In this document: positions 1-64,000 of the stretch, one piece after another
Layout: the number at the start of each line of letters is the position of its first letter
How positions within the stretch are numbered: the first letter of the stretch is position 1
IMG/VR virus record: IMGVR_UViG_3300038468_000190
Location: 1 to 64,000 of that record
Direction: 5' to 3' (one strand)
Source of the DNA: a virus
DNA length: 64,000 nt
The notes under the pieces: model-generated
Seen by the model: only the letters and a program-made list of their open reading frames with translations
Told to the model about the DNA's origin: nothing
Database searches by the model: none
Program-made: the position numbers and the translations under genes

Positions 1-1290
1 GCCCGCGACAGTGGAGTCCGCGCCCGTAGGCCCCGTCGATCCGGTGGGCCCCGTCGGTCCCGTCACCGTCGATGCGGCACCGGTCGCGCCCGTCGATCCG
101 GTGGCGCCGGTCGGCCCAGTGACTGTCGAATCGGCGCCAGCCACGCCGGTCGCGCCCGTCGGCCCGGTGACGGTGGAAGCCGCACCGGTCGCGCCCGTCG
201 ATCCGGTGGGTCCTGTCGGCCCCGTCACCGTGGAGTCCGCACCCGTAGGCCCCGTCGATCCGGTGGGCCCCGTGGGGCCCGTCACCGTCGATGCGGCACC
301 GGTCGGGCCAGTCGATCCGGTGGCGCCCGTCGGCCCAGTGACTGTTGAATCGGCTCCCGCCGCACCGGTCGCGCCCGTCGGCCCGGTGACGGTGGAAGCC
401 GCGCCGGTCGCGCCCGTCGATCCAGTGGGTCCTGTCGGCCCCGTCACCGTGGAGTCCGCACCCATTGCTCCCGTCGGGCCCGTCGCGCCCGTTGGGCCCG
501 CGACAGTGGAGTCCGCGCCCGTAGGCCCCGTCGATCCGGTGGGCCCCGTCGGTCCCGTCACCGTCGATGCGGCACCCGTAGGCCCCGTCGATCCGGTGGC
601 GCCGGTCGGCCCCGTGACCGTCGAATCGGCCCCCGTCGGGCCAGTCGATCCAGTGGGCCCCGTGACCGTCGATGCGGCACCCGCCTCGCCCGTTGCTCCT
701 GTCGCGCCCGTCGCACCAGCGCTCCCCGCCGATCCCGCGGCTCCGGTCGGACCTGTGTCACCTGTCGATCCAGGCGCGCCGGCTCCACCACTCGGGCCCA
801 TCGCCCCCGTTGGTCCAGTCGGCCCCGTGTCACCCGTAGCGCCCGTCACGCCCGCTACGCCGGTCGCTCCAAAGGTTCCGGTTGGTCCGGTGTTTCCCGT
901 CGGCCCCGCTGGGCCACCTGGTCCCGTAGGGCCGGACGCGCCGGTGTCGCCCGTCCCGAACGGCCCCGTGGGGCCCGTCGCGCCCGTGCCGCTCGCCGTG
1001 CCGGCGGGACCCGTCGGTCCCGTCGAGCCGTCTCCACCCGCCCCGCCCGTCGGCCCCACTGGGCCACCTGGTCCCGTAGGACCGGACGCGCCCGTCTCGC
1101 CCGTCGCGCCCGCCACCCCGAATGGCCCCGTGGGGCCCGTCGCGCCCGTGCCGCTCGCGCTGCCCGCGGGACCCGTCGGTCCCGTCGCGCCCGTGCCGCT
1201 CGCGCTGCCCGCGGGACCCGTCGGTCCCGTCGCGCCATCTCCACCCGTCCCGCCGGTCGCGCCCGTCGGCCCCGTCCCGGAACCCGCGAG
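1..1290 (-). repeat. Tandem collagen-like repeats (G-P/A/S-T)n interrupted by GA(D/A)STV(T/A)G
   Basis: 9-nt periodicity with longer recurring units visible in the DNA. Confidence 0.9.
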
Positions 1291-1671
1291 CTCGCCCATG
1301 ACGAGCATCCCCATGAACCTCTGCCCCTTGCTCGATCCGGCGACCTGCACGTCCGCAATCGTGCCGGACGGCGGACGGACCGAGCGCTCGGCAATGGCGA
1401 GCTCCTCGGCGCTCGTGGCGAGGTAACACCGGACGTAGGGCGGCGACAGAAAGCCTCCGGTAACGTCCTCGGGGCGGCCCGCCTCGACCGTGACCGTAAA
1501 CGCGTTACCGTCACCGGCGCCGGCGAGCGAGACGGAAGTGACGACGTAGCCCCCGACAGAGGCAATCGCCTCGTTGACGCGCGCTTCTAGCTCGGCCGGA
1601 TCGGAGTTTTCGAGGACATGCGTGATGAGCGAGTACGGGCTCGTGAGGACGACCGTGCCGTAGCTCGACAT
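1..1671 (-). CDS. Collagen-like fibre/spike protein, 3' end outside window
   Basis: Hand-translated from ATG 1671 ([36 protein letters not shown]...). About 130-aa globular N-domain, then G-X-T repeats ([18 protein letters not shown]), open to base 1. Missed by the ORF track because it has no stop. Confidence 0.85.
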
Positions 1672-1672
1672 A

Positions 1673-1957
1673 TCACGACTTCAGCTTCCGAAAAAACGTC
1701 GAGTGTTTTTCGATCTGGTGCACGGTAATGCCCGCCACGAGCGACACGACCACTGCCGTTGCCACCGACACGAAGAGCGGGCGACGGTACCAGACCGTCC
1801 TACCGTCCGAGCATCCCTCGCACGCCGGGTGCTCGTCGCCGTCGACGCAGACGACGCAGTCGCCGCTCTTCAGAAAGGAGCACTCCGGACACGTGACGAT
1901 AGCGACGCGGCTCTCGACCTGTCCCGTCGCCGTCGGATACGACACGTATCCGTACAC
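1673..1957 (-). CDS. Small Cys-rich protein with C-terminal TM anchor
   Basis: CPEC, CVVC and CEGC motifs; hydrophobic C-terminus plus basic tail. Confidence 0.7.
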
Positions 1958-1958
1958 G

Positions 1959-2267
1959 CTACGCCTTGGCTTTCCTCATCCCCCACCATGCGTAGCCGAA
2001 CAGGATCCCGAGTACGATCCCACCGGAGCCCGCAAGCGCCACGACCCCGTAGCTCGTCTCGCGATACGCCTCACCGGGATCTGCCCCGATCGGGGCGTAC
2101 GCGGGAAGGAACGCGTCCTCTTCCCAGATCCCGCCCCCGATGCCGACCCGCGGGGGGCCGGCGCGGAGCGGATTTTTACCCCACCCCGGCACCGGCGCGT
2201 CCTGCCAGAACGGCGTCGCTACGGGGATCTCGTGGTAGTCCGAATCGGGAGTGTTCACGTAGGACAT
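1959..2267 (-). CDS. Tail-anchored putative virion membrane protein
   Basis: C-terminal TM + RKAKA; GIGG motif; AAGGAG RBS. Confidence 0.75.
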   Translation of the reverse strand: MSYVNTPDSDYHEIPVATPFWQDAPVPGWGKNPLRAGPPRVGIGGGIWEEDAFLPAYAPIGADPGEAYRETSYGVVALAGSGGIVLGILFGYAWWGMRKAKA

Positions 2268-2313
2268 GGCGGTTTCTCCTTCAAGGATCGCTCACCTCTT
2301 GTCCGGCAGCAAG

Positions 2314-2547
2314 TCATCCCTTTTTGATCCACAGGGCCGCCATGAAAACGGCGACCGCGACCGAGCCCGCTATGATGACCGCGCCCTTCGAAATGGAGGC
2401 GGTGAGGTTTGGCTCCATGGCGACCCAGGCGTCGTCGACGAGTGCTTGGATGGGGAGCGTCACCTCGGTGTCCCTGCCCCACGGCAAGGGGAGATCGACC
2501 CGGTAGGTCACGACCTCTCCTGGGCCTGCGCCCATCGGGTAGTACAT
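2314..2547 (-). CDS. Tail-anchored membrane protein, paralog of 2833..3219
   Basis: YYPMGAGPG...PWGRDTEVTLPIQALVDDAW + TM + KKG. Confidence 0.8.
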   Translation of the reverse strand: MYYPMGAGPGEVVTYRVDLPLPWGRDTEVTLPIQALVDDAWVAMEPNLTASISKGAVIIAGSVAVAVFMAALWIKKG

Positions 2548-2551
2548 CGGT

Positions 2552-2833
2552 TTAGCTGCCCCTTCTGCTTTTTACACCAACGCGCCCGCCGACCGTGAGC
2601 TCCCAGTCCTCTACGGCAGCCGCCGTCGCTTCTCCTCCGCCCACATCGATTTTCCGCTCCAGGAAATCCCACGCCATCGCCTCTGCCTCGTCCCGCAGCT
2701 CTTTCGCCTCGGCCGGAGAAAGGCCATACGGCCGAGCCACGTGGCGACCAGACTCCGGCAACGCAGGCAGCTGCACCATCACCGTGAACGTGAGCTCTAC
2801 GGGGATCTGAAACAAAACGTTTCGCTTCGCCAT
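2552..2833 (-). CDS. Hypothetical protein
   Basis: TGATG overlap with upstream stop; starts MAKRNVLFQIPVEL. Confidence 0.65.
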   Translation of the reverse strand: MAKRNVLFQIPVELTFTVMVQLPALPESGRHVARPYGLSPAEAKELRDEAEAMAWDFLERKIDVGGGEATAAAVEDWELTVGGRVGVKSRRGS

Positions 2834-3219
2834 CAGCGTCCCTTCTTCAGCCACCAGGCGCCGACGCCGACGGCAAGGACGAGCATCCCGCCGACCGCGA
2901 TCAAGGTCTTCGAGACGTCGTCCTTCATCATGTCGATCTCCGCGAACGCCACCTCGAGCTCGCTCCGCATGCGGGGCATGACGACGTTGTCCATCACGTC
3001 CTTGGCGAGCTTCGGCCCGTAGAGAGTGAGTTCGTTCTCCATGTCATCGATGAGCTTACTCTCGAGCTCGTTGATTCTCGGCACGGCCGCCGCCCACGCG
3101 TCGTTGATCATCTCCTGGACCGGTAGGGCGATCTCCGTGTCGTCGCCCCAGGGCCACGGCGCGTCGACCTTGTACTTCTCGACGGGCCCGGGGCCGGCAC
3201 CTACGGGGTGGTAGCTCAC
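2833..3219 (-). CDS. Tail-anchored membrane protein, paralog of 2314..2547
   Basis: GTGA-coupled start; YHPVGAGPG...PWGDDTEIALPVQEMINDAW, helical stalk, TM + KKGR. Confidence 0.8.
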   Translation of the reverse strand: MSYHPVGAGPGPVEKYKVDAPWPWGDDTEIALPVQEMINDAWAAAVPRINELESKLIDDMENELTLYGPKLAKDVMDNVVMPRMRSELEVAFAEIDMMKDDVSKTLIAVGGMLVLAVGVGAWWLKKGR

Positions 3220-3422
3220 GAAAACTCCGTCACGCACACGGCGTCGTCTGCCGTGACTTCGCCCACGACGCCGCGCCGGTGCTCTTCGGACAGGAGCGCC
3301 TTTTCGACCGTGTCCGCACAGTCCTGCGCCGCCTGGCACTTGGCCGCGAACGCCCCGTCCGCATCGACGAGCAAGTCGACCGTGTACTCGGCGCGCACCT
3401 TGACCTTGTAGAGCGCCATCAC
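3216..3422 (-). CDS. Hypothetical protein
   Basis: Coupled to both neighbours by 4-nt overlaps. Confidence 0.65.
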   Translation of the reverse strand: MMALYKVKVRAEYTVDLLVDADGAFAAKCQAAQDCADTVEKALLSEEHRRGVVGEVTADDAVCVTEFS

Positions 3423-4036
3423 GCCGCCTCCTTCGAACCCTCGAAGTGCTTACGCAAGACCTGGTAGGCCAGGTTGATCTTCTTCAGTCGCGCTTCATTC
3501 CGGGCGCGCTCGCGCGTCGATTGCGGCCTGTCGGCGTTGTGCTCGAAGGCGAGCTTCTTGTACGCCGCCCGGATCTCCTCCCAGCTCGCCGAGCGCTTGA
3601 GGCCGAGCGTTTTGAGGGCCGCTCGGATCTCCGCGTCCGTCTCTTTCGGTGGCGTGTACTGGCGCTTGTCCTGCCGCGCCCGCGCCTTGGCCTCCCCGAT
3701 GCACGGCTCGCAGATGGCGCCGGCGAAGTAGTCGACGCGGCAATGCGCGAGGCAGCAGGGCCTGCCGCAGACGTCGCATTCGGTGACGGCGAAGTTTCGG
3801 CAGGGACGAGGCGCGCTCTTCGACACATCCGGAGACGCGCACGTCTCGCCCTTGGCCACGATCGGCGTCCAGGCGATGAGGGCGTTCTGGGTGAGAAGGC
3901 GCGCCCACTCTCCGAGGACGCCGAACGCGTCGCCGACGGCTCCGGTCCGGACGTGCACTTCTTCCGACAGGACGGACGCAACCGCGCCCCAGGGGATCTT
4001 CCCTACTTCGCGCCGGAACTTCTCGAAGAGATCCAC
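3419..4036 (-). CDS. Zn-finger + degenerate J-domain (DnaJ-like) protein
   Basis: CDVCGRPCCLAHC...CEPC; TLGLKRSASWEEIRAAYKKLAFEHNADR...KKINLAYQVL, with HPD replaced by NAD. Confidence 0.8.
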   Translation of the reverse strand: MDLFEKFRREVGKIPWGAVASVLSEEVHVRTGAVGDAFGVLGEWARLLTQNALIAWTPIVAKGETCASPDVSKSAPRPCRNFAVTECDVCGRPCCLAHCRVDYFAGAICEPCIGEAKARARQDKRQYTPPKETDAEIRAALKTLGLKRSASWEEIRAAYKKLAFEHNADRPQSTRERARNEARLKKINLAYQVLRKHFEGSKEAA

Positions 4037-4040
4037 GTCC

Positions 4041-4547
4041 TCACTTGTGGAACAAGTAGCCGAGGATGAAGCCGGCAGCGACGCCGCCCCCGATGCCGAT
4101 GAGCATGGAGCTTCGTGCGTTCATGGTCGCGACTTCGGGAGCGACGGCGGCTTCCGCCCCGATGCCGGAGAAGTACTCGCCGACTCCGGAGAAGTACTCA
4201 CCCATGCCGGCGGCCGGCGCGAAGTACTCGCCCATACCGCGCATCGCGCCCTGCTTCTCGGCGCCCCACTTCCAGGAGGCCCCGAGCAGAAGCTGGCGAT
4301 TCGGGCCGTTGTTCGGCTTGAGAGCCCACTGCTGGACGGCATTGATGAGCCCTTTCTCAGCCGCGGTCGGGCGCACCCTGTTCTTCACGAACCATCCGCC
4401 CCAGCTCCAGGACGTTCCCAGGACCGTTTGCTGCGCAGTTCGATCGCTCGGCGCCTGGGACCACATCGTGAGCGCCCGGCCCATCGCCGCATCGAAGGGG
4501 TTCACGGCGGGTCCGCCGCGGCCGACTGCTCCTACTCCGGTGAACAT
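4041..4547 (-). CDS. Tail-anchored protein with G(M/V)GEYF repeats
   Basis: Start MFTGVGA at TGATG overlap; duplicated LG(T/A)SWxWG unit; 3x GxGEYF; C-terminal TM. Confidence 0.8.
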   Translation of the reverse strand: MFTGVGAVGRGGPAVNPFDAAMGRALTMWSQAPSDRTAQQTVLGTSWSWGGWFVKNRVRPTAAEKGLINAVQQWALKPNNGPNRQLLLGASWKWGAEKQGAMRGMGEYFAPAAGMGEYFSGVGEYFSGIGAEAAVAPEVATMNARSSMLIGIGGGVAAGFILGYLFHK

Positions 4548-5512
4548 CACTTCCTCCAAAACACGAGGGCGAGACCGAAGAGCGCTGCAGCACCGAGGCC
4601 GTACATCGCGACGGTGCTCATGCTCATTGTTCCTTCCGGCGCGCGGACGCCCTTCGTCTTGTCGGCGAGCGACAGGTACGGCGGCAGGACCGCGCCGCCG
4701 CCTGCCGAAAACCACGCGTAGAGCGCGGGGAGGTTCTTTTTCACGTAGTCGGGGCCGTAGGTGCCCGACTGCGGCGCCGCGAGCGCGGCCACGATGAAGC
4801 CGATGCCAGTCGCGTTCGGGTAGGACTGTGCGCCGAGATCTACCGAGACCGGCTTACCCGAAAACGACGGCGTCTTCTGCACGATGTACTGCCAGAGAAG
4901 CGACGCTTGCGGATCCCAGATCCCGCTCGTGTACCAGTCGGGCGTGTACACCTTCTGCCCCTCGACCGTGAGCGTCTGCTCGGGAGCGACGAGGCTCATC
5001 GCCGTCTTGAGCTCCTGAAGGACGTGAGCGTCGCCGAGGTCGAGCACGTTCTCGGCGGCGGCTCCGATCGCGCGCGCGTACGCGCCGAGGCTTCCGTCGT
5101 GGTAGGCCATGAGCGGCCCCGGCGCGCGCGGCCGCTCGTGGACGCCGAAGATGCCGTCGTCGAACGACCCGGGCTCGGCGTCGCCGATGCCGGCCGCGGC
5201 CTGGTCGTACCAGCCGAGGCTCCCGTCGTGGTAGGAGGCGAGCTCTCCCGGACTCGAGCCGTCCGGGGGATTACCGCCGACGACGCCGTCGGCCCACGCC
5301 ATCAGAAGCCCCGCGTCGCCGCCGCCGTACTGGCGCGCCATGCGGCCGAGACTGCCGTCGTGATAGGCCGTGAGCGGGCCCGGCATCTCGGGGTTTGGCT
5401 CCTTGCCACCGACGACGCCGTCGGCGTACGCCGTGAGGACGCCATCGTCGCCCAAGCCGCCAGCTCCCTGCACGATCCGCGTGCTACCGAAATACGCACC
5501 GAGTGAGTTCAT
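4547..5512 (-). CDS. Tail-anchored protein with (Y/W)xDG(SL/VV)G repeats
   Basis: AYADGVVGG, AYHDGSLG, AWADGVVGG, SYHDGSLG, SFDDGIFG, AYHDGSLG; TM + RK. Confidence 0.8.
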   Translation of the reverse strand: MNSLGAYFGSTRIVQGAGGLGDDGVLTAYADGVVGGKEPNPEMPGPLTAYHDGSLGRMARQYGGGDAGLLMAWADGVVGGNPPDGSSPGELASYHDGSLGWYDQAAAGIGDAEPGSFDDGIFGVHERPRAPGPLMAYHDGSLGAYARAIGAAAENVLDLGDAHVLQELKTAMSLVAPEQTLTVEGQKVYTPDWYTSGIWDPQASLLWQYIVQKTPSFSGKPVSVDLGAQSYPNATGIGFIVAALAAPQSGTYGPDYVKKNLPALYAWFSAGGGAVLPPYLSLADKTKGVRAPEGTMSMSTVAMYGLGAAALFGLALVFWRK

Positions 5513-5548
5513 GTGGACCTCGAATCCAGGCAGGAATCCTAGCGTGAT

Positions 5549-5773
5549 TCAGTCTCCGGCGAAAGCCGCTACGCGGTCCGCCAAAAAGTACATGCCGATG
5601 CCGCCCGCCACGAGCCCTATCCCGAACCACGCCCAGCCCGGAATGCCCGCGTCGAGCTCATCGGCGCCGAGCCCCACGGCGCGCCCGACGAGCCCGAGCG
5701 GCCCGCCGGCTCCGTCCATCGCGGGACCGAGCACGTTGGCCGCCTGGGCAGCGGTGCGGAGCGGATCGCTCAC
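5549..5773 (-). CDS. Small tail-anchored membrane protein
   Basis: GLGADE followed by TM. Confidence 0.7.
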   Translation of the reverse strand: MSDPLRTAAQAANVLGPAMDGAGGPLGLVGRAVGLGADELDAGIPGWAWFGIGLVAGGIGMYFLADRVAAFAGD

Positions 5774-5931
5774 ACGAGCCTCTTACCGAGGAAGTAGCCC
5801 ACGACGGCCGCGACCCCGAACGCCGCGAGGCTCGTCCACATGAGCGCGCGCTGTTCATCGTCGGTGAGCGGCGGCTCGGCCGGCGCCTCGCCGACCGGTA
5901 GCCCCGCGATGCCGACGAGGTTCATGGTCAT
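5770..5931 (-). CDS. 53-aa tail-anchored membrane protein (below ORF-track cutoff)
   Basis: MTMNLVGIAGLPVGEAPAEPPLTDDEQRALMWTSLAAFGVAAVVGYFLGKRLV; coupled on both sides. Confidence 0.7.
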   Translation of the reverse strand: MTMNLVGIAGLPVGEAPAEPPLTDDEQRALMWTSLAAFGVAAVVGYFLGKRLV

Positions 5932-6857
5932 CGCTTGTACCTCCGGTAGAGGTAGTAGCCGCCGCCTCCCACCGCGACGAGCGCGAGAATTCCCCAGAGA
6001 CCCATCATCGAGCTCTCGCGATGCTCAGGCTCTGGAGGTGCCTCCTCTTCCGGAGGCTCGTACATCGGAGGCTCCGGGGGAGTCAGGACAGGCGGACGCA
6101 TGGGAGGAGGCGCCGTGCGCACCGGCGGCGGCTGGGTCACCACAGGCGGACGCACGGGAGGAGGAGGCGGCGGAGCGACCGGCGGCCTCAGGACGACCGG
6201 CGGCAGTTCCTGGATCACCGGCGGCCTGACGACGACCGGAGGCGGCGGCGCGGGCGGCCGCGGCGGCGCTTCCCGGATCGCCGGAGGGCGGCACACCGGC
6301 CGGGCGAGGATCGATGTCCAGTACGGGATGTCGTGCTTGACCGACCAGCAGTACGCGTTACCGACCTTGTCGGGGCCGTTCGACTGCGGATACTGCCCGC
6401 AGTAGAGGTTTTTGGCGTTCTGCTCGGGCGAGAGACACGTCGGCACCGGCGGGAGGAAGCTCGGCCGCGAGCAGTACGGGAGCTTGCCGAGCGCCATCAG
6501 ATAGAACGCCGTCGAGGGGTCGCGGCAGTTCAGGCCGTCGACCGTGGCGCCGCTCATGCAGCGCATGATGATGGTCGCCGTCCCCTCGTCGATGCACTTC
6601 GGCGCCGGGCAGAGGGGCAGGTTTCTGACGTCGCAGGCAGAGAATTGGGCGAGCCGGCCCGTCATCGGCTCGACGGCGCGTATTGTCATCTGTCCCATCC
6701 CGCGAAGCGTCGAGCTCACGCACTTTTGGTTGGCTTCGTCGCGCTCCTGGGGGCTCACGCACGTCGGGGTCGGGCGGATCACGATGCCCGTCGGAGTCGG
6801 ATCGAATACGCCGAGACCGCTAACGCCCGGCTGGATGAGTCCTCGTCCGTGGAACAT
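5928..6857 (-). CDS. Cys-rich repeat, Pro-rich stalk, tail-anchored protein
   Basis: Three ~50-aa 4-Cys repeats (PTCVS..LPLC, PKCID..LPYC, PTCLS..RPVC), RPPV stalk, TM + RRYKR. Confidence 0.8.
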   Translation of the reverse strand: MFHGRGLIQPGVSGLGVFDPTPTGIVIRPTPTCVSPQERDEANQKCVSSTLRGMGQMTIRAVEPMTGRLAQFSACDVRNLPLCPAPKCIDEGTATIIMRCMSGATVDGLNCRDPSTAFYLMALGKLPYCSRPSFLPPVPTCLSPEQNAKNLYCGQYPQSNGPDKVGNAYCWSVKHDIPYWTSILARPVCRPPAIREAPPRPPAPPPPVVVRPPVIQELPPVVLRPPVAPPPPPPVRPPVVTQPPPVRTAPPPMRPPVLTPPEPPMYEPPEEEAPPEPEHRESSMMGLWGILALVAVGGGGYYLYRRYKR

Positions 6858-6868
6858 CGTCTACCTTC

Positions 6869-7129
6869 CTACTTTCTGAAAAGGAGAAACCCGATCCCGA
6901 TCGCTGCAATGCCCCCGATCGCGATGTAGAGCGGGAGGTTACTCTTCTCTTCCATTGGCGCCTCCGTGAGAGGCACGACCGTCGGAAGCGTTTTCGGCGT
7001 CGCCTCCGGCGCGACTTCCTTGATTACCGGAGGCGGCCGCGTCGGCGGCTCCTTGATCACGGGAGGCGGCCGAGTCGGGCCCGATCCGGGCAAAAAGATG
7101 AGCGGGTCTGCGCCTACGCCAGCGTACAT
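6869..7129 (-). CDS. Pro-rich tail-anchored protein
   Basis: Start MYAGVGA; duplicated TRPPPVIKE; TM + RK. Confidence 0.75.
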   Translation of the reverse strand: MYAGVGADPLIFLPGSGPTRPPPVIKEPPTRPPPVIKEVAPEATPKTLPTVVPLTEAPMEEKSNLPLYIAIGGIAAIGIGFLLFRK

Positions 7130-7133
7130 GCTG

Positions 7134-7904
7134 TCACCTGTTTCTCCAGAGGAAGAAGCCAAGCGCCGCCGCACCGAGCCCGAGCGCAATCGGCACGCCG
7201 AGCCGGAGCGGCTCGTCAGGCGCGGGCGCGAGCGGGATCGGCTGAGGCCCGGGCGCGGGCGGTTTCGCCGCGGCGTAGCCCGTCGTCGCGAGCTGAATGT
7301 CGTAGGCCTGACGAAATGTGCCAGGCGGCGGATTGTGATCGGAGCGCGACACCGGCACTTGCGCCGCGAAGACGAGGTCGCCGCCGACCGCCTTGGCGCG
7401 GGGCTCGATCGCGAGCGTTTTCTGCGGGAGCTTACTGATATCGATGCGCTCGCCCCAGTGTGCGAAGTACATCGTCGGGACGGGCTTCGCGTCGTCCTGC
7501 CGATAGACCGCTTGCGTCTCGTAGGGCGCGTACGCCGTCCCTTCCCACATCTTGGCAACGTCGCTCGTCGTCAGCGGAAGCCGCGTCACCACCACCACGA
7601 ACGGAAGTGGCGACCCGAACGTCACCTGGGTTGCGGCGTTGATCTGCCCGTCGGTGAGACCCCAGAGCTGGATGTTCGTGTCGGGGTTTATGATCTCTTC
7701 CCACTCGAGATCGCCCTTGCGCGTCGCCCATGGCGTGACGAGCCCGAGCGGACGAAGCTGCAAGGCCGAGACGATCTCCGAAAAGAGACTCGCCGCATCC
7801 ATCTGGCCGAGGGAGGTACCCGGCGGGGCGATCTCCATCTGGCGCTCGTCCCACGGCGCGGGGATCGCGTCGCCCGGGCCCTCGCTGTAGGCGCGCATCA
7901 CCAT
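7134..7904 (-). CDS. Tail-anchored putative virion protein
   Basis: 256 aa; Pro linker then TM + RNR. Confidence 0.75.
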   Translation of the reverse strand: MVMRAYSEGPGDAIPAPWDERQMEIAPPGTSLGQMDAASLFSEIVSALQLRPLGLVTPWATRKGDLEWEEIINPDTNIQLWGLTDGQINAATQVTFGSPLPFVVVVTRLPLTTSDVAKMWEGTAYAPYETQAVYRQDDAKPVPTMYFAHWGERIDISKLPQKTLAIEPRAKAVGGDLVFAAQVPVSRSDHNPPPGTFRQAYDIQLATTGYAAAKPPAPGPQPIPLAPAPDEPLRLGVPIALGLGAAALGFFLWRNR

Positions 7905-8050
7905 CCCGGCCCCCTGACTTCAGCCCAAGAGGCCAGCCGGACGCCGGTTCCCGAGCAAGACTCGGCATCCCCCATGTCCGACAGGGGTGCGGTCGTCCGT
8001 GCCCGCTGAAAGAGCGACAGCGCACGGCTGGCCTCTTGGGTTGAAATCAC
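7898..8050 (-). CDS. Possible 50-aa protein
   Basis: GTGA-coupled start that fills the gap in the operon. Confidence 0.35.
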   Translation of the reverse strand: MISTQEASRALSLFQRARTTAPLSDMGDAESCSGTGVRLASWAEVRGPGW

Positions 8051-8958
8051 CTGGGTCCTCCCCCGAGAGATCCTGGGCCGCCGCTCGCATTCGAGAGGGG
8101 CTTCATGCACTCCATCATCGTGTTGAGCCAGAGCTCCGGCATCAGCATGCCCGCGATGTCGTACTCGATGAAGGCGATCGGGCTCGGCACCGGACGAAAG
8201 ACCACGCAGCGCACCTGAAACGTCGCCCCGGGCCGCACGATCAGCGTGAACGGCACGCCGAGCGGTCCGTAGCGCCGAGGCCTTTGGGGCTGGAGCTGGT
8301 CGCCGGCGCCCGCGGCGGCGGCAAAGCTCGTTGCCGCCGCGAGATTGAAGCGGGAGTTATTCTGCAGGCCGAAGGCGCTCGCGAGGGCGGGCGGAAGCTC
8401 GGAGATACCGCCGATGGGCGGCGTGAAGGCTTCCTGAAACGTCTGAATCGGCACCGGATCGAGCTGGTAGGTGAGATTTGCGAGCTGCCGCTGATCGACC
8501 GTGGGAAGGAACCCCATGATCGAGCTGAAGCGCTGCGACTCGACCGGTACCGTGTCTCCCGGATCGATCCCGCTGAAACGAAAGACGTTCGCGCGAAGAT
8601 CGATGAGCAAAAGACAGAACGTGTCCGGCACCCGGAAGGCCCCGAGCTCGAACGTGAACGGATTCGATGGGCTCACCGACGGAAGGAACATCCCCTCCTC
8701 CGGCAGCCGCCTGTACAAGAACTCGAACGGCGTCACTTCCGGATGGACGAGGAGCGTGTTCAGGGCGCCGCCCGCGAGCTGGACGCGCTGCGCGCCGCAG
8801 CCCGGACTCATGTGCGCCCCGGGATCCATCGGCCCTGGAGGCAAGCCCGGCTCCTGCCACGGGTCGAGGACAGGCGCGGGCGAGCTCCTCGGCGGCAACA
8901 CCTCGGGGAGCCCCAGGCTTCTGACCTGCCGAGTACTGAGAACGGGTTTGATCGCCAA
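8047..8958 (-). CDS. Beta-rich virion protein, candidate single jelly-roll (minor capsid/penton)
   Basis: Alternating-strand segments PFEFLY, FTLIVRPGATFQVRCVVF, FIEYDIAG; third gene of the capsid cluster. Fold is inferred. Confidence 0.5.
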   Translation of the reverse strand: MAIKPVLSTRQVRSLGLPEVLPPRSSPAPVLDPWQEPGLPPGPMDPGAHMSPGCGAQRVQLAGGALNTLLVHPEVTPFEFLYRRLPEEGMFLPSVSPSNPFTFELGAFRVPDTFCLLLIDLRANVFRFSGIDPGDTVPVESQRFSSIMGFLPTVDQRQLANLTYQLDPVPIQTFQEAFTPPIGGISELPPALASAFGLQNNSRFNLAAATSFAAAAGAGDQLQPQRPRRYGPLGVPFTLIVRPGATFQVRCVVFRPVPSPIAFIEYDIAGMLMPELWLNTMMECMKPLSNASGGPGSLGGGPR

Positions 8959-8966
8959 CCGCGCTC

Positions 8967-9962
8967 CTACGTCATCCGCACCGGCCCCGGCGGCTGCACG
9001 ATCTTGATGCCGTGCATGCCCACGATGAGGATCGCGTCGGGCAGGCGCGTAATAGGATCGGTCGTCGCATCGGGATCGAGCTCGTCGTTGATGCCCTCGT
9101 GCACGTCGTACTGACTCGACAGGAACGGAAAGAGGCCGCCCGCAGCGTAACCCGAGAGGTTTCCCGCGGGGGGGTTACTCACGTGGGTCGGCGTCACCTT
9201 CCACTGAATCGTCTCACCGCGCTCGAAGAAGTCCAAGGCTCCGAGCTGGAAGGCGCTGTTGATGCTCTCCGAGTAGAAGGCGCTCGGAATGCCGCCCTCG
9301 GTGTTGTCGCGCGGGTATCCGGCGCCTTGGTTCAGCATCTGGATGAGGAAGTCGCCTTCCATCGACCGGAAGCCGGACATGTTCGAGGGGGAGGCGACGA
9401 TGGGAGCGCCCGTGCCCGGAGGGGCGATGCCCGCCGTTGGTTGGAAAACGCCCGCGCCGGCGTCGTTCAAGTCCCACGCCGAGTGCATCGGACGAAACCG
9501 ACCGAAGGAGCGACCCTGAAAGACCGCCTGCTCCTGCGTCACGGGATCGACGCGCCGAAACTGAAAGGCCGACTGGAGCGTCGCGTAGCGCGCGACGCCG
9601 ACGAAGGGGCCGTCCTGCGAGACGCTCTTCGTGCCCTGGGCCTGCGAAATCGAATTCGAAGCGATCGGGATCGACACGACGAAGTCGAAGGGGATCCTCC
9701 GACCTGGAATCGATTCGATATAGCGCACGCGCTCGTCGACACCGACCGATCCCGAGCCGTAGCCGCCACCGCGAGCCGACTGGATCTTCTCGAGCGCGTC
9801 GGCGAGCGCTTGCATCTCTCGCTGGTGTCGCTCGTTCTCTTGCTTGACCTGGGCGACGCCGCCCTGCGCGCCCGTAACGGCGCTCTTCATTTCCCTGAGC
9901 TCTCGGGCGAGGTAGCCGACGCCCTGCTGGAGCTCGCCGATGATCCGTCCAAAATCAGCCAT
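8967..9962 (-). CDS. N-terminal coiled coil + beta-rich domain, candidate second jelly-roll capsid protein
   Basis: PFDFVVSIPI, DGPFVGVARY, FFERGETIQWKVTP, ILIVGMHG. Fold is inferred. Confidence 0.5.
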   Translation of the reverse strand: MADFGRIIGELQQGVGYLARELREMKSAVTGAQGGVAQVKQENERHQREMQALADALEKIQSARGGGYGSGSVGVDERVRYIESIPGRRIPFDFVVSIPIASNSISQAQGTKSVSQDGPFVGVARYATLQSAFQFRRVDPVTQEQAVFQGRSFGRFRPMHSAWDLNDAGAGVFQPTAGIAPPGTGAPIVASPSNMSGFRSMEGDFLIQMLNQGAGYPRDNTEGGIPSAFYSESINSAFQLGALDFFERGETIQWKVTPTHVSNPPAGNLSGYAAGGLFPFLSSQYDVHEGINDELDPDATTDPITRLPDAILIVGMHGIKIVQPPGPVRMT

Positions 9963-10071
9963 CTTGAAAGTGCCTCCGTGAGGAGTACCGGACGGCGCGG
10001 GCCTTTCGAGCGCCGCGCCGTCCGTGCCTTACCGGGGAAGAGAGCCCGGGCCCCGGCGACCCGGGGAGCGA

Positions 10072-10875
10072 CTACTGGACGTCGCGAGCGAAAAGTCCAT
10101 CGAACGTGAACTGGATCACCTTGTTCACGCCGTCGGGCGTATTCAAATTCGATTGGAGCGACAGCATGTTCCGGCCGTTGCCGGTGACCGTCGTGCCAGC
10201 GATCTGACCGTTGCCGCCGTCGGGCAGCGGGTTGATCTCCGCCACGCATTTGACGTTCTGCCGGGGAGGCAGAAGGATCGCGCGCGCGAGCCGGAGAATC
10301 GCCGTGTGGTCCGGCGTCCCGTTGTCGAAGTGGATGAGGTCCGACGAGCCGCCGAGGTCGCCCCAGAGGCCGCCGCCGTCCGGGAAGTACTTCGTCGGCA
10401 TGTTCGTGATGGAGAACTTTTCTCCGGTACCATAGCTCCAGTGCAGCTGCTCTTCAGCTTGCCAATAAAGCCTGTATACGTCCTCCGTCGAGCCGGGGTA
10501 GTTGAACGCGCCCGGGCCGGCGATAGCGCCGTTCGGGTCGGCTCCGCCCTGCGAGAAGAACGCCGCCGCTCCCGCCTGGGAGAAGTCGCCGTTGTTCTTG
10601 ATCGCGCCGTTCGCGAAGCCCGTCGCCCGGATCTGCGGATTGCGGAACCACACGAACACGCGAAGCGCGAGCGTCACGTGGCTCTGGTCGGACGGCAGCG
10701 TCGACCCGTTCTGCAGGTTCGTCAGGGCGTTGATGTCGTCCTGGCGCGCGGCATTCGTGAAGAGCGCCGTGCGTTGATTGACCTGCTGGGTGTTGCCGCC
10801 GAGACCGGCGGTGCGGACGAGCGTGTCGTAGAAGGGCTGATGCACACGCTCTCTCACGTTCGTGAGTTTTGCCAT
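10072..10875 (-). CDS. Candidate major capsid protein (single jelly-roll type)
   Basis: QPFYDT, LALRVFVWF, ILLPPRQNVKCVAEI, VIQFTFDG strand pattern; strong AAAGGAAA RBS, long leader, downstream GC hairpin. Confidence 0.55.
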   Translation of the reverse strand: MAKLTNVRERVHQPFYDTLVRTAGLGGNTQQVNQRTALFTNAARQDDINALTNLQNGSTLPSDQSHVTLALRVFVWFRNPQIRATGFANGAIKNNGDFSQAGAAAFFSQGGADPNGAIAGPGAFNYPGSTEDVYRLYWQAEEQLHWSYGTGEKFSITNMPTKYFPDGGGLWGDLGGSSDLIHFDNGTPDHTAILRLARAILLPPRQNVKCVAEINPLPDGGNGQIAGTTVTGNGRNMLSLQSNLNTPDGVNKVIQFTFDGLFARDVQ

Positions 10876-11058
10876 GTTGTTGGTTTCCTTTGGAAACGGG
10901 TTAGTGACCCGGAAGATCCGTTTTTTGCAATTGGGTGTCGTCCCAGTTATTCCGCCGAGTCGGTTCTGACACCGCGGCCCCGGGGCTCGACGCGAGAGGA
11001 GAAGAGGGACCTCTCACGCCGTCCTACCGGGGCGCGGCGGGGCTAGTCGGAGACTTCG
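10876..11058 (-). promoter_or_regulatory. Long structured leader with strong RBS before the candidate MCP
   Basis: Only long intergenic gap inside the capsid cluster; inverted repeats (GTGAGAGG/CCTCTCGC) and CCAAAGGAAACCAACAAC-ATG. Confidence 0.5.
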
Positions 11059-13539
11059 CTAGCCCGAAAGCACTCCGTTTCCGCCGGGGCCCTGGAGGAT
11101 CCCAGCCGGGAGCTCGCTCTCCGTATAGGCCGCGTCGGCACTCGTCGTGCCGGCCCAGAGCGGCCCACTCGGCACCCACTGGCTCTGCGTGCCGACCGTG
11201 TACTCGCTGAAGCCGCCGTCCGACGCCTTCGCTGCGAAGTACTCGCCCATGCCCGCAGCCGCCTGACGGTACCGGCCCATGCCGGCGGCCGCCTGACGGT
11301 AGCCCTGCCCCAAACCCGCCGCGCTCTCGGCGAGCGTGAGCGCGTCGTCGAGGTTCGCGTCGGGGCGGAGGCCGTCGTCGATGGGAAGATTTCCCATGTG
11401 GCTCTGCGACGGTTGCAGGGCGAGCGGGCCAGCCTTCTCGTAGTGCCCGACGCCTTCGACGCCGGGACCCGCGAAGTACTCACCCATACCGCTCTGCGCC
11501 GCGAAGTACTCGCCCATGCCGGCTGCGGCCTGCTGGAACTGTCCGACAGGTGCGTAGTGCGGCATGATCGAGGTCGCGTGACGAGCCACGCCGAGGCCGT
11601 GCATCGGCCGGCGCCGCCGCCCGCGGGTACCGCGTAGCGCGTAGGCCGCGCTATTCTGGTAGCCCTCGAGATAGGACAGGACCTCCGGCTGATTGGCCAC
11701 GGTGAGGATCGTGTGGACCAGGTTCTGGAAGAAGGAGAGCGCGATGCCGGCTCCGATGGAGTTACGGCTGTCCGGCTTCATCGGCACCTTGGACAGGAGC
11801 GCGATGCCCGCGAGACCGAGGAGGCCTCCCGCGATCGGCTTCTGCCAGGTTCCGATGATCGAGGGCTTTCCGTCCGCGGTCATCGTCGCCATGCCGGCGA
11901 CGGTGATCTGGCCACTGGTTGCGTCGGTCTTCGTCAGCATCCGGAGCGCGAACCCCGTCAATGCCTTGTGACCGAAGAAACCCGTGAGCGCGAAAAACCC
12001 CGTCTTCGCGAGCGTCTGGAGGTCGCTCATGAAGGCGTTGCGCCGGTAGCTCCGGCGGCGGCGGTTATCGCGCATCCGGCGGCGTCCGTGACGGCGGCGG
12101 CGCCGATTTTCGGCGTACCGGCGGCGGCTCCGACGGCGGCGTCGGCGCGGATTCTCCTCGTAGTGGCGGCGGCGGTTTTTCGCGAGGTAGAGGCCTCGCC
12201 GCAAACGACGGACCTTCCTCCGACCGATCCTCCGCGGATGACGGGCAGTCGAGCGACGACGACGCTTGTGCGACCGGCGACGCGAATGCGACCGGCGCTT
12301 TCGCGCATGCGCCTTACGCCGACGGCTCGAGCGACGACGACGAGCAGGCGACGCCTTTCTCTTGCGACGCCGGCGCGCGACGCGCGCGTGCGAGCGGCGC
12401 CGTCCATGACGACGCACCCTACGAACCTTCCGGCGTCCCGCACGGCGGGAACGCTTGTGCCCTTTTCGCTTCCTTCGTCTTGCCACTTTTCTTGCTCCCG
12501 CGTTCGGGGTGAACGCATCACCGCTCCGCTCGACGCGAGCGGCAGCACGTTTACGACGCTGTGCGATCCGTTCCCGAGCGCGCCCGTAACGAGAGGACGT
12601 CTTGTAGTCCTTCGCACTGACGGCGCCGGCAATGGCCCACTGCGGAATCCTGCGGCGTTTGCCGCGCTTGGCCTTGTACGCGTACGTGTAGCGACGCCGG
12701 CCCGAGCGCGGATCGGTTGCCCGGATCCTCCGGTACGGCCCGTACGCCACGCGCACGCGATGAGTCTTGCCGCGACGAGCGCGCACCTTTCGGTACTGCT
12801 TCGGAAAGCTCGCTCGGCGCTTTCGCCTGCGGATCGCGGCCCGGCGCTCGGGCGTCATCTTCGCCCGGCGTGCCGCGGCGCGTGCCCGGCGCTTCTGTGC
12901 TGCGGCGGCGCGGCGGGCCCGGCGAGCGGCGCTCGCCTGTTTCCGCTTTTCGGCCATGCTCGATCGGCGAGCCTTTCGCTTAGCGGCCGCCGCGGCGCGC
13001 TTGGCCTTTCGCTTCTGAGCCGCCTCGCGGCGCCGCTGAGCCTTCTTGCCGTAGATGCGCTCGTGCCCCGAGCGGTACGACGGGCTCGCTACTTGAGCCG
13101 GGCCTTCGTTTCGGCGCATCCGGCGGCGGCTCTTCGGAAACTTCCGAGAGGCGCTTCGCATCGCCGCTGCCTTCGAGAGGCCGCGACGGCGCGCTGCCTG
13201 AAACGCCGCGAGGCGTTTGCCCGCCCGGCGGCGGGCGGCGTTCGAGGTCATGCGACCACTGTTCTTGTTCATGCGGCGCACGAACTTCGCCCGGTGCACT
13301 TTGTGTCCCATGCTTCGGTTCTCCATGAGCCGGCGAGCGCGTCGGAGTCTCTCTGCACGGGATTTCCCCGCGCTCCGCGCGCGTGCCGAATACGCCCCAC
13401 GGCCGTTGACCGCCGAGAGCGTCGTCACGCCCATCGGGTTAGGCCGATAGCCGCGCGGACGCTTTGCCACGCGATATGAGCCGACGTCCGCTTCCCGTAT
13501 TGGAAACGCTCGACCGTATGCTCTGTGCCTTCCTGCCAC
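11059..13539 (-). CDS. Arg/Lys-rich protamine-like core protein with hydrophobic segments and GMGEYF-repeat C-terminus
   Basis: About 500 aa of poly-Arg tracts, three hydrophobic stretches, then AAAGMGEYF repeats; directly upstream of the MCP candidate. Start uncertain. Confidence 0.75.
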   Translation of the reverse strand: MAGRHRAYGRAFPIREADVGSYRVAKRPRGYRPNPMGVTTLSAVNGRGAYSARARSAGKSRAERLRRARRLMENRSMGHKVHRAKFVRRMNKNSGRMTSNAARRRAGKRLAAFQAARRRGLSKAAAMRSASRKFPKSRRRMRRNEGPAQVASPSYRSGHERIYGKKAQRRREAAQKRKAKRAAAAAKRKARRSSMAEKRKQASAARRARRAAAAQKRRARAAARRAKMTPERRAAIRRRKRRASFPKQYRKVRARRGKTHRVRVAYGPYRRIRATDPRSGRRRYTYAYKAKRGKRRRIPQWAIAGAVSAKDYKTSSRYGRARERIAQRRKRAAARVERSGDAFTPNAGARKVARRRKRKGHKRSRRAGRRKVRRVRRHGRRRSHARVARRRRKRKASPARRRRSSRRRKAHARKRRSHSRRRSHKRRRRSTARHPRRIGRRKVRRLRRGLYLAKNRRRHYEENPRRRRRRSRRRYAENRRRRRHGRRRMRDNRRRRSYRRNAFMSDLQTLAKTGFFALTGFFGHKALTGFALRMLTKTDATSGQITVAGMATMTADGKPSIIGTWQKPIAGGLLGLAGIALLSKVPMKPDSRNSIGAGIALSFFQNLVHTILTVANQPEVLSYLEGYQNSAAYALRGTRGRRRRPMHGLGVARHATSIMPHYAPVGQFQQAAAGMGEYFAAQSGMGEYFAGPGVEGVGHYEKAGPLALQPSQSHMGNLPIDDGLRPDANLDDALTLAESAAGLGQGYRQAAAGMGRYRQAAAGMGEYFAAKASDGGFSEYTVGTQSQWVPSGPLWAGTTSADAAYTESELPAGILQGPGGNGVLSG

Positions 13540-13650
13540 GTCCTACTCGCAAACCACTACGGGCTGCGAGGCGTCGGGAAGGCGCCCGCTAACTAAAGAG
13601 GAGCCTACCCGGGGCGGAGGGCCACGTCAACAAGGCCGCTCCTCGCCGGA

Positions 13651-14013
13651 CTAGCGGCGGTGACGAGACAGCGCAAATCCAGCCAAAAACGCGACCGCGC
13701 CGATGGCGGCGAGCCGGACGCCGAGCCCCGGTTTGGGCTCGAGAGCCGCGCGGGCCTTCTTCCTAAAGCACTCGACCGGATCCCACGAGGGTTTCGCCCG
13801 CGGATCGCAATCGTCGACCCATCGCTCGATGTCGCGCGACGTGTAGCCCGCCTGCTCGTACGGCGTCGCGAGCGCAAAGAGCGCTTGTCCCTTCGGTACT
13901 TTCTTCGGATCGACATGTGCTTCTTGAAGGAGCACCGCCACGTAGGCGAGCTTGCGCGCGGCGCGGCCGGCGTTCCAGGCTGTCTCTTTGATGACGGGAG
14001 GTCCGGCCATCAT
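13651..14013 (-). CDS. Tail-anchored membrane protein
   Basis: C-terminal TM + RHRR. Confidence 0.7.
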   Translation of the reverse strand: MMAGPPVIKETAWNAGRAARKLAYVAVLLQEAHVDPKKVPKGQALFALATPYEQAGYTSRDIERWVDDCDPRAKPSWDPVECFRKKARAALEPKPGLGVRLAAIGAVAFLAGFALSRHRR

Positions 14014-15071
14014 CGCCTCCAGAACACGAATAGCCCGAGCGCCGCGACGGCGCCGAGAGCGGCGAACATCTTGGCGCGGTTATCACGAAGCGCGAGCTTC
14101 GCTTCTCCGAGCGCAATGTTCATTTGCTCGCGAAAACAATTCGGATCGAGATTGCACCCATCGAACCAATCGAGGACCTCCGACGAGCTAATCCCGATCG
14201 AGCCGAGCGCGTTCATGATCGAGAGGTCCGTGGACTTGTCGGAAAGGCCGAGCGCCATCGTGAGCGCCCGCCGTGCGCCGCCGAGCGCTTCGAGGTATGC
14301 CGCGATCTCCGTGAACTCCTGCTTCTTTTGCTGATCGGCGGCGCCCTCGCCGCTCTGGATCATCTTTCTCCGGATCTCTTTTTCGACTTCAGCCTTCGTC
14401 GGCGGCGGCGACGGCGTCCCGCCCGGCACTTGCACCGAGGCGCGCGGATCGCCCGGAGCCGGCGGCGACGCCGAAAACACCGTGCGCGCGTAGGCAGGAC
14501 CCGGACCAATCGACGCCTTGCAGATCGGAGAGGCGAGACACGCCTGGACGTGTCCGTCCGGCCCCGTCGGCAGCACGAACGACTTCTGACACCATCCGGT
14601 CTTCGAGACGTTCTCGGGCACCGCAAGATCGGTGAGCGACGCCCACTGGCGAAAGGAGTCTTCGAATTGCATCTCGCACGCCGACGGATCACCGCCGTGG
14701 CGCATCGCGAGCACGATCTCGTCGACGACGCGCACGGCCGCCTGCCGGAGCGACATCCTGGACGGGTTCGGGCGCGTGCGTTCTCGGTCGACGATCGTCG
14801 CAACCACGGCGGCGGCGAGGATCCGAGCCGTTTGCTCCCGCGGCCCGAATACCGCCGCAATGTCCGGGGCGGCCGGAGTCCCGGCGATCTCCTGACCGCA
14901 GAGCTCGATCTCGGAGGCAGCGCCCGACAGGAGCCCGGTCACGACATCCTGAGCGACCTTCTCGAGCGCCGCGTAGCCGCCGCTTTTCGGCGCAAGGTAG
15001 TCGAGACCGCCGGGATCGATCTCGCAGCTCAAGCCCTCGAACATGCTGCCGCCTAGACCCGAGTAGCTCAC
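14010..15071 (-). CDS. Tail-anchored putative virion protein
   Basis: Starts MSYSGLGG; TM + WRR. Confidence 0.75.
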   Translation of the reverse strand: MSYSGLGGSMFEGLSCEIDPGGLDYLAPKSGGYAALEKVAQDVVTGLLSGAASEIELCGQEIAGTPAAPDIAAVFGPREQTARILAAAVVATIVDRERTRPNPSRMSLRQAAVRVVDEIVLAMRHGGDPSACEMQFEDSFRQWASLTDLAVPENVSKTGWCQKSFVLPTGPDGHVQACLASPICKASIGPGPAYARTVFSASPPAPGDPRASVQVPGGTPSPPPTKAEVEKEIRRKMIQSGEGAADQQKKQEFTEIAAYLEALGGARRALTMALGLSDKSTDLSIMNALGSIGISSSEVLDWFDGCNLDPNCFREQMNIALGEAKLALRDNRAKMFAALGAVAALGLFVFWRR

Positions 15072-15229
15072 CGGCTCCCCCTCCAGACGAGATACGCCGC
15101 GCCGAAGAAGAGCGTCGCTCCGAGGACGCCGATGACGGTCGGCTTCACCTCCGCCCGCTCGATCTTCTCGAGCTCGGCCACGATGGCCTCGATCGCCGAT
15201 TTCTGTGAGCTCTGTCCGGGCGCGGCCAT
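15068..15229 (-). CDS. Small tail-anchored protein
   Basis: MAAPGQ..., TM + RGSR. Confidence 0.6.
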   Translation of the reverse strand: MAAPGQSSQKSAIEAIVAELEKIERAEVKPTVIGVLGATLFFGAAYLVWRGSR

Positions 15230-15233
15230 GGGC

Positions 15234-17159
15234 TTAGCGCATTCTACCAAGGGTCACGCCCAAAAGCGCTGCGCCTCCGGCCGTGAGAAGCCCGTAGTTC
15301 AAGAGGTCGGCTTTTCTCCGGCCGCGCTTTTTCGCCTCGAGCGCTGCGTGGCGGAGCCCCGCCGCACGAGCCGCCACGGCCCGAGCCGCCGCGCGCTTTT
15401 GTGCCGCGCTCGCGACCTCCCACTTCACCTCTGCCGCCTGCTCCATGTGGTATCTGATGCCGTACTCGGTCACGGCGGCGCTCACCGTGCGCGTGATGTC
15501 GCGTTCGACGAGCGCGACAGCCGCCGCCGCCTGCTCGAGCGACTTGAACATGTACGCCGCCCACGCCGGAGCCGGGCACGGGCCTACGGCCGTCCCGAAG
15601 TTCACGGTGCCCACATGCCCGACGAGCGTCGTCAGATACTCGTAGTCCGAGTGCACGATCTCTTCCCAGCGCTGGACGTTCCAGCTCTTGAGCTCCGTCG
15701 GCTTGTAGGTCGACGGCTCGACCCATTGATCGGGCCTGCCGCGCATCGCGAAGAAGACCTGGTTCGGCGAGACGTAGCGACGAGCTCCCCAGAAGGCGAG
15801 CGCGCTCGGCGCGTCGCATCCGGGAGGCCTCTTCGAAATAGCGGGCACGCGTTTCAGCGCTTCCGGGCTGAGCGCGAACGCATCTCGCGTAACGATCTGA
15901 TCGGAAGAGACGGTTAGGTAGGGGCAGCCCAAGGGCTCGGCGCACGAGCGGCTCATCTGATACGGGTACGTGCGGTACTTCGGGGCTTTCCCCTTTTTTA
16001 CTTCGGACGGGTTCGAGATGATGGGACTGCCAGCGCCGTCTCGGATGACGTCGAGCGTCGTCTCTCCGAAGATTCGAATGCCCTGGTCTCTGGTGCACAC
16101 GCCCCGCGGCGTCAGCCAGTCCTGATTCTGGCGAATGGAAGCGCTAAGCGTATCGTTGATCGATTGCCAGTAGTGCTGGTACTCGAGCCAGAGAGCGACC
16201 GAGAGGGCCTCACACTGTTGACTTGCCGTAGCCGCCGCCGCCGCCGCCGTGTCCTGCGCCGCTTTGAGCTTGTCCGAGTCGGTCGGTCCCCAGCCGAATG
16301 CCTCCACGACGCCCGCGACGAGAAGCTGTGAGAGGAGTGCGCCGATCGGAGCCGGGAGCCCGAACGCCTGCCCGATCACTGCACCGACGAAGCCGGCGGC
16401 GCCGATGACGATGCCCTTACCCTCTTCGCTCGTCACACGCCCGTCGGCGAGCGCATCGAACGTCGTCTCGAAGAGATCGAAGGGGATGCCAGGAGCAAAC
16501 TGCGCGACTCCCGCTCGCGCGCAAGCGGAGATGAAGCTACTGACGTCGCTAGCGTCCACGATCGGGACCCCGAACGACGATAGAAACGACGTCCCGAGAT
16601 GCACCGCCCAGAAGACGGCCTGCTCGGGCGTGTCGGGAAAGCCCGTGACGAGCTCGCTAGCCGCAATGAACTCCGGCGGGAGCCCGATCTCGGCCGTGTT
16701 CGCGATGACGAATGCCCGCGCCATCCGGACGCCGCTCGCGCCGTCGACCGGGAAACCGTTCGTGGCGGCGTAGCGCTTCACCCACTCTTCGATCGCCCCT
16801 TCGGTCATCGGCGAAAAGAGCGACGGGACGACCTTCGTCGCTCCCGAGAGCTTGTCCTCGAACACCTTGGCGCCGCGACTGATACCGTCCTGCATCTCCT
16901 TGGACGCGAAGACCGACGCTTGCTGCTTCGCCCAGGGACCGATCTCCGAAGAAACCGTCGGCACCCAGGGCGGCGCGCCAGACGTCTGCTGGTATCGAGC
17001 CCGCGCGCTCGCTGCCTCACCTACCGGAATGAACCCCCGCGCGTGATCGTCGAGACTACCGGAGGTGCCGGCGTCCGGAGGCAGCGGCAGGCGGGACGGT
17101 AGAGCGCCTAGCGCCCGACCGGGCAGCCACAGGCCCGACGCCGTACGAGAATACGTCAC
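15234..17159 (-). CDS. Large membrane-associated virion protein (internal hydrophobic hairpin + C-terminal TM)
   Basis: 641 aa; GIVIGAAGFVGAVIGQAFGLPAPIGALL hairpin. Confidence 0.75.
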   Translation of the reverse strand: MTYSRTASGLWLPGRALGALPSRLPLPPDAGTSGSLDDHARGFIPVGEAASARARYQQTSGAPPWVPTVSSEIGPWAKQQASVFASKEMQDGISRGAKVFEDKLSGATKVVPSLFSPMTEGAIEEWVKRYAATNGFPVDGASGVRMARAFVIANTAEIGLPPEFIAASELVTGFPDTPEQAVFWAVHLGTSFLSSFGVPIVDASDVSSFISACARAGVAQFAPGIPFDLFETTFDALADGRVTSEEGKGIVIGAAGFVGAVIGQAFGLPAPIGALLSQLLVAGVVEAFGWGPTDSDKLKAAQDTAAAAAATASQQCEALSVALWLEYQHYWQSINDTLSASIRQNQDWLTPRGVCTRDQGIRIFGETTLDVIRDGAGSPIISNPSEVKKGKAPKYRTYPYQMSRSCAEPLGCPYLTVSSDQIVTRDAFALSPEALKRVPAISKRPPGCDAPSALAFWGARRYVSPNQVFFAMRGRPDQWVEPSTYKPTELKSWNVQRWEEIVHSDYEYLTTLVGHVGTVNFGTAVGPCPAPAWAAYMFKSLEQAAAAVALVERDITRTVSAAVTEYGIRYHMEQAAEVKWEVASAAQKRAAARAVAARAAGLRHAALEAKKRGRRKADLLNYGLLTAGGAALLGVTLGRMR

Positions 17160-17734
17160 CCTGCAATGCCGTCCTTTTCGATGGAGAGCTTACCACCGGT
17201 GAGGATCATCGAGACGCCGTCCTCCTTCGTGAACACGAAGAGAAACGTCTCCTTGGTCGCCGGGTGCTTGGCGGCGCCGAGAATGCCGCGGGCGACGTGG
17301 ACCTCGACGAGGTTTTCGTTGCCCTCCGGGACGTAAAGCTCGCCCCGCTCGTCCTTTCCGTAGAGGCGGATCTGGACGCCGAGCAGCTTTCCGAGCTGGG
17401 CGAAGTGCTTCGGCATCGGCTCGTCGAAGGCGCACATCGGTCCGTGCGCCCGGAGCGGCTTGAACGGCCTCCTGTCCTCGACGAGAAAGCCCGGCCGGAC
17501 GTAGACCGTGCGGCTTCCCTCGGCGACGTGCTTGTAGTCGTCGAACTCGTCGCGCCTCTTCATCCACTTGTTGGACGTGTACATCTCGGCGCGGCCGACC
17601 CCGACCTCTTGCATCTTCTCCGGCCACCCGAACTCGAACGGGATCTCCCGCTCGCTCGGCCGGTCATAGAACGTCCTGAAGGTATTGTTGGCGACGTCCT
17701 TGGTCTCTACGACTCGGAGAGCCATTGGGGTCAC
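17156..17734 (-). CDS. Hypothetical soluble beta-rich protein
   Basis: 192 aa, coupled to both neighbours. Confidence 0.7.
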   Translation of the reverse strand: MTPMALRVVETKDVANNTFRTFYDRPSEREIPFEFGWPEKMQEVGVGRAEMYTSNKWMKRRDEFDDYKHVAEGSRTVYVRPGFLVEDRRPFKPLRAHGPMCAFDEPMPKHFAQLGKLLGVQIRLYGKDERGELYVPEGNENLVEVHVARGILGAAKHPATKETFLFVFTKEDGVSMILTGGKLSIEKDGIAG

Positions 17735-18081
17735 CGCTTTCTGATCCAGAATACGATCGCCACGACGCCGACGCCGGCCGCGGCAAAGAGCCAGGGGCTG
17801 ACGCCCTCGGGAAGGGTGAGCGCGCCGAGACTTCTCGTCCGACGGACGATGCGATTTGCATCGACGGGCGCCATGAGCCCGAGTGCTTCATCGCCCGAGC
17901 CGACCTTCCTCGCGCCCGCAGGGATGGGCCGGCCCGCCTCAATCGACGGCACGCCGATCTTCGTCGCCGACTCGAGCTCCGGCGCGGGGAGGTCGTCGTT
18001 GATGTTCTGCGTGAGGTCGACGGCGAAGTAGTCGTAGCCGCCTTCGTCCGGACGCCATCGCGAGTAAATCATCTCGCTCAT
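17731..18081 (-). CDS. Tail-anchored membrane protein
   Basis: SLGA then TM + RKR. Confidence 0.75.
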   Translation of the reverse strand: MSEMIYSRWRPDEGGYDYFAVDLTQNINDDLPAPELESATKIGVPSIEAGRPIPAGARKVGSGDEALGLMAPVDANRIVRRTRSLGALTLPEGVSPWLFAAAGVGVVAIVFWIRKR

Positions 18082-18968
18082 GCGGTGGCCGTTCGGGACT
18101 TCTGAAACTGCCGGAAGATCATCGGGGCCATGTAGAAGGCCGCTCCGATGGCGAGGACGACGAAGATGGGGCTCAGCGCGCTCGAGAACACGCCCATGAG
18201 ATCGAGGTTACCGTTTTTGACGATGCTCGCCGCGGCATTGACGCACGCCATGGCGTCCTCTTTCGATCCCTCCTTGGCGACCTTGTCGCACCACTCGAGC
18301 GCCTTCTGCTGCGCAGGCGACGCGAGCTTGATGACGTAGAAGATGTAGGCGAAGCCGATGACGACCACAACCCCGAGCACGGCAATCGCGACGATCATCG
18401 TCGTCGTCGGCTCGAAGCCCATGCCCGCCACGGGCGTGGGCTTTTTCATGTCTTCGAGGTGACCGTTCTTGTCGAGGTCCACGAAGGTCTGAAAGACCTT
18501 GGTGACGCTCGTCGCATGCTGGACGACGTCTTCGGGCGTCAGCTTTCCCGCGCGCATCGCCGCTTCCATCACACCGTCGAAGTGAAGGTAGGCGCCGTTC
18601 GCGGCAGCGGCGGCGACGGTCGCGAAGGCGTCGGTGGTGGTCGTCCGCGGCAGCGCCACGAACGCGTCCCAGTCGCCGTTCTTGACGGCCTGCCAGATGT
18701 CGGAGGCCATCTGATCGATGATGGCCATGAGCCTGGTCGTCGAAGCGCGGCCTTCGTCGGCCCGGAGCGTCCGGTACTTCTCTCGAAAGTCGGGCGAGAG
18801 CTTGCCGACGACGTCGAAGAACGCAAACGACGCCTTCAGCATGTAGTCCATGTACGCCGGGTCGTAGCCGTTTTCGGTGATCCCGTGACCGTCGGCGACG
18901 AGGCCCGACCACGGGATCCCCGGAGGGCCCATGAGCTCGTCGTAGAGCCCCGCGAGATCGCCGAGCAC
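18078..18968 (-). CDS. Membrane protein with two C-terminal TM helices
   Basis: TAGTG-coupled start; AGMGF followed by TM-loop-TM. Confidence 0.7.
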   Translation of the reverse strand: MLGDLAGLYDELMGPPGIPWSGLVADGHGITENGYDPAYMDYMLKASFAFFDVVGKLSPDFREKYRTLRADEGRASTTRLMAIIDQMASDIWQAVKNGDWDAFVALPRTTTTDAFATVAAAAANGAYLHFDGVMEAAMRAGKLTPEDVVQHATSVTKVFQTFVDLDKNGHLEDMKKPTPVAGMGFEPTTTMIVAIAVLGVVVVIGFAYIFYVIKLASPAQQKALEWCDKVAKEGSKEDAMACVNAAASIVKNGNLDLMGVFSSALSPIFVVLAIGAAFYMAPMIFRQFQKSRTATA

Positions 18969-28025: not shown

Positions 28026-28679
28026 TCATCCTTGCTGTTTACGAAAAAGCCGAAAACGCTCGATGTCCCTCTCGAGCCACCGCCGCTCCGTGATCGCCAT
28101 CCTGCGCACGAACACATTGAGCCCGACCGCGAGCGCCCGTGCTGTCGTGAGCCCCATCGTGCTCGCATGGAAATTGTCTCTCGTCTGCACCGCGATCACC
28201 TGCTTGGCGAAGGGCACGCGGGAGCGGTCCTCGCCAGCGAACACGATTTGGTGTTCGGGCAGGCTATTGAGCGTGACATCGAAGCCTCGCCTGCGCGCGG
28301 GGCCATAGTCGACGCGGCAAATAGTAACGTCGATCCCCGAAAAGAACATTTCGAGGAGTGTCTCGATGTCATCTTCAGAAATAGCGGCCGCGTCCCGGCC
28401 CCACTGTGTGAAAAATCCGGCTCGGGCCGCGTCAGCGTATAGGACGGCGTCGTGCACTGGGGGACCATGGCCCACCTTACGCAAATAATCCTGAGTCTCG
28501 TGAAAATGCAGACACCCCGCGCAAAGCCGCATTGGCGTTCGAGCGCTCGCCGGCTGCTCTTTCCACGTATTGTCGAGCTCCGGCAGATGCACTGTCGCGA
28601 CACCGTCCGTGACAGGCCGGCGCTGCGCGCACCAGGTGCAGTGCTCGGTATTGTCCTCTTTTTCTACGAGCTCAGTCAT
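28026..28679 (-). CDS. Hypothetical protein with N-terminal Zn finger
   Basis: CTWC...CAGC. Confidence 0.6.
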   Translation of the reverse strand: MTELVEKEDNTEHCTWCAQRRPVTDGVATVHLPELDNTWKEQPASARTPMRLCAGCLHFHETQDYLRKVGHGPPVHDAVLYADAARAGFFTQWGRDAAAISEDDIETLLEMFFSGIDVTICRVDYGPARRRGFDVTLNSLPEHQIVFAGEDRSRVPFAKQVIAVQTRDNFHASTMGLTTARALAVGLNVFVRRMAITERRWLERDIERFRLFRKQQG

Positions 28680-28915
28680 GTCACCGTGAGACCGAAGAGG
28701 GCCGCGACCGCGCGGAGGACACGCCGGCGCTGCTCGACCGAGAGCATGCCGAGCGCCCCGGCGATTGTATTGAAGGCGCTGACTTCGTCGGTTGCATGCG
28801 CGGGCGGAGGATCGACGGGCGGCCCGAAGATATCTTCATGTACCTCGCCTTCGAGAAGATGATCGCGAAGGCTCCCTGGCCTCGGCGGCGCTCCGTACAT
28901 CAGACGCATACTCAT
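28676..28915 (-). CDS. Hypothetical protein
   Basis: TGATG-coupled start. Confidence 0.5.
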   Translation of the reverse strand: MSMRLMYGAPPRPGSLRDHLLEGEVHEDIFGPPVDPPPAHATDEVSAFNTIAGALGMLSVEQRRRVLRAVAALFGLTVT

Positions 28916-29406
28916 CACGGCACCTCTTTCGGAACCAGCCACGCGGGCATGAAGTATTTCGGGGCATCGAAACCGCCCCCGAGAAGCCAATGGGTATACA
29001 TCGCTCGCTGAAATCGCCGCATGGCCCACTTTGCGCCGAGCAAATCATGCCACGTCCGATGCTCGAGCCGGTCTGGCCTTCCCCAGACCTCGAAGAGCTC
29101 CGTCCCTTGCTCCTGCGGATCCGCTCGACCGTCGAACGTGCTCTCCACCAGATCGAACGCGCCCGAGAAGCACATGATGGTGAAGCGGGGCCCGGAGTCG
29201 TTCGGGTAACCGAAGACTCCTCCGCAAATGTGCCAGAGGTGGTCTCGGGGCAGAGAAAGAATGCTCATGACCTCCTGCACCGCGCCAGCGGCCGCTGCCG
29301 GAAGCCACTTCCGATACTGCTCGGCCTTCTCGCTCGGCGCTAGCGCGTAGACCGCGCGCGCAAACTCCTCGGGCTCGAAGGCCCAGAGCCGGACACTGAG
29401 GCTCAC
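28915..29406 (-). CDS. Hypothetical protein
   Basis: 163 aa, coupled on both sides. Confidence 0.6.
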   Translation of the reverse strand: MSLSVRLWAFEPEEFARAVYALAPSEKAEQYRKWLPAAAAGAVQEVMSILSLPRDHLWHICGGVFGYPNDSGPRFTIMCFSGAFDLVESTFDGRADPQEQGTELFEVWGRPDRLEHRTWHDLLGAKWAMRRFQRAMYTHWLLGGGFDAPKYFMPAWLVPKEVP

Positions 29407-31958
29407 GACGCCGCCTGACTCGGCGCCGCCGATGCCGCCTGCTGCGCATCGACGGCGCGCTTGTATTGGAGCGGCACCTCTTTCCAGAGCGCCTGCACCC
29501 AGCGCTTGCCGTCCGGTCTCAAGATCGCGCTGTCGCCCGCGCCCGTCATGGCTTTCACCGTCTCGATGAACTCCTCGCTCTTGTGCTGAGTGACCATCAC
29601 CATGGCCGCATTCACGTCGAGCTCGAGAAAGCGCCGGGCAAACTCTTCGGCGCTCGGCATGCCGGCGTTGATGGCCATCTCGACCTGCTGGCGAAACTGA
29701 TCGATGACCGCGTCGGGGAAGTGTGCCGAGAACCGATTTGCCGACTGGCCGTTCTGGGGAGGAGGAGGAGGCGGGGCGGCGGCGGCCGGCGGCGGAGCGG
29801 ACGGCGGCGCCTGGTCGGCCGGAGCGGTCGACTGAGCCGGCGGCGGGGCGGACTCGACCGGCGCCGCGACGGGGCCGGGCGGAATGACCGGTTGCTGGTC
29901 GGCGATCGGAATCGAATTCTGCGTGGCCCAGGCGACCACGCGGTTTGGCCGCTGCGCAGGCGCCGGACGCCCGGGCGGACGCATGCCCGGTCCGGGCGGC
30001 AGGGCCTGCCCCGGCGGGCCGCCCATCGCCGGACGGCCTCCCCGCGCGCTGAAGGCCCTGGCGATCTCGGGGCCCCAGTCGCCGATCGTCTCGAGGGCTT
30101 TGCCCGCGCCCATGCCGGCGAGCGCCGCGAAGCGCTCGCCCGGAGTCGTCGGCGCCGAATCGTCCTCCTTCTTGTAGCCCAGGGCCTCGGCAAGGGTCTT
30201 TTGCTTTTCGAGGATCTGGACCGGATCGCCCGCGCTCGCCGCCTCTTCCTTGGCCTGGGCGAGCTCCTCGGCGAGGCGCTTCTCTCTCTCCTTGTGGTTG
30301 GCGATCTGCATCTCGAGCGTGCTCTTCGTGGTGTCGACGCGCGTCGCATGCTGCTCGCCCATCATCCGGATTTCGGCGGCGTGCCGCTCCTTGAGATCGC
30401 TGATCCGCCCCTCGAACATCTTTTCCGTGTCCTTCACGCGCTGATCGGCTCGGGCAATCTCTTCCCGCCTTAGCTCGTGCATCTGATCGCGAAGCTCTTG
30501 CTCGCGGTCGCGCTTCTGCTTTTCGATGTCCTCGAGCCTTTGGCGATAGGTCTTCTCGTCCTGGTCGGCGCGCTCGCGGACGCGCTTGAGCTCGTCCTCG
30601 TGCCGGCGGTTCTCGTTATCGAGCGCGTCCTTGTGGCTCGCGCGAAGGGTGTCGATCTGGTCACGGTGAGATTCCTTGAGCCTCGCGACCTCGTCGGCAT
30701 GCTGCGCCCGCTGGTGACCGAGCTGTTGCTCCATGTTCTGGGCGGGGCTCGTCACCTTCAGGACCTCGGCGACGTCCTTCATCGAGCTTTCCCGCGGGGC
30801 GTCGTTGATGCGATCGATCTTCTCGTGAAGCGCCTTGTTGTCGGCGCGAAGGCCCGAGATGATGTCCATCAGGGCCTGCTCTCGCGCCGCCGTCGCGCGC
30901 TCGGTCGCTTCGATGGCGCTCTTACCGGCGCCGGCCACGACCTCGAGCACGTCCGCCGAGGCGTTGGCCTTCGAGTCGAGCCGTTCGCGGAGCTCTTTGT
31001 TCGTTTGCTCCGAGCGCTGGAGCTGCGTCGAGACGAAGTCGAGCGTCGACTTGTGCATGGCGGCGTCGGCGGGCGTCGTCGGCAGGCCCGCCTGCCCGAA
31101 CATCGGATGTGATGATTGCATGGGATCTGTCCCTTTTTTAGCGTTAACCCCGGGAAGCGCCCGGAGATTCGGACCGAGCACCGGCACGGTGTAGCGAAAC
31201 CGGTCCGTTTTCGGTTTGATGAGCGGCCGGCCCGTGATGACGTCCTGGCGACCCTTCGGATCCGGACCGTAGACCTGCAGGAGATAGCTCCGGCCGCCGA
31301 AGGCGAGCGCGAACTCCTCCTCCGTCATCGGCTCTCGGATTTCACCGAGGTAGCCCGCGCAGGAAAACGTCTGAAAGACCTTCGGCTCCACGCGCTCCAC
31401 CCGAATGAAGTGCTGGCCGTCGCCGATCGTGTAGCGCGCGTAGACGTCGAGAAGGTTCTGGGGCTGGACCCAGCCGACGAGATCGTCGTTACCGACCGGA
31501 CGGACGTCGCCGAGCGTGGGCTTGTCGCGCTTTTCGGGCTCGCCCTCCGTCGCCGGCACGGCCGCGCCGGACGAATAGGTCTCGACGTCGTCGTCACCAC
31601 GGCTGAGCCCCTCGTCGACGTAGGCCGCCGGCTCCGGGCGAGCTTTGCCCGTGTGCACGGCCGCCACGTCGTCGATCGACCGGCGCTTTTTCGGCGGGAC
31701 CACCGGCCGCTCCGGGTGCTCGATTCTCACGGCCTCTCGCTGCTCCTCGGTCATCGCGAGAAATTCATCCGGGTCGACGCGGCGCCTCTGGGCTTCGTTC
31801 CGGCGCGCTCTCGCCCAGCGCATCTTGACCGCCGCCCTCTCGCGCGGACTCATCGCCGAGTAGGCGGCGTAATCCACGTCGTAGAGATGCGCCTCTGCCC
31901 GAAGCTTACTGTCGAGCTCGGTCGCTGGCTCTTCGGAACCGGCTCCGGCGTCCGTCAT
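29403..31958 (-). CDS. Large coiled-coil protein
   Basis: 851 aa; ~290-aa heptad/charged region, Pro-rich linker, helical C-domain. Confidence 0.85.
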   Translation of the reverse strand: MTDAGAGSEEPATELDSKLRAEAHLYDVDYAAYSAMSPRERAAVKMRWARARRNEAQRRRVDPDEFLAMTEEQREAVRIEHPERPVVPPKKRRSIDDVAAVHTGKARPEPAAYVDEGLSRGDDDVETYSSGAAVPATEGEPEKRDKPTLGDVRPVGNDDLVGWVQPQNLLDVYARYTIGDGQHFIRVERVEPKVFQTFSCAGYLGEIREPMTEEEFALAFGGRSYLLQVYGPDPKGRQDVITGRPLIKPKTDRFRYTVPVLGPNLRALPGVNAKKGTDPMQSSHPMFGQAGLPTTPADAAMHKSTLDFVSTQLQRSEQTNKELRERLDSKANASADVLEVVAGAGKSAIEATERATAAREQALMDIISGLRADNKALHEKIDRINDAPRESSMKDVAEVLKVTSPAQNMEQQLGHQRAQHADEVARLKESHRDQIDTLRASHKDALDNENRRHEDELKRVRERADQDEKTYRQRLEDIEKQKRDREQELRDQMHELRREEIARADQRVKDTEKMFEGRISDLKERHAAEIRMMGEQHATRVDTTKSTLEMQIANHKEREKRLAEELAQAKEEAASAGDPVQILEKQKTLAEALGYKKEDDSAPTTPGERFAALAGMGAGKALETIGDWGPEIARAFSARGGRPAMGGPPGQALPPGPGMRPPGRPAPAQRPNRVVAWATQNSIPIADQQPVIPPGPVAAPVESAPPPAQSTAPADQAPPSAPPPAAAAPPPPPPQNGQSANRFSAHFPDAVIDQFRQQVEMAINAGMPSAEEFARRFLELDVNAAMVMVTQHKSEEFIETVKAMTGAGDSAILRPDGKRWVQALWKEVPLQYKRAVDAQQAASAAPSQAAS

Positions 31959-32476
31959 TCCTCCCCTGCGCTCGCGCCCTCGGTTTCGATGTCTTCGGGC
32001 TCGTCCTCCTCGATCATGATCTCCTTCGTGAACTCCACCCGCTCGGCCGTCATCCGCCTGAGCGCCTCGAGCGGCTCACGCTGCCGGGCGGCGTCTTCGG
32101 GCACCGACTCGAGCAGTTTCTCGAGGAGCTTGTCCACTTGCTCGAGGTACGCGAGGTACATGGCGGCGTCCTCGGGCATGAGCGCCGACTCCGTCGGAGC
32201 GCCCTCCATCCGCGTCTCGAGCCGAGCGATGTCCTCGTCGGCCTGAAGGAGCGCCTCGCCCGCCGTGCCGGCGAGATCCGAAATGAGCGTCAGCACCGTG
32301 CCGGCGATTTCGCGGTAGATTTTGGCGAGCTCGGGGTTCGCCTCGTCGAGCTTCTTCGCCGCCCCGAGCAGGCGCTCACGACCCTCCGTCGCTTCGCGGT
32401 AGATGACGCCGAGCTCGGCTTCGAGATCTCCTTCGCCTTCGTCGGCGTCGTCCGGGAGAGCAATGTCTGTGGGCAT
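31955..32476 (-). CDS. Acidic helical protein
   Basis: 173 aa, E/D-rich, coupled. Confidence 0.75.
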   Translation of the reverse strand: MPTDIALPDDADEGEGDLEAELGVIYREATEGRERLLGAAKKLDEANPELAKIYREIAGTVLTLISDLAGTAGEALLQADEDIARLETRMEGAPTESALMPEDAAMYLAYLEQVDKLLEKLLESVPEDAARQREPLEALRRMTAERVEFTKEIMIEEDEPEDIETEGASAGEE

Positions 32477-33300
32477 CAGGATCCTTTCGAAAAAATACCG
32501 CCGACTTCGGTGCTCTCACCACGCGTATCGGCTCGCCACCCGAACATCGGCAGGTGCTCGCGATTCTTTCCTTGCGCGACCTTCAGCGCGTCGAAGTCAT
32601 CGAGCTCTTTCGAGCTCTCGGCGTCGTACGGATCGCGCATGTCGCACGCCCAGACGCCCGTGTCCTTCACCGTCATGAAGGTGCCCTCGGTCGTGCGGCG
32701 CGCCGAGCAGAGACGAGCGAATTGGTTGTGCTGCGCATTGAGCTCGAACGCGAGCTTCTGCCGCACGTAGTGCCTGCACGCGGGGCGAATGGGCTCGACG
32801 AGGAGAAAGTCTCCTATCCGACACTCGGTGAAGCATCGGTCGTAGCCGCATCGGTCGTAGAGCACCGACCACACGTCTTCCGCGTCGGACTCCTTTTCAT
32901 CCCAGTGCATCCGCTGGCGAAGCTCGGCGATCGCTCCGCGAAAGCCATCGATGAGGCGCGAGACCGGGATACGCCAGCGACCGTCCGGAGCGCGCTCGAC
33001 GAGCTCGGGCGAAAACTCGAAGCCCACCGCGCCCCATCTGTCCCTCACCACGAACGCCCTCGTGTCGGCCATGCACACGAGCGACGCCGGCGAGAGCGGC
33101 GGGATGTCGCTCTTCTCGGTCGAGTCGATCGTGACGGGCAGGCCGTCGGACCCGATGACGCGCACGGCCGGCGACGGCTTGAAGTCCTCGTGGATTTCGT
33201 CGAACGGATGAAACTCCGTCTCGGCGTCCTCGCTCGGCTCGTGCCCGTCGATCACGGCCTCGTCGGGACGGGCCTCGTCGCTCTCGCGCGAGTCGGACAT
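32476..33300 (-). CDS. Hypothetical Cys-containing protein
   Basis: Starts MSDSRES, 8 nt after TACCCT. Confidence 0.7.
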   Translation of the reverse strand: MSDSRESDEARPDEAVIDGHEPSEDAETEFHPFDEIHEDFKPSPAVRVIGSDGLPVTIDSTEKSDIPPLSPASLVCMADTRAFVVRDRWGAVGFEFSPELVERAPDGRWRIPVSRLIDGFRGAIAELRQRMHWDEKESDAEDVWSVLYDRCGYDRCFTECRIGDFLLVEPIRPACRHYVRQKLAFELNAQHNQFARLCSARRTTEGTFMTVKDTGVWACDMRDPYDAESSKELDDFDALKVAQGKNREHLPMFGWRADTRGESTEVGGIFSKGS

Positions 33301-33364
33301 TGCCCCGGAGGGTAAGCATGCCAAGGCCGTCCGACAAGGCCGGCCTTGTAGCTATCACCAAAGC

Positions 33365-33844
33365 CTAAGTCCCCGAATCCGCACCTGGGAGCTCCGCGTC
33401 GATTTTTCGGGCCGCTTCGATCCCCGGGGCTGTCTGCACACCTGTGTGCGCACCCTCGCCGTGCCGGTGGCCAAATTCGGCCAGCACGTCGGTCAGGGCT
33501 GGGTCAATTTTGACATCCTTGGCGGCCACCCCATGCGCCCGAAGCTCGCGGGCGAAGGCGTTCGACCGCTGGATAGCGCCCGAAAGGTCGCGAAGTAGCC
33601 AACTTTGAGCCACACCCGAGTGATAGCTGCTGTCATTGTAAAGTTTCTTCCATACATCACGTTCGTGCTCCAAGCCGTCGATAATATTAAAGAATTCCTT
33701 GGCCCTCCGGCTCTCGGTAGAAGCCCGGGCCCCTGCGTCCGTGGCGACCCGGGTCACTTCGGCGAGCCGACGGCGGAGAGAACGGTTCCAGAGGGCGAGG
33801 AGCACCACGAGGACCGAAAGGCAGACCAGAGGCAAGATTGTCAT
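33365..33844 (-). CDS. N-terminally anchored coiled-coil membrane protein
   Basis: MTILPLVCLSVLVVLLALW; ATGA overlap. Confidence 0.65.
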   Translation of the reverse strand: MTILPLVCLSVLVVLLALWNRSLRRRLAEVTRVATDAGARASTESRRAKEFFNIIDGLEHERDVWKKLYNDSSYHSGVAQSWLLRDLSGAIQRSNAFARELRAHGVAAKDVKIDPALTDVLAEFGHRHGEGAHTGVQTAPGIEAARKIDAELPGADSGT

Positions 33845-34281
33845 GTGTTTTCCCGTAGATAGGCGAGCACCAGCGCGCAGCCCGGGTGCAAGTGGGGGCC
33901 GATGTCGTCCGGCTCCGCCCACGTGTAGGCGCGGTGCTCGGGGTTCAGGCGGGGGGAAAATTCCTCCCGCGTCGTGACCACGAATACCGTGTAGACGAAG
34001 CCCGACCGGGGGGCCCGCCCGGGCCGAAAGAGCGCCTGCTCGCCGTCCGGCATGGTGAGCACTTCGAGTACCGCGACGTCCGTCGTCAGGGCGGCCGGAA
34101 AGCCGGTCTCCTCGTCGAGCTCCCGGATTGCCGCTTCTTCCGGCGCTTCACCGGGCTCCACGAACCCGCCCGGGTGACTCCAGCCCCGTCCGTCGGCCCG
34201 GTCGAGGAGAAGGACGCGGCCCGTGTTCTCCGCGAGAATCAGGCAGCCGGCGCCTCTTTTTGAGTACTCAGCGCTCGGCAT
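33841..34281 (-). CDS. Nudix hydrolase
   Basis: Nudix box GGFVEPGEAPEEAAIRELDEETG. Confidence 0.9.
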   Translation of the reverse strand: MPSAEYSKRGAGCLILAENTGRVLLLDRADGRGWSHPGGFVEPGEAPEEAAIRELDEETGFPAALTTDVAVLEVLTMPDGEQALFRPGRAPRSGFVYTVFVVTTREEFSPRLNPEHRAYTWAEPDDIGPHLHPGCALVLAYLRENT

Positions 34282-34546
34282 ATTTCGCTGCCAGCTCCGC
34301 CAATCGCTTGGCGATAGCCTTGGGCTCCGGCCGGAGCCTCTGCTCGGCCTTCGGGTGTCGGGACCGCCACGCGCGCATGGCCGCCGCGTGGCACGGGCGG
34401 CAGTACCGCTGGCGGCCGAGCTTGGCACAACGCGCAAAGGCCTCCTTCGGCAATGTCTCGCGACACCACGTGCACTCTCGGCGGTCGGGCTCGGGGCCAA
34501 GACTCGCCGCGTATCGCTCTGACTTGGTGCGTTTGGGGCGGGCCAT
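34268..34546 (-). CDS. Basic Zn-finger protein
   Basis: CTWC...F...YCRPC. Confidence 0.6.
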   Translation of the reverse strand: MARPKRTKSERYAASLGPEPDRRECTWCRETLPKEAFARCAKLGRQRYCRPCHAAAMRAWRSRHPKAEQRLRPEPKAIAKRLAELAAKYAER

Positions 34547-34581
34547 CAGGGGTAGAACGTTTCACAACGAACGCGCGTGGC

Positions 34582-35163
34582 CTACCGCCCCCGCAGGCGA
34601 CGCGGCCGCCCACCCGGAAGCGCCCGGCGCTCGTCGTCGGCGCCCTCGAGCCGCTCCATGCGGCGGTCCATCCGGTCGAGGACCTGAAGGAGCTTCACGT
34701 TCGCGAGCTGGGAAACGCGGCCCTCGCTCCGGGTCATGGCCGCCGGGTCGTGGAGGCTCGTCGCGATGGGGGCGTCGCCGAAGATGCCGCCGGCCGACTG
34801 GCCGCCGGGGCCGTGGACGCCGTCGAGAAGCTCGGCCTCCTCTTCGAGCCAGCGCTCCCGGGCCTCCTCGGCCGTCTCGCCGCGATGGTCGCCCCGATAC
34901 CGGACGACGGGCGAGCCAGGAAACTCCTGGGCTGCGTGACGCGCCAGGGCCTCGTCGCGCTCTTCGCGGTAGGCGCCGCTTGCGTCGCCGGTGCCGGCGC
35001 GCACGATGGCGCCGCCATAACGCCCACGCTCGGCCGCCGGCTCGCCTCCGGCCCGATCGGCGATCCGATCGCGGAGGAGCTCGCCGAGGAGCTCCTTCGT
35101 GGATTTGCCTTCGCTACGCGACAGCGCTTCGAGGGCTGCCTCCAGATCCTTGTCGATTGGCAA
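34582..35163 (-). CDS. Hypothetical protein, possible RHH-like N-terminus
   Basis: TTG start 7 nt after AAAGGAG; TGGTATTCT extended -10 upstream. Confidence 0.65.
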   Translation of the reverse strand: MPIDKDLEAALEALSRSEGKSTKELLGELLRDRIADRAGGEPAAERGRYGGAIVRAGTGDASGAYREERDEALARHAAQEFPGSPVVRYRGDHRGETAEEARERWLEEEAELLDGVHGPGGQSAGGIFGDAPIATSLHDPAAMTRSEGRVSQLANVKLLQVLDRMDRRMERLEGADDERRALPGGRPRRLRGR

Positions 35164-35219
35164 AGACGCGCTCCTTTTCTGGGTGCCGATCAGAATACCA
35201 CGGGGCCGATGGCTCGTCG

Positions 35220-35648
35220 CTACCGGACGTCGTTACCCGGCTCGGCCGGAGGCAACGCGCCCGCGACGTCTTCTTCCGGCCGGGGCGCGAGTGCTCGAAA
35301 GGCCCGGTCGATCGCGAGCGCCGCGACCATCTCGTCCGATTTGAAAAACTTTCGAATCTCCCGGAGCGAGGTCGCCTCGATGATCCAGTCCATCCGCCCC
35401 ACGCACCGTCCCGTCTTCACACTGAACGTCATGACTTCCGCGCCGCCGCCGAAGTAGACCGCGACGCGCGTCCCCGCCGGGATATCCACGACCTCGACGT
35501 CGCGCTCGCGCGTCGGCGCCTTGCTCCTCCGGTAGCTCTCCCTCGACCGCTTGAGCGCGCCATCGCTCGTCGTCAAGCGCTCGAGAACCGGCCACTCCTG
35601 GATGCGGATCATGAGCGCTTCGGGAAGCTCTTCGGGAGAGTTATTCAT
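35220..35648 (-). CDS. Hypothetical protein
   Basis: 142 aa, ATGA overlap. Confidence 0.6.
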   Translation of the reverse strand: MNNSPEELPEALMIRIQEWPVLERLTTSDGALKRSRESYRRSKAPTRERDVEVVDIPAGTRVAVYFGGGAEVMTFSVKTGRCVGRMDWIIEATSLREIRKFFKSDEMVAALAIDRAFRALAPRPEEDVAGALPPAEPGNDVR

Positions 35649-35848
35649 CGTTTCTTCTTTCGCGGCGCCGGGCGCGCGGGCAAGAGAGGCACCGTAAGGC
35701 GGCTGAGATCAACGACGACGAGGTCATCGGCCTCGCGAGACCATAACCGCGCCGCCCGGCGGCGCACCTTGGTCGCGTCGCCCACGTCGAGGGTCACGAG
35801 ATCCCCGAGGACTTGACCACTCCGGAGGTCGGAGACGCGCCATGCCAC
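35645..35848 (-). CDS. Hypothetical protein
   Basis: TAGTG-coupled start. Confidence 0.45.
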   Translation of the reverse strand: MAWRVSDLRSGQVLGDLVTLDVGDATKVRRRAARLWSREADDLVVVDLSRLTVPLLPARPAPRKKKR

Positions 35849-36063
35849 TATTCGCGCTCCGCGTATTGCAGAAGCCTGAGGGCCGCGCGGAAGGCGCGCG
35901 CTGGCGCGCCGCAGCGGTCGCAGCAGTCGTCCGGCGTCGACTGAAAGCGCGGGTGCCCGCTCGCGGCCGACACGAACGCCACCAGGGCCGTGAGGTGAGA
36001 CTCGAAGCGCTGCGCCCACACGCCGTGCTCTCGCAAGCGCTCGAAGTCCGCGCGCGCGATCAC
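35848..36063 (-). CDS. Hypothetical protein
   Basis: GTGA-coupled start; CDRC. Confidence 0.5.
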   Translation of the reverse strand: MIARADFERLREHGVWAQRFESHLTALVAFVSAASGHPRFQSTPDDCCDRCGAPARAFRAALRLLQYAERE

Positions 36064-36365
36064 CGCTCGCCGTCCGGGACCCGTGGGGCGCTCAGGTTTC
36101 GGATCTGGATCTGTTGAAGCGAGACGCGGTTTTCGAGGACGGAGATCAACTGATCCTGCGTCTCTCGGAGACTCTCGTGCGACGCGCAAAGCTTCTTGAA
36201 CTTCGAGTGCCGCCCGAGCAGCCAGCCGATGCCGACGAAGCTCGCGAAGGAGAGCGCCGCCTGTGACCCGGAGCCGAGGTAGACCTTACCGGCGACGACG
36301 AGCACGAACGCCCAGACGAGCATCTGACCGGCGTCGCCGAGAAACTCGAGGTGCCTCTGCTGCAT
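36060..36365 (-). CDS. Two-TM membrane protein with coiled-coil tail
   Basis: Two hydrophobic helices then heptads. Confidence 0.6.
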   Translation of the reverse strand: MQQRHLEFLGDAGQMLVWAFVLVVAGKVYLGSGSQAALSFASFVGIGWLLGRHSKFKKLCASHESLRETQDQLISVLENRVSLQQIQIRNLSAPRVPDGER

Positions 36366-36368
36366 CGC

Positions 36369-36608
36369 CTAGCTCTTCGTCGGGTCTTCACGGAGCTGGG
36401 ACTCGGCGGCCCGGAGCACATGGAGAATCACCTCGCGGGTCTCTTCGGTCGTCATCCGCTGGCGGAGCTGCCCGTAGACCCATCCGATCACGAAGCCGTA
36501 CCATTGGTCCTGAGGAAGCTCGGTCTCCGTGAGCGCGGCGAGCATTCGCTCCGTAAACTTCTCTCCCATGGCGAGCACGGCTGGCGTCAGCGTCATCATG
36601 GGCTTCAT
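36369..36608 (-). CDS. Hypothetical protein
   Basis: ATGA-coupled start MKPMMTL. Confidence 0.55.
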   Translation of the reverse strand: MKPMMTLTPAVLAMGEKFTERMLAALTETELPQDQWYGFVIGWVYGQLRQRMTTEETREVILHVLRAAESQLREDPTKS

Positions 36609-36964
36609 TCGAGTCGACCGATTTCGTCGTCCAGAATCTGAATCGCCAAAGCGATATTGCCGCGCAATATGGCCCAGAGGAATTTGCCGAGCAAGGCCGG
36701 CATCGTGTCCACCACCTTCAGGAACTTGGCCTCCGCTGAAGGAGGGATGATGGTGATGTGGCGACCCGACGGACACTCTCGCTCTCGAACGAGGTACCAG
36801 CGAGCCTTTTTGAGATCTTCGAGGCGGTCGCCCTTCTGTCCCGCACGCCAGACGTACTTCGTCGCGTTACCGACGCAGAAGTTCATGTGCTCGCAGATGT
36901 CGATCGCCTCGACGCCCGACTCGTGACTGTTGTAGTGCGGCGGATGATTGACGCTGTCCGTCAC
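36605..36964 (-). CDS. DUF3310 protein (T7 gp1.7-like nucleotide kinase family)
   Basis: DSVNHPPHY...EAIDI...FCVGNATKYVWRAGQK...EDLKKARWYL. Confidence 0.9.
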   Translation of the reverse strand: MTDSVNHPPHYNSHESGVEAIDICEHMNFCVGNATKYVWRAGQKGDRLEDLKKARWYLVRERECPSGRHITIIPPSAEAKFLKVVDTMPALLGKFLWAILRGNIALAIQILDDEIGRLE

Positions 36965-37947
36965 GTGGCCTCCTCGGTGCGTTGTCCCAGAATGTCGTGC
37001 TCGCCTGGGATGAGCTTTCGGAGCTGCACCCAGCCGTTTAGGTTGCCCGAGTAGTAGAGCGGCCCCCGAACGCGGGTGATGATGCTGCCGCGGTCTTCCA
37101 TCCCGACTTTCGGCTCCACGCCGGGCGGGCACTGAGTGCGAAGCATCGGACCGTCATCGAACGCGACGTCCCAGGCCTGGGTGAGCTCGAGCTCACGTTG
37201 GGTCATTGGACGGGCCGGATGCTCGAGAGGACTCAGGTGTCCCGGACCAACGAGCCGCTCGTAGAGCGCCAGGTCCTCGTTCGCGTCACGTTTACCGTCT
37301 TGAGTCAGATAAGAAACTCGGGCGCACCGCGCCGCTGAGATGCGCGCCGCCGCGAACGCGGCGTAAGCGCCCACCTCGAGATTGAACGCTTCACCCGGCT
37401 CGACGTACGGCGTGTGCCAGTCGCCGTAGTTCACGGGGTGCGGCTCGCTCGTTTTGTACGCCTCGAGCATCATCTCGGCGGCGCGCCTAAACTCACCCTG
37501 CGCGGCGGGGTTCACGCGGAGGTGGGAGAAGTTATCCCAGTCGGTCGCGGTGATGACCGCCGTGTGCCACGCGAACGGCTCGAGGAGACGATTGGCGAGC
37601 TGTTTATGAACACCAAGTTCAGCGAGACGTCGAGCTTGCTCGATCGCTTTGCTGCACGCCCAAGCCCACTCGTCCTCCGCTCGCTGTGCCTCCTCCGCCG
37701 AGAGCACCTCGTCATGCTGCATGCCCTTCTTGTTCTTTCCGAACTCCGCCGGCACGAACGGATCCGTCTCGACGGCGGCGATGCGCCTCTCGACCGGGAT
37801 GGCGCGCGAGCTCGCGCTGTTACGCGACAGCATCCGGTGCGTGTTCACCTCGGCGAGCACGATGCGCGGGAAGGTGACCTCGAAGCTCGTCAGGCGATGG
37901 CCGGCCGGCGAGATCGAGTCCGCCAGGATGCGACACGCGTAGGCCAT
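36961..37947 (-). CDS. thyX: FAD-dependent thymidylate synthase, phage type
   Basis: EVNTHRMLSRNSASSRAIP, HKQLANRLLEPF, SAARCARVSY, HLSPLEH. Confidence 0.9.
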   Translation of the reverse strand: MAYACRILADSISPAGHRLTSFEVTFPRIVLAEVNTHRMLSRNSASSRAIPVERRIAAVETDPFVPAEFGKNKKGMQHDEVLSAEEAQRAEDEWAWACSKAIEQARRLAELGVHKQLANRLLEPFAWHTAVITATDWDNFSHLRVNPAAQGEFRRAAEMMLEAYKTSEPHPVNYGDWHTPYVEPGEAFNLEVGAYAAFAAARISAARCARVSYLTQDGKRDANEDLALYERLVGPGHLSPLEHPARPMTQRELELTQAWDVAFDDGPMLRTQCPPGVEPKVGMEDRGSIITRVRGPLYYSGNLNGWVQLRKLIPGEHDILGQRTEEAT

Positions 37948-38004
37948 CAGCGCCAGCCCACGGCGACACGTCGCCCGATCCGTTGAGTAGCTCTCATCCG
38001 CCCT

Positions 38005-38032
38005 AGGATAGGGGCACCGAGAGTACCGTCAA
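38005..38032 (-). promoter_or_regulatory. Sigma70-like promoter for the thyX operon
   Basis: TTGACG-N16-TATCCT on the minus strand; GTGATATCAC palindrome at 38040-38049. Confidence 0.55.
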
Positions 38033-38078
38033 GCGGAAAGTGATATCACCCCGGAAGAACCCGTGGGGCCCCGTTTCG

Positions 38079-38582
38079 TTATTCCTGCTGCAGGATGCCG
38101 CCGACGCCGAACATGAATCGCGTCCCCTTGGCGGCGCCTGCGAATTCCTGGAAGATCGCTCGCGTCGCTTCTGGGGCGGCCGCGCGTGTGATCGTGTCGG
38201 TGATGGCGATAGCGAGGGCGTCCTTCTCGCTGCCGAGCCCGAACTTGAACGACAGGTTCTCGGGGAGCAGGGCCCCCGTGCCGAGCTGGAGCAGCGTCTG
38301 CACGCCGTTGAAGCCCTGCGCCACGAAGACGAGCGTCACCACGAACGTGTGGCCGTCGCCGCCGCCCGCGAGGAGGAAATCGCCGAGCGTGAGCTGTCGC
38401 TCCGGCGTCTCGGGAAACGCCGCCGCGATGAGAACGTTCTGGGCTTGGATCTCGTCGAGCGCTGCCTGCACGAGCGTTTCCATCTCGCTTGCCTCGGCGG
38501 CCTCGGCCGTCTTGACGACGAAGGTTGCCGACGGTGGCTCGAACGCTGCGGGGTGCTCGTAGAAGAGGTCCGTGAACGACAT
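38079..38582 (-). CDS. Stand-alone paralog of the collagen-fibre N-terminal domain
   Basis: LAGGGDGHTFVVTL and AGAAKGTRFM match [14 protein letters not shown] and [10 protein letters not shown] in 1..1671. Confidence 0.75.
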   Translation of the reverse strand: MSFTDLFYEHPAAFEPPSATFVVKTAEAAEASEMETLVQAALDEIQAQNVLIAAAFPETPERQLTLGDFLLAGGGDGHTFVVTLVFVAQGFNGVQTLLQLGTGALLPENLSFKFGLGSEKDALAIAITDTITRAAAPEATRAIFQEFAGAAKGTRFMFGVGGILQQE

Positions 38583-38672
38583 GCTCCGGAGCATATCCGA
38601 AGTCAGTGGCGGCTGTCCACGGTCTCCGGTACGCTCTCGGCTGCCCCTCCGGTCGCCTCGGCGCCGGAGCCA

Positions 38673-38715
38673 GAGCTCGGCCGTGTCCCTCCAGGCGGCC
38701 GGGCTCTTGTTTTTT
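38673..38715 (+). terminator. Hairpin + U-tract
   Basis: GAGCTCGGCCG...CGGCCGGGCTC-TTGTTTTTT. Confidence 0.5.
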
Positions 38716-38721
38716 GGGGCC

Positions 38722-40401
38722 CTACGCGAGCCGTCCGGCGCGGACGACGACGTCGATGAGGGGAGGCGGCTCGAAGTCCCGGTCGGGCTCCATCCCGAAC
38801 ACCTGGAGTTCTTCGGCCGGCCCTTCGGCAAACGCCATCTGCTCTGGCGTGTACGATTCGAAGTATTCGCTGTCGGTGTCACCTGGACGAAGCGTGAGAA
38901 ATCCGAGTAGCGCGCGCAGCGTCTCGTCCGAATCGAGCGCGTGAAGCGGCGAGGCAGAAAAATCTTCTCCGACGAAGAGCTCCTCGTCGTCCGGCATCGG
39001 CGTCCTGAATGCATAGCCGAGGATGCTCTTACCGTAGGAATCGGTGCGGTGCGTGTCCCAGACATCGAGTCGATAGCCGGTCTCGCCGAGCTCGACGGCG
39101 CGCAGGATGCCCTCGTCCGGGATAGAATTCACGGCGAAGTGATGCGGCTTGGCGTAGTGCTCGCGACGCTCCTCCGGATCGAACGGTCGTTCTTCTCGAC
39201 GGCTCCGGGCTTCCTCACGCCGGATGAGCTCTCGGGCGGACGGGAGCTCTCGGCCACGGAGCGTCGCCTGGCCACGAGAGTGGCCACGGCGCGGCGGGGG
39301 ATTGGAGAGCATCCGCGCGCGGCGCTCGCGTTCCTCCGCGCTCATGAGTTCGATCTCGACATCTCGGTAGCCCTCGGCACGAGCATGTCCGAGCGCCCAG
39401 TCTAGCCTGGCCTGACCGCTGCCCATGCCGACGGTGACACGCTCACCGTACTCTGGCGCGAACGCCGTCACGACGAACTGCTGCCCCGCTCCGACGCCGA
39501 CATGTTCCTGACCTCGCACTTTGATCACTCGCGCGTTCGCGGCCATGCCGACGTCCGACCTCGCCCCGAACTCTCGCTCGTAGATTTCCTGGGCCCGCCG
39601 GAAGATCCGCTCCTTGGTCGCCGCCGGGAGCTTCGTCTTTTCCTGGTGGGCGCGGGACATCGCGGCCCGAAGGTGCGCCTTGTCGATACGGCCGGAGCGA
39701 TTCTTGTACGGCAAGTGCCGGAGCGTCAGCGGATGGCTCCGGCCGAGTCGATCGCGACGTCCACCCGGCTCGACGTGCAAGAACGCCGAGTCGGGGAGAC
39801 TGTTCACGTAGGCGCGTGACCACTTCGCGTTCTCGGTGAGCCCCGCTTCACGCACGGTGCGCTCGTCCTCGCCGATCCGAAACCGCGTCGGCGCTTCTTC
39901 GGTTTCGGGCTCGACGTCGTAACGCGTGGGCGCCTCGAGCGTCATCGGCTCGATGTCGCGGAGGGTCGGCGCGGCCACCGTCTCGGCGCGCGACCCGGGC
40001 GCTTCGGTCGCCCCGTACTGCTCTTCGGCGAGCACGAGCGCGACCTCGAGATCTTCGTCCTCGTCGCGGACGACCGCCCCGTCGCCGTGGAGCTCCACCC
40101 CGAAGAGATCGCCGTTCGCGGAGATACTCAGCAAGGCGCGCTCGGCGGCGAGCCACTTCTTCACCCTCGTCGCGAAGCGCGTCCGGATGTGTCCCGTTTC
40201 TGCGCGCGAGCCCATGGCGTGGTTCAGGGCGTGCTCGAGACTCTTGTGCTCGCTCGAGCCGCGGCGCGGATCGCGTGGCGTCACGAGGAACTTGTCGTCG
40301 ACCACGCTGATGGTCAAGCGCTCGTCGTGCTTACCGAGCCACTTGAGCATCCGGTTTTGGAAGACCGGCGGGATGTCGTAGAGCTCGATGTCGTCTGCCA
40401 C
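38722..40401 (-). CDS. Multi-module (polyvalent-like) protein
   Basis: Duplicated N-terminal unit (KWL...ISxxxDxF...LExAL); WSRAYVNSLPDSAF...HLPY module; further modules after MAAN, MLSN and FAVN. Confidence 0.8.
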   Translation of the reverse strand: MADDIELYDIPPVFQNRMLKWLGKHDERLTISVVDDKFLVTPRDPRRGSSEHKSLEHALNHAMGSRAETGHIRTRFATRVKKWLAAERALLSISANGDLFGVELHGDGAVVRDEDEDLEVALVLAEEQYGATEAPGSRAETVAAPTLRDIEPMTLEAPTRYDVEPETEEAPTRFRIGEDERTVREAGLTENAKWSRAYVNSLPDSAFLHVEPGGRRDRLGRSHPLTLRHLPYKNRSGRIDKAHLRAAMSRAHQEKTKLPAATKERIFRRAQEIYEREFGARSDVGMAANARVIKVRGQEHVGVGAGQQFVVTAFAPEYGERVTVGMGSGQARLDWALGHARAEGYRDVEIELMSAEERERRARMLSNPPPRRGHSRGQATLRGRELPSARELIRREEARSRREERPFDPEERREHYAKPHHFAVNSIPDEGILRAVELGETGYRLDVWDTHRTDSYGKSILGYAFRTPMPDDEELFVGEDFSASPLHALDSDETLRALLGFLTLRPGDTDSEYFESYTPEQMAFAEGPAEELQVFGMEPDRDFEPPPLIDVVVRAGRLA

Positions 40402-40434
40402 GAGGAGGGAGAGTACTCCCGGTCGGCCGCGTGC

Positions 40435-40716
40435 TCAAGACAGAGGCTTACCGCGGCTCAATTCGCCGTGGATCTTGCGCACGATGGCCTGCGCCTGCTC
40501 GAGATCGCGACGAAGCTCTGGATGGAGCACTTCAGAGTCAGGAACGTGGGCCAATGCGTCCTCTTCGGTGAAGCGCAGGACCGAGACGCATCGAATGCAC
40601 ACGGTGAAATCGCCGGCTACCGGTCCGCGCATGTCGCCAGGACGAGTGCTCGTGGCAGTGTCGAGTTCTGCCCTGCAGACCGGACACTGCATCTCTGCCG
40701 TCGGGTGATGCCTCAT
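40435..40716 (-). CDS. Zn-ribbon protein
   Basis: CPVC...GDFTVCIRC. Confidence 0.65.
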   Translation of the reverse strand: MRHHPTAEMQCPVCRAELDTATSTRPGDMRGPVAGDFTVCIRCVSVLRFTEEDALAHVPDSEVLHPELRRDLEQAQAIVRKIHGELSRGKPLS

Positions 40717-40991
40717 GGGCCCTCTCGAAAGAAGCCGAGGACGGTCGGGCTCACATGGTCACCGCGCTCGACGTGGGCCTCGAGATGCGTTGCCATCACG
40801 GACTGCTCTCTGCAAAGGAATTCACCACGGCGATGAGCGACCACGTCCGTGAGCGAGCAGTCCGAGCAGACGAGGCGCCCGTCTGGAATCTCGAAGATGT
40901 ACACGTCCGATCCCGGACACGGATCGACGGCGCAGCGGCGGCCCGACATGCTCGTGTGCTCGCAGCGGGTGTTCATGCGGACGATGGCCAT
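40713..40991 (-). CDS. Cys/His-rich hypothetical protein
   Basis: TGATG-coupled start. Confidence 0.55.
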   Translation of the reverse strand: MAIVRMNTRCEHTSMSGRRCAVDPCPGSDVYIFEIPDGRLVCSDCSLTDVVAHRRGEFLCREQSVMATHLEAHVERGDHVSPTVLGFFREGP

Positions 40992-41323
40992 CACGTCACC
41001 CACGCGGGCGGTGGCGACGGCCGCTCTTGCCACGGAAAGTAAAACTCGAGTTCCTTGCCGCACAGCGTGCACGCCAGAACCTTCCAGTTCTTGAAGACGG
41101 ACGAATCGGCAGGGCCGCCCAGGCCTCGACCGCGGAACTTCAGCTCTCGGTAGTCCATGCATACCGGCTTGTGCTCGCGACCGACGTGACCGCCGCACCA
41201 GCGACGGCGATCTTTTTTGCCGCGCACGGGGCGCGGCGGCGCGTCCGCCGGAAGCGACTGGCGCAGGAGGCGCCGGCGCACGCTCGAGGCGTGGTAGTTC
41301 GTTTGGTTTTCCTTGAGGCGCAT
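40991..41323 (-). CDS. Basic Zn-binding hypothetical protein
   Basis: KKDRRRWCGGHVGREH...CTLCGK. Confidence 0.6.
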   Translation of the reverse strand: MRLKENQTNYHASSVRRRLLRQSLPADAPPRPVRGKKDRRRWCGGHVGREHKPVCMDYRELKFRGRGLGGPADSSVFKNWKVLACTLCGKELEFYFPWQERPSPPPAWVT

Positions 41324-41331
41324 GCGCGGAA

Positions 41332-41592
41332 TTACTGTAGCAGCGGGTCGAACGACTGCACGAGCCTTGCGACATCCGGCGTACCGCCGCGCCACTCATC
41401 GGACGGATGCCACCAAAGGATCCAGCGGTCGGTGCTTGCCACCTGGAGCTCGCGATTGAGCGATCGGTACATATCGTCCGCTGGGCCCGAGGAGACGCTC
41501 ACGAGGTAGCCGCGGTGACCGAGGGCGCGCTTGACTCGACGCTCGAATTCTTTCTGGCCAGGCCACTTGCCGATCGTCACGAGCAGAAACAC
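41332..41592 (-). CDS. Hypothetical protein
   Basis: GTG directly after the dnaB stop. Confidence 0.45.
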   Translation of the reverse strand: MFLLVTIGKWPGQKEFERRVKRALGHRGYLVSVSSGPADDMYRSLNRELQVASTDRWILWWHPSDEWRGGTPDVARLVQSFDPLLQ

Positions 41593-41593
41593 C

Positions 41594-43033
41594 TCACCCG
41601 TCCTCCGCGAAGTCGTCGCTGAGCTCGTCGTAAGACTGCTCGGCGCGCTCGAAAAATCTCGTGCTCGCGTCGCGGAAGCGAAGAGGCACGGTGCCCGTCG
41701 GGCCGTTACGGTCCTTGGCAACGATGAGCTCGGCGTCGTCGCTCGTGCTCTCTCTGTCGTAGTACGCCACGCGGTAGAGAAACCAGACGATGTCGGCGTC
41801 TTGCTCGATAGCTCCGGATTCCCTGAGGTCGCTGAGCTCGGGGCGGCGATCTTTTTTGCCGCCGCGCTCGGTGTTGCGGTTCAGCTGGGAGACGGCGATG
41901 ACGGTGACCTTGAGATCTTTCGCGAGCGCCTTCAGCCCGGCAGACAGGCTCGCGACTTCGTTCTCGCGGTTGTCTCGTTCCCGGCGGATGCCTTTCATGA
42001 GCTGGAGGTAGTCGACTGCGACGACCTTCAGGCGCTTACACGGCACGGCGGCGCGACCGGCGGCGATGTCGCGCATGAGTTTTTTCACACGCGTGCGGAC
42101 GTCGAGTACGGTGAGCGCCGGGCTGTCGTCGACCCAGATCGGAAAGCGCTGAAACGCCACCGCGGCGCGCTCGAGCCGGTTCCACTCGTCTTCCGAAAGA
42201 GAATTTTTGCGTGTGCTACTGACGTCGATGCTCTCCTCGGCGCACGCGAAGCGGAGCGCGACCTGCGAGCGCGGCATCTCGATCGAAAAGAACGCCGCGC
42301 CTTCGGGGAACTCGTCACCGAGAGGGCGAGCGACGTTGGCGAGGATGTTCATGCACCAGGAAGTTTTCCCCATGCCGGGCCGACCGGCGGCGACGACGAG
42401 ATCCGTGTCGTGCAGGCCGCCCGTCATCTGGTCGAGCTTCAGGTATCCCGTGGGCGTGCCGGTGCCGCGCCCGACTTCGCCGCTCTCGCGGAGCACGCGG
42501 CGCTCGGCGACCTCGTCGGCGAGAATTTTTCCGAGCGGGACGAGCTCGCTCCCGACGCCCTCGGACAGGAGCTCTTCGATGTCGTTTTCGGCGCGCTGGA
42601 TGATGTCGACGGACGGCTCGGCCGCCATGTACGCCTCGGCGGCGTAGCGCTGGCACCGGAGGATGAGCTGGCGCGCCTGCCACTTGTCGCGCACGATCTC
42701 GGCGTACGTCGCGACGTTGGCGACAGCGGGGATCTTGTCGGTCAAGTCTCCGATGTAGGGCGTCCCACCGACGCGCTCGAGTTTTCCGTTTTGGCGGAGC
42801 CGAGACGCGACCGAGATCATGTCGACCGGCTGATTGTCGAGCGAGAGCTCCGTGATCGCTTCGAAGATGAACTTGTTCGAGTCGGAGTAGAACATCGTCC
42901 AGTTGACGATGGCGGCGACGTTGTCGAACTCGCTCGCCTTGATGAGTACCGTCGCGATGACGGCCGCCTCGGCGTCGAGATCGCACGGGGGCACACGCCC
43001 CTGCGACGGGCGAAGTTCTACGACAGTTGACAC
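41594..43033 (-). CDS. dnaB: Replicative DNA helicase
   Basis: PPCDLDAEAAV, GRPGMGKT, FSIEM, VDYLQLM, SQLNR, DLRESGAIEQDAD, KDRNGPTG. Confidence 0.97.
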   Translation of the reverse strand: MSTVVELRPSQGRVPPCDLDAEAAVIATVLIKASEFDNVAAIVNWTMFYSDSNKFIFEAITELSLDNQPVDMISVASRLRQNGKLERVGGTPYIGDLTDKIPAVANVATYAEIVRDKWQARQLILRCQRYAAEAYMAAEPSVDIIQRAENDIEELLSEGVGSELVPLGKILADEVAERRVLRESGEVGRGTGTPTGYLKLDQMTGGLHDTDLVVAAGRPGMGKTSWCMNILANVARPLGDEFPEGAAFFSIEMPRSQVALRFACAEESIDVSSTRKNSLSEDEWNRLERAAVAFQRFPIWVDDSPALTVLDVRTRVKKLMRDIAAGRAAVPCKRLKVVAVDYLQLMKGIRRERDNRENEVASLSAGLKALAKDLKVTVIAVSQLNRNTERGGKKDRRPELSDLRESGAIEQDADIVWFLYRVAYYDRESTSDDAELIVAKDRNGPTGTVPLRFRDASTRFFERAEQSYDELSDDFAEDG

Positions 43034-43923
43034 GTTTCGGCGTCGGAGAGGCCGGGGACATCGAAGGCGCTCTCGAGCGCCTCGCGCGTTTCGTGTGTGG
43101 CCATCAGGATGGTCTTACGCCGGAGAAACCGTTCGCGAAGGAGCGACTCGAGCCGGCTCGTGAGCCAGCCGTCGCGGGCGTAGCGACCCGGATCGACATT
43201 GTCGACGACGAGGATGTGCGACTCGCGGGCGTGACCGAAGACGTCGGCCGGTTGATCGGTGCCCGCGTCGTAGCGTTGCTGCATCTCGGCGCGCACGGTC
43301 GCGGTGTCGGCGTACCAGAGAAGCGCGCGCGGCGCGCGGCGGATGAGCGTCCGGAGGAGCGCGACCAAGAGACGCGTCTTTCCAGATCCCTTCGGACCCG
43401 AGAGGACGAAGAAGCACGGCGCTCCGGCAGCGAGGCGGTCACCAAGCGCGGCGAGCTCACCGAGCGCGGCGAGGTTTTCGACTCGAGGGTACGCGAGCAC
43501 GCTCGAGTCCCAGTAGAACTTCGGAACGTTGGAGTTCTCGAGACGGCGGCGAGTCTTGTACTCGAGCCAGCGCTCGCCGCAGGGCTCCGTCACGACGCGC
43601 CGATCGCGCCAGACGGGCATGTGACCGCGCTTGACGATCCGAAAGTCCTCGGCGCACGCGCCGCCCGTCGGCGGGCATCCCGCGCAGAGGCCGAGCCGGT
43701 GCTCGTAGTCGTGATAGGCCTGGATGTTTTCCCGAAAGAGCTCGTCGTCAGTCAAGTCCGGGGGGGATCCAGATGCCAAACGGGGACAGGCGCCAGCCAG
43801 CCAGCTCGAACTCCCGCCGGCGAGCTGGACTTGCTGTCGAAGGGTGGCTTTCAGGGTCAGGCGGGTCCTGGTGATGTCCTCCGGGAACCCCGACCGACTC
43901 GCGTGCTGGAGCTTTTCGTCCAT
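43018..43923 (-). CDS. DnaC/IstB-like AAA+ helicase loader
   Basis: Walker A GPKGSGKT, Walker B ILVVDN, N-terminal Cys cluster; lies between initiator and dnaB. Confidence 0.8.
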   Translation of the reverse strand: MDEKLQHASRSGFPEDITRTRLTLKATLRQQVQLAGGSSSWLAGACPRLASGSPPDLTDDELFRENIQAYHDYEHRLGLCAGCPPTGGACAEDFRIVKRGHMPVWRDRRVVTEPCGERWLEYKTRRRLENSNVPKFYWDSSVLAYPRVENLAALGELAALGDRLAAGAPCFFVLSGPKGSGKTRLLVALLRTLIRRAPRALLWYADTATVRAEMQQRYDAGTDQPADVFGHARESHILVVDNVDPGRYARDGWLTSRLESLLRERFLRRKTILMATHETREALESAFDVPGLSDAETCQLS

Positions 43924-44668
43924 GCTGTACCGCTTTCTGCTCAGACTCTGGATATTCCAGTGTTAGAGAATGATTCGAGTCTGGTGAACGGTTCTTAGAA
44001 CCGTTCGATCCAGATCCAGATCCAGATCCAAATTCTGATACTGATCCTGATCCAGAAGAACGGTTCTGGGGTAACGGTTTGCTTGAACCGTTGGGGGGTA
44101 ACGGTTGTCGAGAACCGTTCACCGGAACGGTTCCGTAAGTAACCGTTCCTCCGTTACGGTAGACCTGGACCTGTAACTCTGCGTAAGTGAGGAGTTTTCT
44201 GCCGCGCCGGTACTCGCTCAAAACGCGGCCAAACGTGGCGTCCCAGCACTCCATCGTCTTGTCGGCACGTTCGTTGACGCCCGAGAGGAGCGACTCGAGG
44301 TGGTCCCATTTGAGGGCGGAATCCCCCATGTCGCACCACTCCTTGTACCATGAGAACAGAATGTTCGGGTTGTCCGCCTTGTTGTACTTTGGCGCCGCCG
44401 GGAGCCGAATCATCCGGTGCTCGGGGTCGAAGCAGAAGTGCACGCGCCCGTCGTCCTGCCGCGAGAGCTCCTCGAAGGCCCCTTCGACATCGGCGAGAGG
44501 CCGTCGGACCGTCTTGGCCATGATGACCGGATCGACGTTGGGAATGAGCCCCGGGATCCGTCGCCGGAGGTCGCTCACGAGGCACCCGATCCAGACGGTG
44601 AAGCCCGCGTAGCTGAGCTGGTTCACCCAGGGATCGGAAAAGACTTTTGCATCGACGAGATTCGCCAT
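43748..44668 (-). CDS. Phage replication initiator (lambda O-like organisation)
   Basis: N-terminal wHTH-like region (FSDPWVNQLS...PGLI), internal iterons, upstream of loader and dnaB. Confidence 0.7.
   Translation of the reverse strand: MANLVDAKVFSDPWVNQLSYAGFTVWIGCLVSDLRRRIPGLIPNVDPVIMAKTVRRPLADVEGAFEELSRQDDGRVHFCFDPEHRMIRLPAAPKYNKADNPNILFSWYKEWCDMGDSALKWDHLESLLSGVNERADKTMECWDATFGRVLSEYRRGRKLLTYAELQVQVYRNGGTVTYGTVPVNGSRQPLPPNGSSKPLPQNRSSGSGSVSEFGSGSGSGSNGSKNRSPDSNHSLTLEYPESEQKAVQHGRKAPARESVGVPGGHHQDPPDPESHPSTASPARRREFELAGWRLSPFGIWIPPGLD
43987..44147. repeat. Putative replication origin: nine AAC(C/G)GTT iterons plus GATCCA tandem
   Basis: Copies at 43987, 43999, 44059, 44073, 44086, 44100, 44113, 44126, 44141; locally AT-richer. 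Confidence 0.8.
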
Positions 44669-44688
44669 GCCGCTGTTCCCCCACCGAG

Positions 44689-44895
44689 CTAGCTCGCGAG
44701 CTTTTCGGCGCGGAGAAGTTTGCGGTGGTAAGCGCGAAGCGCTCGGCGAATGACGTCGTTGCCCGTGAGGCCGTCGAGGCGCTTCGCCTCTTCGAGGATC
44801 GCTCGATCCTCGGCGTTGAAGTAGACGACCTTGCCTCCACGCCTCTTCGGCGTGCGGCGCTTTCGTTCCCGCATACGAATGCTGCTCTCGGACAT
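44689..44895 (-). CDS. Ribbon-helix-helix (CopG/Arc-like) regulator
   Basis: GKVVYFNAEDRAILEEAKRLDGLTGNDVIRRALRAY. Confidence 0.75.
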   Translation of the reverse strand: MSESSIRMRERKRRTPKRRGGKVVYFNAEDRAILEEAKRLDGLTGNDVIRRALRAYHRKLLRAEKLAS

Positions 44896-44905
44896 GGGAT
44901 CAACG

Positions 44906-44935
44906 TGGATACAACCCGCATATGCGGGGTGTCAA
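44906..44935 (-). promoter_or_regulatory. Promoter of the replication operon with palindromic operator
   Basis: TTGACA (44935-44930)-N18-TATCCA; perfect palindrome CCCGCATATGCGGG at 44915-44928. Confidence 0.6.
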
Positions 44936-44938
44936 GAC

Positions 44939-45631
44939 TCAATCCTCGTCGTCGAGATGGAAGCCACACTCCTTCGGATCGCCGTGGATCCATCCGGTAC
45001 GCGGACTCCAACCCGACAGGGCCCCGGCGGGTACTATGCGCTGACATCGCCGGCACGGTAGCGCCCACTTCGACGGGCTCACGTGGCAGTAATGTTTCGG
45101 GTGACGCCCGTCGTCCGTGTCGAACATGCCAGGCCATTTTCCGTGGCCTGCGAAGTCGTCGGCGGGATCATTGGGGTTCAAACGGCGACCGCGTGAGCGA
45201 CGTTCGCGCTTTAGTTGCCAGGGTGAGCGAAGGTCCGCGTGCGGCATCACGAATTTCTGATCTAGATCTCGCCAGTACTTGTCCTGCTGCACGTCGCCCG
45301 CGAACGCCCATCCCAAGATCACGAAGAGCGGCGCCTCCCTCCCGCCGACGAGCACGACGACTTCGTCGTCCGGCGTGCCGTCCGTGAGCTCGATGCCCGC
45401 GACGGTCGACTCGACGAGCCGCGCGTCGAGCGAGCTCGGCACCTTGCCTACCTTCTTCCATGTGTCCCACCGCTCGAGTTTTTGAAAGGTCCCTTCCCAG
45501 CGCCGCCGGCACGCGAGCGAAATCGCCTTCTCGGCGATGGCCCGCTTCGGCCCCGTGTCACCACGCTTCTTGGCGGCGCGCCGCGCGGCGGCAATCTCGT
45601 CGAGAGTGAGGGTAATCGTGAATCGGGACAT
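44939..45631 (-). CDS. Hypothetical protein with C-terminal Zn finger
   Basis: 230 aa; CRRC...WIH...C. Confidence 0.65.
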   Translation of the reverse strand: MSRFTITLTLDEIAAARRAAKKRGDTGPKRAIAEKAISLACRRRWEGTFQKLERWDTWKKVGKVPSSLDARLVESTVAGIELTDGTPDDEVVVLVGGREAPLFVILGWAFAGDVQQDKYWRDLDQKFVMPHADLRSPWQLKRERRSRGRRLNPNDPADDFAGHGKWPGMFDTDDGRHPKHYCHVSPSKWALPCRRCQRIVPAGALSGWSPRTGWIHGDPKECGFHLDDED

Positions 45632-45727
45632 GCTCTTTGTTGCTTCTGACTCCCCGTCGGGGTACTCGATTGTCTAAGCCCTGAGCCCGCCTTTTGAGTA
45701 GCTCCTTTGGGCCGGCATGGGGCTTAC

Positions 45728-45772
45728 CGGGTCGCGTCGGCTCGCAAGGTAGACGCGGCCCGAACTTTTTTC
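45728..45772 (+). terminator. Hairpin + U-tract upstream of the rightward promoter
   Basis: CGGGTCGCGTC...GACGCGGCCCG followed by AAC and a T run. Confidence 0.55.
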
Positions 45773-45784
45773 TTGCTATTGGGG

Positions 45785-45822
45785 TTGACAGTATAATCGG
45801 CTGCGGCTATCAGTGATATCAC
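45785..45822 (+). promoter_or_regulatory. Rightward sigma70-like promoter with overlapping palindromes
   Basis: TTGACA-N17-TATCAG; TATCAGTGATA and GTGATATCAC dyads. Confidence 0.55.
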
Positions 45823-45958
45823 GGACGTTGCCGGGACGGAAATTGTTCGAGTCCCCCCCCTCGAGTGAAGGAGCCTCCCGGTAGCGTCCGAATTTAGTCC
45901 AGGTCGCGCCGTGCCATGACGCGCCCGGGATCGACGGAAAGGTCGGGCGACGGAACTG

Positions 45959-46519
45959 ATGGCTCGCCACAGCGCAGCGCGTGATCAGGAAATCTGGGAG
46001 ACGGCCCAGGCCGCCATCGAGCGGCTGTGCGCGGCGGGCGAGACCGGGCTCACCCCCCGCGACATCTTCGGGGCCGAGGAGCAACGCGAGTTTTGGGCAA
46101 CGAGTTTTCTGAGGCGCCTGTCCGAGGCAAAGCTAGTTATCTCCCGCGCCGGCATGGCGGGAGGCAGGAGCAACCGGGCAAAGACCTACTTCGCAACCGC
46201 GGCGCTCGCCGTCCTCACCGAAGATCCATCGCGGCTCGAGGAGCTCGTTTGGCCGAGGGGAGCGACGTTGTCGCCGGATTTGTCGGCGCAGGAGTTACTC
46301 GAGTTCGAGGAGGAGCCCGAGGGGGAGCCGCCGGCAGAAGAAAAGCAGGACGACGGTCTGATGCCAACTGAAGGCATCGAGGAGCAGATGAAATGGATTG
46401 TCGAGAAGCGGGCGCTGACCGAGAAAGTGGACGCGCTGCTCAAGCTCGGCCTCGCGACCTTTCAGATGGTCGAAGCCCTGAGGGCCGAGCTCGAAGGACT
46501 CAAGCGCGCATGGGAATGA
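45959..46519 (+). CDS. Winged-helix DNA-binding protein + coiled coil
   Basis: GLTPRDIF...FLRRLSEAKLVISR...RAKTYFAT; first gene of the right arm. Confidence 0.7.
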   Translation: MARHSAARDQEIWETAQAAIERLCAAGETGLTPRDIFGAEEQREFWATSFLRRLSEAKLVISRAGMAGGRSNRAKTYFATAALAVLTEDPSRLEELVWPRGATLSPDLSAQELLEFEEEPEGEPPAEEKQDDGLMPTEGIEEQMKWIVEKRALTEKVDALLKLGLATFQMVEALRAELEGLKRAWE

Positions 46520-47475
46520 TGACATTCGAGGAGCTCCGGGAGCTTCACGCCATGGCGACGACGCACCGAGAGAAAGCGTCGCTCGAGGTCGAGCTCTGGC
46601 AGCGCTTCGGAGCCCAGGACCCCTCGCGCACCTGGCCCGGGCGCCGGGAGTATCTGTCGGAGATCTTGCGTCTCACGCCGGCCGAGGTCGAGCGCCGGCA
46701 CACACTCATCGGGCTCGGCGACGCAGCAAATCCGCTCTGGGACCGCCTCGAGCGGGACCTCACCTTGTCGGCGGTGACGGAGATCATTCGCCGCTCGCGC
46801 GCGATCAGCCGCGAGCGGGTCGGGGTCCCCATGGCCGTGACGGTAGCCGCCGTGCTCGACGAGTACGACTCGAGACCCTTCGTGCGCGATCTCGGCGGCG
46901 GCAAGCTCGGCCGGAGCGGACAGCCGACGCGACCGGTTGGCGGCCGGACCGGGCCCATCCGACGCACCTCGCGAGCGCCGGCCCCATCGCGAGCAAGCAC
47001 CGAGGCGATCGACAAGAAGTCTCGCGGCTCGCAGGCGAGCGCCGAGCACGTGTTCCGTGTGAAGATGCGCGAGATCGTACGCGAGTACGTCGACGACATG
47101 CTCGCCGGGCACGCCGAGGCCAACGTCATCGGCGAAGCCGAGCGCGTCGAAGCCGAGATCCGGGTCGTCCTGGCGGAGTTTTTGGGGAGGATCACGCGAA
47201 AGAAAAAGAACCCCACCCTCGCCGAGGTCATCACGCGGTCGAAGCTCGCCGGGGCCTGTCAGATCCTGCACGTCGATCCGCCCAAGTCGGACGACTACCG
47301 CGGTGGCCGCTGGTACGGCCGGACGAAGAAGCTCTTCAAGGAGCTCGCGGCCTCGTTCCACGAGGACCGCGTCGGTAGCGGCTCGCGGGATCAGTTCCTC
47401 GCCGTCATGGAAGCGTGGCGCGTCGTGGAAGCGTTCATGGATCAGAAAGAAACGACCCGCGTGAGCGCGGGATGA
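46516..47475 (+). CDS. HTH-like protein with C-terminal degenerate J-domain
   Basis: ACQILHV...KKLFKELAASFHEDR...DQFLAVMEAW, with HED in place of HPD. Confidence 0.7.
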   Translation: MMTFEELRELHAMATTHREKASLEVELWQRFGAQDPSRTWPGRREYLSEILRLTPAEVERRHTLIGLGDAANPLWDRLERDLTLSAVTEIIRRSRAISRERVGVPMAVTVAAVLDEYDSRPFVRDLGGGKLGRSGQPTRPVGGRTGPIRRTSRAPAPSRASTEAIDKKSRGSQASAEHVFRVKMREIVREYVDDMLAGHAEANVIGEAERVEAEIRVVLAEFLGRITRKKKNPTLAEVITRSKLAGACQILHVDPPKSDDYRGGRWYGRTKKLFKELAASFHEDRVGSGSRDQFLAVMEAWRVVEAFMDQKETTRVSAG

Positions 47476-47488
47476 AGGAGCTCGAGAT

Positions 47489-48028
47489 ATGGCCAGACGA
47501 TCATCAGGTGCCCGAAACATAGAAGCGTTCCCGCTCGACACGGCGCTCACGAAGCCGGCCCGCATTGCGGCATTCCTAGCGTGGTGGGCGAAGCAGCACC
47601 CCTACGACTTCGCGGCGTACAACGAGATCTTGAAGGCCATCGAGGGCTTCAAGAAGCTCCCGCGCATGGACACGAAGGACGTCGAGTCCGTCCGTGAGTG
47701 CACGGGCCGCGCGGAGAAGGTCCTCCGTCGCGACTACCAGCGCGAGCTCATTCGCCACCGGGGCCTCGGCGCGCGCGCGAGCGTCGACAGTCTCGACGTC
47801 ATCCAGAACAAGCAAGTGACCAAGGCCCGGAGGATGCACAGCGCCGCCAAGAGCTTCATCGAGACCGACAACCTCATCGACGTCCGCTCGATCCCGGACA
47901 CGGCCGCCTCGCGGCCCTGGAAGCACTGGTATCAGCGCGACGCGGGGGCCATCTTGAAGATGGTGAACTCCGACGACTTCCTCGGAAAGCTTCTGCCCGC
48001 TGCGGCCGAGAAGGACGAGAAGAAGTAA
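47489..48028 (+). CDS. Hypothetical protein
   Basis: AAGGAG RBS; strong GC3 bias. Confidence 0.8.
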   Translation: MARRSSGARNIEAFPLDTALTKPARIAAFLAWWAKQHPYDFAAYNEILKAIEGFKKLPRMDTKDVESVRECTGRAEKVLRRDYQRELIRHRGLGARASVDSLDVIQNKQVTKARRMHSAAKSFIETDNLIDVRSIPDTAASRPWKHWYQRDAGAILKMVNSDDFLGKLLPAAAEKDEKK

Positions 48029-48033
48029 GGCCG

Positions 48034-48261
48034 ATGCCTCGTCGCCTCCTCTCCTTCGAGGAGATGCTGGTTCTTCTCCGTGCCGGTGGGGCTGCACGTC
48101 GCACGAGTTGGTCGCCAGAAGCCCAGATCTTCCTCCTCGACCATGACGAGCCGGAGCCGTGGCTCGTCCGGATCGAGCCTCTGAAAGAGGCGGTTCGTGT
48201 CGCCGAAAAAACAGGGTTCTATGTGGAGGTCCGTCCCCCGAAGGAACGTGCGAACCGATGA
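48034..48261 (+). CDS. Hypothetical protein, N-terminus resembles DUF2829
   Basis: LSFEEMLVLLRAGGAARRTSW...IFL. Confidence 0.5.
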   Translation: MPRRLLSFEEMLVLLRAGGAARRTSWSPEAQIFLLDHDEPEPWLVRIEPLKEAVRVAEKTGFYVEVRPPKERANR

Positions 48262-48521
48262 GTGACTACGGACGAGAGATCGCCAACACGACCGAGTGGC
48301 TCCTTTACCACACGTTCATTCCGCACTCGGACGACTGGTTTACCGTGGCCACCTGGGTGGACAAGTGGCTAAACGGCTCCGGGAGGCATGCACGCGACGA
48401 GCGCCCGAACCCCGCCCTCGTCCTCGCGGCGTTCGAGCGGCTGGTCACGACCGGGCACCTGGAGGCCGGCACCGACGACTACGGCGCTCGGGTGTTCCGC
48501 CGGAGAAAGGAGCGCCCGTGA
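48258..48521 (+). CDS. Hypothetical wHTH-like protein
   Basis: ATGA-coupled; AFERLVTTGHLE. Confidence 0.6.
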   Translation: MSDYGREIANTTEWLLYHTFIPHSDDWFTVATWVDKWLNGSGRHARDERPNPALVLAAFERLVTTGHLEAGTDDYGARVFRRRKERP

Positions 48522-49147
48522 ACGCGGACGAGTGGATCCGGCGGCACCAGTGGACGGCCATGGGGATGCTCAGCGAGCACGAGCTCCTCGGCGAGACGTA
48601 CTGGGCGGGCGGCCGCTCGGCCGCCTGGGTCATCGGAACGCCCGGCACGAGCGTCTACAAGGTGGAGATCATCGCCGGCATCATGGGAAGCCTCGTCGTC
48701 CACGGCGACTTCGATTTTGCCCGGTTCGCCCACTTCGGCGACCGCGAGGATGCCTGGTCACGGCTCCTGTGGATGGCCTACTGTACCGACGTCGGCTACT
48801 ACGTGGCGCAGAAGGCTTCGATCGGACTCCGCCGACAGGCGACCGAAGAGTACGACGCGAGCGTGGCGGAGCACGATCTCAAGTACTGGATCCGCGAGGC
48901 CGAAACGGACGGTGCCGCGGAGAGAGCGAATGTCCTTCGCGAAGCCCTCGACGAGTACGCCGACGACGAGCAGGAGCTCCGGAGGTTTCTGAGCGAGAAC
49001 GCCCGGACGAACGACCTCTGGGAGTGCCGCATCGGGACGGTGCTCAGGTGGGACGTCATCGTGAGCCACGTCGCCTTGAACAAGTGCGCCTCGCTTCTCT
49101 GGGAGAAGTACGGCGCCGAGGGCCCGAAGGAGTGTCGCGCCACATGA
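48518..49147 (+). CDS. Conserved-looking phage hypothetical protein
   Basis: AAAGGAG RBS; GSLVVHGDF...YVAQK. Confidence 0.7.
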   Translation: MNADEWIRRHQWTAMGMLSEHELLGETYWAGGRSAAWVIGTPGTSVYKVEIIAGIMGSLVVHGDFDFARFAHFGDREDAWSRLLWMAYCTDVGYYVAQKASIGLRRQATEEYDASVAEHDLKYWIREAETDGAAERANVLREALDEYADDEQELRRFLSENARTNDLWECRIGTVLRWDVIVSHVALNKCASLLWEKYGAEGPKECRAT

Positions 49148-49797
49148 CTCTCACGGCAAAGCAGTCGATCAATTTCTACGACGACGTCTACGACCGGTAC
49201 TTCCTCGACACGGAGTTCTGCGAGGACGGTAAGACCATCGACCTCATCTCGATCGGCATCGTCGGCCCGGACGGCAGAGAATTCTATGCCGTGAACCACG
49301 ATGCCGAGCTCCACCGGGTCTCGCCCTGGGTGCGAGAGCACGTGCTCCCGTCACTCCCGCCCTACGGAGACAGCGCGTGGCAGTCACGCCGGGAGATCGC
49401 CGGCGGGGTCGACAGCTTCATTGACAATGCGGGTAGGCGCGCGGAGATCTGGGCGTACTACGCCGACTACGACTGGGTGGCGCTCTGCCAGCTCTTCGGC
49501 GTGACGGAAGAGCCAGTCCATGCGAGCAAACATGCCGTTTGTCCGGAATGCGGGCCGCACGTGAAATTCGACGAGGACGGTTGCTGCGCGTGCTGCGGCG
49601 CGGATTGCACGGAAGCCCCGTGCAATTGTCTGCGTGAATTGTCGCAACTCCGCGCGCTCGTTCGGGAGCTCATGAAAGCGGCGGAGGAATTCTGGCAGGA
49701 GCGACCATGGGGCAGTACGCGCGGCAATGCGCTGCGGGATGCACTCACCAAAGCCCGCGCGCTCGTCGATCCGGAATCCGGGCAGGGGAAGAGATGA
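49144..49797 (+). CDS. Truncated DEDDh 3'-5' exonuclease (Rv2179c-like) fused to a Cys-rich domain
   Basis: YFLDTEF, LISIGIV, WVREHVLP, WAYYADYDWVALCQLFG; no ExoIII HxxxxD. Confidence 0.75.
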   Translation: MTLTAKQSINFYDDVYDRYFLDTEFCEDGKTIDLISIGIVGPDGREFYAVNHDAELHRVSPWVREHVLPSLPPYGDSAWQSRREIAGGVDSFIDNAGRRAEIWAYYADYDWVALCQLFGVTEEPVHASKHAVCPECGPHVKFDEDGCCACCGADCTEAPCNCLRELSQLRALVRELMKAAEEFWQERPWGSTRGNALRDALTKARALVDPESGQGKR

Positions 49798-50648
49798 CGG
49801 CGGTTTTCGATGCGCTACGTCCAATTCCGGCCCCGGAGGGCACGCCCGACCGGACACCGGAGGGGCGCCCGTGGGTGTCCTGGGTGAAGACGGGCGGCTA
49901 CCAGGGCTGGAGAGCCGGCGCGCGCCCAGTAACGAGCGACGGACGCTTCTGGGACTCCGTGCTCTCCATTGCAGGAGCGTACTTCGGCACGCACGCCGAC
50001 GACGTGCACTGTCTCGGTGACGGCATCTTGTCGGTCGGCGTCCTCGGCGTGACGCTCGGGTCGGGCTACGCCGAGCGGCTTTTGCAGCAGTGCCTCCTGA
50101 CCGACCCCATCCGCTTCGTGAACGTCATGGCGCCGATCCTCGCAACCGGCGCCCGTATGAAGCCGAGCGGTAAGAGCGCGAGCGGCGTTGCGCTCGTCGG
50201 CCCCGAGGGCCGCCCGCTCGTGGCAGCTTCCGAGAAGCGCGACCTGGTCATGCTCGGCTCTGACTCCGTCACCTGGACGAACGCCCAGAAGGGCCGCGCG
50301 CGGCTCTGGGTGTCCTCCGTCTCGGAGCTTCTTCGGGACACCGCCATGGACCGCGCGCAGCGAGACTTCGCCTCCGAGATCTTGCCGGCCCTCCTACCGA
50401 AAGACATCCAGCACGCGCTCCGCTGGCCGGGACACACCGAGGACACGTGGATGTACACGAAGGAGCTTCAGGCCGCCTGGGCGTTCGCGATGGTGACCGT
50501 CGCTGCCGGCGCCGCCTCGGTCGCGCTTCTCGGCTCCCTCCTTGCTGAGTATGAAAACACGACGATGACCGACGCGTTGCTCCTCGGCGGGATGGAGATG
50601 AGTAGCCTCTGGCTGATGAAGATCACGCGAGAGACCTTCGGCATATGA
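49794..50648 (+). CDS. Hypothetical protein
   Basis: 284 aa, ATGA-coupled. Confidence 0.7.
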   Translation: MTAVFDALRPIPAPEGTPDRTPEGRPWVSWVKTGGYQGWRAGARPVTSDGRFWDSVLSIAGAYFGTHADDVHCLGDGILSVGVLGVTLGSGYAERLLQQCLLTDPIRFVNVMAPILATGARMKPSGKSASGVALVGPEGRPLVAASEKRDLVMLGSDSVTWTNAQKGRARLWVSSVSELLRDTAMDRAQRDFASEILPALLPKDIQHALRWPGHTEDTWMYTKELQAAWAFAMVTVAAGAASVALLGSLLAEYENTTMTDALLLGGMEMSSLWLMKITRETFGI

Positions 50649-51046
50649 ACAAGAACAAGCTCGCTCGCCAACACGGCTTCTTCTCCTGGGAGGAGCTTCT
50701 CAGAGAAGCGAAACAGGCCCGAAAGCTCAGAGAGGAGCTCCGACAGGTGAGGCAACAGCAGGCTCCGCTCGAACACGCGGTCTCCGAGGTCGCCGGCGAG
50801 CGAGTGCTCGTCAGCGCCGAGCGCGCGGCTCTCGCGAGCGCCTACCGTGACGTCGCGCGGCTCTACCGAGAGCGCGGGGCATCGGAAGAGCGCGCGAGCC
50901 AGGCGGCGAAGGTGCTTGCGGGATACTACGAGGGCCACGCCGAAGAGCTCGAGACCGGAAAGACGCGGGCTGAGCTCATCAGGCAAGAGGCGCAAGAGAT
51001 CCGAGAGGCCGGCGGCATCCCGGTCGAAAGGTTCGGTGACCGGTGA
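50645..51046 (+). CDS. Hypothetical coiled-coil protein
   Basis: Coupled ORF. Confidence 0.65.
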   Translation: MNKNKLARQHGFFSWEELLREAKQARKLREELRQVRQQQAPLEHAVSEVAGERVLVSAERAALASAYRDVARLYRERGASEERASQAAKVLAGYYEGHAEELETGKTRAELIRQEAQEIREAGGIPVERFGDR

Positions 51047-51528
51047 TTACGAAAAAGCAACAAGAGATCCTGGACAGTATCGAGAGCGAATCGAGCCGCG
51101 AGCATTACCGGGCGCAGTTCGAGATGCAGAACGAGCTCGGTGACGACGTCGAAGCCGGAGGCATCTTCGACGCCCCGAACGTCGCCGGCTTCTTGAGTGC
51201 CCCCGGCTACGACAACAGCCGGAACGTTCTCCGTCAGGAGATCGTCGCCGGCAAAGAGGTCAGCGTGCCGGACGGCCTCTTGGGAGAGGGACCACGACTC
51301 TCGAGCGACGAGGCGATCGACGAGGCGATCGACGAAGCGGAGCGCGCGGCCGGGCTCGGCAGAGTATCGCCGGAAGACGTCCCCCCTGCCGAACAAGAAG
51401 CCCCGTCCATGGAGGTCATCGTCGAGACCGTGGCCGCCGAGGTCGCCGCCAAGGAGCGACGTCTGGTCACGGCTCTCGTGGTCCTCACCGTCGCCATCGT
51501 GCTCTTCGCGGCGTGGTGGCTCTCATGA
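51043..51528 (+). CDS. Acidic protein with C-terminal TM
   Basis: LVTALVVLTVAIVLFAAWW. Confidence 0.65.
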   Translation: MITKKQQEILDSIESESSREHYRAQFEMQNELGDDVEAGGIFDAPNVAGFLSAPGYDNSRNVLRQEIVAGKEVSVPDGLLGEGPRLSSDEAIDEAIDEAERAAGLGRVSPEDVPPAEQEAPSMEVIVETVAAEVAAKERRLVTALVVLTVAIVLFAAWWLS

Positions 51529-51959
51529 GGGAGTTCACGGTATCGCTCGCGCATCCGGAGTGGGCCGACCAGCATAGCTGGTTCGAGGTCGATGCTTCCG
51601 ACCGGAACATGGACGTGTGCCCCGAGCTCCGCCCGTGTCCGACGTGCGGCTCGGTGTGGGTCGAGCTCACGGCGGTCGGCGTCAGGGATCCGCACATCAC
51701 CGGCCGGCTCGACAAGAGCTGGATCAATCTCGACCTCCGTACCGTCGCGGTGACGGTGCCCGGCACTTACTTTCAGGAGATCGTGGCCGCGCGCGTCGAG
51801 TGCGCCGAGGGGCATTCTTACGAGACGGACGGTCACCGCTACACCAGGACGCCGTCGTGGAAGGACGGCGTGGACCTGACCGTGAGCCTGGACGCGGTCG
51901 TCTACACGCTCGGCAAGCCGGGCCGAGGCCGTATCCGCAAAGCATGGAGAGTGCGGTGA
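51525..51959 (+). CDS. Hypothetical Zn-binding protein
   Basis: CPTC...CAEGH. Confidence 0.6.
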   Translation: MREFTVSLAHPEWADQHSWFEVDASDRNMDVCPELRPCPTCGSVWVELTAVGVRDPHITGRLDKSWINLDLRTVAVTVPGTYFQEIVAARVECAEGHSYETDGHRYTRTPSWKDGVDLTVSLDAVVYTLGKPGRGRIRKAWRVR

Positions 51960-52171
51960 AGACGCTCGAGCTGGCAAGGGCGATCTTCGTCGGGGCCGCT
52001 GTGGGTCTCGGTCTCTGTATTGTGTTCGCCTTCACCAGCGAGCCGCCTCGCGATTGCTACAAGTCGACGATGGGCAATCCCGAGGAGGTCGTCATGATCG
52101 ACGGCGATCCCTTCGCCTGTTCCAACAACCTCAAGGGCTACCGCTGCCAGAAGATGGTGCCATGCCACTGA
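51956..52171 (+). CDS. Small membrane protein
   Basis: GTGA-coupled; N-terminal TM. Confidence 0.55.
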   Translation: MKTLELARAIFVGAAVGLGLCIVFAFTSEPPRDCYKSTMGNPEEVVMIDGDPFACSNNLKGYRCQKMVPCH

Positions 52172-52530
52172 AACGAGACGTGGAGTTCGAGGAGCCGAGG
52201 ACTTACGACGAGGCGATGGAGCTTCGGAGCCGGCTCATCTCGGAGGTCGACGAGATCCAGGGGACGCTCGCCGTCAGAAAAGATCTCGAATGGCGAAACG
52301 CCGCCCTCCGGTCGCTTCGCGACAAGCGCGAACAGCTGCGCTCGGTCAAGGACTGGATCCGCAAGAACGATCCGCGAAAGCAATCGGAGTGGGAGCTCCT
52401 CTCGAGAGCGTACGGCCTGCTCGAGGCCGTCGCGCCCGTCGCGGTCGGACACGCGGAAGAAATCGAGGCGCTCCTCGATGCGATCGAGCTCGTCGTGCCG
52501 GGTAAGTATCTCGGAAAGGCGGGAGCATGA
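52162..52530 (+). CDS. Hypothetical helical protein
   Basis: Starts MPLKRDVEFEE. Confidence 0.6.
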   Translation: MPLKRDVEFEEPRTYDEAMELRSRLISEVDEIQGTLAVRKDLEWRNAALRSLRDKREQLRSVKDWIRKNDPRKQSEWELLSRAYGLLEAVAPVAVGHAEEIEALLDAIELVVPGKYLGKAGA

Positions 52531-52898
52531 AGAAAGACAAGGAGACCAAGGCCGACAAGCGCCTCCGTCAGGCAGAAAAAGCTCTTCGCTCGGCCGAGCG
52601 GAACAGGCGGCTTGCCATTGCCGAGCGCGATAAAGCCCGAGTGAAGTACGCCGCGGCGCGGCCGCTCACCGAAGACGAGCGAGATGAGCTTGCCCGGGCA
52701 GTCGCGAAGGGACAAGCGCTCTGCTGTGATGCGGGCCGCAAGTGGCTACGGCGTCGGCTCCCCGAGCCTTGGGCCCAGGCCGTGAACGAGTGGGCGTATA
52801 TTCGGCTCAGTTGCACAGAAAAAGACCCGAGTTGGCTCGAGAACTACGCTGCAAGAGTTCGAAAGCTCGAGCTCGATCGGTTTCCTTTTTGTGACTGA
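52527..52898 (+). CDS. Hypothetical protein
   Basis: ATGA-coupled. Confidence 0.6.
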   Translation: MKKDKETKADKRLRQAEKALRSAERNRRLAIAERDKARVKYAAARPLTEDERDELARAVAKGQALCCDAGRKWLRRRLPEPWAQAVNEWAYIRLSCTEKDPSWLENYAARVRKLELDRFPFCD

Positions 52899-52971
52899 CA
52901 CTCGTGACTTAGGCAGCCCCGATACCGGCCGGGTCTTCCCTCATTCCGCACACGAAGCTAAATAGTCCGTC

Positions 52972-53802
52972 ATGAAACACCTTCGCATCTGGGCATTGTG
53001 CCTCCTCACGGTCTTCGGTATTTCTCGAACGGCGTCTGCGACGCGGACCGAGTCGCTCGCCCGCTGGCTCTTCGAGACGGCCAAGGAGCTTCCGCGCAGT
53101 CACGCGCCAGGCGAGACGGAGTCCGAAGAGCACGCGCGCCTCGAGCGCGTGTCGAAGGCGTACGCCCAGGCGGTCGTGCCGTACGCCGACGGCAAGGGCT
53201 GGACGGCGAGCGAGCTCGCCATGGCCCTGCTCATCCTCATCGCCGAAGAGACGAAGCTCGACAAGAGGATCCACGAGGGGACCGGGCACCCCGTCTGGCA
53301 CGAAGATCACGGCCGGTCGAAGTGCCTCGGCCAGGTGCAGGCCTCTGGCCTCGTGCCGCGCCCGATCTGGGCAACGCTCACGGGCTCGGACGACGACGCC
53401 ACGCTCCGCTGCGCCGAGGCGACGGCGACCGTGTGGGTGTCGATGGCCAAGCAGTGCGGCGTCTGGTACAGCCAGCGTGCGAGCCGGGCAAGCGTCGCGG
53501 CGACGTTCATGGCGTATGGGAGCGGCGGGAGCTGCACCCCCGGCGAGCGAGAGTGGGCGCGGGCGGACAAGTGGCTCGCCCGCATGCAAAAGCGCCCGGA
53601 CCGCTCGCCCATCCGGGGCTACCGGCGGGCGTTCCCGTCGGAGGTCCCGGACGACGTAGAGCGGGAGGCGACGGCGCTCCTCGGGAGCGAAGACTTCCGC
53701 ATCGGTCACGAACGCCGGATGGACGGCTGGGCCTTGCGGGTCGAGCGGCACGCCGACGGCAAGGTCGGCGTCAGCGTCTTTTTGGAGGACAGTCCCCAAT
53801 GA
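52972..53802 (+). CDS. Secreted lysozyme-like / lytic transglycosylase-like protein
   Basis: Signal peptide ending ASA; helix ending EET (candidate catalytic Glu), DHGRSKCLGQV (GLMQ-like), MAYGSG. Confidence 0.6.
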   Translation: MKHLRIWALCLLTVFGISRTASATRTESLARWLFETAKELPRSHAPGETESEEHARLERVSKAYAQAVVPYADGKGWTASELAMALLILIAEETKLDKRIHEGTGHPVWHEDHGRSKCLGQVQASGLVPRPIWATLTGSDDDATLRCAEATATVWVSMAKQCGVWYSQRASRASVAATFMAYGSGGSCTPGEREWARADKWLARMQKRPDRSPIRGYRRAFPSEVPDDVEREATALLGSEDFRIGHERRMDGWALRVERHADGKVGVSVFLEDSPQ

Positions 53803-54038
53803 AGAAACGCCGCATTACGGACGACGAGGTGGACGAAACGGCCAAGGAGGTCGACCGCATCATGCGCGAGGTCGGCCCGATGCTCGCTAAGCGCGAGCAT
53901 TTGCCGGCAGCGATGGCGCTCGGGCTCATGGCGGCGCATCATGTGCTACACGACGGAGGGAGCGAAGAAGACTTTTTGCGCCTGTGCGGAGCGGCCTGGA
54001 AACGGTCGCTCGAGGTGCACGAGAACTGCCGGCACTGA
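53799..54038 (+). CDS. Hypothetical protein
   Basis: ATGA-coupled; GGAGG RBS. Confidence 0.65.
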   Translation: MKKRRITDDEVDETAKEVDRIMREVGPMLAKREHLPAAMALGLMAAHHVLHDGGSEEDFLRLCGAAWKRSLEVHENCRH

Positions 54039-54120
54039 GGGCCGGGCTGCGACTGAAAGGAGCTACCAGAGTGAGCCATAGACACGGTTTGGAACCGTTC
54101 GGCAAGAAGGAGCCCACCAC

Positions 54121-54507
54121 GTGAGCGGCGCCTTCAGCGAAGAGCTCGGTCGCGCGGCCCTCACCCTGGCTGCCATCGGCGGAGCGCTCGGGATCGGGTA
54201 TGTGCTCGGCTGGGGCGCCGCCCGTGAGCGCGCGCTCATCGCGCCCGCCGCGTCGTCGCCGCTTGCGTCGGTCGTCTCGAGCCAGCTCTCGCCGTCGGCT
54301 AGCAGCCCGGTTATTCCGCTCGGTGCTGACTACGAAGAGCGACACGCCGCCGCCGGAGCCCGCAAGAACGACGCCATCGACCGCTGCGAGAAGGAGGGCG
54401 GCGCGAGCGCCCTCGGCTTCGGATACAGCGTCATCTGCCTCAAAAAGAACGCGGTCAGTTGGCAGTTCGATCCGAACTTTCCTCCACTAAGCGAGGGGCT
54501 CAAGTGA
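54121..54507 (+). CDS. N-anchored membrane protein
   Basis: AAGGAG RBS; TM. Confidence 0.65.
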   Translation: MSGAFSEELGRAALTLAAIGGALGIGYVLGWGAARERALIAPAASSPLASVVSSQLSPSASSPVIPLGADYEERHAAAGARKNDAIDRCEKEGGASALGFGYSVICLKKNAVSWQFDPNFPPLSEGLK

Positions 54508-54764
54508 TGCGCCGCGAGCAATGGGACGCGATTCGAGACCTGACGTGGTTTCGGGGTCTTCAAGCGGAGGTCACCGAACACGTGGACGAGCTCCACAAGG
54601 TCATCGACGGGATCCGAGCTGTGTTTCCCCGCTGCCACTGGCCGAACTGCTCGAATATCGGCGTGAAGTGGATTGCCCGGCACGTCCTCTACTGCGACGA
54701 GCACGGATCACCGTTCTTGCAGGATGCGCCGTGGGCGGAGTTCGTGAGGAAGGAGGGCTTGTGA
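54507..54764 (+). CDS. Hypothetical Zn-binding protein
   Basis: CHWPNC...YCDEH. Confidence 0.6.
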   Translation: MRREQWDAIRDLTWFRGLQAEVTEHVDELHKVIDGIRAVFPRCHWPNCSNIGVKWIARHVLYCDEHGSPFLQDAPWAEFVRKEGL

Positions 54765-55036
54765 CGCTCCTCGACGCGAACGGCTATCTCTCCTTCCTGC
54801 TCAACGTCGCCGGCAATCTCTTCCTCGCCTGGAAGTGGCGAAGCGGCTGGGTCGTGCGCATCGTGGCGATCGTGAGCTGGGGAGTCTACGGCGTCGAGCT
54901 CGGGAGTAAGCCCATCATCGCGAACGCCGTCACGTTCTTCTGCATCAACTGCTACGGCTGGTACAAGTGGCGGAAGGATGAGGCGAAGAAGGCCGCGGAC
55001 GAGAGGTGGTTCGAGGAGCAACGGAGGCTTGCATGA
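54761..55036 (+). CDS. Three-TM PnuC-like half transporter
   Basis: LAWKWRSGWVVRIV...INCYGWYKW. Confidence 0.6.
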   Translation: MTLLDANGYLSFLLNVAGNLFLAWKWRSGWVVRIVAIVSWGVYGVELGSKPIIANAVTFFCINCYGWYKWRKDEAKKAADERWFEEQRRLA

Positions 55037-55413
55037 GCGACGGAATGAGTGACGCAAACGCCGAGGGAGAGCTCGCCAGCAATGTCTGGCGCGCGGCGTT
55101 CGATCTCCGAGAGGCCATCTGGGCGCTCGGCAAGGCGATACAGCGCGCCCGCATGGGCCATCGCGGATGGAACATCCCGCGGGGCTTCATCGTGCGCGAG
55201 GTGAACGACCTTCTCCGTGAAACCGACTTCGGGCTCACGGATAAGAGGCCGGACAAGTGCTTCGAGCACTACGGGGCCGGGGCCTATAAGCCGCGGGAGA
55301 GCTGGAGAGAACTCGAGCTCCGTCGCGAGGTGGAGGGGCTTCGGTCCGAGCTCGAGGCGAAGGACAAGGAGATCCGCAATCTCCATGCTCTGTTCGACGG
55401 AGCGTACATTTAG
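55033..55413 (+). CDS. Hypothetical protein
   Basis: ATGA-coupled; coiled-coil C-terminus. Confidence 0.6.
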   Translation: MSDGMSDANAEGELASNVWRAAFDLREAIWALGKAIQRARMGHRGWNIPRGFIVREVNDLLRETDFGLTDKRPDKCFEHYGAGAYKPRESWRELELRREVEGLRSELEAKDKEIRNLHALFDGAYI

Positions 55414-55632
55414 ATGCGGCGCACGTGGATTCGTACGGCCGACGAGCTTCCGGAGATTGGGGAGCGGGTCCTGATTTGGCCGCTCGCATGCATCGCAATG
55501 CGCTGCGAGAACGACGCGGAGTGGCAGGACGATGCGTCGGGCTGGCACTGGGAGGGCGACGGAGAGGGGCTCGTGATCCTGAACCGTGTCACCCACTGGC
55601 ATCCCCTCTCGGGCCCAGAGGAGCAATCGTGA
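55414..55632 (+). CDS. DUF551-like protein
   Basis: WIRTADELPE...VLIW...VTHWHPL. Confidence 0.75.
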   Translation: MRRTWIRTADELPEIGERVLIWPLACIAMRCENDAEWQDDASGWHWEGDGEGLVILNRVTHWHPLSGPEEQS

Positions 55633-56129
55633 GCATTCCGAGCTGTGGCTCATGGCCAGCCTACAAGGTCGAGACGTCCGACTCGGAGCGCGCCGTCATC
55701 GTCTACGCGCGAAATCCCATGGAGGCTCGCCGCCTCGGCGCGGAGAAGCTCGAGTGCCACTACGAGGAGCGGGACTGCTCGGTCGAGCGCACCCCCGAGT
55801 GGGACGACGGCTACGACACGCGTGCGCTCCTCGATGCCGGCTGGCACTGGGAGTGCGGGGGCTGCTACCGATACTGCTACGGCTCGGATCCCCATCTCGT
55901 CGTCCGGGACGACGTCGCCTACTGCTCGGCGGCGTGCTGTATCAAAGAGCTCAAGCGCGAGCGCGCCCGTCGTGAAGCAGAATGGCGCGGCATCGAGCTC
56001 GTGACGCGTCTCGCGCCCGGCATCGAGATCCGGGGCCTCTTCTTGAACGTAGCCGGTGAAGTCGTGGCGGAGGTCGTCCGTCCCGAAAACGGCCACCGGA
56101 CGGTCGAGCGGTTCGTGGAGGAGCCATGA
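55629..56129 (+). CDS. Phage hypothetical Zn-finger protein
   Basis: AVIVYA...GWHWECGGC...YCSAAC. Confidence 0.65.
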   Translation: MSIPSCGSWPAYKVETSDSERAVIVYARNPMEARRLGAEKLECHYEERDCSVERTPEWDDGYDTRALLDAGWHWECGGCYRYCYGSDPHLVVRDDVAYCSAACCIKELKRERARREAEWRGIELVTRLAPGIEIRGLFLNVAGEVVAEVVRPENGHRTVERFVEEP

Positions 56130-56326
56130 AGCCGAGCATGACGGAGCTCGAGGCGGAGCGCGCCCGGGTGTTCCGGGGCCTGCACGCCGGCAAGCTCGGC
56201 CGGCATCTCGACATGCCAGCGGAGCGATTCACGTACGAAGTCAGCGAGACCGGAATCGGTGCGAAGATTGTCGTCCGTTGCCGGTGCGGTGACAGCCTCG
56301 ACATCACGGACTACGAGTCATGGTGA
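56126..56326 (+). CDS. Small phage hypothetical protein
   Basis: FTYE..TGIG..VRCRCG..DITDYESW. Confidence 0.65.
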   Translation: MKPSMTELEAERARVFRGLHAGKLGRHLDMPAERFTYEVSETGIGAKIVVRCRCGDSLDITDYESW

Positions 56327-56604
56327 CGCGGAGCGCTCCGCCGCCCAATAGGTGCCAGGTCTGCGGCCTGCGCGAGTCGATGGGCGTTTTCTGTTCGCCG
56401 CTCGGAGCGATGTCGCTCGCGTACTGCGGCGTGTGCGGTGGCCTCGGCCTCGAGCCCCCCGGGCTCATCGCCGGCATGGTCGACGTGAACGGCGGCTGGG
56501 ACGCCGTCGCCGACTGGCTCCGCGGCTACCCGGCGCACGCGATCCACATGGGGATGCTCGTGCTCCACGATAGGGTTCACTTCTACAGGGCCGCCGATGC
56601 CTGA
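56320..56604 (+). CDS. Zn-finger hypothetical protein
   Basis: CQVC...GAMSLAYCGVC. Confidence 0.6.
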   Translation: MVTRSAPPPNRCQVCGLRESMGVFCSPLGAMSLAYCGVCGGLGLEPPGLIAGMVDVNGGWDAVADWLRGYPAHAIHMGMLVLHDRVHFYRAADA

Positions 56605-56974
56605 GCCGAAGACGAAGCGGTGGTTCGTGATCGTGACCGGCTCCAGAAAGTGGTCGGACGCCGAGGCGATTTCGCGCCGGCTCGAGAAGTACCCAAAGGG
56701 CACGATTCTCCTCCACGGCGGCGCCGTCGGCGCGGACAGAATCGCGGCCGCCATCGGCCGGGGGCGAGGCTTCGACGTCCTGGCGGTGCCCTATTTCCGG
56801 GAACTCGACAATGGGGGCGGCCCCGAGCGTAACGCCGCCATGGTGGCGATGGGCGCGGCGGTGACGAAGTGGTTTCAGGTCGTGGTCGAGGCCTTCCCTC
56901 TGCCCGGCGGGACGGGCACCCAGGACTGCATGCGGCAGGCCGAGGCGGCGGGCCTCTCGGTGGAGAGTAAATGA
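56597..56974 (+). CDS. SLOG family (YspA/DUF2493-like) protein
   Basis: VIVTGSRKW, LLHGGAVGAD, GPERNAAM, GTGTQDC. Confidence 0.85.
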   Translation: MPEPKTKRWFVIVTGSRKWSDAEAISRRLEKYPKGTILLHGGAVGADRIAAAIGRGRGFDVLAVPYFRELDNGGGPERNAAMVAMGAAVTKWFQVVVEAFPLPGGTGTQDCMRQAEAAGLSVESK

Positions 56975-57183
56975 CGAAGCCGAAGAACCCGCACCCTATC
57001 GCCGTCACGCCGATCCCGATGCGCCTCTATTGTCCCGAGTGCCACCGGCTCCACGTGGACGAGGGCATCTGGGCGACGAAGGTCCACCACACCCACTCGT
57101 GCCAGCACTGCGGCATGACGTGGCGCCCGGCCGTCGTCGCGACGGTCGGCGTACAGTTTCTACCAGGCTTCAAGAACTACTGA
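56971..57183 (+). CDS. Small Zn-binding protein
   Basis: LYCPECHRLHVD...HHTHSCQHCG. Confidence 0.7.
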   Translation: MTKPKNPHPIAVTPIPMRLYCPECHRLHVDEGIWATKVHHTHSCQHCGMTWRPAVVATVGVQFLPGFKNY

Positions 57184-57380
57184 TGGACGACGATGGAGAC
57201 GACGACGAGCTCGAGCGTTACATCGCGCTCTGTAAGAAAAAGACGCGGCGCTACGAGCTCGTCTGTCCCGGATGCGAGAAGGGAGTTCCGGTGCTCGACG
57301 GCGGGCGTTACCATTGTCCGGTGTGCTGCAGGGTTTCGACCCGGCTCTGCGAGCTCACGAGGCGAAAAGACAATGCGTAA
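57183..57380 (+). CDS. Small Zn-ribbon protein
   Basis: CPGC...CPVC. Confidence 0.55.
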   Translation: MDDDGDDDELERYIALCKKKTRRYELVCPGCEKGVPVLDGGRYHCPVCCRVSTRLCELTRRKDNA

Positions 57381-57516
57381 CCGCGCAAACCTGGTCGTGG
57401 GGCTCTTCGCGCTCGCCGTCGCTGGCTGGCCGGGCGGGACCCCGAGCGGCAATCTCCTCATCGGCGCTCTCGGTCTCCTAAACCTCGCTCTCTACATCTG
57501 GATGCCGAGGCTATGA
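57373..57516 (+). CDS. Small two-TM protein
   Basis: Hydrophobic 47 aa. Confidence 0.5.
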   Translation: MRNRANLVVGLFALAVAGWPGGTPSGNLLIGALGLLNLALYIWMPRL

Positions 57517-57647
57517 AAAGGAAAGCGCTCCTGTGCGTGTGCGTCCTCGAGCAGCGGACGTTCAAGAGGAAGAAGGCGCTGCCGTGCTGGCAGTGCGGGC
57601 GCGGCAGGCCGGAGCGGCTCGGCCAGATACAAAGGAGCAGAACATGA
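57513..57647 (+). CDS. Small Cys-containing protein
   Basis: MKRKALLCVC...CWQC; coupled on both sides. Confidence 0.45.
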   Translation: MKRKALLCVCVLEQRTFKRKKALPCWQCGRGRPERLGQIQRSRT

Positions 57648-57898
57648 CGCGCGGGAGCGACGAGGAAAAGCCGATCAGTTTCGAGCTGCCGGTCGACGAG
57701 CTACGGCCCGACCCGGAGACGTTGCCCGGAGGCGGCTTTCTGCGGGTCTACGTAGTCGAAGTGTGGAGCCATGGAGGTTGGTGGCCTGGTGACACCTTCA
57801 CGCCCTACGCATACAAGGCGGCAGAACAACTGCAGGCGCTGAGGGTTCGCGGAGCGAAGGCGCGCGTCGTCGCCTACGTGCGGGAGCGCGTCCAATGA
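57644..57898 (+). CDS. Hypothetical protein
   Basis: AAAGGAG RBS. Confidence 0.6.
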   Translation: MTRGSDEEKPISFELPVDELRPDPETLPGGGFLRVYVVEVWSHGGWWPGDTFTPYAYKAAEQLQALRVRGAKARVVAYVRERVQ

Positions 57899-58149
57899 GT
57901 CAGCCGAATCCCGAGGCGCGCGCGCTGGGCGAATCTAAGCTCCCACGCGGCATGTTTCGTCCGGTGTCCGTCTACGTCTCAGACGATGGCGGCGAATACC
58001 TCGTGCGTGACTACGCGGGCCAGAGTGGGCGCTTCTGCGTGATCGGGCCCTGGACGGTCGACGTGTTGGCGTCATTCCCGAAGCTCCACGAGGCACACGA
58101 CTTCATCGAGAAGCGGGCCGGCAAGGGCAGATGGTGGGTGCGCGGATGA
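57895..58149 (+). CDS. Hypothetical protein
   Basis: Coupled ORF. Confidence 0.55.
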   Translation: MSQPNPEARALGESKLPRGMFRPVSVYVSDDGGEYLVRDYAGQSGRFCVIGPWTVDVLASFPKLHEAHDFIEKRAGKGRWWVRG

Positions 58150-58421
58150 CGAAAGAGTTTCGACGGCTTGTCCGCGCCGTACTCAGCGGACGCCTCAATC
58201 GCGTGAGCCTGTCGATTCGACACAAACGCGGCGGCTTCTATGTGGAAGCTCTGGCGGACACCGGCGAGCACGTGTTCGCTTCGGCCAGCTACGCGCACGT
58301 GCATCACATCGACGACAAGCGGGTCAAGCTGTCCGACGTACTGTTGGTGAGCGCGCGGAGGATGGGCGAGGCGTTCGCGATGGCCCTGCCAGATGAACGG
58401 GATCAGAAACGGAGCGGGTGA
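58146..58421 (+). CDS. Hypothetical protein
   Basis: ATGA-coupled. Confidence 0.55.
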   Translation: MTKEFRRLVRAVLSGRLNRVSLSIRHKRGGFYVEALADTGEHVFASASYAHVHHIDDKRVKLSDVLLVSARRMGEAFAMALPDERDQKRSG

Positions 58422-58427
58422 GCGGAG

Positions 58428-58742
58428 ATGAAGCAGAGCTCTCAGCGGGTCACGAAGACGGCGATTCTCCGGAAGGTAGCTCCAGCCAGTCCTCGCGGTG
58501 AAGGCTGGGACCCGGGGGACTTTACTCGCGGGTACATTGCGGCCGTAGCGGAGTTCGCGCGTCGCCAGACGACCCCTGCTGCGGTGCTGTCAGCCGCTGG
58601 AATCACGCGCGAGGTCGCGAAGGCCGCTAGGCCTCTTCGCTTCGACATGGACGCGATTGAAGAGCATCTTGCTAGCTCAAAGACCAAGCGTGCGAAGACC
58701 CGTGCCGCCGAGATGAGACGTGCACGGACTTGGAGCAGATGA
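58428..58742 (+). CDS. Hypothetical protein
   Basis: 104 aa; DFTRGYIAAVAEF. Confidence 0.55.
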   Translation: MKQSSQRVTKTAILRKVAPASPRGEGWDPGDFTRGYIAAVAEFARRQTTPAAVLSAAGITREVAKAARPLRFDMDAIEEHLASSKTKRAKTRAAEMRRARTWSR

Positions 58743-59047
58743 TGAAGCACGTGACTCAGCCGTATACAATGTCGAACGCGCCGGTCGATTCTGTATGCCC
58801 AGAATGCCCACCGTACCGTCCGTTTCTGTGTCGACAACACCAAGAGGAGTACACGCGCAACTTGTTCGGGGATGTCGGCCCCGATGGTCGATGTCGCTGT
58901 CTTTCCCGCGAACACATCGGCACGTCAGGGTTTGTCGAATGGTGTCCGCGCTGCGGCTCCCTTGCGGTGTTCGAGGCCGGGCGATGGATATTTAAAACGC
59001 CGTCTGAGGTGAGCGGAATCAAAACCGGCGAGGGCTCGCGAAGATGA
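58742..59047 (+). CDS. Cys-rich hypothetical protein
   Basis: CPEC, CRQH, WCPRCGSL. Confidence 0.55.
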   Translation: MKHVTQPYTMSNAPVDSVCPECPPYRPFLCRQHQEEYTRNLFGDVGPDGRCRCLSREHIGTSGFVEWCPRCGSLAVFEAGRWIFKTPSEVSGIKTGEGSRR

Positions 59048-59099
59048 AGCATCCCCGAATCGGAAACCGTGCGCACCGGAGCACCAGAGAGGCGGTCTC

Positions 59100-59447
59100 T
59101 TGAGCAAGCTAAAAATGCCTGAGCGACAAACAGACGACGGGGCGGTTGCTCTGCGCCGAGTCGGTGAAAAGATCGCGGTGCACGTTACCGATGGCGGCGT
59201 CGATCAGGAGCTTGTTATGGGCGAGCACAACGCTTGGCGTATCTTCGGGATGCTCGCGGTCATGCTGCAAATCCCGCTCTCTCCGAAGGTCGGCAAGGCG
59301 ATCGTGTTCTCGCCTCCGGAAGGCGATCGAGGCCACGTTTCATTCAAGTTCGAAGTGCCGGAGCCGAAGACGCTCGGCGAGAGAGTCGCGCAACACCTCG
59401 TGGCGAAAGAGATGAAGGCCGCGCTGGGTGAGCGCGGAGGAAAGTGA
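59100..59447 (+). CDS. Hypothetical protein
   Basis: TTG start after GAGG. Confidence 0.6.
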   Translation: MSKLKMPERQTDDGAVALRRVGEKIAVHVTDGGVDQELVMGEHNAWRIFGMLAVMLQIPLSPKVGKAIVFSPPEGDRGHVSFKFEVPEPKTLGERVAQHLVAKEMKAALGERGGK

Positions 59448-59451
59448 TCCG

Positions 59452-59691
59452 ATGAGCCACGTGAAGCATCAGAAGACGGCAAGTCGCGCGAAGCGGAATC
59501 GCACTCATGAATGGTTCGATCTTCCCGTTGAACAGTGGATCGGAGTCGAGCTCGATAGGAGCCACCTGGCTCCGCACACCGTCGTCGTGGGCGGATATGC
59601 TCGCGCACGCCTGAAAAGTGCGAAAAGAGCAATCGCGCTCGCTGAAAAACTGAGGTCTGTGTTTCGCGAAGAAAGCGAGCGCGCGCCGTGA
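59452..59691 (+). CDS. Hypothetical protein
   Basis: Starts MSHVKHQK. Confidence 0.5.
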   Translation: MSHVKHQKTASRAKRNRTHEWFDLPVEQWIGVELDRSHLAPHTVVVGGYARARLKSAKRAIALAEKLRSVFREESERAP

Positions 59692-59743
59692 AGCATTCCC
59701 GAGCCACTGTCCGCGTGGAGCGGATCAAGAAAGAGGGAGTCTC

Positions 59744-60025
59744 TTGAGCGACGCGAAGCCACGGACGATCACTCTCAACGCCTACCAGCGCGCGAATCTG
59801 CTTTGGCTGATCCGCGCGTGCGGGTATCCGAGTAATCGCGATGGCAGCCCCTCCGGAGTGCCGCCGTTTACATGCGCGAACACGGGCGACTGGCTCGGTG
59901 AGGTGTACGGCCTTCTCGGCGGATTTGATGACGAGCCGGACCGCAGCCCGAATCAATCGCTGGACGGTCTGCGCAAGAGCGTCGCTTGGTGGTTCGACGA
60001 ACAGAAGACCAAGGTGCAACCGTGA
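59744..60025 (+). CDS. Hypothetical protein
   Basis: TTG start after GAGG; ends KTKVQP. Confidence 0.6.
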   Translation: MSDAKPRTITLNAYQRANLLWLIRACGYPSNRDGSPSGVPPFTCANTGDWLGEVYGLLGGFDDEPDRSPNQSLDGLRKSVAWWFDEQKTKVQP

Positions 60026-60297
60026 AGCACTTTGACGAGGCAGTCCTTTGACCTACCGCTGTGGACTTGGCTTCCCCGGTCACGAGCGGCTACCGTCGAT
60101 CACCTGCGATGGCTGTAGAGTCGTGCTCACGCTCATCTCGAACCCGCCTCCGAAGTGGTTTCTGGACGGACGCGCCAAGCCGGGCTGGCTTCTGGTGCGT
60201 CACGAGGAGCGCGACGGTCACGTCAGAATGCGCTCCGACTACTGTCCCGCGTGCAAGGTGAGCAGGCGCAAAAAGACCAAGGTGCAACCGTGAAGCA
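60005..60297 (+). repeat. Perfect 25-bp direct repeat flanking one gene
   Basis: AAGACCAAGGTGCAACCGTGAAGCA at 60005-60029 and 60273-60297. Confidence 0.9.
60048..60293 (+). CDS. Zn-finger hypothetical protein
   Basis: ITCDGC...DYCPAC; ends KTKVQP. Confidence 0.6.
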   Translation: MTYRCGLGFPGHERLPSITCDGCRVVLTLISNPPPKWFLDGRAKPGWLLVRHEERDGHVRMRSDYCPACKVSRRKKTKVQP

Positions 60298-60367
60298 GTG
60301 GGTAACGGCTGTCTGTGAGGACCGCGTCTCTGCAACCCCAAACTTTTCGAGAGGAGAGAATTGAATC

Positions 60368-60850
60368 ATGAAGATCTACGTAGCATCGTCCTGGCGGAAC
60401 CTTCTGCAACCCGGCATCGTGCACGCGCTTCGGCGTTGCGGTCACGACGTCTACGACTTCCGACACCCTAAGCCCGGCGACGACGGCTTTCGCTGGTCGG
60501 AGGTGGGCGGACCTTCGGGATACGTTCACGGCGACAAGATCCCGCCGAGCGTGTACCGTGAGATGCTCAAGCACCCGCGAGCGGCCGAGGGCTACGCGCA
60601 GGACATCGGTCACGTCCATTGGTGCGACGCCTGCGTCTACGTGCTGCCCTGCGGTCGGTCTGCGTCGTTCGAATTCGGTTACGCGATGGGGCAGGGGAAG
60701 CGCGGCTACCTCGTCGCGTTCGACGACATAGAGCCGGACCTGATGTTCCGTGAAGCGACCATCATCACGAACATGGACGAGCTGTTCGACGCTTTCGGCG
60801 AGCCAGCGGAGCACGGCGAGCTAGTTCAACGGACTGGGTCCGTGCCGTGA
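60368..60850 (+). CDS. Nucleoside 2-deoxyribosyltransferase-like / nucleotide N-glycosidase
   Basis: KIYVASSW, D..HV.WCDACVYVLPCGRSASFEFGYAMGQGK. Confidence 0.8.
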   Translation: MKIYVASSWRNLLQPGIVHALRRCGHDVYDFRHPKPGDDGFRWSEVGGPSGYVHGDKIPPSVYREMLKHPRAAEGYAQDIGHVHWCDACVYVLPCGRSASFEFGYAMGQGKRGYLVAFDDIEPDLMFREATIITNMDELFDAFGEPAEHGELVQRTGSVP

Positions 60851-61068
60851 AGCATCAGAAGGCGGTTATCCGCGCAGAGCCGGTCACGCAAACCCCAATC
60901 CCGCACGCTCCGGGATGTGGCTGTAACCCAGTGCTTCACCGGTACAAGTGCCGGCACTGCAAGCGCGTCGTCGGCTGGTGCATCGGCGCCTACGACGACA
61001 TCGAGCGCGCGGCTGGACCGATCTGCGACGATTGCGCCGCGAGCCGCGCGCATGAGGTGGCCCCATGA
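60847..61068 (+). CDS. Small Zn-finger protein
   Basis: CRHC...ICDDC. Confidence 0.55.
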   Translation: MKHQKAVIRAEPVTQTPIPHAPGCGCNPVLHRYKCRHCKRVVGWCIGAYDDIERAAGPICDDCAASRAHEVAP

Positions 61069-61247
61069 GTACCGTGAAGCGGCCGGGAACCGTAGTCAGG
61101 GAGAGAGTGGTGCCCGATGCTGTCGCAACTGACGCAACCGAAGTGGCCGCGGGCGTATACATGCCGGCGCACCAGACTCACGTAACGCTGGCGCCGTGGT
61201 TTGTTAGAGGACTCTCAGCTGTTGCTGACGACGAAAAGGAGCCGAAC

Positions 61248-61736
61248 ATGAATCCCACCGACCAAGGCCCGAAGCCCGACCCCTGGGACACGGCCGACTA
61301 CTACGAGTGCCGAGAGGGCGTCGAAGAACTCACGCACGAAACGCTCGAGGATGCGCTCGAGTCGTACCTCGACGGATGCATGGAGCCCGAGTGCGATGCG
61401 GAGGCGGTGATCCGGGCAGTCGGCATGATCGAGGTCACGGCGTATGCGCGCAAAACGGTCGATCCGGCAGACGCGAAGCGCTGGGCCGAGCGACTTGCCG
61501 ACGAGGTCAACGAGTCGTGGCGCGACGAGGAGTACGGCAATCCAGACGATGACCAGGGCGGCCCTGGCGACGACGAGTTCGTGCGAGAGGTGACCGCCGT
61601 AATCCAGCGCGCCTTCGACCGGACGGACGTGTGGCAGTGCGAACGCGTCGCCAAGCGGAAGTTTTCGACCGAAGAGCTACTCGCCATCATGAGAAAAGAG
61701 TGTCCGGAGTGGTTCCGGCCGGCGGAGAAGCCGTGA
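61248..61736 (+). CDS. Acidic phage hypothetical protein
   Basis: AAAGGAG RBS before ATG 61248; frame open from 61065. Confidence 0.7.
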   Translation: MNPTDQGPKPDPWDTADYYECREGVEELTHETLEDALESYLDGCMEPECDAEAVIRAVGMIEVTAYARKTVDPADAKRWAERLADEVNESWRDEEYGNPDDDQGGPGDDEFVREVTAVIQRAFDRTDVWQCERVAKRKFSTEELLAIMRKECPEWFRPAEKP

Positions 61737-61843
61737 AGCCGAGCGAGACGCGGTCGTTTTGGGAGAAGCTCAAGGAGGCGCCGGCGGTGGTGCTCTTCGC
61801 CCCGCTCTTCTGGATAGCGCTCAGAAAGGGCTGGGGGCACTGA
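61733..61843 (+). CDS. Small membrane peptide
   Basis: GTGA-coupled; hydrophobic segment. Confidence 0.45.
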   Translation: MKPSETRSFWEKLKEAPAVVLFAPLFWIALRKGWGH

Positions 61844-61859
61844 TGCCCTGCCTCGGAAC

Positions 61860-62123
61860 ATGAAGAAGGCCGATCAGTCCGAGCGTCGATGGTTTCAGGC
61901 CGCCGACAGGACCGTGAAGGAGCTCGAGAGAAAACGAGCTTCGGCGGATACTGCCTACCGGCTGACGGGCCATCCGAAGCACGAACGCGAGCGCTTCCTC
62001 CTCGACACGACCCTCGACCAGGCCCGTCAGATCCGGCGCATGAGGGAGAAGGAGCTCCGCCGAGCAGAGGTCGAGGGGAGCGCCCCGACACCAACGGAAG
62101 AAGATCATGAAAGACCCGAATAG
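61860..62123 (+). CDS. Hypothetical protein
   Basis: 87 aa, charged and helical. Confidence 0.55.
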   Translation: MKKADQSERRWFQAADRTVKELERKRASADTAYRLTGHPKHERERFLLDTTLDQARQIRRMREKELRRAEVEGSAPTPTEEDHERPE

Positions 62124-62349
62124 ACGCCCCATCTTCGAGCCCTCGGTGCTGCCGGTGCAGACGCTGAGCTCGAAAAATCCTCACGGCCGCACGCCGCTCG
62201 AGGCACTTCTCATGCGCGCGCTCGGCACGAAGGACCCGCAAAGGCTCGAGAAGTTTCTCGCCACGCTCCGGGACAAGGCCGTGATTCTCGAGAAAGAAGG
62301 CTACGAAGGTCTCTGCCGGGAGATCCGCCGCAAGGTCGGTAGTACGTGA
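62107..62349 (+). CDS. Hypothetical protein
   Basis: 80 aa. Confidence 0.55.
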   Translation: MKDPNRRPIFEPSVLPVQTLSSKNPHGRTPLEALLMRALGTKDPQRLEKFLATLRDKAVILEKEGYEGLCREIRRKVGST

Positions 62350-62825
62350 CCGGAACCGTTCGACGCGGCTTTCTGGAGGTCGATCCGTCGTGGGTCGAGT
62401 GGCTCCTCGCGGCGTCGACTTGTCTCCCCTCCTTCCAGATGAGTGCGGAGGGGAGCGCGTGGCAGTGGCGGGGGCCCTGGCGCTGGCCGCGCAAGGTAGG
62501 CCTCGGAGTGCCGTTCGTGAGGGCCGCGATCGAGCTCACGGGCGATGAGGAGCCGCACCACGTGAACTGGTGGGCCAATGTGCTTCGGGTAGGCGGCTCC
62601 TACCGGAGTCATTCGCACGACGGCCGGTGGGTCTTCGTCTACCACCTGACGGCCGGCACGGCGCTCCACTTCGAGACGGAGAGCTTTCCTGCGACGCCCG
62701 GGCAGATGCTGGTGTTCGGGGCGGGGCTTCGGCATTGGACCGACCGGGCCGAGCGCGATGCGCTGCCGCGGGTCTCGATCGTCGGCAATCTCTACTATAG
62801 GAGAGGCCACCGAGTGGGGGCCTGA
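62346..62825 (+). CDS. 2OG-Fe(II) oxygenase-like protein (TIGR02466-like)
   Basis: WANVLRVGG, HSH, GQMLVFGAGLRHWT, RVSIVGN. Confidence 0.75.
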   Translation: MTGTVRRGFLEVDPSWVEWLLAASTCLPSFQMSAEGSAWQWRGPWRWPRKVGLGVPFVRAAIELTGDEEPHHVNWWANVLRVGGSYRSHSHDGRWVFVYHLTAGTALHFETESFPATPGQMLVFGAGLRHWTDRAERDALPRVSIVGNLYYRRGHRVGA

Positions 62826-62837
62826 AGGAGCCGGAGC

Positions 62838-63167
62838 ATGACCAAGAAGAAGAAAAAGATCCGACGGGAGCCCTGGGGCCCGCTGTGGATGCTGCAGGCG
62901 CAGCTCATTGGGTTTACGAGCTACAAAGGCAGAAAGCTCGGTCTCACGATCATCGGAACCGCTGGCGAGTACTTGCTCTTGGCGCTCGAGACGACTGCCA
63001 CCGCGCCCGAGGAAGTCTTGGGCGAGCATGCGCACGAGTCGCTAGGCACTTACCCCACCGTCAGCGCCGCCATGACCGCGGCGGCGGCGTACGCGAAGAA
63101 GTGGTGGCGCTCGCAGTCGAAGAAGACGGCCGGGCCGTGGTGCGGCTGCGTGGAGATCGAGGAATGA
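62838..63167 (+). CDS. Hypothetical protein
   Basis: AAGGAG/GGAG RBS. Confidence 0.6.
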   Translation: MTKKKKKIRREPWGPLWMLQAQLIGFTSYKGRKLGLTIIGTAGEYLLLALETTATAPEEVLGEHAHESLGTYPTVSAAMTAAAAYAKKWWRSQSKKTAGPWCGCVEIEE

Positions 63168-64000
63168 AGATCGTTGCCGATGACGTCCGTCGCCTGAGTC
63201 TCGAGCCGCTCCGTCCCTTCGTCAGGGATAACCACGAGTTCTACGGGGCGCCGGGCAAGGAGCACTATGCCTTGCTCGCGTACCTGTCGACCCGCGTCAG
63301 CGGCCGGACGATCTTCGACATCGGCACGCACCGAGGCGATTCCGCGATGGCGCTGTCGCTGAATCGAGACAATCGGGTGATCTCGTTCGACCTCGTCGAC
63401 AAGGGAGTTCCGGAGATCCGGCGGCTTCGCGACAACGTGTGCTTTTGCCTCGCCGATCTCTGGGATCCCGCGGTTCGAGAGACATGGAAGAGCCCGCTCC
63501 TTTCGAGCGCGATCATCTCGATCGACATCGATCCGCACGAGGGGCGCCGAGAGCTCGAGTTCGTGGAGTGGCTCATGGCGGAGCAGTACGCAGGCATCGT
63601 CATCTTGGACGACATTTGGTACTTCAAGGACATGCGGGACCGGCTCTGGTCCCGGATCCATGGGGATTTGAAGTGCGACGTGACGCCCATAGGGCACTGG
63701 TCCGGGACGGGCCTCGTATCGCTCTACGAGCACGTGGAGTGCGACGCCGTGCCGAAGCGGCTCTATACCGGCAACTGGACGCTCGTCACGGGCTACTTCG
63801 ATCTCACGACCTTGCCGGACGCGACTCCGGAGATCCAGGCGCGCCCGCCGACTCATTATCTCGACGATCACGCGGGCGGCACGCTCGGCCTCGACCAGAA
63901 CCTCGTCATCTTCACGGAGCCGAAGTACGAACAGAAGATCTGGGACATGCGACCCCGGTGGCTCTGGCCGCGGACAGACGTCGTCGTGAGGTCCTTCGAC
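63164..64000 (+). CDS. Class I SAM methyltransferase fused to an HtrL/WlaTC-like glycosyltransferase, 3' end outside window
   Basis: Hand-translated: IFDIGTHRGDSA, VISFD, IDIDPH, ILDDI, GHWSGTG; then WTLVTGYFDL...NLVIFTE. Missed by the ORF track. Confidence 0.7.
   Translation, partial: MKIVADDVRRLSLEPLRPFVRDNHEFYGAPGKEHYALLAYLSTRVSGRTIFDIGTHRGDSAMALSLNRDNRVISFDLVDKGVPEIRRLRDNVCFCLADLWDPAVRETWKSPLLSSAIISIDIDPHEGRRELEFVEWLMAEQYAGIVILDDIWYFKDMRDRLWSRIHGDLKCDVTPIGHWSGTGLVSLYEHVECDAVPKRLYTGNWTLVTGYFDLTTLPDATPEIQARPPTHYLDDHAGGTLGLDQNLVIFTEPKYEQKIWDMRPRWLWPRTDVVVRSFD

Follow-up and report, generated by a model that had tools for sequence, protein, structure and literature searches.

Three adjacent genes of a 140-kb virus as a candidate outer-shell set with two predicted single jelly rolls

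To our knowledge, genomes measure about 10–45 kb in the prokaryotic viruses that combine a jelly-roll capsid with an inner membrane, the large genomes of prokaryotic viruses are attributed to tailed HK97 phages, and a single-jelly-roll shell paired with motor-less, protamine-like DNA loading has to date a single known example, an archaeal virus of 20 kb. Helvetiavirae/Halopanivirales genomes, exemplified by P23-77 (capsid proteins VP16/VP17) and by SH1, HHIV-2, and HCIV-1 (VP4/VP7), measure roughly 16–31 kb and carry, side by side, the genes of two vertical single-jelly-roll major capsid proteins; double-jelly-roll capsid proteins include PRD1 P3, PBCV-1 Vp54, the MCPs of iridoviruses and faustovirus, and vaccinia D13. 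Sulfolobus polyhedral virus 1 (SPV1, Portogloboviridae), which infects the archaeal hyperthermophile Saccharolobus and has a circular genome of ~20 kb, builds its shell from hexamers of the single jelly-roll protein VP4 and pentamers of VP10 (PDB 6oj0), and a basic protein condenses its DNA into a nucleoprotein core without a packaging ATPase (PMC8459092). In SSIP-1, a cultured bacterial virus that has a membrane but no tail and reportedly encodes two types of MCP, the adjacent small structural genes gp44–gp48 directly follow the gene for the giant structural protein gp43 (PMC6356626).

The locus that we compare with these systems lies in IMG/VR record IMGVR_UViG_3300038468_000190 (140,124 bp) of an uncultured virus; positions 1 to 64,000 of the record form the window. 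As a first-pass annotation had claimed, three consecutive ORFs are present on its minus strand, encoding P0001 (10072..10875; 267 aa, ATG start), P0002 (8967..9962; 331 aa, ATG start), and P0003 (8047..8958; 303 aa), the last with a TTG start whose AGGAG overlaps the P0002 stop. With a probability of about 0.6, we take these genes to encode the soluble proteins that form the outer shell of a bacterial virus with a large genome (140 kb), an internal membrane, and no tail, with P0001, a soluble protein predicted to form a single jelly-roll-type beta-sandwich, as the candidate major shell protein, P0002 as a candidate second shell or vertex protein, and P0003 as a third candidate for either of these roles. 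The further assumption that the 267-aa gene has the strongest ribosome-binding site in the module did not hold up, as its AAGGA (−5.6 kcal/mol against the anti-SD) ranks 16th among the 29 module genes, and the GGAGG of the P0002 gene (−9.5 in anti-SD pairing) ranks second.

Each of the three proteins heads a large conserved family of hundreds of sequence clusters, none of them annotated; that of P0003 has 181 representatives when clustered at 50% identity, and 171 match at E ≤ 1e-10. The trio was found in all 17 related viral loci (contigs of 38–182 kb), with the P0003 homologue directly after the position of the P0002 homologue in 17 loci, and the order Arg-rich protein, P0001, P0002, P0003 is constant wherever the genes were detected. 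Neither Pfam nor PHROG gave any match for the three proteins and seven neighbors, tblastn of each of the three against 50,697 phage records returned nothing, and profile searches of PDB sequences produced only noise together with coiled-coil matches to the P0002 helix.

The short motifs quoted in the first-pass annotation are all in place, with QPFYDT at residues 13–18, ILLPPRQNVKCV at 200–211, and FTFDG at 256–260 of P0001; IPFDFV at 90–95, FFERGETIQWKV at 245–256, and VGMHG at 314–318 of P0002; and TPFEFL at 76–81, IVRPGATFQVRC at 240–251, and YDIAG at 266–270 of P0003. Within each family, many of these positions show little or no variation, and in the predicted models of P0001 and P0002 the motifs fall on equivalent elements, namely the opening strand, a strand-turn-strand unit close to the C-terminus, and the final long strand. 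Diverged paralogy of the three proteins nevertheless stands unproven, though not disproved, because profile–profile signal is absent: hhalign among the three family profiles gave probabilities below 1%, likewise with a deeper P0003 profile (Neff 5.4). The best segment between profiles A7 and A1, itself nonsignificant, is the motif pair named in the annotation, and a shared pattern beyond chance was not confirmed at the sequence level.

Structure prediction yielded a compact single barrel with a jelly-roll sandwich for P0001 and, for P0002, an N-terminal helix of ~60 aa followed by a Gly-rich linker and a single-barrel jelly-roll domain (residues 88–331), so that both are predicted jelly-roll sandwiches. 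The top structural match of P0002 is the SPV1 capsid protein, and that of P0001 is a tie between the SPV1 capsid protein and TasA; Helvetiavirae and double-jelly-roll capsid proteins are among the further fold matches of P0002, and about half of the rows obtained for its beta-domain in an unbiased search of 48,161 chains are icosahedral capsid proteins. Foldseek against the PDB and BFVD gave no match at E ≤ 0.001, with capsid proteins prominent among the weak rows; the third-best weak match of P0001 is a 211-aa BFVD entry equal in length to SSIP-1 gp46, an agreement of length that does not establish identity. The proposal that all three proteins are single jelly rolls is supported by the models of P0001 and P0002, for which single-jelly-roll capsid proteins of membrane-containing icosahedral viruses rank first or close to first among solved structures. 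It goes beyond what we found for P0003, a soluble protein with a Pro-rich N-terminus and a conserved core of ~220 aa that appears beta-rich in a crude estimate made from its alignment (33% strand, 5% helix); the ESM Atlas gave neither a model nor named neighbors for P0003 and its homologue P0249.

Jelly rolls are also frequent in fibers, spikes, and decoration proteins, and the matches of P0001 and P0002 include PRD1 P5, phage tail fibers, and the KHP40 cement protein. The proteins might then be virion parts other than shell subunits, for instance receptor-binding spikes, lectin-like adhesins, or membrane-shell bridges, with the true major capsid protein encoded by another unannotated module gene, for example that of the 353-, 641-, or 851-aa product; the helix-linker-head layout of P0002 is spike-like, and a fold assignment is lacking for several of the large module proteins, searches of the PDB with the 851- and 641-aa proteins having returned nothing. 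We consider this unlikely, as P0001 shows the highest tblastn identity among module genes in every related locus, which would be unusual for a receptor binder, the best matches of P0001 and P0002 are to capsid proteins and span ~130–147 residues, and TM helices are present in both the 353-aa and the 641-aa candidate.

The gene context favors a tailless, membrane-containing virion. The three genes sit in a co-oriented virion module (1673..23775, minus strand) in which no Pfam or PHROG structural family was found and in which, by hydropathy scan, about 20 of the 29 products checked end in one TM helix followed by basic residues, suggesting that the particle may contain an internal lipid membrane. 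Among these is a 256-aa tail-anchored protein (7134..7904, minus strand; C-terminal TM helix and basic tail) that is encoded directly downstream of P0003 and follows it in 14 of 17 loci. Directly upstream of P0001, and with a homologue at that position in 15 of 17 loci, lies the gene for an 826-aa protein (11059..13539, minus strand) with R+K of 27.7% and one TM call, in which a protamine-like Arg-rich part of ~540 aa precedes hydrophobic helices and GMGEYF repeats; judged by composition, it is probably a DNA-condensing core protein. P0001, P0002, and P0003 are among the few module proteins that lack a TM anchor, and the hydropathy scan, which covered TM segments, found one in none of the three. 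This last result argues against reading them as secreted or fiber-forming TasA-like jelly rolls of a large plasmid-like or vesicle-forming element, as do the viral class given by IMG/VR to the record and its relatives, several of which have terminal repeats, and the endolysins, Arg-rich DNA-binding protein, and co-oriented late-type module, all of which fit a lytic virus; we regard such a nonvirion origin as very unlikely. Several endolysin PHROG families are encoded in the genome and, because of their presence, the host would appear to be a peptidoglycan-bearing bacterium.

Searches for packaging, head, and tail genes used Pfam and PHROG profiles on ORFs and in six frames, an approach that could miss very divergent genes. 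In six frames of this genome, Phage_capsid (PF05065), Phage_portal (PF04860), and Terminase_6N (PF03237) had no match at E ≤ 1; the terminase, HK97, and portal Pfam models had none at E ≤ 0.1 in 13 relatives, five of them with terminal repeats; and PHROG searches of 131 ORFs recovered no head, packaging, or tail family except collagen repeats and a NUDIX artifact. The double-jelly-roll families PF09018 and PF04451 were likewise without matches in six frames, FtsK_SpoIIIE had none at E ≤ 1, and the sole Pox_A32 match is a P-loop (E 0.006) next to DnaB at 43 kb. Walker A motifs are confined to genes of replication or AAA type at a distance from the module, inside which no ORF carries one. If the element were a tailed phage with an HK97 capsid, a portal, and a terminase that have diverged past detection, the three proteins would be accessory decoration or fiber proteins; this reading would be consistent with the ability of such genes to escape profile searches and with the matches of collagen-like proteins to "tail fiber" PHROGs. 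Given that these hallmarks are undetected here and in the relatives, that the module lacks a Walker A ATPase, and that no tailed-phage module resembles its block of ~20 tail-anchored membrane proteins, we hold this to be very improbable. Two PHROG matches were set aside on inspection: phrog_15528, labeled "portal protein" (E 1e-11), corresponds to a NUDIX domain at 33841–34500 and also matches in 14 of 14 control genomes, and phrog_8638 (E 1e-158), considered as a structural gene, is an FtsH-like AAA ATPase at 111–113 kb.

The initial description of the virion as sphaerolipovirus-like fails on membership, since an FtsK/HerA-superfamily packaging ATPase beside the capsid genes, a Helvetiavirae trait, was not found among module ORFs or in the PHROG and Pfam scans, no sequence match to the capsid chains of these viruses in the PDB was retrieved, and the genome is 140 kb. 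Searched against all PDB chains, profiles A1, A2, and A3 retrieved no capsid protein at E ≤ 1 (A7 none at E ≤ 5); chains of P23-77, SH1, HHIV-2, and HCIV-1 are presumably in that sequence set, as the entries appear in the fold searches. The 6oj0 chains (VP4/VP10) were also not retrieved at E ≤ 1, yet SPV1 is the nearest analogue, closer than the sphaerolipoviruses. It shares with this locus a single jelly-roll fold, here in the predicted models of the candidate shell proteins P0001 and P0002. The 826-aa product encoded next to P0001, protamine-like by composition, may play the part of the basic SPV1 core protein, and no packaging ATPase was detected. Unlike SPV1, this virus has a 140-kb, GC-rich genome with peptidoglycan hydrolases, three different conserved soluble proteins in place of VP4 and VP10, a long N-terminal helix on P0002, and a core protein that is giant, protamine-like, and membrane-anchored. 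SSIP-1 resembles the locus in its run of small structural genes after a giant protein gene but differs in its 44-kb genome and in a gp43 that is not protamine-like (R 8%, K 6%), and it was rejected as a sequence relative, the best result of hmmsearch --max with A1, A2, and A3 against 30 SSIP-1 proteins being E 0.014 at 5 bits. Double-jelly-roll viruses (Tectiviridae, PM2, and the like) have two fused jelly rolls in one capsid protein and so differ from this locus, where P0001 and P0002 are modeled with one barrel each.

For the outer-shell set that we favor, the ORFs, their conservation and order, the predicted folds of P0001 and P0002, and the lack of TM helices and of recognized hallmark genes are observations, from which we infer the shell role, the stoichiometry, the membrane, and the motor-less packaging. 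P0001 would probably be the major shell protein, since no other module protein is as well conserved and stable RNA structures lie on both sides of its gene. P0002, with a second jelly roll unrelated in sequence to that of P0001, could supply the other capsomer subunit, as happens in viruses with two MCPs, or be a vertex protein, given its jelly roll behind an N-terminal helix; this 60-aa helix could extend to the membrane or fasten subunits to one another. P0003 would be the third conserved soluble member of the set, perhaps the penton, and assigning the individual proteins to the roles of major capsid, second capsid, or penton is guesswork. The shell would probably be built over a membrane studded with the ~20 tail-anchored proteins, and the DNA would probably be condensed by the neighboring protamine-like protein rather than pumped by a motor.

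More tentatively, and at somewhat less than even odds, these genes may specify the capsid of bacterial viruses of 110–180 kb that form a widespread lineage not yet described, with an icosahedral shell of two to three different single-jelly-roll proteins, a protein-rich membrane, and motor-less, protamine-like DNA loading. Such a lineage would be either a new, deep-rooting branch of the jelly-roll-capsid viruses or a separate origin of them. Large jelly-roll bacterial viruses of this kind were not found described in the literature searched. If the proposal is correct, a bacterial lineage of this size with a single-jelly-roll shell and no recognizable packaging ATPase would break the size rule and supply an intermediate form for discussions of the evolution of single and double jelly-roll capsids and their packaging systems; standard marker-gene screens would be missing a common soil and wetland virus group, for which the P0001, P0002, and P0003 families could serve as marker genes.

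Scans for sigma-70 promoters and intrinsic terminators around the three genes found no more than expected by chance. The P0001 gene is flanked on both sides by unusually stable RNA structures. Ahead of it (10876..11058, minus strand), folding energy and sequence indicate a structured region followed by an A-rich leader, the RNA at 10920–11062 having an MFE of −62.8 kcal/mol (z −3.65), and the intergenic RNA after it (9963..10071, minus strand) forms three predicted stem-loops, one a long stem, with an MFE of −61.6 kcal/mol (z −3.35) that none of 200 shuffles equaled in stability.

The three consecutive minus-strand genes for P0001 (267 aa, window 10072-10875), P0002 (331 aa, 8967-9962) and P0003 (303 aa, 8047-8958) appear to encode, as a set, the soluble proteins of the outer shell of a large bacterial virus that has a membrane but no tail, a reading to which we assign a probability of roughly 60%. 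The major shell protein would probably be P0001. P0002, which has an N-terminal helical arm, would be a second jelly-roll protein of the shell or of its vertices, and P0003 a third conserved component. The source IMG/VR virus record is 140,124 bp long with a GC content of 66% and an estimated completeness of 100% (CheckV), the window being its first 64 kb. P0003 starts at a TTG codon, with an AGGAG box overlapping the P0002 stop codon, and the corresponding ESM Atlas record begins at Met44 (window 8829-8958, minus strand). We favor the longer form with its Pro-rich N-terminus because homologues are 295-303 aa long and the AGGAG box lies 7 nt before the TTG; little of this N-terminal stretch is conserved among family members. 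The first-pass annotation had credited P0001 with the strongest ribosome binding site in the module, which is incorrect: its Shine-Dalgarno sequence (AAGGA) is average, ranking 16th of 29, versus second for that of P0002 (GGAGG). Unusually stable RNA structures are predicted on both sides of the P0001 gene (z -3.35 and -3.65).

Structural models support a jelly-roll fold for two of the three proteins for which it had been proposed. The P0001 model (pLDDT 80, pTM 0.80) is a beta-sandwich of eight main strands plus insertions, with matches below the best one to TNF-like, calicivirus and picornavirus S-domain, PRD1 P5 and HHIV-2 jelly rolls. In the P0002 model (pLDDT 70), a 60-residue helix and a Gly-rich linker precede a sandwich spanning residues 88-322, which matches HCIV-1 (7.2-7.5), iridovirus, faustovirus and D13 (6.5-7.3), STIV A223 (7.0) and P23-77 VP17 (6.7). 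Cellular jelly rolls score close to these for P0002, including the enzyme PHM (about 8) and nucleoplasmin (about 7). A rival reading, that the jelly rolls have a role in the virion other than in its shell, we consider unlikely. No model of P0003 or of a homologue is present in the ESM Atlas. A crude alignment-averaged propensity estimate, which misses some but recovers most of the strands modelled in P0001 and P0002, gives 33% strand and 5% helix for P0003, in about 8-9 segments, values compatible with a jelly roll that are no evidence for one.

The same annotation had taken the three proteins to be diverged paralogues on the basis of an early PF motif and a C-terminal pattern. All of the quoted motifs are found in P0001, P0002 and P0003, yet relatedness was not borne out at the sequence level, as hhalign comparisons between family profiles gave a probability below 1% for every pair, a result unchanged with a deeper P0003 profile (136 sequences, Neff 5.4). 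The best segment between profiles A7 and A1, itself non-significant, is the very motif pair originally noticed (TLIVRPGATFQVRC vs AILLPPRQNVKC); the likeness is therefore real and statistically empty. In the P0001 and P0002 models, the motifs fall on equivalent elements, with PF opening the first strand, a strand-turn-strand close to the C-terminus, and a Gly within the final long strand. Judging from these models, the motifs mirror a common build, not demonstrable homology.

The surrounding co-oriented virion module (window 1673-23775, minus strand) is unusually uniform in its tail-anchored design: of the 29 products checked, about 20 have a single hydrophobic helix at the C-terminus with 2-5 basic residues after it. 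P0001, P0002 and P0003 belong to the small minority that lack a transmembrane segment. A TasA-like role outside the virion is the reading that we regard as least probable. Directly upstream of P0001 lies the gene for an 826-aa Arg-rich protein (11059-13539, minus strand), which is 27.7% R+K overall; its first ~540 aa are almost pure Arg/Lys/Ala and protamine-like, and beyond them come hydrophobic helices and GMGEYF repeats. The viral DNA would probably be condensed by this adjacent protein, with no motor to pump it in. At the module edge, an 837-aa protein (23811-26324, minus strand), a candidate virion-borne depolymerase, combines an apiosidase-like glycoside-hydrolase domain (E 2e-35) with a C-terminal domain of the collagen-binding type. 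Of the unexplained genes left of the virion block, the largest (29403-31958, minus strand) encodes a soluble, basic 851-aa protein (14% R+K) that matched nothing in Pfam, PHROGs or the PDB.

Searches for hallmark genes came back negative. With Pfam on 30 of the genome's larger ORFs and PHROGs on 131 ORFs, no family of terminases, portals, capsids or tails was matched except for collagen-repeat matches to "tail fiber" families and one "portal" match. The latter was rejected as a 219-aa NUDIX/MutT hydrolase (window 33841-34500, minus strand) covering only positions 520-623 of phrog_15528, which evidently contains a portal-NUDIX fusion. Up to six collagen-repeat ORFs were seen in the PHROG scan, three of them confirmed with Pfam Collagen, at window 1-1671 (minus strand), which runs off the contig end, and, beyond the window, at G000 69609-70943 and 134429-136894. 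A six-frame search (E<=1) found no Terminase_6N, HK97 Phage_capsid, Phage_portal, PRD1 P3, NCLDV capsid or FtsK_SpoIIIE; Pox_A32 matched only the P-loop of an AAA protein beside DnaB, and Walker A motifs were confined to that protein, DnaB and an FtsH-like AAA protein. Beyond the window, an FtsH/Cdc48-like AAA ATPase is encoded at G000 111362-113374 (plus strand; phrog_8638, E 2.5e-160), with one TGA within the six-frame match. Thirteen related records (111-179 kb, five with direct terminal repeats) likewise had no match to the terminase, HK97 or portal Pfam models. That this is a tailed phage whose hallmark genes have diverged beyond detection is compatible with searches that are uncalibrated for far-off phages, but we find it improbable in the face of these consistent negatives.

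Several endolysin families were detected, which points to a bacterial host with peptidoglycan. Homologues of P0001 (59-72% identity) also occur on four MAG contigs, in bins assigned to Pirellulales (two), Pseudomonadota and Pseudomonadales; as one of them, at 122.7 kb, is near whole-virus size, these are probably binned virus genomes, and they offer a weak hint of a Planctomycetota host.

Among known groups, the proposed virus would work most like SPV1 of the Portogloboviridae. The ICTV profile (PMC8459092) describes SPV1 as having a shell of the single-jelly-roll proteins VP4 and VP10, along with subcapsomer membrane proteins, a lipid layer and a VP1-DNA nucleoprotein core. The present virus falls outside the Portogloboviridae: it shares no sequence similarity with SPV1, has a bacterial host and has a genome seven times larger. 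The sphaerolipovirus-like (Helvetiavirae) affinity suggested earlier fails on packaging ATPase, sequence homology and genome size, whereas a pair of neighbouring genes for putative single-jelly-roll capsid proteins is consistent with the predicted folds. SSIP-1 is a tailless membrane phage in culture, with a 44-kb genome that reportedly encodes two MCP types (PMC6356626). In it, too, small structural genes lie in a row immediately behind the gene for a giant structural protein, but there is no HMM-level similarity. Our literature search found no description of jelly-roll-capsid bacterial viruses of this size, and interest in the trio would be high if a shell role were experimentally confirmed.

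Neither Pfam nor PHROGs matched P0001-P0003 or seven neighbors, and tblastn against 50,697 phage records found no match for any of the three. Among metagenomes, each heads a large conserved family, with 666 clusters at 90% identity for P0001, 571 clusters for P0002, and 149 scored clusters for P0003 (181 representatives at 50% identity, 171 at E<=1e-10); the contigs that carry these homologues reach 138 kb. The order P0001-P0002-P0003 is kept in all 17 related viral contigs compared (38-182 kb), with the Arg-rich homologue directly upstream of that of P0001 in 15 and a tail-anchored protein after P0003 in 14. Across these loci, tblastn identity is 55-93% for P0001, always the highest of the module genes, 40-78% for P0002 and 32-72% for P0003.

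Follow-up and report, generated by a model that had tools for sequence, protein, structure and literature searches.

How do large, tailless, membrane-lined bacterial viruses package genomes of over 100 kb when they have no recognisable packaging ATPase? A gene in IMG/VR record IMGVR_UViG_3300038468_000190 bears on this question. Positions 1 to 64,000 of the record (64,000 nucleotides, hereafter the window) contain, at 11059..13539 on the minus strand, a gene for an 826-residue protein that is an obvious candidate for the condensing agent of these viruses. A first-pass annotation, made from the sequence alone, had described the product as a membrane-tethered DNA-condensing precursor that would be cut after Asn into protamine-like peptides, and had pointed to a hydrophobic-x-x-Asn motif between its Arg-rich blocks. 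We show here that this signal is real, private to the 826-residue protein and kept throughout the lineage. The motif probably marks cutting or docking points in a protein that coats the viral DNA. If these are cleavage sites, the protease specificity would be a new one and adenovirus core maturation would have an analogue in phages, and if they are docking motifs they would show how a nucleoid is stitched to the viral membrane. On either reading the motif would be a practical marker for core proteins in a poorly known group of viruses.

Gene and protein layout

The gene has a GTG start and encodes 826 amino acids followed by a stop codon, and syntenic orthologues of its product were found in seven IMG/VR genomes. 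Compared with three orthologues, 332 differences fall on third codon positions and 160 and 134 on the other two, and since the differences lie mainly at third positions we take the minus-strand frame to be truly coding. In metagenomes the virus group is represented by at least 149 clusters at 50% identity, and the contigs come from wetland and soil samples. Directly downstream are three candidate jelly-roll capsid genes (8047..10875, minus strand), with synteny in seven relatives. A role in the virion fits this setting, because the gene is one of a series for membrane-anchored virion proteins and immediately precedes the candidate capsid genes, and the synteny is kept.

The protein consists of a basic N-terminal half and a C-terminal half with membrane and GMGEYF elements. 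Residues 1-502 contain 165 Arg, 42 Lys and 13 Asn, and by composition the basic half is 33% Arg with a net charge of about +189. At its start, alignments reveal a conserved block at residues 6-50 (13390..13524, minus strand; GRAF.I...Y...PNP.GVT...VNGRG.Y), modelled by AlphaFold2 (AF2) with low confidence, which holds YRPN34 before a Pro and the invariant non-motif N45. Two basic helices follow at residues 101-144 (13108..13239, minus strand), predicted confidently (pLDDT 84-94) between MTSN100 and MRRN144. Residues 145-346 (12502..13107, minus strand) form a confidently predicted basic domain that ends in FTPN346; the pLDDT exceeds 90 over about 160-340, and the model has a 75-residue helix, a five-strand sheet and further helices. 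According to the AF2 model and the motif positions, residues 347-501 (12037..12501, minus strand) are a mostly disordered poly-Arg region, in which LAKN455, YEEN463, YAEN478, MRDN492 and YRRN501 delimit Arg blocks of 8-15 residues.

The hydrophobic helices and GMGEYF repeats that had been noted after the Arg-rich part are indeed present in the model and in the sequence. Residues 500-614 (11698..12042, minus strand) are a putative membrane anchor, judged by hydropathy and by three long hydrophobic or amphipathic helices in the AF2 model (500-535, 561-584 and 589-614; pLDDT 80-95), with an invariant G520. A Gly/Ala/Gln-rich region with QAAAG(M/V/L)GEYF repeats lies at 11236..11538 (minus strand, from sequence and alignment); GMGEYF occurs three times, at residues 674, 684 and 763. 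The protein closes with a tail that is conserved in alignments (11062..11187, minus strand; QSQW.P.GPLWAG ... PAGILQGPGGNGVLSG).

Family and similarity searches with the 826-residue protein and six neighbours turned up nothing relevant. The only Pfam row was a coiled coil at chance level on one neighbour, and PHROGs had no match; tblastn against 50,697 phage records was also without a match. With the whole AF2 model as query, Foldseek gave nothing significant (E > 1, with faint Cren7 and Ku rows) and VIA-align only generic coiled coils and helical bundles (Z <= 7). For residues 145-346 a PDB sequence search and the ESM Atlas gave nothing usable. Stand-alone genes for pieces of the protein were not found in IMG/VR scans with stand-alone-looking C-domain proteins, a degenerate DNA pattern for split genes recovered already known contigs only, and a search for shorter stand-alone central-domain proteins found none. 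The short proteins P0135 and P0075 share 90% clusters with fused forms and start at an internal Met of P0154 and P0155, respectively; short database entries of the family may be an artefact of gene calling. Literature searches yielded neither an account of this virus lineage nor a case of phage virion cleavage after Asn.

The hydrophobic-x-x-Asn motif

Within residues 1-502, 11 of the 13 Asn have M, Y, F or L at position -3, as had been claimed (binomial P 9e-11, with these four residues making up 8.4% of this part of the protein). All eleven tetrapeptides listed in the first-pass annotation were recovered, namely YRPN34, LMEN74, MNKN93, MTSN100, MRRN144, FTPN346, LAKN455, YEEN463, YAEN478, MRDN492 and YRRN501, and only VN45G and N91 fall outside the motif. 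The other offsets from -6 to +6 give 0-2 matches each. The sites fall in linkers predicted with low confidence, with MTSN100, MRRN144 and FTPN346 bracketing the confident AF2 units. A motif at the level of the DNA was rejected, since the codons vary from site to site.

Of the 814 Asn in the other 183 predicted proteins of the genome, 148 (18%) fit the motif; this is the background level and leaves the 826-residue protein as the sole outlier. The other proteins of the virion module show no bias in either direction, with 21 occurrences where 21.2 are expected and with 4 of 28 conserved Asn in the motif, and Arg tags joined by the motif were not seen on other virion proteins. The data do not support an earlier suggestion that the code extends to the protein at 38722-40401, where four of nine Asn are in the motif with an uncorrected P = 0.048.

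The motif is maintained across the lineage, as the proposal would require of homologues. The hydrophobic bias at -3 is shared by the seven syntenic orthologues and recurs in 95 distant family members (representatives at 50% identity or less), where 615 of 1254 Asn are in the motif against 10% expected, at offset -3 only. Four sites are also conserved in position, the Asn being kept among aligned residues in 76/80 cases at N34, 78/94 at N346, 63/85 at N455 and 96/97 at N501. The first of these belongs to YRPN (residues 31-34; 13438..13449, minus strand), found by motif scan and family alignment, and the second to FTPN (residues 343-346; 12502..12513, minus strand), for which the family alignment gives the consensus F-[TV]-P-N-[RAK]. 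The junction motif YRRN (residues 498-501; 12037..12048, minus strand) stands just before the first hydrophobic helix; in the family alignments N501 is never D, S or T in 97 aligned sequences, and Y, F, M or L is found at -3 in 87 of them.

The surrounding residues are also selective. At -3, M, Y and F are enriched about 6-fold and L about 2.7-fold, I and V are without enrichment, and Lys is depleted (36 observed, 183 expected). Gly is rare at -2 (0.2-fold). At -1, Pro is enriched 5.6-fold while Gly (0.1-fold) and hydrophobic residues are excluded. The +1 residue is G, A, Q, S, R or P, with Pro enriched 2.8-fold overall and found in 50 of 79 sequences at N34. Proteins of the family have a median of 7 strict sites (range 1-17), P0128, P0142, P0147 and P0149 being motif-poor members, and the spacing between sites is broad, 5-25 residues, without a strict period. 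Two generic structural readings were rejected on these data. A helix cap is at odds with the absence of D, S or T in place of Asn at the conserved sites, and a DNA wedge on a helix face is at odds with the Pro enriched at -1 and +1.

Comparison with known systems

The adenovirus protease AVP cleaves at (M/I/L)XGG|X or (M/I/L)XGX|G, and adenovirus core precursors are cut at such sites with a hydrophobic residue at P4 (PMC4246237). Like pVII and pre-mu (pX), genome-condensing proteins that are synthesised as precursors, the 826-residue protein is Arg-rich and has a hydrophobic residue four places before the putative cut, and AVP yields short, highly basic peptides (PMC4246237). Unlike the AVP sites, the motif described here excludes Gly at -1 and fixes Asn, and the AVP consensus is not matched. 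Furthermore, the AVP code is common to seven virion proteins, whereas hydrophobic-x-x-Asn is private to one protein that is fused to a membrane anchor. The likeness to the adenovirus core is thus one of analogy only, without homology.

In size and composition the protein can be compared with ascovirus P64, a virion protein of unusual size and very basic character whose virus has an internal membrane; P64 contains basic repeats in tandem and condenses 100-200 kb of dsDNA (PMC6163548). Both are large and highly basic; P64, however, is reported as a 64-kDa virion protein and not as a cleaved precursor, belongs to a eukaryotic virus and has neither a membrane anchor nor a reported Asn motif. The portoglobovirus SPV1 is icosahedral and tailless; its shell is built from single-jelly-roll proteins, and inside lie a membrane and a DNA core condensed by protein (PMC8459092). 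Viruses of its family also carry mini-CRISPR arrays. SPV1 infects archaea and has a 20-kb genome, and its VP1 is small, with five helices (PMC12273771). A VP1-type fold was not among the Foldseek or VIA-align matches of the whole 826-residue model.

Cleavage at Asn can also occur without a separate enzyme. Asparagine peptide lyases include the self-cleaving proteins of nodaviruses and tetraviruses, reovirus mu1 (Asn-Pro) and picornavirus VP0, with Asn-Pro and Asn-Ala junctions; the segment set free on the C-terminal side is hydrophobic and membrane-active. Like these, the 826-residue protein has a strictly conserved Asn at a junction before a hydrophobic membrane segment, a likeness that here consists of conservation. 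The lyases differ in having one site in a folded catalytic environment, compared with a median of seven sites in predicted disordered linkers.

Candidate enzymes

The sole lineage-conserved protease-like gene lies about 9 kb upstream of the 11059-13539 gene, at 22638..23177 (minus strand). It encodes a 179-residue transglutaminase-fold (TGase-fold) protein that we consider the candidate processing enzyme. The protein matches PF01841 (Transglut_core) with 30.8 bits (cut-off 23), and its Cys103-His136-Asp153 triad is invariant in 25 sequences. It has more than 300 clusters at 60-97% identity, and the gene is present in the same module in five of five relatives. The AF2 model (pLDDT 87) has putative Cys proteases, PNGase and LapG as its Foldseek neighbours (3kd4, 6e-5; 3isr, 9e-5; PNGase 2f4m, 7e-4; LapG 4u65_E, 8e-4; 4fgq, 2e-3). 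That this enzyme acts on the Asn motif is only inferred.

Other protease types were looked for. PF01650 and PF00656, for Asn-specific peptidases of the C13 or C14 type, had no match at E <= 1 in the genome; a host enzyme could still act. An adenain/Ulp1-type protease was likewise not seen, as the complete 140-kb record contains nothing that matches PF00770 (C5) or PF02902 (C48) at E <= 1, and an HK97-type protease (S78) was not found in the genome. An M41-like peptidase ORF at 127049-127723 of the genome was rejected as the processing enzyme because it is below the Pfam cut-off and absent from five relatives.

Discussion

The most likely reading, although one that we hold only tentatively, is that the protein is a membrane-tethered, genome-condensing core protein and that hydrophobic-x-x-Asn is a processing signal; its place in the virion, its DNA binding, its cleavage and the enzyme involved are what we infer from the evidence above. 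The gene product would then be the main condensing (core) protein of a tailless bacterial virus of roughly 110-140 kb with an internal membrane. It would be made as a modular precursor of an N-terminal block, the folded basic units 101-144 and 145-346, the poly-Arg region 347-501, and C-terminal membrane helices with GMGEYF. By charge, about 1,500 copies of the basic half, at about +189 each, might neutralise a 140-kb genome, and a number of this order would fit a virus without a recognisable packaging motor.

In the same scheme, [M/Y/F/L, sometimes A/H]-x-[P/A/E/R]-Asn would be a specific recognition signal in the linkers, where processing would occur with Asn as P1 and the hydrophobic residue as P4. 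Cuts there could free the basic domains and several protamine-like peptides of 8-15 residues from the membrane anchor, in a manner similar to the production of VII and mu in adenovirus. The TGase-fold Cys-His-Asp protein might execute the cuts, or, as an alternative chemistry, the chain might cleave itself by Asn cyclisation. Processing is suggested because the preferences at -3, -1 and +1 resemble extended P4-P1 protease sites, and because the sites lie at linkers, at the boundaries of folded units and at the junction of the basic and membrane parts.

A simple protease code, however, is difficult to reconcile with several observations. Pro is common at +1, as in the near-invariant PN34P, and most endopeptidases are unable to cleave ahead of this residue. 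Other virion proteins lack the motif, unlike the shared code of adenovirus, natural split genes were not found, and ascovirus P64 shows that a large cationic condenser can function without cleavage. The precursor proposed in the first-pass annotation therefore stands in part: architecture, gene position and the motif at module boundaries fit it, whereas its cleavage code is opposed by the frequent +1 Pro, by the privacy of the motif and by the failure to find an Asn-specific protease. We regard as unlikely the more far-reaching version, in which these phages form a lineage of large tailless membrane-containing viruses with an Asn-directed maturation code, read by a LapG/PNGase-like enzyme or by Asn cyclisation, that turns a polyprotein into folded basic proteins and mu-like poly-Arg peptides. 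If it were true, a 140-kb genome would be condensed and enclosed without a packaging motor, and the virion would have a processing specificity new to phages, a bacterial-virus counterpart of adenovirus core maturation.

Nearly as likely as processing is that the motif is an uncleaved linear element in a protein that stays whole. The sites would then serve jointly as hinges or as docking points, with kinks similar to Asx turns that touch the DNA or engage a partner in the capsid or membrane, separating the Arg blocks and tying the nucleoid to the membrane. Pro on both sides of Asn suits a turn or an extended docking peptide, the loose spacing agrees with this reading, and the restriction to one protein is what a structural feature, rather than a shared protease code, would show. 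In the nucleoproteins of archaeal viruses, the residues that contact DNA are reported to be enriched in Asn together with Arg and Lys (PMC12273771), and the cationic condenser P64 occurs in virions in its 64-kDa form (PMC6163548). That no Asn-specific protease was found in the genome also agrees with docking. Yet a strict Asn, never replaced by D, S or T, and a hydrophobic -3 class without I and V would be expected more of recognition in an enzyme pocket than of a turn, the sites coincide with folded-unit boundaries and the basic/membrane junction, and a binding partner was not identified.

We consider it improbable that the TGase-fold enzyme modifies the motif Asn without cutting the chain, either by deamidation to Asp, a charge switch that would weaken DNA binding, or by Asn-Lys isopeptide cross-linking of the core. 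In its favour, the TGase fold acts on side-chain amides, its structural neighbour PNGase (E 7e-4) attacks the Asn side-chain amide, HK97 capsids have Lys-Asn cross-links, and both the invariant catalytic triad and the strict conservation of Asn suggest Asn-specific chemistry. No enzyme of the TGase family, however, is known to use unglycosylated Asn as acyl donor, and the link between enzyme and protein consists of co-conservation in the module. Finally, the signal could have been a by-product of composition, of tandem duplication of one Arg-rich unit or of a wrong reading frame, given that the Arg blocks around the last four sites (463-501) look like repeats and that the GC-rich DNA has a long antisense ORF at 11713-13479 on the plus strand. 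This explanation is refuted. The third-position bias confirms the frame, conserved blocks without repeats contain the motif as well (N34, N346 and N455), its enrichment recurs at offset -3 only in the 95 representatives, the codons differ between sites, and Lys, which also has AT-rich codons, is depleted at -3.

Returning to processing by the TGase-fold protein, LapG is one of the nearest known counterparts. LapG is a site-specific endopeptidase (PMC3032545), and the candidate enzyme resembles it as a TGase-fold protein of about 180 residues with a Cys-His-Asp triad. The fold match is modest (E 8e-4 to 3e-3, TM about 0.5), and LapG cuts between two Ala (A|AG, the product beginning AGPSAAG), which resembles the QAAAG repeats of the C-domain and not the Asn motif. 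AAAG strings are present in these C-domain repeats of the 826-residue protein. As a separate observation, the GMGEYF repeat is also found in the protein encoded at 4041-4547, where it stands ahead of a TM anchor.

Results

The window covers the start of an IMG/VR virus record of 140,124 bp with about 66% G+C, up to 64 kb. The virion module is a set of minus-strand genes between about 23.2 and 1.7 kb, many of them coding for small proteins with C-terminal transmembrane anchors. More than 15 single-anchor proteins, mostly small (1673-23177, minus strand), have one C-terminal hydrophobic stretch each and are co-oriented with the three putative capsid genes (8047-10875, minus strand). A run of such small C-terminally anchored proteins is typical for internal-membrane viruses. 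DnaB, ThyX, NUDIX and DnaJ-domain genes are present in the window. The gene of the putative core protein (11059-13539, minus strand; 826 codons) lies directly upstream of the putative capsid genes. Compared with three orthologues, it differs at third codon positions about twice as often as at first or second positions, and we therefore regard the ORF as real in its frame. The long antisense ORF at 11713-13479 (plus strand) was rejected as a by-product of G+C content.

Residues 1-502 of the core protein contain 165 Arg, 42 Lys and 13 Asn. Met, Tyr, Phe or Leu stands at exactly position -3 of 11 of these 13 Asn (binomial P = 9e-11, with these four residues making up 8.4% of the region as baseline), and the remaining offsets from -6 to +6 give 0-2 matches each. 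The eleven tetrapeptides around Asn listed in the first-pass annotation were all recovered. Codon choice varies between the sites, which places the signal in the protein sequence. Across the 183 other predicted proteins of the genome, 18% of Asn are in motif context, which is background, and the core protein is the sole outlier. The 25 other virion-module proteins show neither excess nor avoidance of the motif (21 observed, 21.2 expected), and 4 of the 28 conserved Asn in such proteins fit it. The suggestion that the protein at 38722-40401 shares the code did not hold, as 4 of its 9 Asn fit, which is not significant. Arg tags on virion proteins other than the core protein were looked for in this genome and not found. 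Elsewhere in the genome the motif stands beside an Arg/Lys-rich stretch only at 44939-45631 (minus strand; RRSRGRRLNPN/D) and genome 83400-83801 (plus strand; RARRKKALREN/P), both outside the virion module.

The motif is conserved in homologues, as the first-pass proposal implied. A core orthologue is located at the same place, upstream of the putative capsid gene, in seven IMG/VR genomes of 63-138 kb, and all seven have the -3 bias (P from 4e-4 to 5e-10). Four of five related records checked (parents of the virus sequences L002, L003, L007 and L008; 111-138 kb) have direct terminal repeats and hence appear to be complete genomes of the lineage. Searched with HMMER, the non-repetitive C-terminal domain gave 149 representatives at <=50% identity. 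In the basic part of the 95 long ones, 615 of 1254 Asn (49%) have M, Y, F or L at -3 versus 10% expected, and other offsets are at background level. Enrichment at -3 is about six-fold for M, Y and F and 2.7-fold for L, with none for Ile and Val and strong depletion of Arg and Lys; some distant members have Ala or His there (ARRN, AAAN). Position -1 shows a 5.6-fold enrichment of Pro and hardly any Gly or hydrophobic residues; position +1 prefers P, Q, G and R. Four sites are conserved in position in a 97-sequence alignment: x-x-P-N34-P (Asn kept in 76/80), F-[TV]-P-N346-[RAK] (78/94), Phi-x-x-N455-R-R (63/85) and [YFM]-[RK]-[RK]-N501-[GAQDS]-F (96/97, the exception being His; never Asp, Ser or Thr). 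N501 and G520 are the most conserved residues of the junction region. Beyond these four, positions turn over and density stays, the median being 7 strict sites per protein at a spacing of 5-25 residues without strict period.

An AlphaFold2 model built on this alignment (mean pLDDT 65) is confident for two units, a helix pair at 101-135 and a larger unit at about 153-340 (pLDDT >90) made of a basic helix 75 residues long, a five-strand sheet and additional helices. It also has three long hydrophobic helices at 500-620. Residues 344-349, 383-464 and 642-728 are disordered in the model. The motif Asn are placed where helices end or in the dips separating units: MTSN100, MRRN144 and FTPN346 flank the pair of folded basic units, with YRRN501 just ahead of the first membrane helix. 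Strong hydrophobicity in the predicted membrane region is confined to 569-587, and behind the third helix there is a basic cluster, RGRRRR. The last 325 residues comprise QAAAG(M/V/L)GEYF repeats (11236-11538, minus strand), with an AA/AG string, and a conserved tail. The conserved Gln of the repeats is a possible transglutaminase donor. A GMGEYF unit recurs just ahead of the TM anchor in a second virion protein (4041-4547, minus strand). For no part of the core protein did family, phage-record, PDB and fold searches find a relative in fold or sequence.

Discussion

The core protein is best read as a membrane-tethered genome-condensing protein, which we consider probable because of its charge composition (+189 net in the basic half), its membrane anchor and its place in the virion module. 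Neutralising the genome would take about 1,500 copies. There are precedents in function: SPV1 has a protein-condensed core beneath the inner membrane (PMC8459092), and ascovirus P64 is a further one (PMC6163548).

What the motif does is less clear. Tentatively, and with somewhat less than even confidence, we read it as a putative cleavage site, cut by an enzyme or, less likely, by Asn cyclisation, the self-cleavage of nodavirus, reovirus and picornavirus coat proteins. It resembles an extended P4-P1 protease site because it has a fixed residue (Asn), a hydrophobic class at -3 without beta-branched residues, Pro tolerated or preferred beside the Asn, and a location in flexible linkers at module boundaries, all of which argue for processing. 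The motif has a parallel in the hydrophobic P4 of the sites where pVII and pre-mu are cleaved by the adenovirus protease (PMC4246237). Cutting after every motif Asn would release 1-34, 35-74, 75-93, 94-100, 101-144, 145-346 and 347-455, together with four peptides 8-15 residues long that carry net charges of +1 to +8, and a 325-residue membrane protein. However, Pro at +1 would stop most endopeptidases at some sites, one protein alone uses the motif, and no natural split genes were retrieved in IMG/VR scans or in a search for shorter proteins with the central domain. The family proteins P0135 and P0075 start at an internal Met just past the junction Asn and fall into the same 90% clusters as the full-length fused P0154 and P0155; in many other short entries the first residue is the Met in an MRRN-type motif or lies close to the C-domain start. 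These short entries may be gene-calling artefacts and not split genes. An alternative only slightly less likely is an uncleaved docking, hinge or DNA-contact element. A generic helix cap is disfavoured by the strict Asn, and a helix-face DNA wedge by Pro at -1 and +1.

Searches of the genome for clan CD, adenain, Ulp1 and HK97-type protease genes found none. The virion module encodes a TGase-fold candidate enzyme of 179 aa (22638-23177, minus strand) with a Transglut_core match above threshold, invariant Cys103, His136 and Asp153, and a confident model (pLDDT 87). It is 60-97% identical across >300 clusters, more strongly conserved than the surrounding structural proteins, and its gene is present in 5/5 relatives; in the virus sequence G001, the one checked, about 9 kb separate it from the core gene, the same distance as in this genome. 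Its structural neighbours are putative cysteine proteases, PNGase, LapG and pseudomurein endoisopeptidases. LapG cleaves LapA between two alanines (PMC3032545), a site like the QAAAG repeats of the core-protein C-domain and unlike the Asn motif, so the case for this enzyme as reader of the motif is weak. That it modifies the motif Asn is very unlikely. The first-pass annotation, which had proposed a condensing precursor cut after Asn, is partly supported: the motif is real, conserved and at module boundaries, but no matching protease was found and the motif is private to one protein.

A stand-alone FtsH-type Peptidase_M41-like ORF of 224 aa (genome 127049-127723, L018:3049-3723, minus strand) was rejected as a candidate: it scores 28.6 bits, just below the Pfam cut-off, and is absent in 5 related genomes. 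It adjoins glycosyltransferase and collagen-repeat genes at genome 128641-139972 (minus strand; virus sequence L018), where two GT4-type glycosyltransferases lie beside three collagen-repeat proteins (821, 368 and 258 aa), a cluster that suggests glycosylated collagen-like fibres. An 837-aa protein (23811-26324, minus strand), located at the virion module's upstream edge, has a hydrophobic N-terminus, a glycoside-hydrolase domain of the apiosidase-like type and a C-terminal domain of the collagen-binding type. Within the module, a 205-aa protein (3419-4036, minus strand) carries a DnaJ (J) domain at its C-terminus (34.8 bits in Pfam).

Follow-up and report, generated by a model that had tools for sequence, protein, structure and literature searches.

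Debate continues on how phages gain the small, rapidly replaced accessory genes of their hyperplastic regions and how they express them, with random illegitimate joins followed by selection set against the 'linker' idea of modular evolution. In integrons, single-gene cassettes are bounded by attC sites, imperfect inverted repeats that fold as single-stranded hairpins and carry a GTTRRRY core. The known systems closest to the locus described here are the PeSLs of T4-type phages, the mycobacterial MIRUs and the start-associated sequences of cluster K. PeSLs (promoter-early stem-loops) carry a sigma-70 promoter and a terminator stem-loop, and PeSL mini-circles have been demonstrated experimentally (Arbiol et al. 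2010, PMC2839356; Comeau et al. 2014, PMC4122927). MIRUs (mycobacterial interspersed repetitive units) are chromosomal, often tandem, and are regarded as mobile elements inserting at start codons (PMC12548453). The start-associated sequence (SAS) of cluster K is a 13-mer that includes the SD and is placed 3-7 bp ahead of the start; its function is unproven and is thought to be translational (Pope et al. 2011, PMC3203893).

We analysed a window of 64,000 nucleotides (positions 1 to 64,000 of IMG/VR record IMGVR_UViG_3300038468_000190) from an uncultured virus of 140 kb. A junction module was found in its accessory-gene arrays and also in loosely related viruses. Like a PeSL, this module is a short composite regulatory cassette that begins at the stop codon of one gene and reaches the SD and start of the next; it recurs between the small ORFan genes of hyperplastic regions, close relatives differ by indels and replacements located at the elements (some of them here 10-30 nt from the core), and the elements are proposed as homology for modular shuffling. 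Unlike a PeSL, it carries neither a sigma-70 promoter nor a terminator stem-loop and would act, if at all, in translation, through a stop/start overlap, a leader micro-ORF and a second start. The likeness to MIRUs lies in a short repeat between co-oriented genes, with a small ORF that overlaps the neighbouring stop and start by 4 nt and passes translation on, but here each copy stands singly in a viral accessory array and marks the boundary of a cassette. The SAS/ESAS of cluster K, which subclusters have in common ahead of unrelated genes, resemble the motif in being asymmetric, conserved, linked to the start codon, of single orientation and restricted to non-structural genes; the motif here, however, comprises the start codon itself and the five bases after it, inside a longer micro-ORF module. 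The preliminary description had drawn an analogy to integrons. The module does bound promoterless single-gene cassettes in one orientation, often on the cassette stop codon, but it has no imperfect hairpin, no IntI-type integrase and no attI, its breakpoints fall at more than one position, and its core, as had been recognized, is RTGAAGCA and not GTTRRRY. The analogy is not supported on these grounds.

The window contains 12 copies of RTGAAGCA, against 2.10 +/- 1.52 expected from 100 dinucleotide shuffles, none of which reached 12. Its reported occurrence at eight consecutive accessory-gene junctions was confirmed, all on the + strand (58428, 58742, 59044, 59461, 59688, 60022, 60290 and 60847), as was GTGAAGC at 61074 and 61733. 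The TGA was indeed found to be the stop codon of the upstream gene in six copies (59044, 59688, 60022, 60290, 60847 and 61733); at 58428, 58742, 59461 and 61074 the upstream stop falls a few bases 5' of the motif. Colinearity of the 60-bp units that begin at 59044 and 59688 also proved genuine, as did a 16-mer common to 59461 and 60847. RTGAAGCA is a start codon (ATG or GTG) followed by AAG-CAN, and the TGA within it is usually the stop of the upstream gene. This combination of start codon and overlapping stop is the simplest property of the motif, and was overlooked in the preliminary description. In arrays on 10 viral contigs, the core TGA closes an upstream ORF of 30 codons or more at 52 of 74 core-like sites, and nearly all core-started ORFs terminate in an ATGA, GTGA or TTGA overlap. 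Genome-wide, 51 of 182 same-strand gene pairs overlap by 4 nt. A weak SD was observed ahead of several core starts; it is variable there and strong ahead of the TTG starts. The features of the array are listed in Table 1.

Table 1. Features of array i and its junctions (coordinates of the window)
Feature	Position	Strand	Remark
Array i, hypervariable accessory-gene array	57644..61247	+	Replaced wholesale in close relative L276
Core ATGAAGCA, start of 104-aa gene (58428-58742)	58428..58435	+	
Core ATGAAGCA, start of 101-aa Cys-rich gene (58742-59047)	58742..58749	+	Leader type also present in G001 and L277
Upstream GGTGAGCG block, 32-35 nt 5' of core	59008..59015	+	Further copies at 59427 and 60257
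Relay leader: core and 19-codon micro-ORF	59044..59103	+	TGA 59101-59103 overlaps TTG 59100, the start of gene 59100-59447
Core GTGAAGCA, start of 76-aa gene (to 59691)	59461..59468	+	Alternative in-frame start ATG 59452
Relay leader: core on upstream stop, 19-codon micro-ORF ending in TTGA	59688..59747	+	TTG 59744 starts gene 59744-60025
Core and 9-codon micro-ORF ending in TTGA	60022..60051	+	TTG 60048 starts gene 60048-60293
Core and 24-codon micro-ORF	60290..60364	+	Stop 3 nt 5' of ATG 60368
Core GTGAAGCA on stop of transferase gene, start of 73-aa Cys-rich gene (to 61068)	60847..60854	+	
Variant junction, GTGAAGCG at 61074, 61-codon in-frame leader before ATG 61248	61065..61247	+	nhmmer match at 61055-61123
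GTGAAGC stop/start overlap, start of 36-codon ORF	61733..61739	+	Outside the variable block; conserved in L276

Around RTGAAGCA as its centre, a conserved module of about 80-110 nt occupies the junctions, extending from about -40 to +65. The GGTGAGCG block comes first and is followed by a purine-rich stretch that contains an SD-like GGTG. Next come the core, a leader some 19 codons long and a purine-rich SD, and last a second start TTG, which usually overlaps the leader stop as TTGA. In 20 distinct leaders from 12 viral contigs the spacing from RTG to TTG is exactly 56 nt, and the purine-rich SD always precedes the TTG. An open 19-codon micro-ORF is present in 18 of the 20; premature stops were observed in two, and one further homologous leader has 3 codons, indicating that translation of the whole leader is dispensable in some copies. 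Among the 23 micro-ORFs of 30 codons or fewer, 18 end in TTGA, ATGA or GTGA and 12 are exactly 19 codons long. The variable sites of the leaders are distributed over codon positions 1, 2 and 3 as 8, 6 and 6, without excess at the third; conservation therefore does not lie in the peptide, and a peptide-level role of the 19-residue products was rejected for lack of a codon-position signature. The GGTGAGCG block is read in different frames among the copies and is thus conserved at the nucleotide level. In some cassettes the leader is in frame as the first 20 or so residues. The flanks to the left and right of the core reassort freely and are variable, while seven bases across the start codon are invariant in about 50 copies. 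Such strict constancy of AAGCA behind the start codon goes beyond the needs of coupling or of a homology tract, and hints at a specific reader, be it a protein, an RNA or the ribosome.

By profile search, copies of the module were detected in three arrays only, always co-oriented with the genes. Modules are 85-92% identical in nucleotide sequence between viruses that have only 8 of 226 proteins in common (at 24-39% amino acid identity). The leader at 59044 is 86-92% identical to copies in G001, G002 and L280; at the 60290 junction a stretch of 72 nt matches G001 3203-3274 at 86% identity, the micro-ORF of G001 having 3 codons only; and the 25 nt of 60005-60029 are identical both to 60273-60297 and to G001 3219-3243. 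Within the genome, the upstream 21 nt of the 59688 junction recur in non-coding DNA at 119270-119290. No paralogy was found among the cassette proteins. In Pfam and PHROG searches of these proteins, the product of gene 60368-60850 alone was recognizable, as nucleoside deoxyribosyltransferase-like (phrog_12607, E 5.8e-40). The 73-aa gene has a homologue in L276 (39% amino acid identity, E 3e-11) that is likewise core-started. Behind the variant junction, ATG 61248 is probably the true start of a conserved 162-aa gene (61248-61736), as judged from the protein P0002 of a relative, which has 162 aa and whose homology starts just 5' of this ATG.

The hairpins that had been noted by eye were not sustained by folding. 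For the clearest, 60847-60939, the inverted 8-mer at 60932-60939 is real and closes the minimum-free-energy fold of 60837-60949, but the fold is no better than those of shuffled sequences (z -1.54, 14/200), and the 8-mer is missing from the homologous gene in L276. Nor does any other copy exceed shuffled controls, as RNA or as ssDNA of either strand. In ssDNA folding of both strands of the 100 nt after each of the 10 noted cores, the mean z was +0.28 and z of -2 was reached in 1 of 20 cases; neither five nor 20 aligned copies gave a consensus structure. As RNA, the elements showed a mean z of +0.41 (n=48) against -0.74 for random windows (Mann-Whitney p 1.4e-5). They are thus less structured than both shuffles and random windows, as expected for initiation regions. 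Between 56 and 63 kb, a sigma-70 search gave no promoter-like site, terminator-like sites occurred at chance level as judged from shuffled sequence, and none lay in a coding-strand junction. TTGACC was considered as a -35 box and rejected, since it has no matching -10 box.

Arrays i and ii are the hypervariable blocks in comparison with the close relatives L276 and L277. L276 is collinear with the genome from 49.8 to 70.2 kb at 77-91% nucleotide identity except for array i, where exactly 57647-61233 (12 genes) is replaced by a block of 6 genes; in the alignment, L276 8297-9987 stands opposite window 57650-61234. The left break is located exactly at the ATGA stop/start overlap of 57644-57647, which is followed by AGCA in the one and by CGCG in the other, and the right break about 17 nt 5' of ATG 61248. 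Cassettes also change place: a homologue of gene 57895-58149 sits in array ii of L277 and L280, and the cassette at genome 101724-101417 is common to L280 from core to core, there in another array. Homologous cassettes were found in relatives both with and without the module, and no pair among the relatives compared had both neighbours identical and the module alone different. The arrays of distant viruses have almost no DNA similarity outside the modules. As for the earlier view of a cassette array of single accessory genes, delimitation by a junction repeat and gain, loss, replacement and relocation at junctions were borne out in relatives, while breakpoints at one core position were not: some lie in the core and others 10-30 nt off. 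Such a spread agrees better with recombination of linkers by homology than with crossover at a fixed site. Random illegitimate recombination followed by selection would likewise leave its breakpoints at the borders of genes.

We consider that the module probably serves both as a translation relay and as short homology for cassette exchange. The signature of termination-reinitiation coupling is present, in the form of a 4-nt (or 1-nt) stop/start overlap and an upstream SD-like sequence. The TGA of the core would stop the upstream gene and its RTG would restart translation, so that ribosomes leaving one cassette gene may restart on the leader and then pass to the next gene. Such a relay would let promoterless foreign genes be expressed within one long operon. 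Recurrence of the same module between unrelated genes and in different co-infecting viruses would in turn supply short homology for insertion, deletion and replacement of cassettes and for their movement between arrays. Exchange could then proceed by homologous or microhomology recombination plus selection, without a dedicated hairpin-specific recombinase. No viral RecT, RecA, resolvase, ERF, Rad52 or YqaJ gene was found, and homologous exchange would therefore need host or unrecognized enzymes.

Site-specific recombination, in which single cassettes would be excised or inserted by a recombinase recognizing RTGAAGCA, much as at the attC of an integron but without hairpins, would account for breakpoints inside or within 2 nt of the core (left edge of L276, right edge of L280), for the reassortment of both flanks, and for the tyrosine recombinase that adjoins an array in G000, L277 and L278 and is embedded within that of G001. 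Yet neither dyad symmetry nor a hairpin was found at the core, further breakpoints lie at +16, at the second start and about 10 nt upstream, and indels elsewhere in the genome are joined at plain RTGA or RTGAGC overlaps lacking the AAGCA extension. The tyrosine recombinases encoded are generic Xer-like enzymes, far below the integron-integrase cut-off: the sole one of G000 (1279 aa) scored 33.7 bits against TIGR02249, for which 265 bits are required, the enzyme in the G001 array weakly matched Xer models alone, and array i has no recombinase nearby. Moreover, the 1279-aa enzyme has a better candidate substrate than the core in a site of dyad symmetry present at genome 109058 and 109099; one arm of this site is repeated 2 nt in front of the ATG of the enzyme. 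Such recombination is very unlikely in our view. Some dedicated machinery that reads the invariant core and captures or moves genes between arrays and co-infecting viruses, be it the Xer-like recombinases next to the arrays, among them the 1279-aa enzyme, or an unrecognized nuclease, is also judged quite unlikely; if it existed, it would represent a virus-borne, hairpin-free counterpart of the integron, with a recombination site that doubles as a translation restart signal. Extremely improbable, too, is an internal promoter, for which the core would be the -35-like box of a viral or otherwise alternative sigma factor, a CGTGC-like box would follow after 17 nt and transcripts would begin just before the second SD. 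A CCG.G block is moderately conserved about 17 nt past TGAAGC in many copies, but the putative -10 box is poorly conserved, sigma-70 promoter matches are absent, the exact register with stop and start codons is left unexplained, and in about half of the copies the core-started ORF is the gene itself, which a transcript starting at +35 would truncate.

The seven invariant bases amid variable flanks would also be expected of an operator, a viral or host factor binding CC-GTGAAGCA on the mRNA (or DNA) and switching the accessory genes jointly on or off, like the RegA sites of T4 or the proposal made for the cluster K start-associated sequences (PMC3203893). Restriction of the motif to accessory arrays in a single orientation and its conservation across distant viruses agree with such a role. 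This role is nevertheless judged unlikely, for no candidate regulator was identified, and an operator alone leaves the fixed 56-nt leader and the stop/start overlaps unexplained; it is compatible with, and not exclusive of, relay and homology. The junctions could instead be passive relics of a founder gene duplicated together with its N-terminal codons and C-terminal tail, inherited with no present function. Descent alone could account for the fixed length and for the leaders that are in frame with cassette genes, but the cassette bodies are non-paralogous and share nothing, while the junctions are 85-100% identical. In addition, the GGTGAGCG block and one upstream stretch of 21 nt, though coding in one copy, are read in another frame or lie in non-coding DNA elsewhere, and the elements are unusually unstructured, which makes this origin rather improbable.

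This virus group represents an unusually clean case, in which a portable module of about 80 nt gives stop, restart, spacer, SD and second start, recurs between unrelated genes, is far better conserved than any shared protein, and is located in blocks that differ between close relatives. Should it serve both to express captured genes and to direct their exchange, the module would be a translational counterpart of the T4 PeSL, and a 'bicistronic design' part supplied by nature. Its practical use is to point out accessory-gene arrays, and the true starts of genes, in uncultured viruses of high GC content, on which gene callers perform poorly.

The distribution of the module was also surveyed by sequence searches. 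No match was obtained by blastn of 57.8-62.4 kb against the phage collection, or between the CRISPR spacers of the genome and the modules. A scan of the genome collection for the relay pattern gave one chance match, in a deltaproteobacterial MAG, and no host or prophage. With the deoxyribosyltransferase-like gene as bait, 80 loci were recovered, none of them syntenic, and the motif was present in L007/G004 only. Relative G005, with 53% amino acid identity in a flanking gene, was without the motif cluster. Scans of viral contigs with 15-mers gave mostly chance matches, the real yield being L243/G001, L209/G003 and L263/G002. Four of 10 metagenome matches were due to chance, and six further metagenome contigs carry modules.

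The virus genome analysed is a single record of 140,124 bp (66% G+C, CheckV completeness 100%); the window covers its first 64 kb. RTGAAGCA, the core, is present in the window in 12 copies against 2.1 expected, and eight copies on the plus strand, from 58428 to 60847, lie at consecutive gene junctions, with GTGAAGC further on at 61074 and 61733. On recount, the preliminary description proved correct in the coordinates of the copies, in its count of six copies whose TGA is the stop codon of the upstream gene, and in the similarities extending past the core (59044 with 59688, and 59461 with 60847). Every copy begins with an ATG or GTG at which an open reading frame (ORF) starts and which continues with AAG and CAN (Met-Lys-His/Gln); its internal TGA is in most cases the stop of the upstream ORF. 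Of 74 core-like sites taken from arrays on ten viral contigs, 52 were found to end a preceding ORF 30 codons or more in length. Almost all ORFs starting on a core themselves end in an ATGA, GTGA or TTGA overlap. By rough gene calls, the 4-nt overlap is used by 51 of the 182 co-oriented gene pairs of the genome. The 4-nt stop/start overlap is the general grammar of this genome, and its extension by AAGCA belongs specifically to the arrays.

A conserved, unstructured and co-oriented junction module surrounds the core, which is itself a stop/start overlap. In the ungapped alignment of 48 copies, conservation extended from about −20 to +60 around the core, and a further conserved element, the GGTGAGCG block, was located about 32-35 nt upstream. 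Depending on the copy, this block and another 21 nt upstream are read in different frames or do not code, and the conservation is therefore in the nucleic acid. A profile built from the module copies matched the genome in three arrays only, in all of which the copies are always co-oriented with the genes. Many copies are predicted to hold a micro-ORF coupled at both ends (see the table). The 223-codon ORF at 61065-61736 corresponds in a relative to a protein of 162 aa, with homology starting just upstream of the ATG at 61248; the ORF is probably a 162-aa gene starting at this ATG, and its first 61 codons are read as a junction leader. The junction sequence at 60290-60310 has a 17/21 inverted match at 60919-60939, on the other side of the transferase gene. 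The inverted copy sits within the next gene and is missing from the homologue of that gene in the contig L276; the match reflects either chance or what is left of an old inversion.

Cores, leaders and module arrays along the virus genome
Feature	Position	Strand	Description
Relay leader	59044	+	Exactly a 19-codon micro-ORF; its TGA overlaps the TTG starting the next gene; purine-rich SD before TTG
Relay leader	59688	+	Exactly a 19-codon micro-ORF; its TGA overlaps the TTG starting the next gene; purine-rich SD before TTG
Core and micro-ORF	60022	+	9 codons, ending in TTGA
Core and micro-ORF	60290	+	24 codons; stop 3 nt before ATG of deoxyribosyltransferase-like gene
Same core/leader architecture	genome 119291	+	Recurs outside window
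Same core/leader architecture	genome 101417	-	Recurs outside window
Core with leader fused in frame	genome 100810	-	Outside window
Module array	58.4-61.8 kb	+	Profile matches
Module array	genome 119.3-120.1 kb	+	Profile matches
Module array	genome 100.7-101.7 kb	-	Profile matches

Other genomes besides this one (G000) carry the module. Pattern scans and follow-up detected module arrays in the IMG/VR contigs G001, G002, G003 and G004, and the module also in L276, L277 and L280 (NCBI, JGI and Logan contigs) as well as in another six contigs from metagenomes. The 96-kb G001 gave 17 profile matches in one array, continuous across the record ends. Only 8 of 226 proteins are common to G000 and G001, at 24-39% amino acid identity; over 46-72 nt, the modules of the two show 85-92% identity. 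Besides the modules, the sole DNA similarity between the G000 arrays and G001-G004 was a transferase gene in common with G004. The distance from RTG to the second start, TTG, is exactly 56 nt in 20 distinct leaders from 12 contigs, and 18 of the 20 are open for 19 codons. Variable sites are even across codon positions (8, 6 and 6 at positions 1, 2 and 3), stops interrupt the frame in two leader copies, and one homologous leader is only 3 codons long; therefore, the peptide is not the conserved object. The leaders are patchworks of types. A more distant relative has, at L278:9480-9515, the same cassette with a mini-leader of 6 codons (ATGAAAGCA ...) instead of the 19-codon leader; the two differ by an in-frame 39 nt.

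Imperfect hairpins had been proposed at the cores, as sites of an integron-like recombination. No consensus structure was found by RNAalifold with 5 and 20 aligned leaders. Single copies folded as RNA gave z values from −1.5 to +2.1, positive in 8 of 11, and even for the best fold (60837-60949, z −1.54), 14 of 200 shuffles were as good. For 48 elements (−25 to +60), the mean fold z was +0.41 versus −0.74 in random windows of the same genomes (Mann-Whitney p 1.4e-5). When the 100 nt after each of the ten cores first described were folded as single-stranded DNA on both strands, the mean z was +0.28 and one of the 20 tests reached −2.0. The inverted 8-mer closing the hairpin considered clearest does not occur in the homologous gene of L276, a close relative. 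Both RNA and DNA folding thus go against the hairpins, with the outcome that the preliminary description had itself named as refuting them. Translation-initiation regions show low structure, and the low structure of the module matches this property. Within 56-63 kb, no sigma-70 promoter was found, and terminator-like sites were no commoner than in shuffles. The accessory-gene array at 57644-61247 reads as one operon.

The exchange of cassettes was judged from relatives. Over 49.8-70.2 kb, G000 has a collinear counterpart in L276, with 77-91% nucleotide identity, apart from one block: in place of window 57650-61234 (about 12 genes), L276 has 1.7 kb that hold 6 genes and five cores, and the two versions resemble each other only in a single 46-nt module. 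The left break is exactly on the ATGA overlap (ATGA|AGCA in L276 versus ATGA|CGCG in G000), and the right break about 17 nt before the ATG at 61248. In L277 (85-93% identical), 5.4 kb stands in place of the 1.95-kb second array, upstream of the recombinase gene at genome 121285-125124, and window gene 57895-58149 has a homologue there. L280 has the cassette of genome 101724-101417 in a different array, with 88% identity over 317 nt, core to core; the right break of this copy is at core +2, and on its left side the ~16 nt that follow the core match less well. Further edges are some 10 nt ahead of a core, at the SD or ATG belonging to the cassette itself, or some 10 nt past a TTGA. These comparisons demonstrate that the arrays are hypervariable regions, and show cassettes that, judged by sequence, move between arrays and between viruses. 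Of the shuffling proposed with breakpoints at the core, exchange at junctions is supported and a single fixed crossover point is not. Outside the arrays, indels have their breaks directly behind a plain RTGA or between a pair of RTGAGC starts. One of them, the 600-bp insert at window 55040-55638 relative to L276, is bounded by two similar initiation regions (AGGAGCAA ... RTGAGC) and is a clean case, away from the RTGAAGCA arrays, of an indel that lies between start-codon contexts.

A search of the rest of the genome for a tyrosine recombinase, as had been suggested, detected one beyond the window, a 1279-aa enzyme just downstream of the second array, with the same synteny in L277 and L278. G001 carries an Xer-like recombinase within its array. 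Neither enzyme scores near the integron-integrase model, and no genes for serine recombinase, RecT, RecA, ERF, Rad52 or YqaJ were found. At genome 109058-109130 (L003:5058-5130), two adjacent sites, at 109058 and 109099, have the form GACGTTA-N18-TAACGTC, and a 12-nt arm of this dyad recurs inverted (L003:17271-17282), 2 nt upstream of the ATG that starts the gene of the 1279-aa enzyme. The dyad sites are more likely than the junction core to be a substrate or operator of this enzyme. The first 223 nt of G001 (L265:1-223) are repeated at the record end (L269, G001 95795-96017) with 97% identity, and therefore this record, classed as linear, may represent a circular or terminally redundant genome; an Xer-like recombinase gene would then span the record ends.

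We infer that termination-reinitiation at the module would relay ribosomes along the array genes, and that the modules would serve as homology for cassette exchange. These roles leave the invariance of AAGCA unaccounted for, and a sequence-specific reader is possible. The closest described systems are PeSLs, MIRUs and cluster K start-associated sequences (PMC3203893). PeSLs of T4-type phages have the genomic role in common with the module but, unlike it, act via promoter and terminator (PMC2839356, PMC4122927); MIRUs share the coupled internal ORF (PMC12548453).

In addition, a 32-nt stretch in a CRISPR-like array of G000 (L002:9469-9500, genome 93469-93500) is 100% identical to L276:4501-4532, in a gene region of this sibling virus that is otherwise about 83% identical around the match. 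The stretch looks like a spacer against a close competitor.
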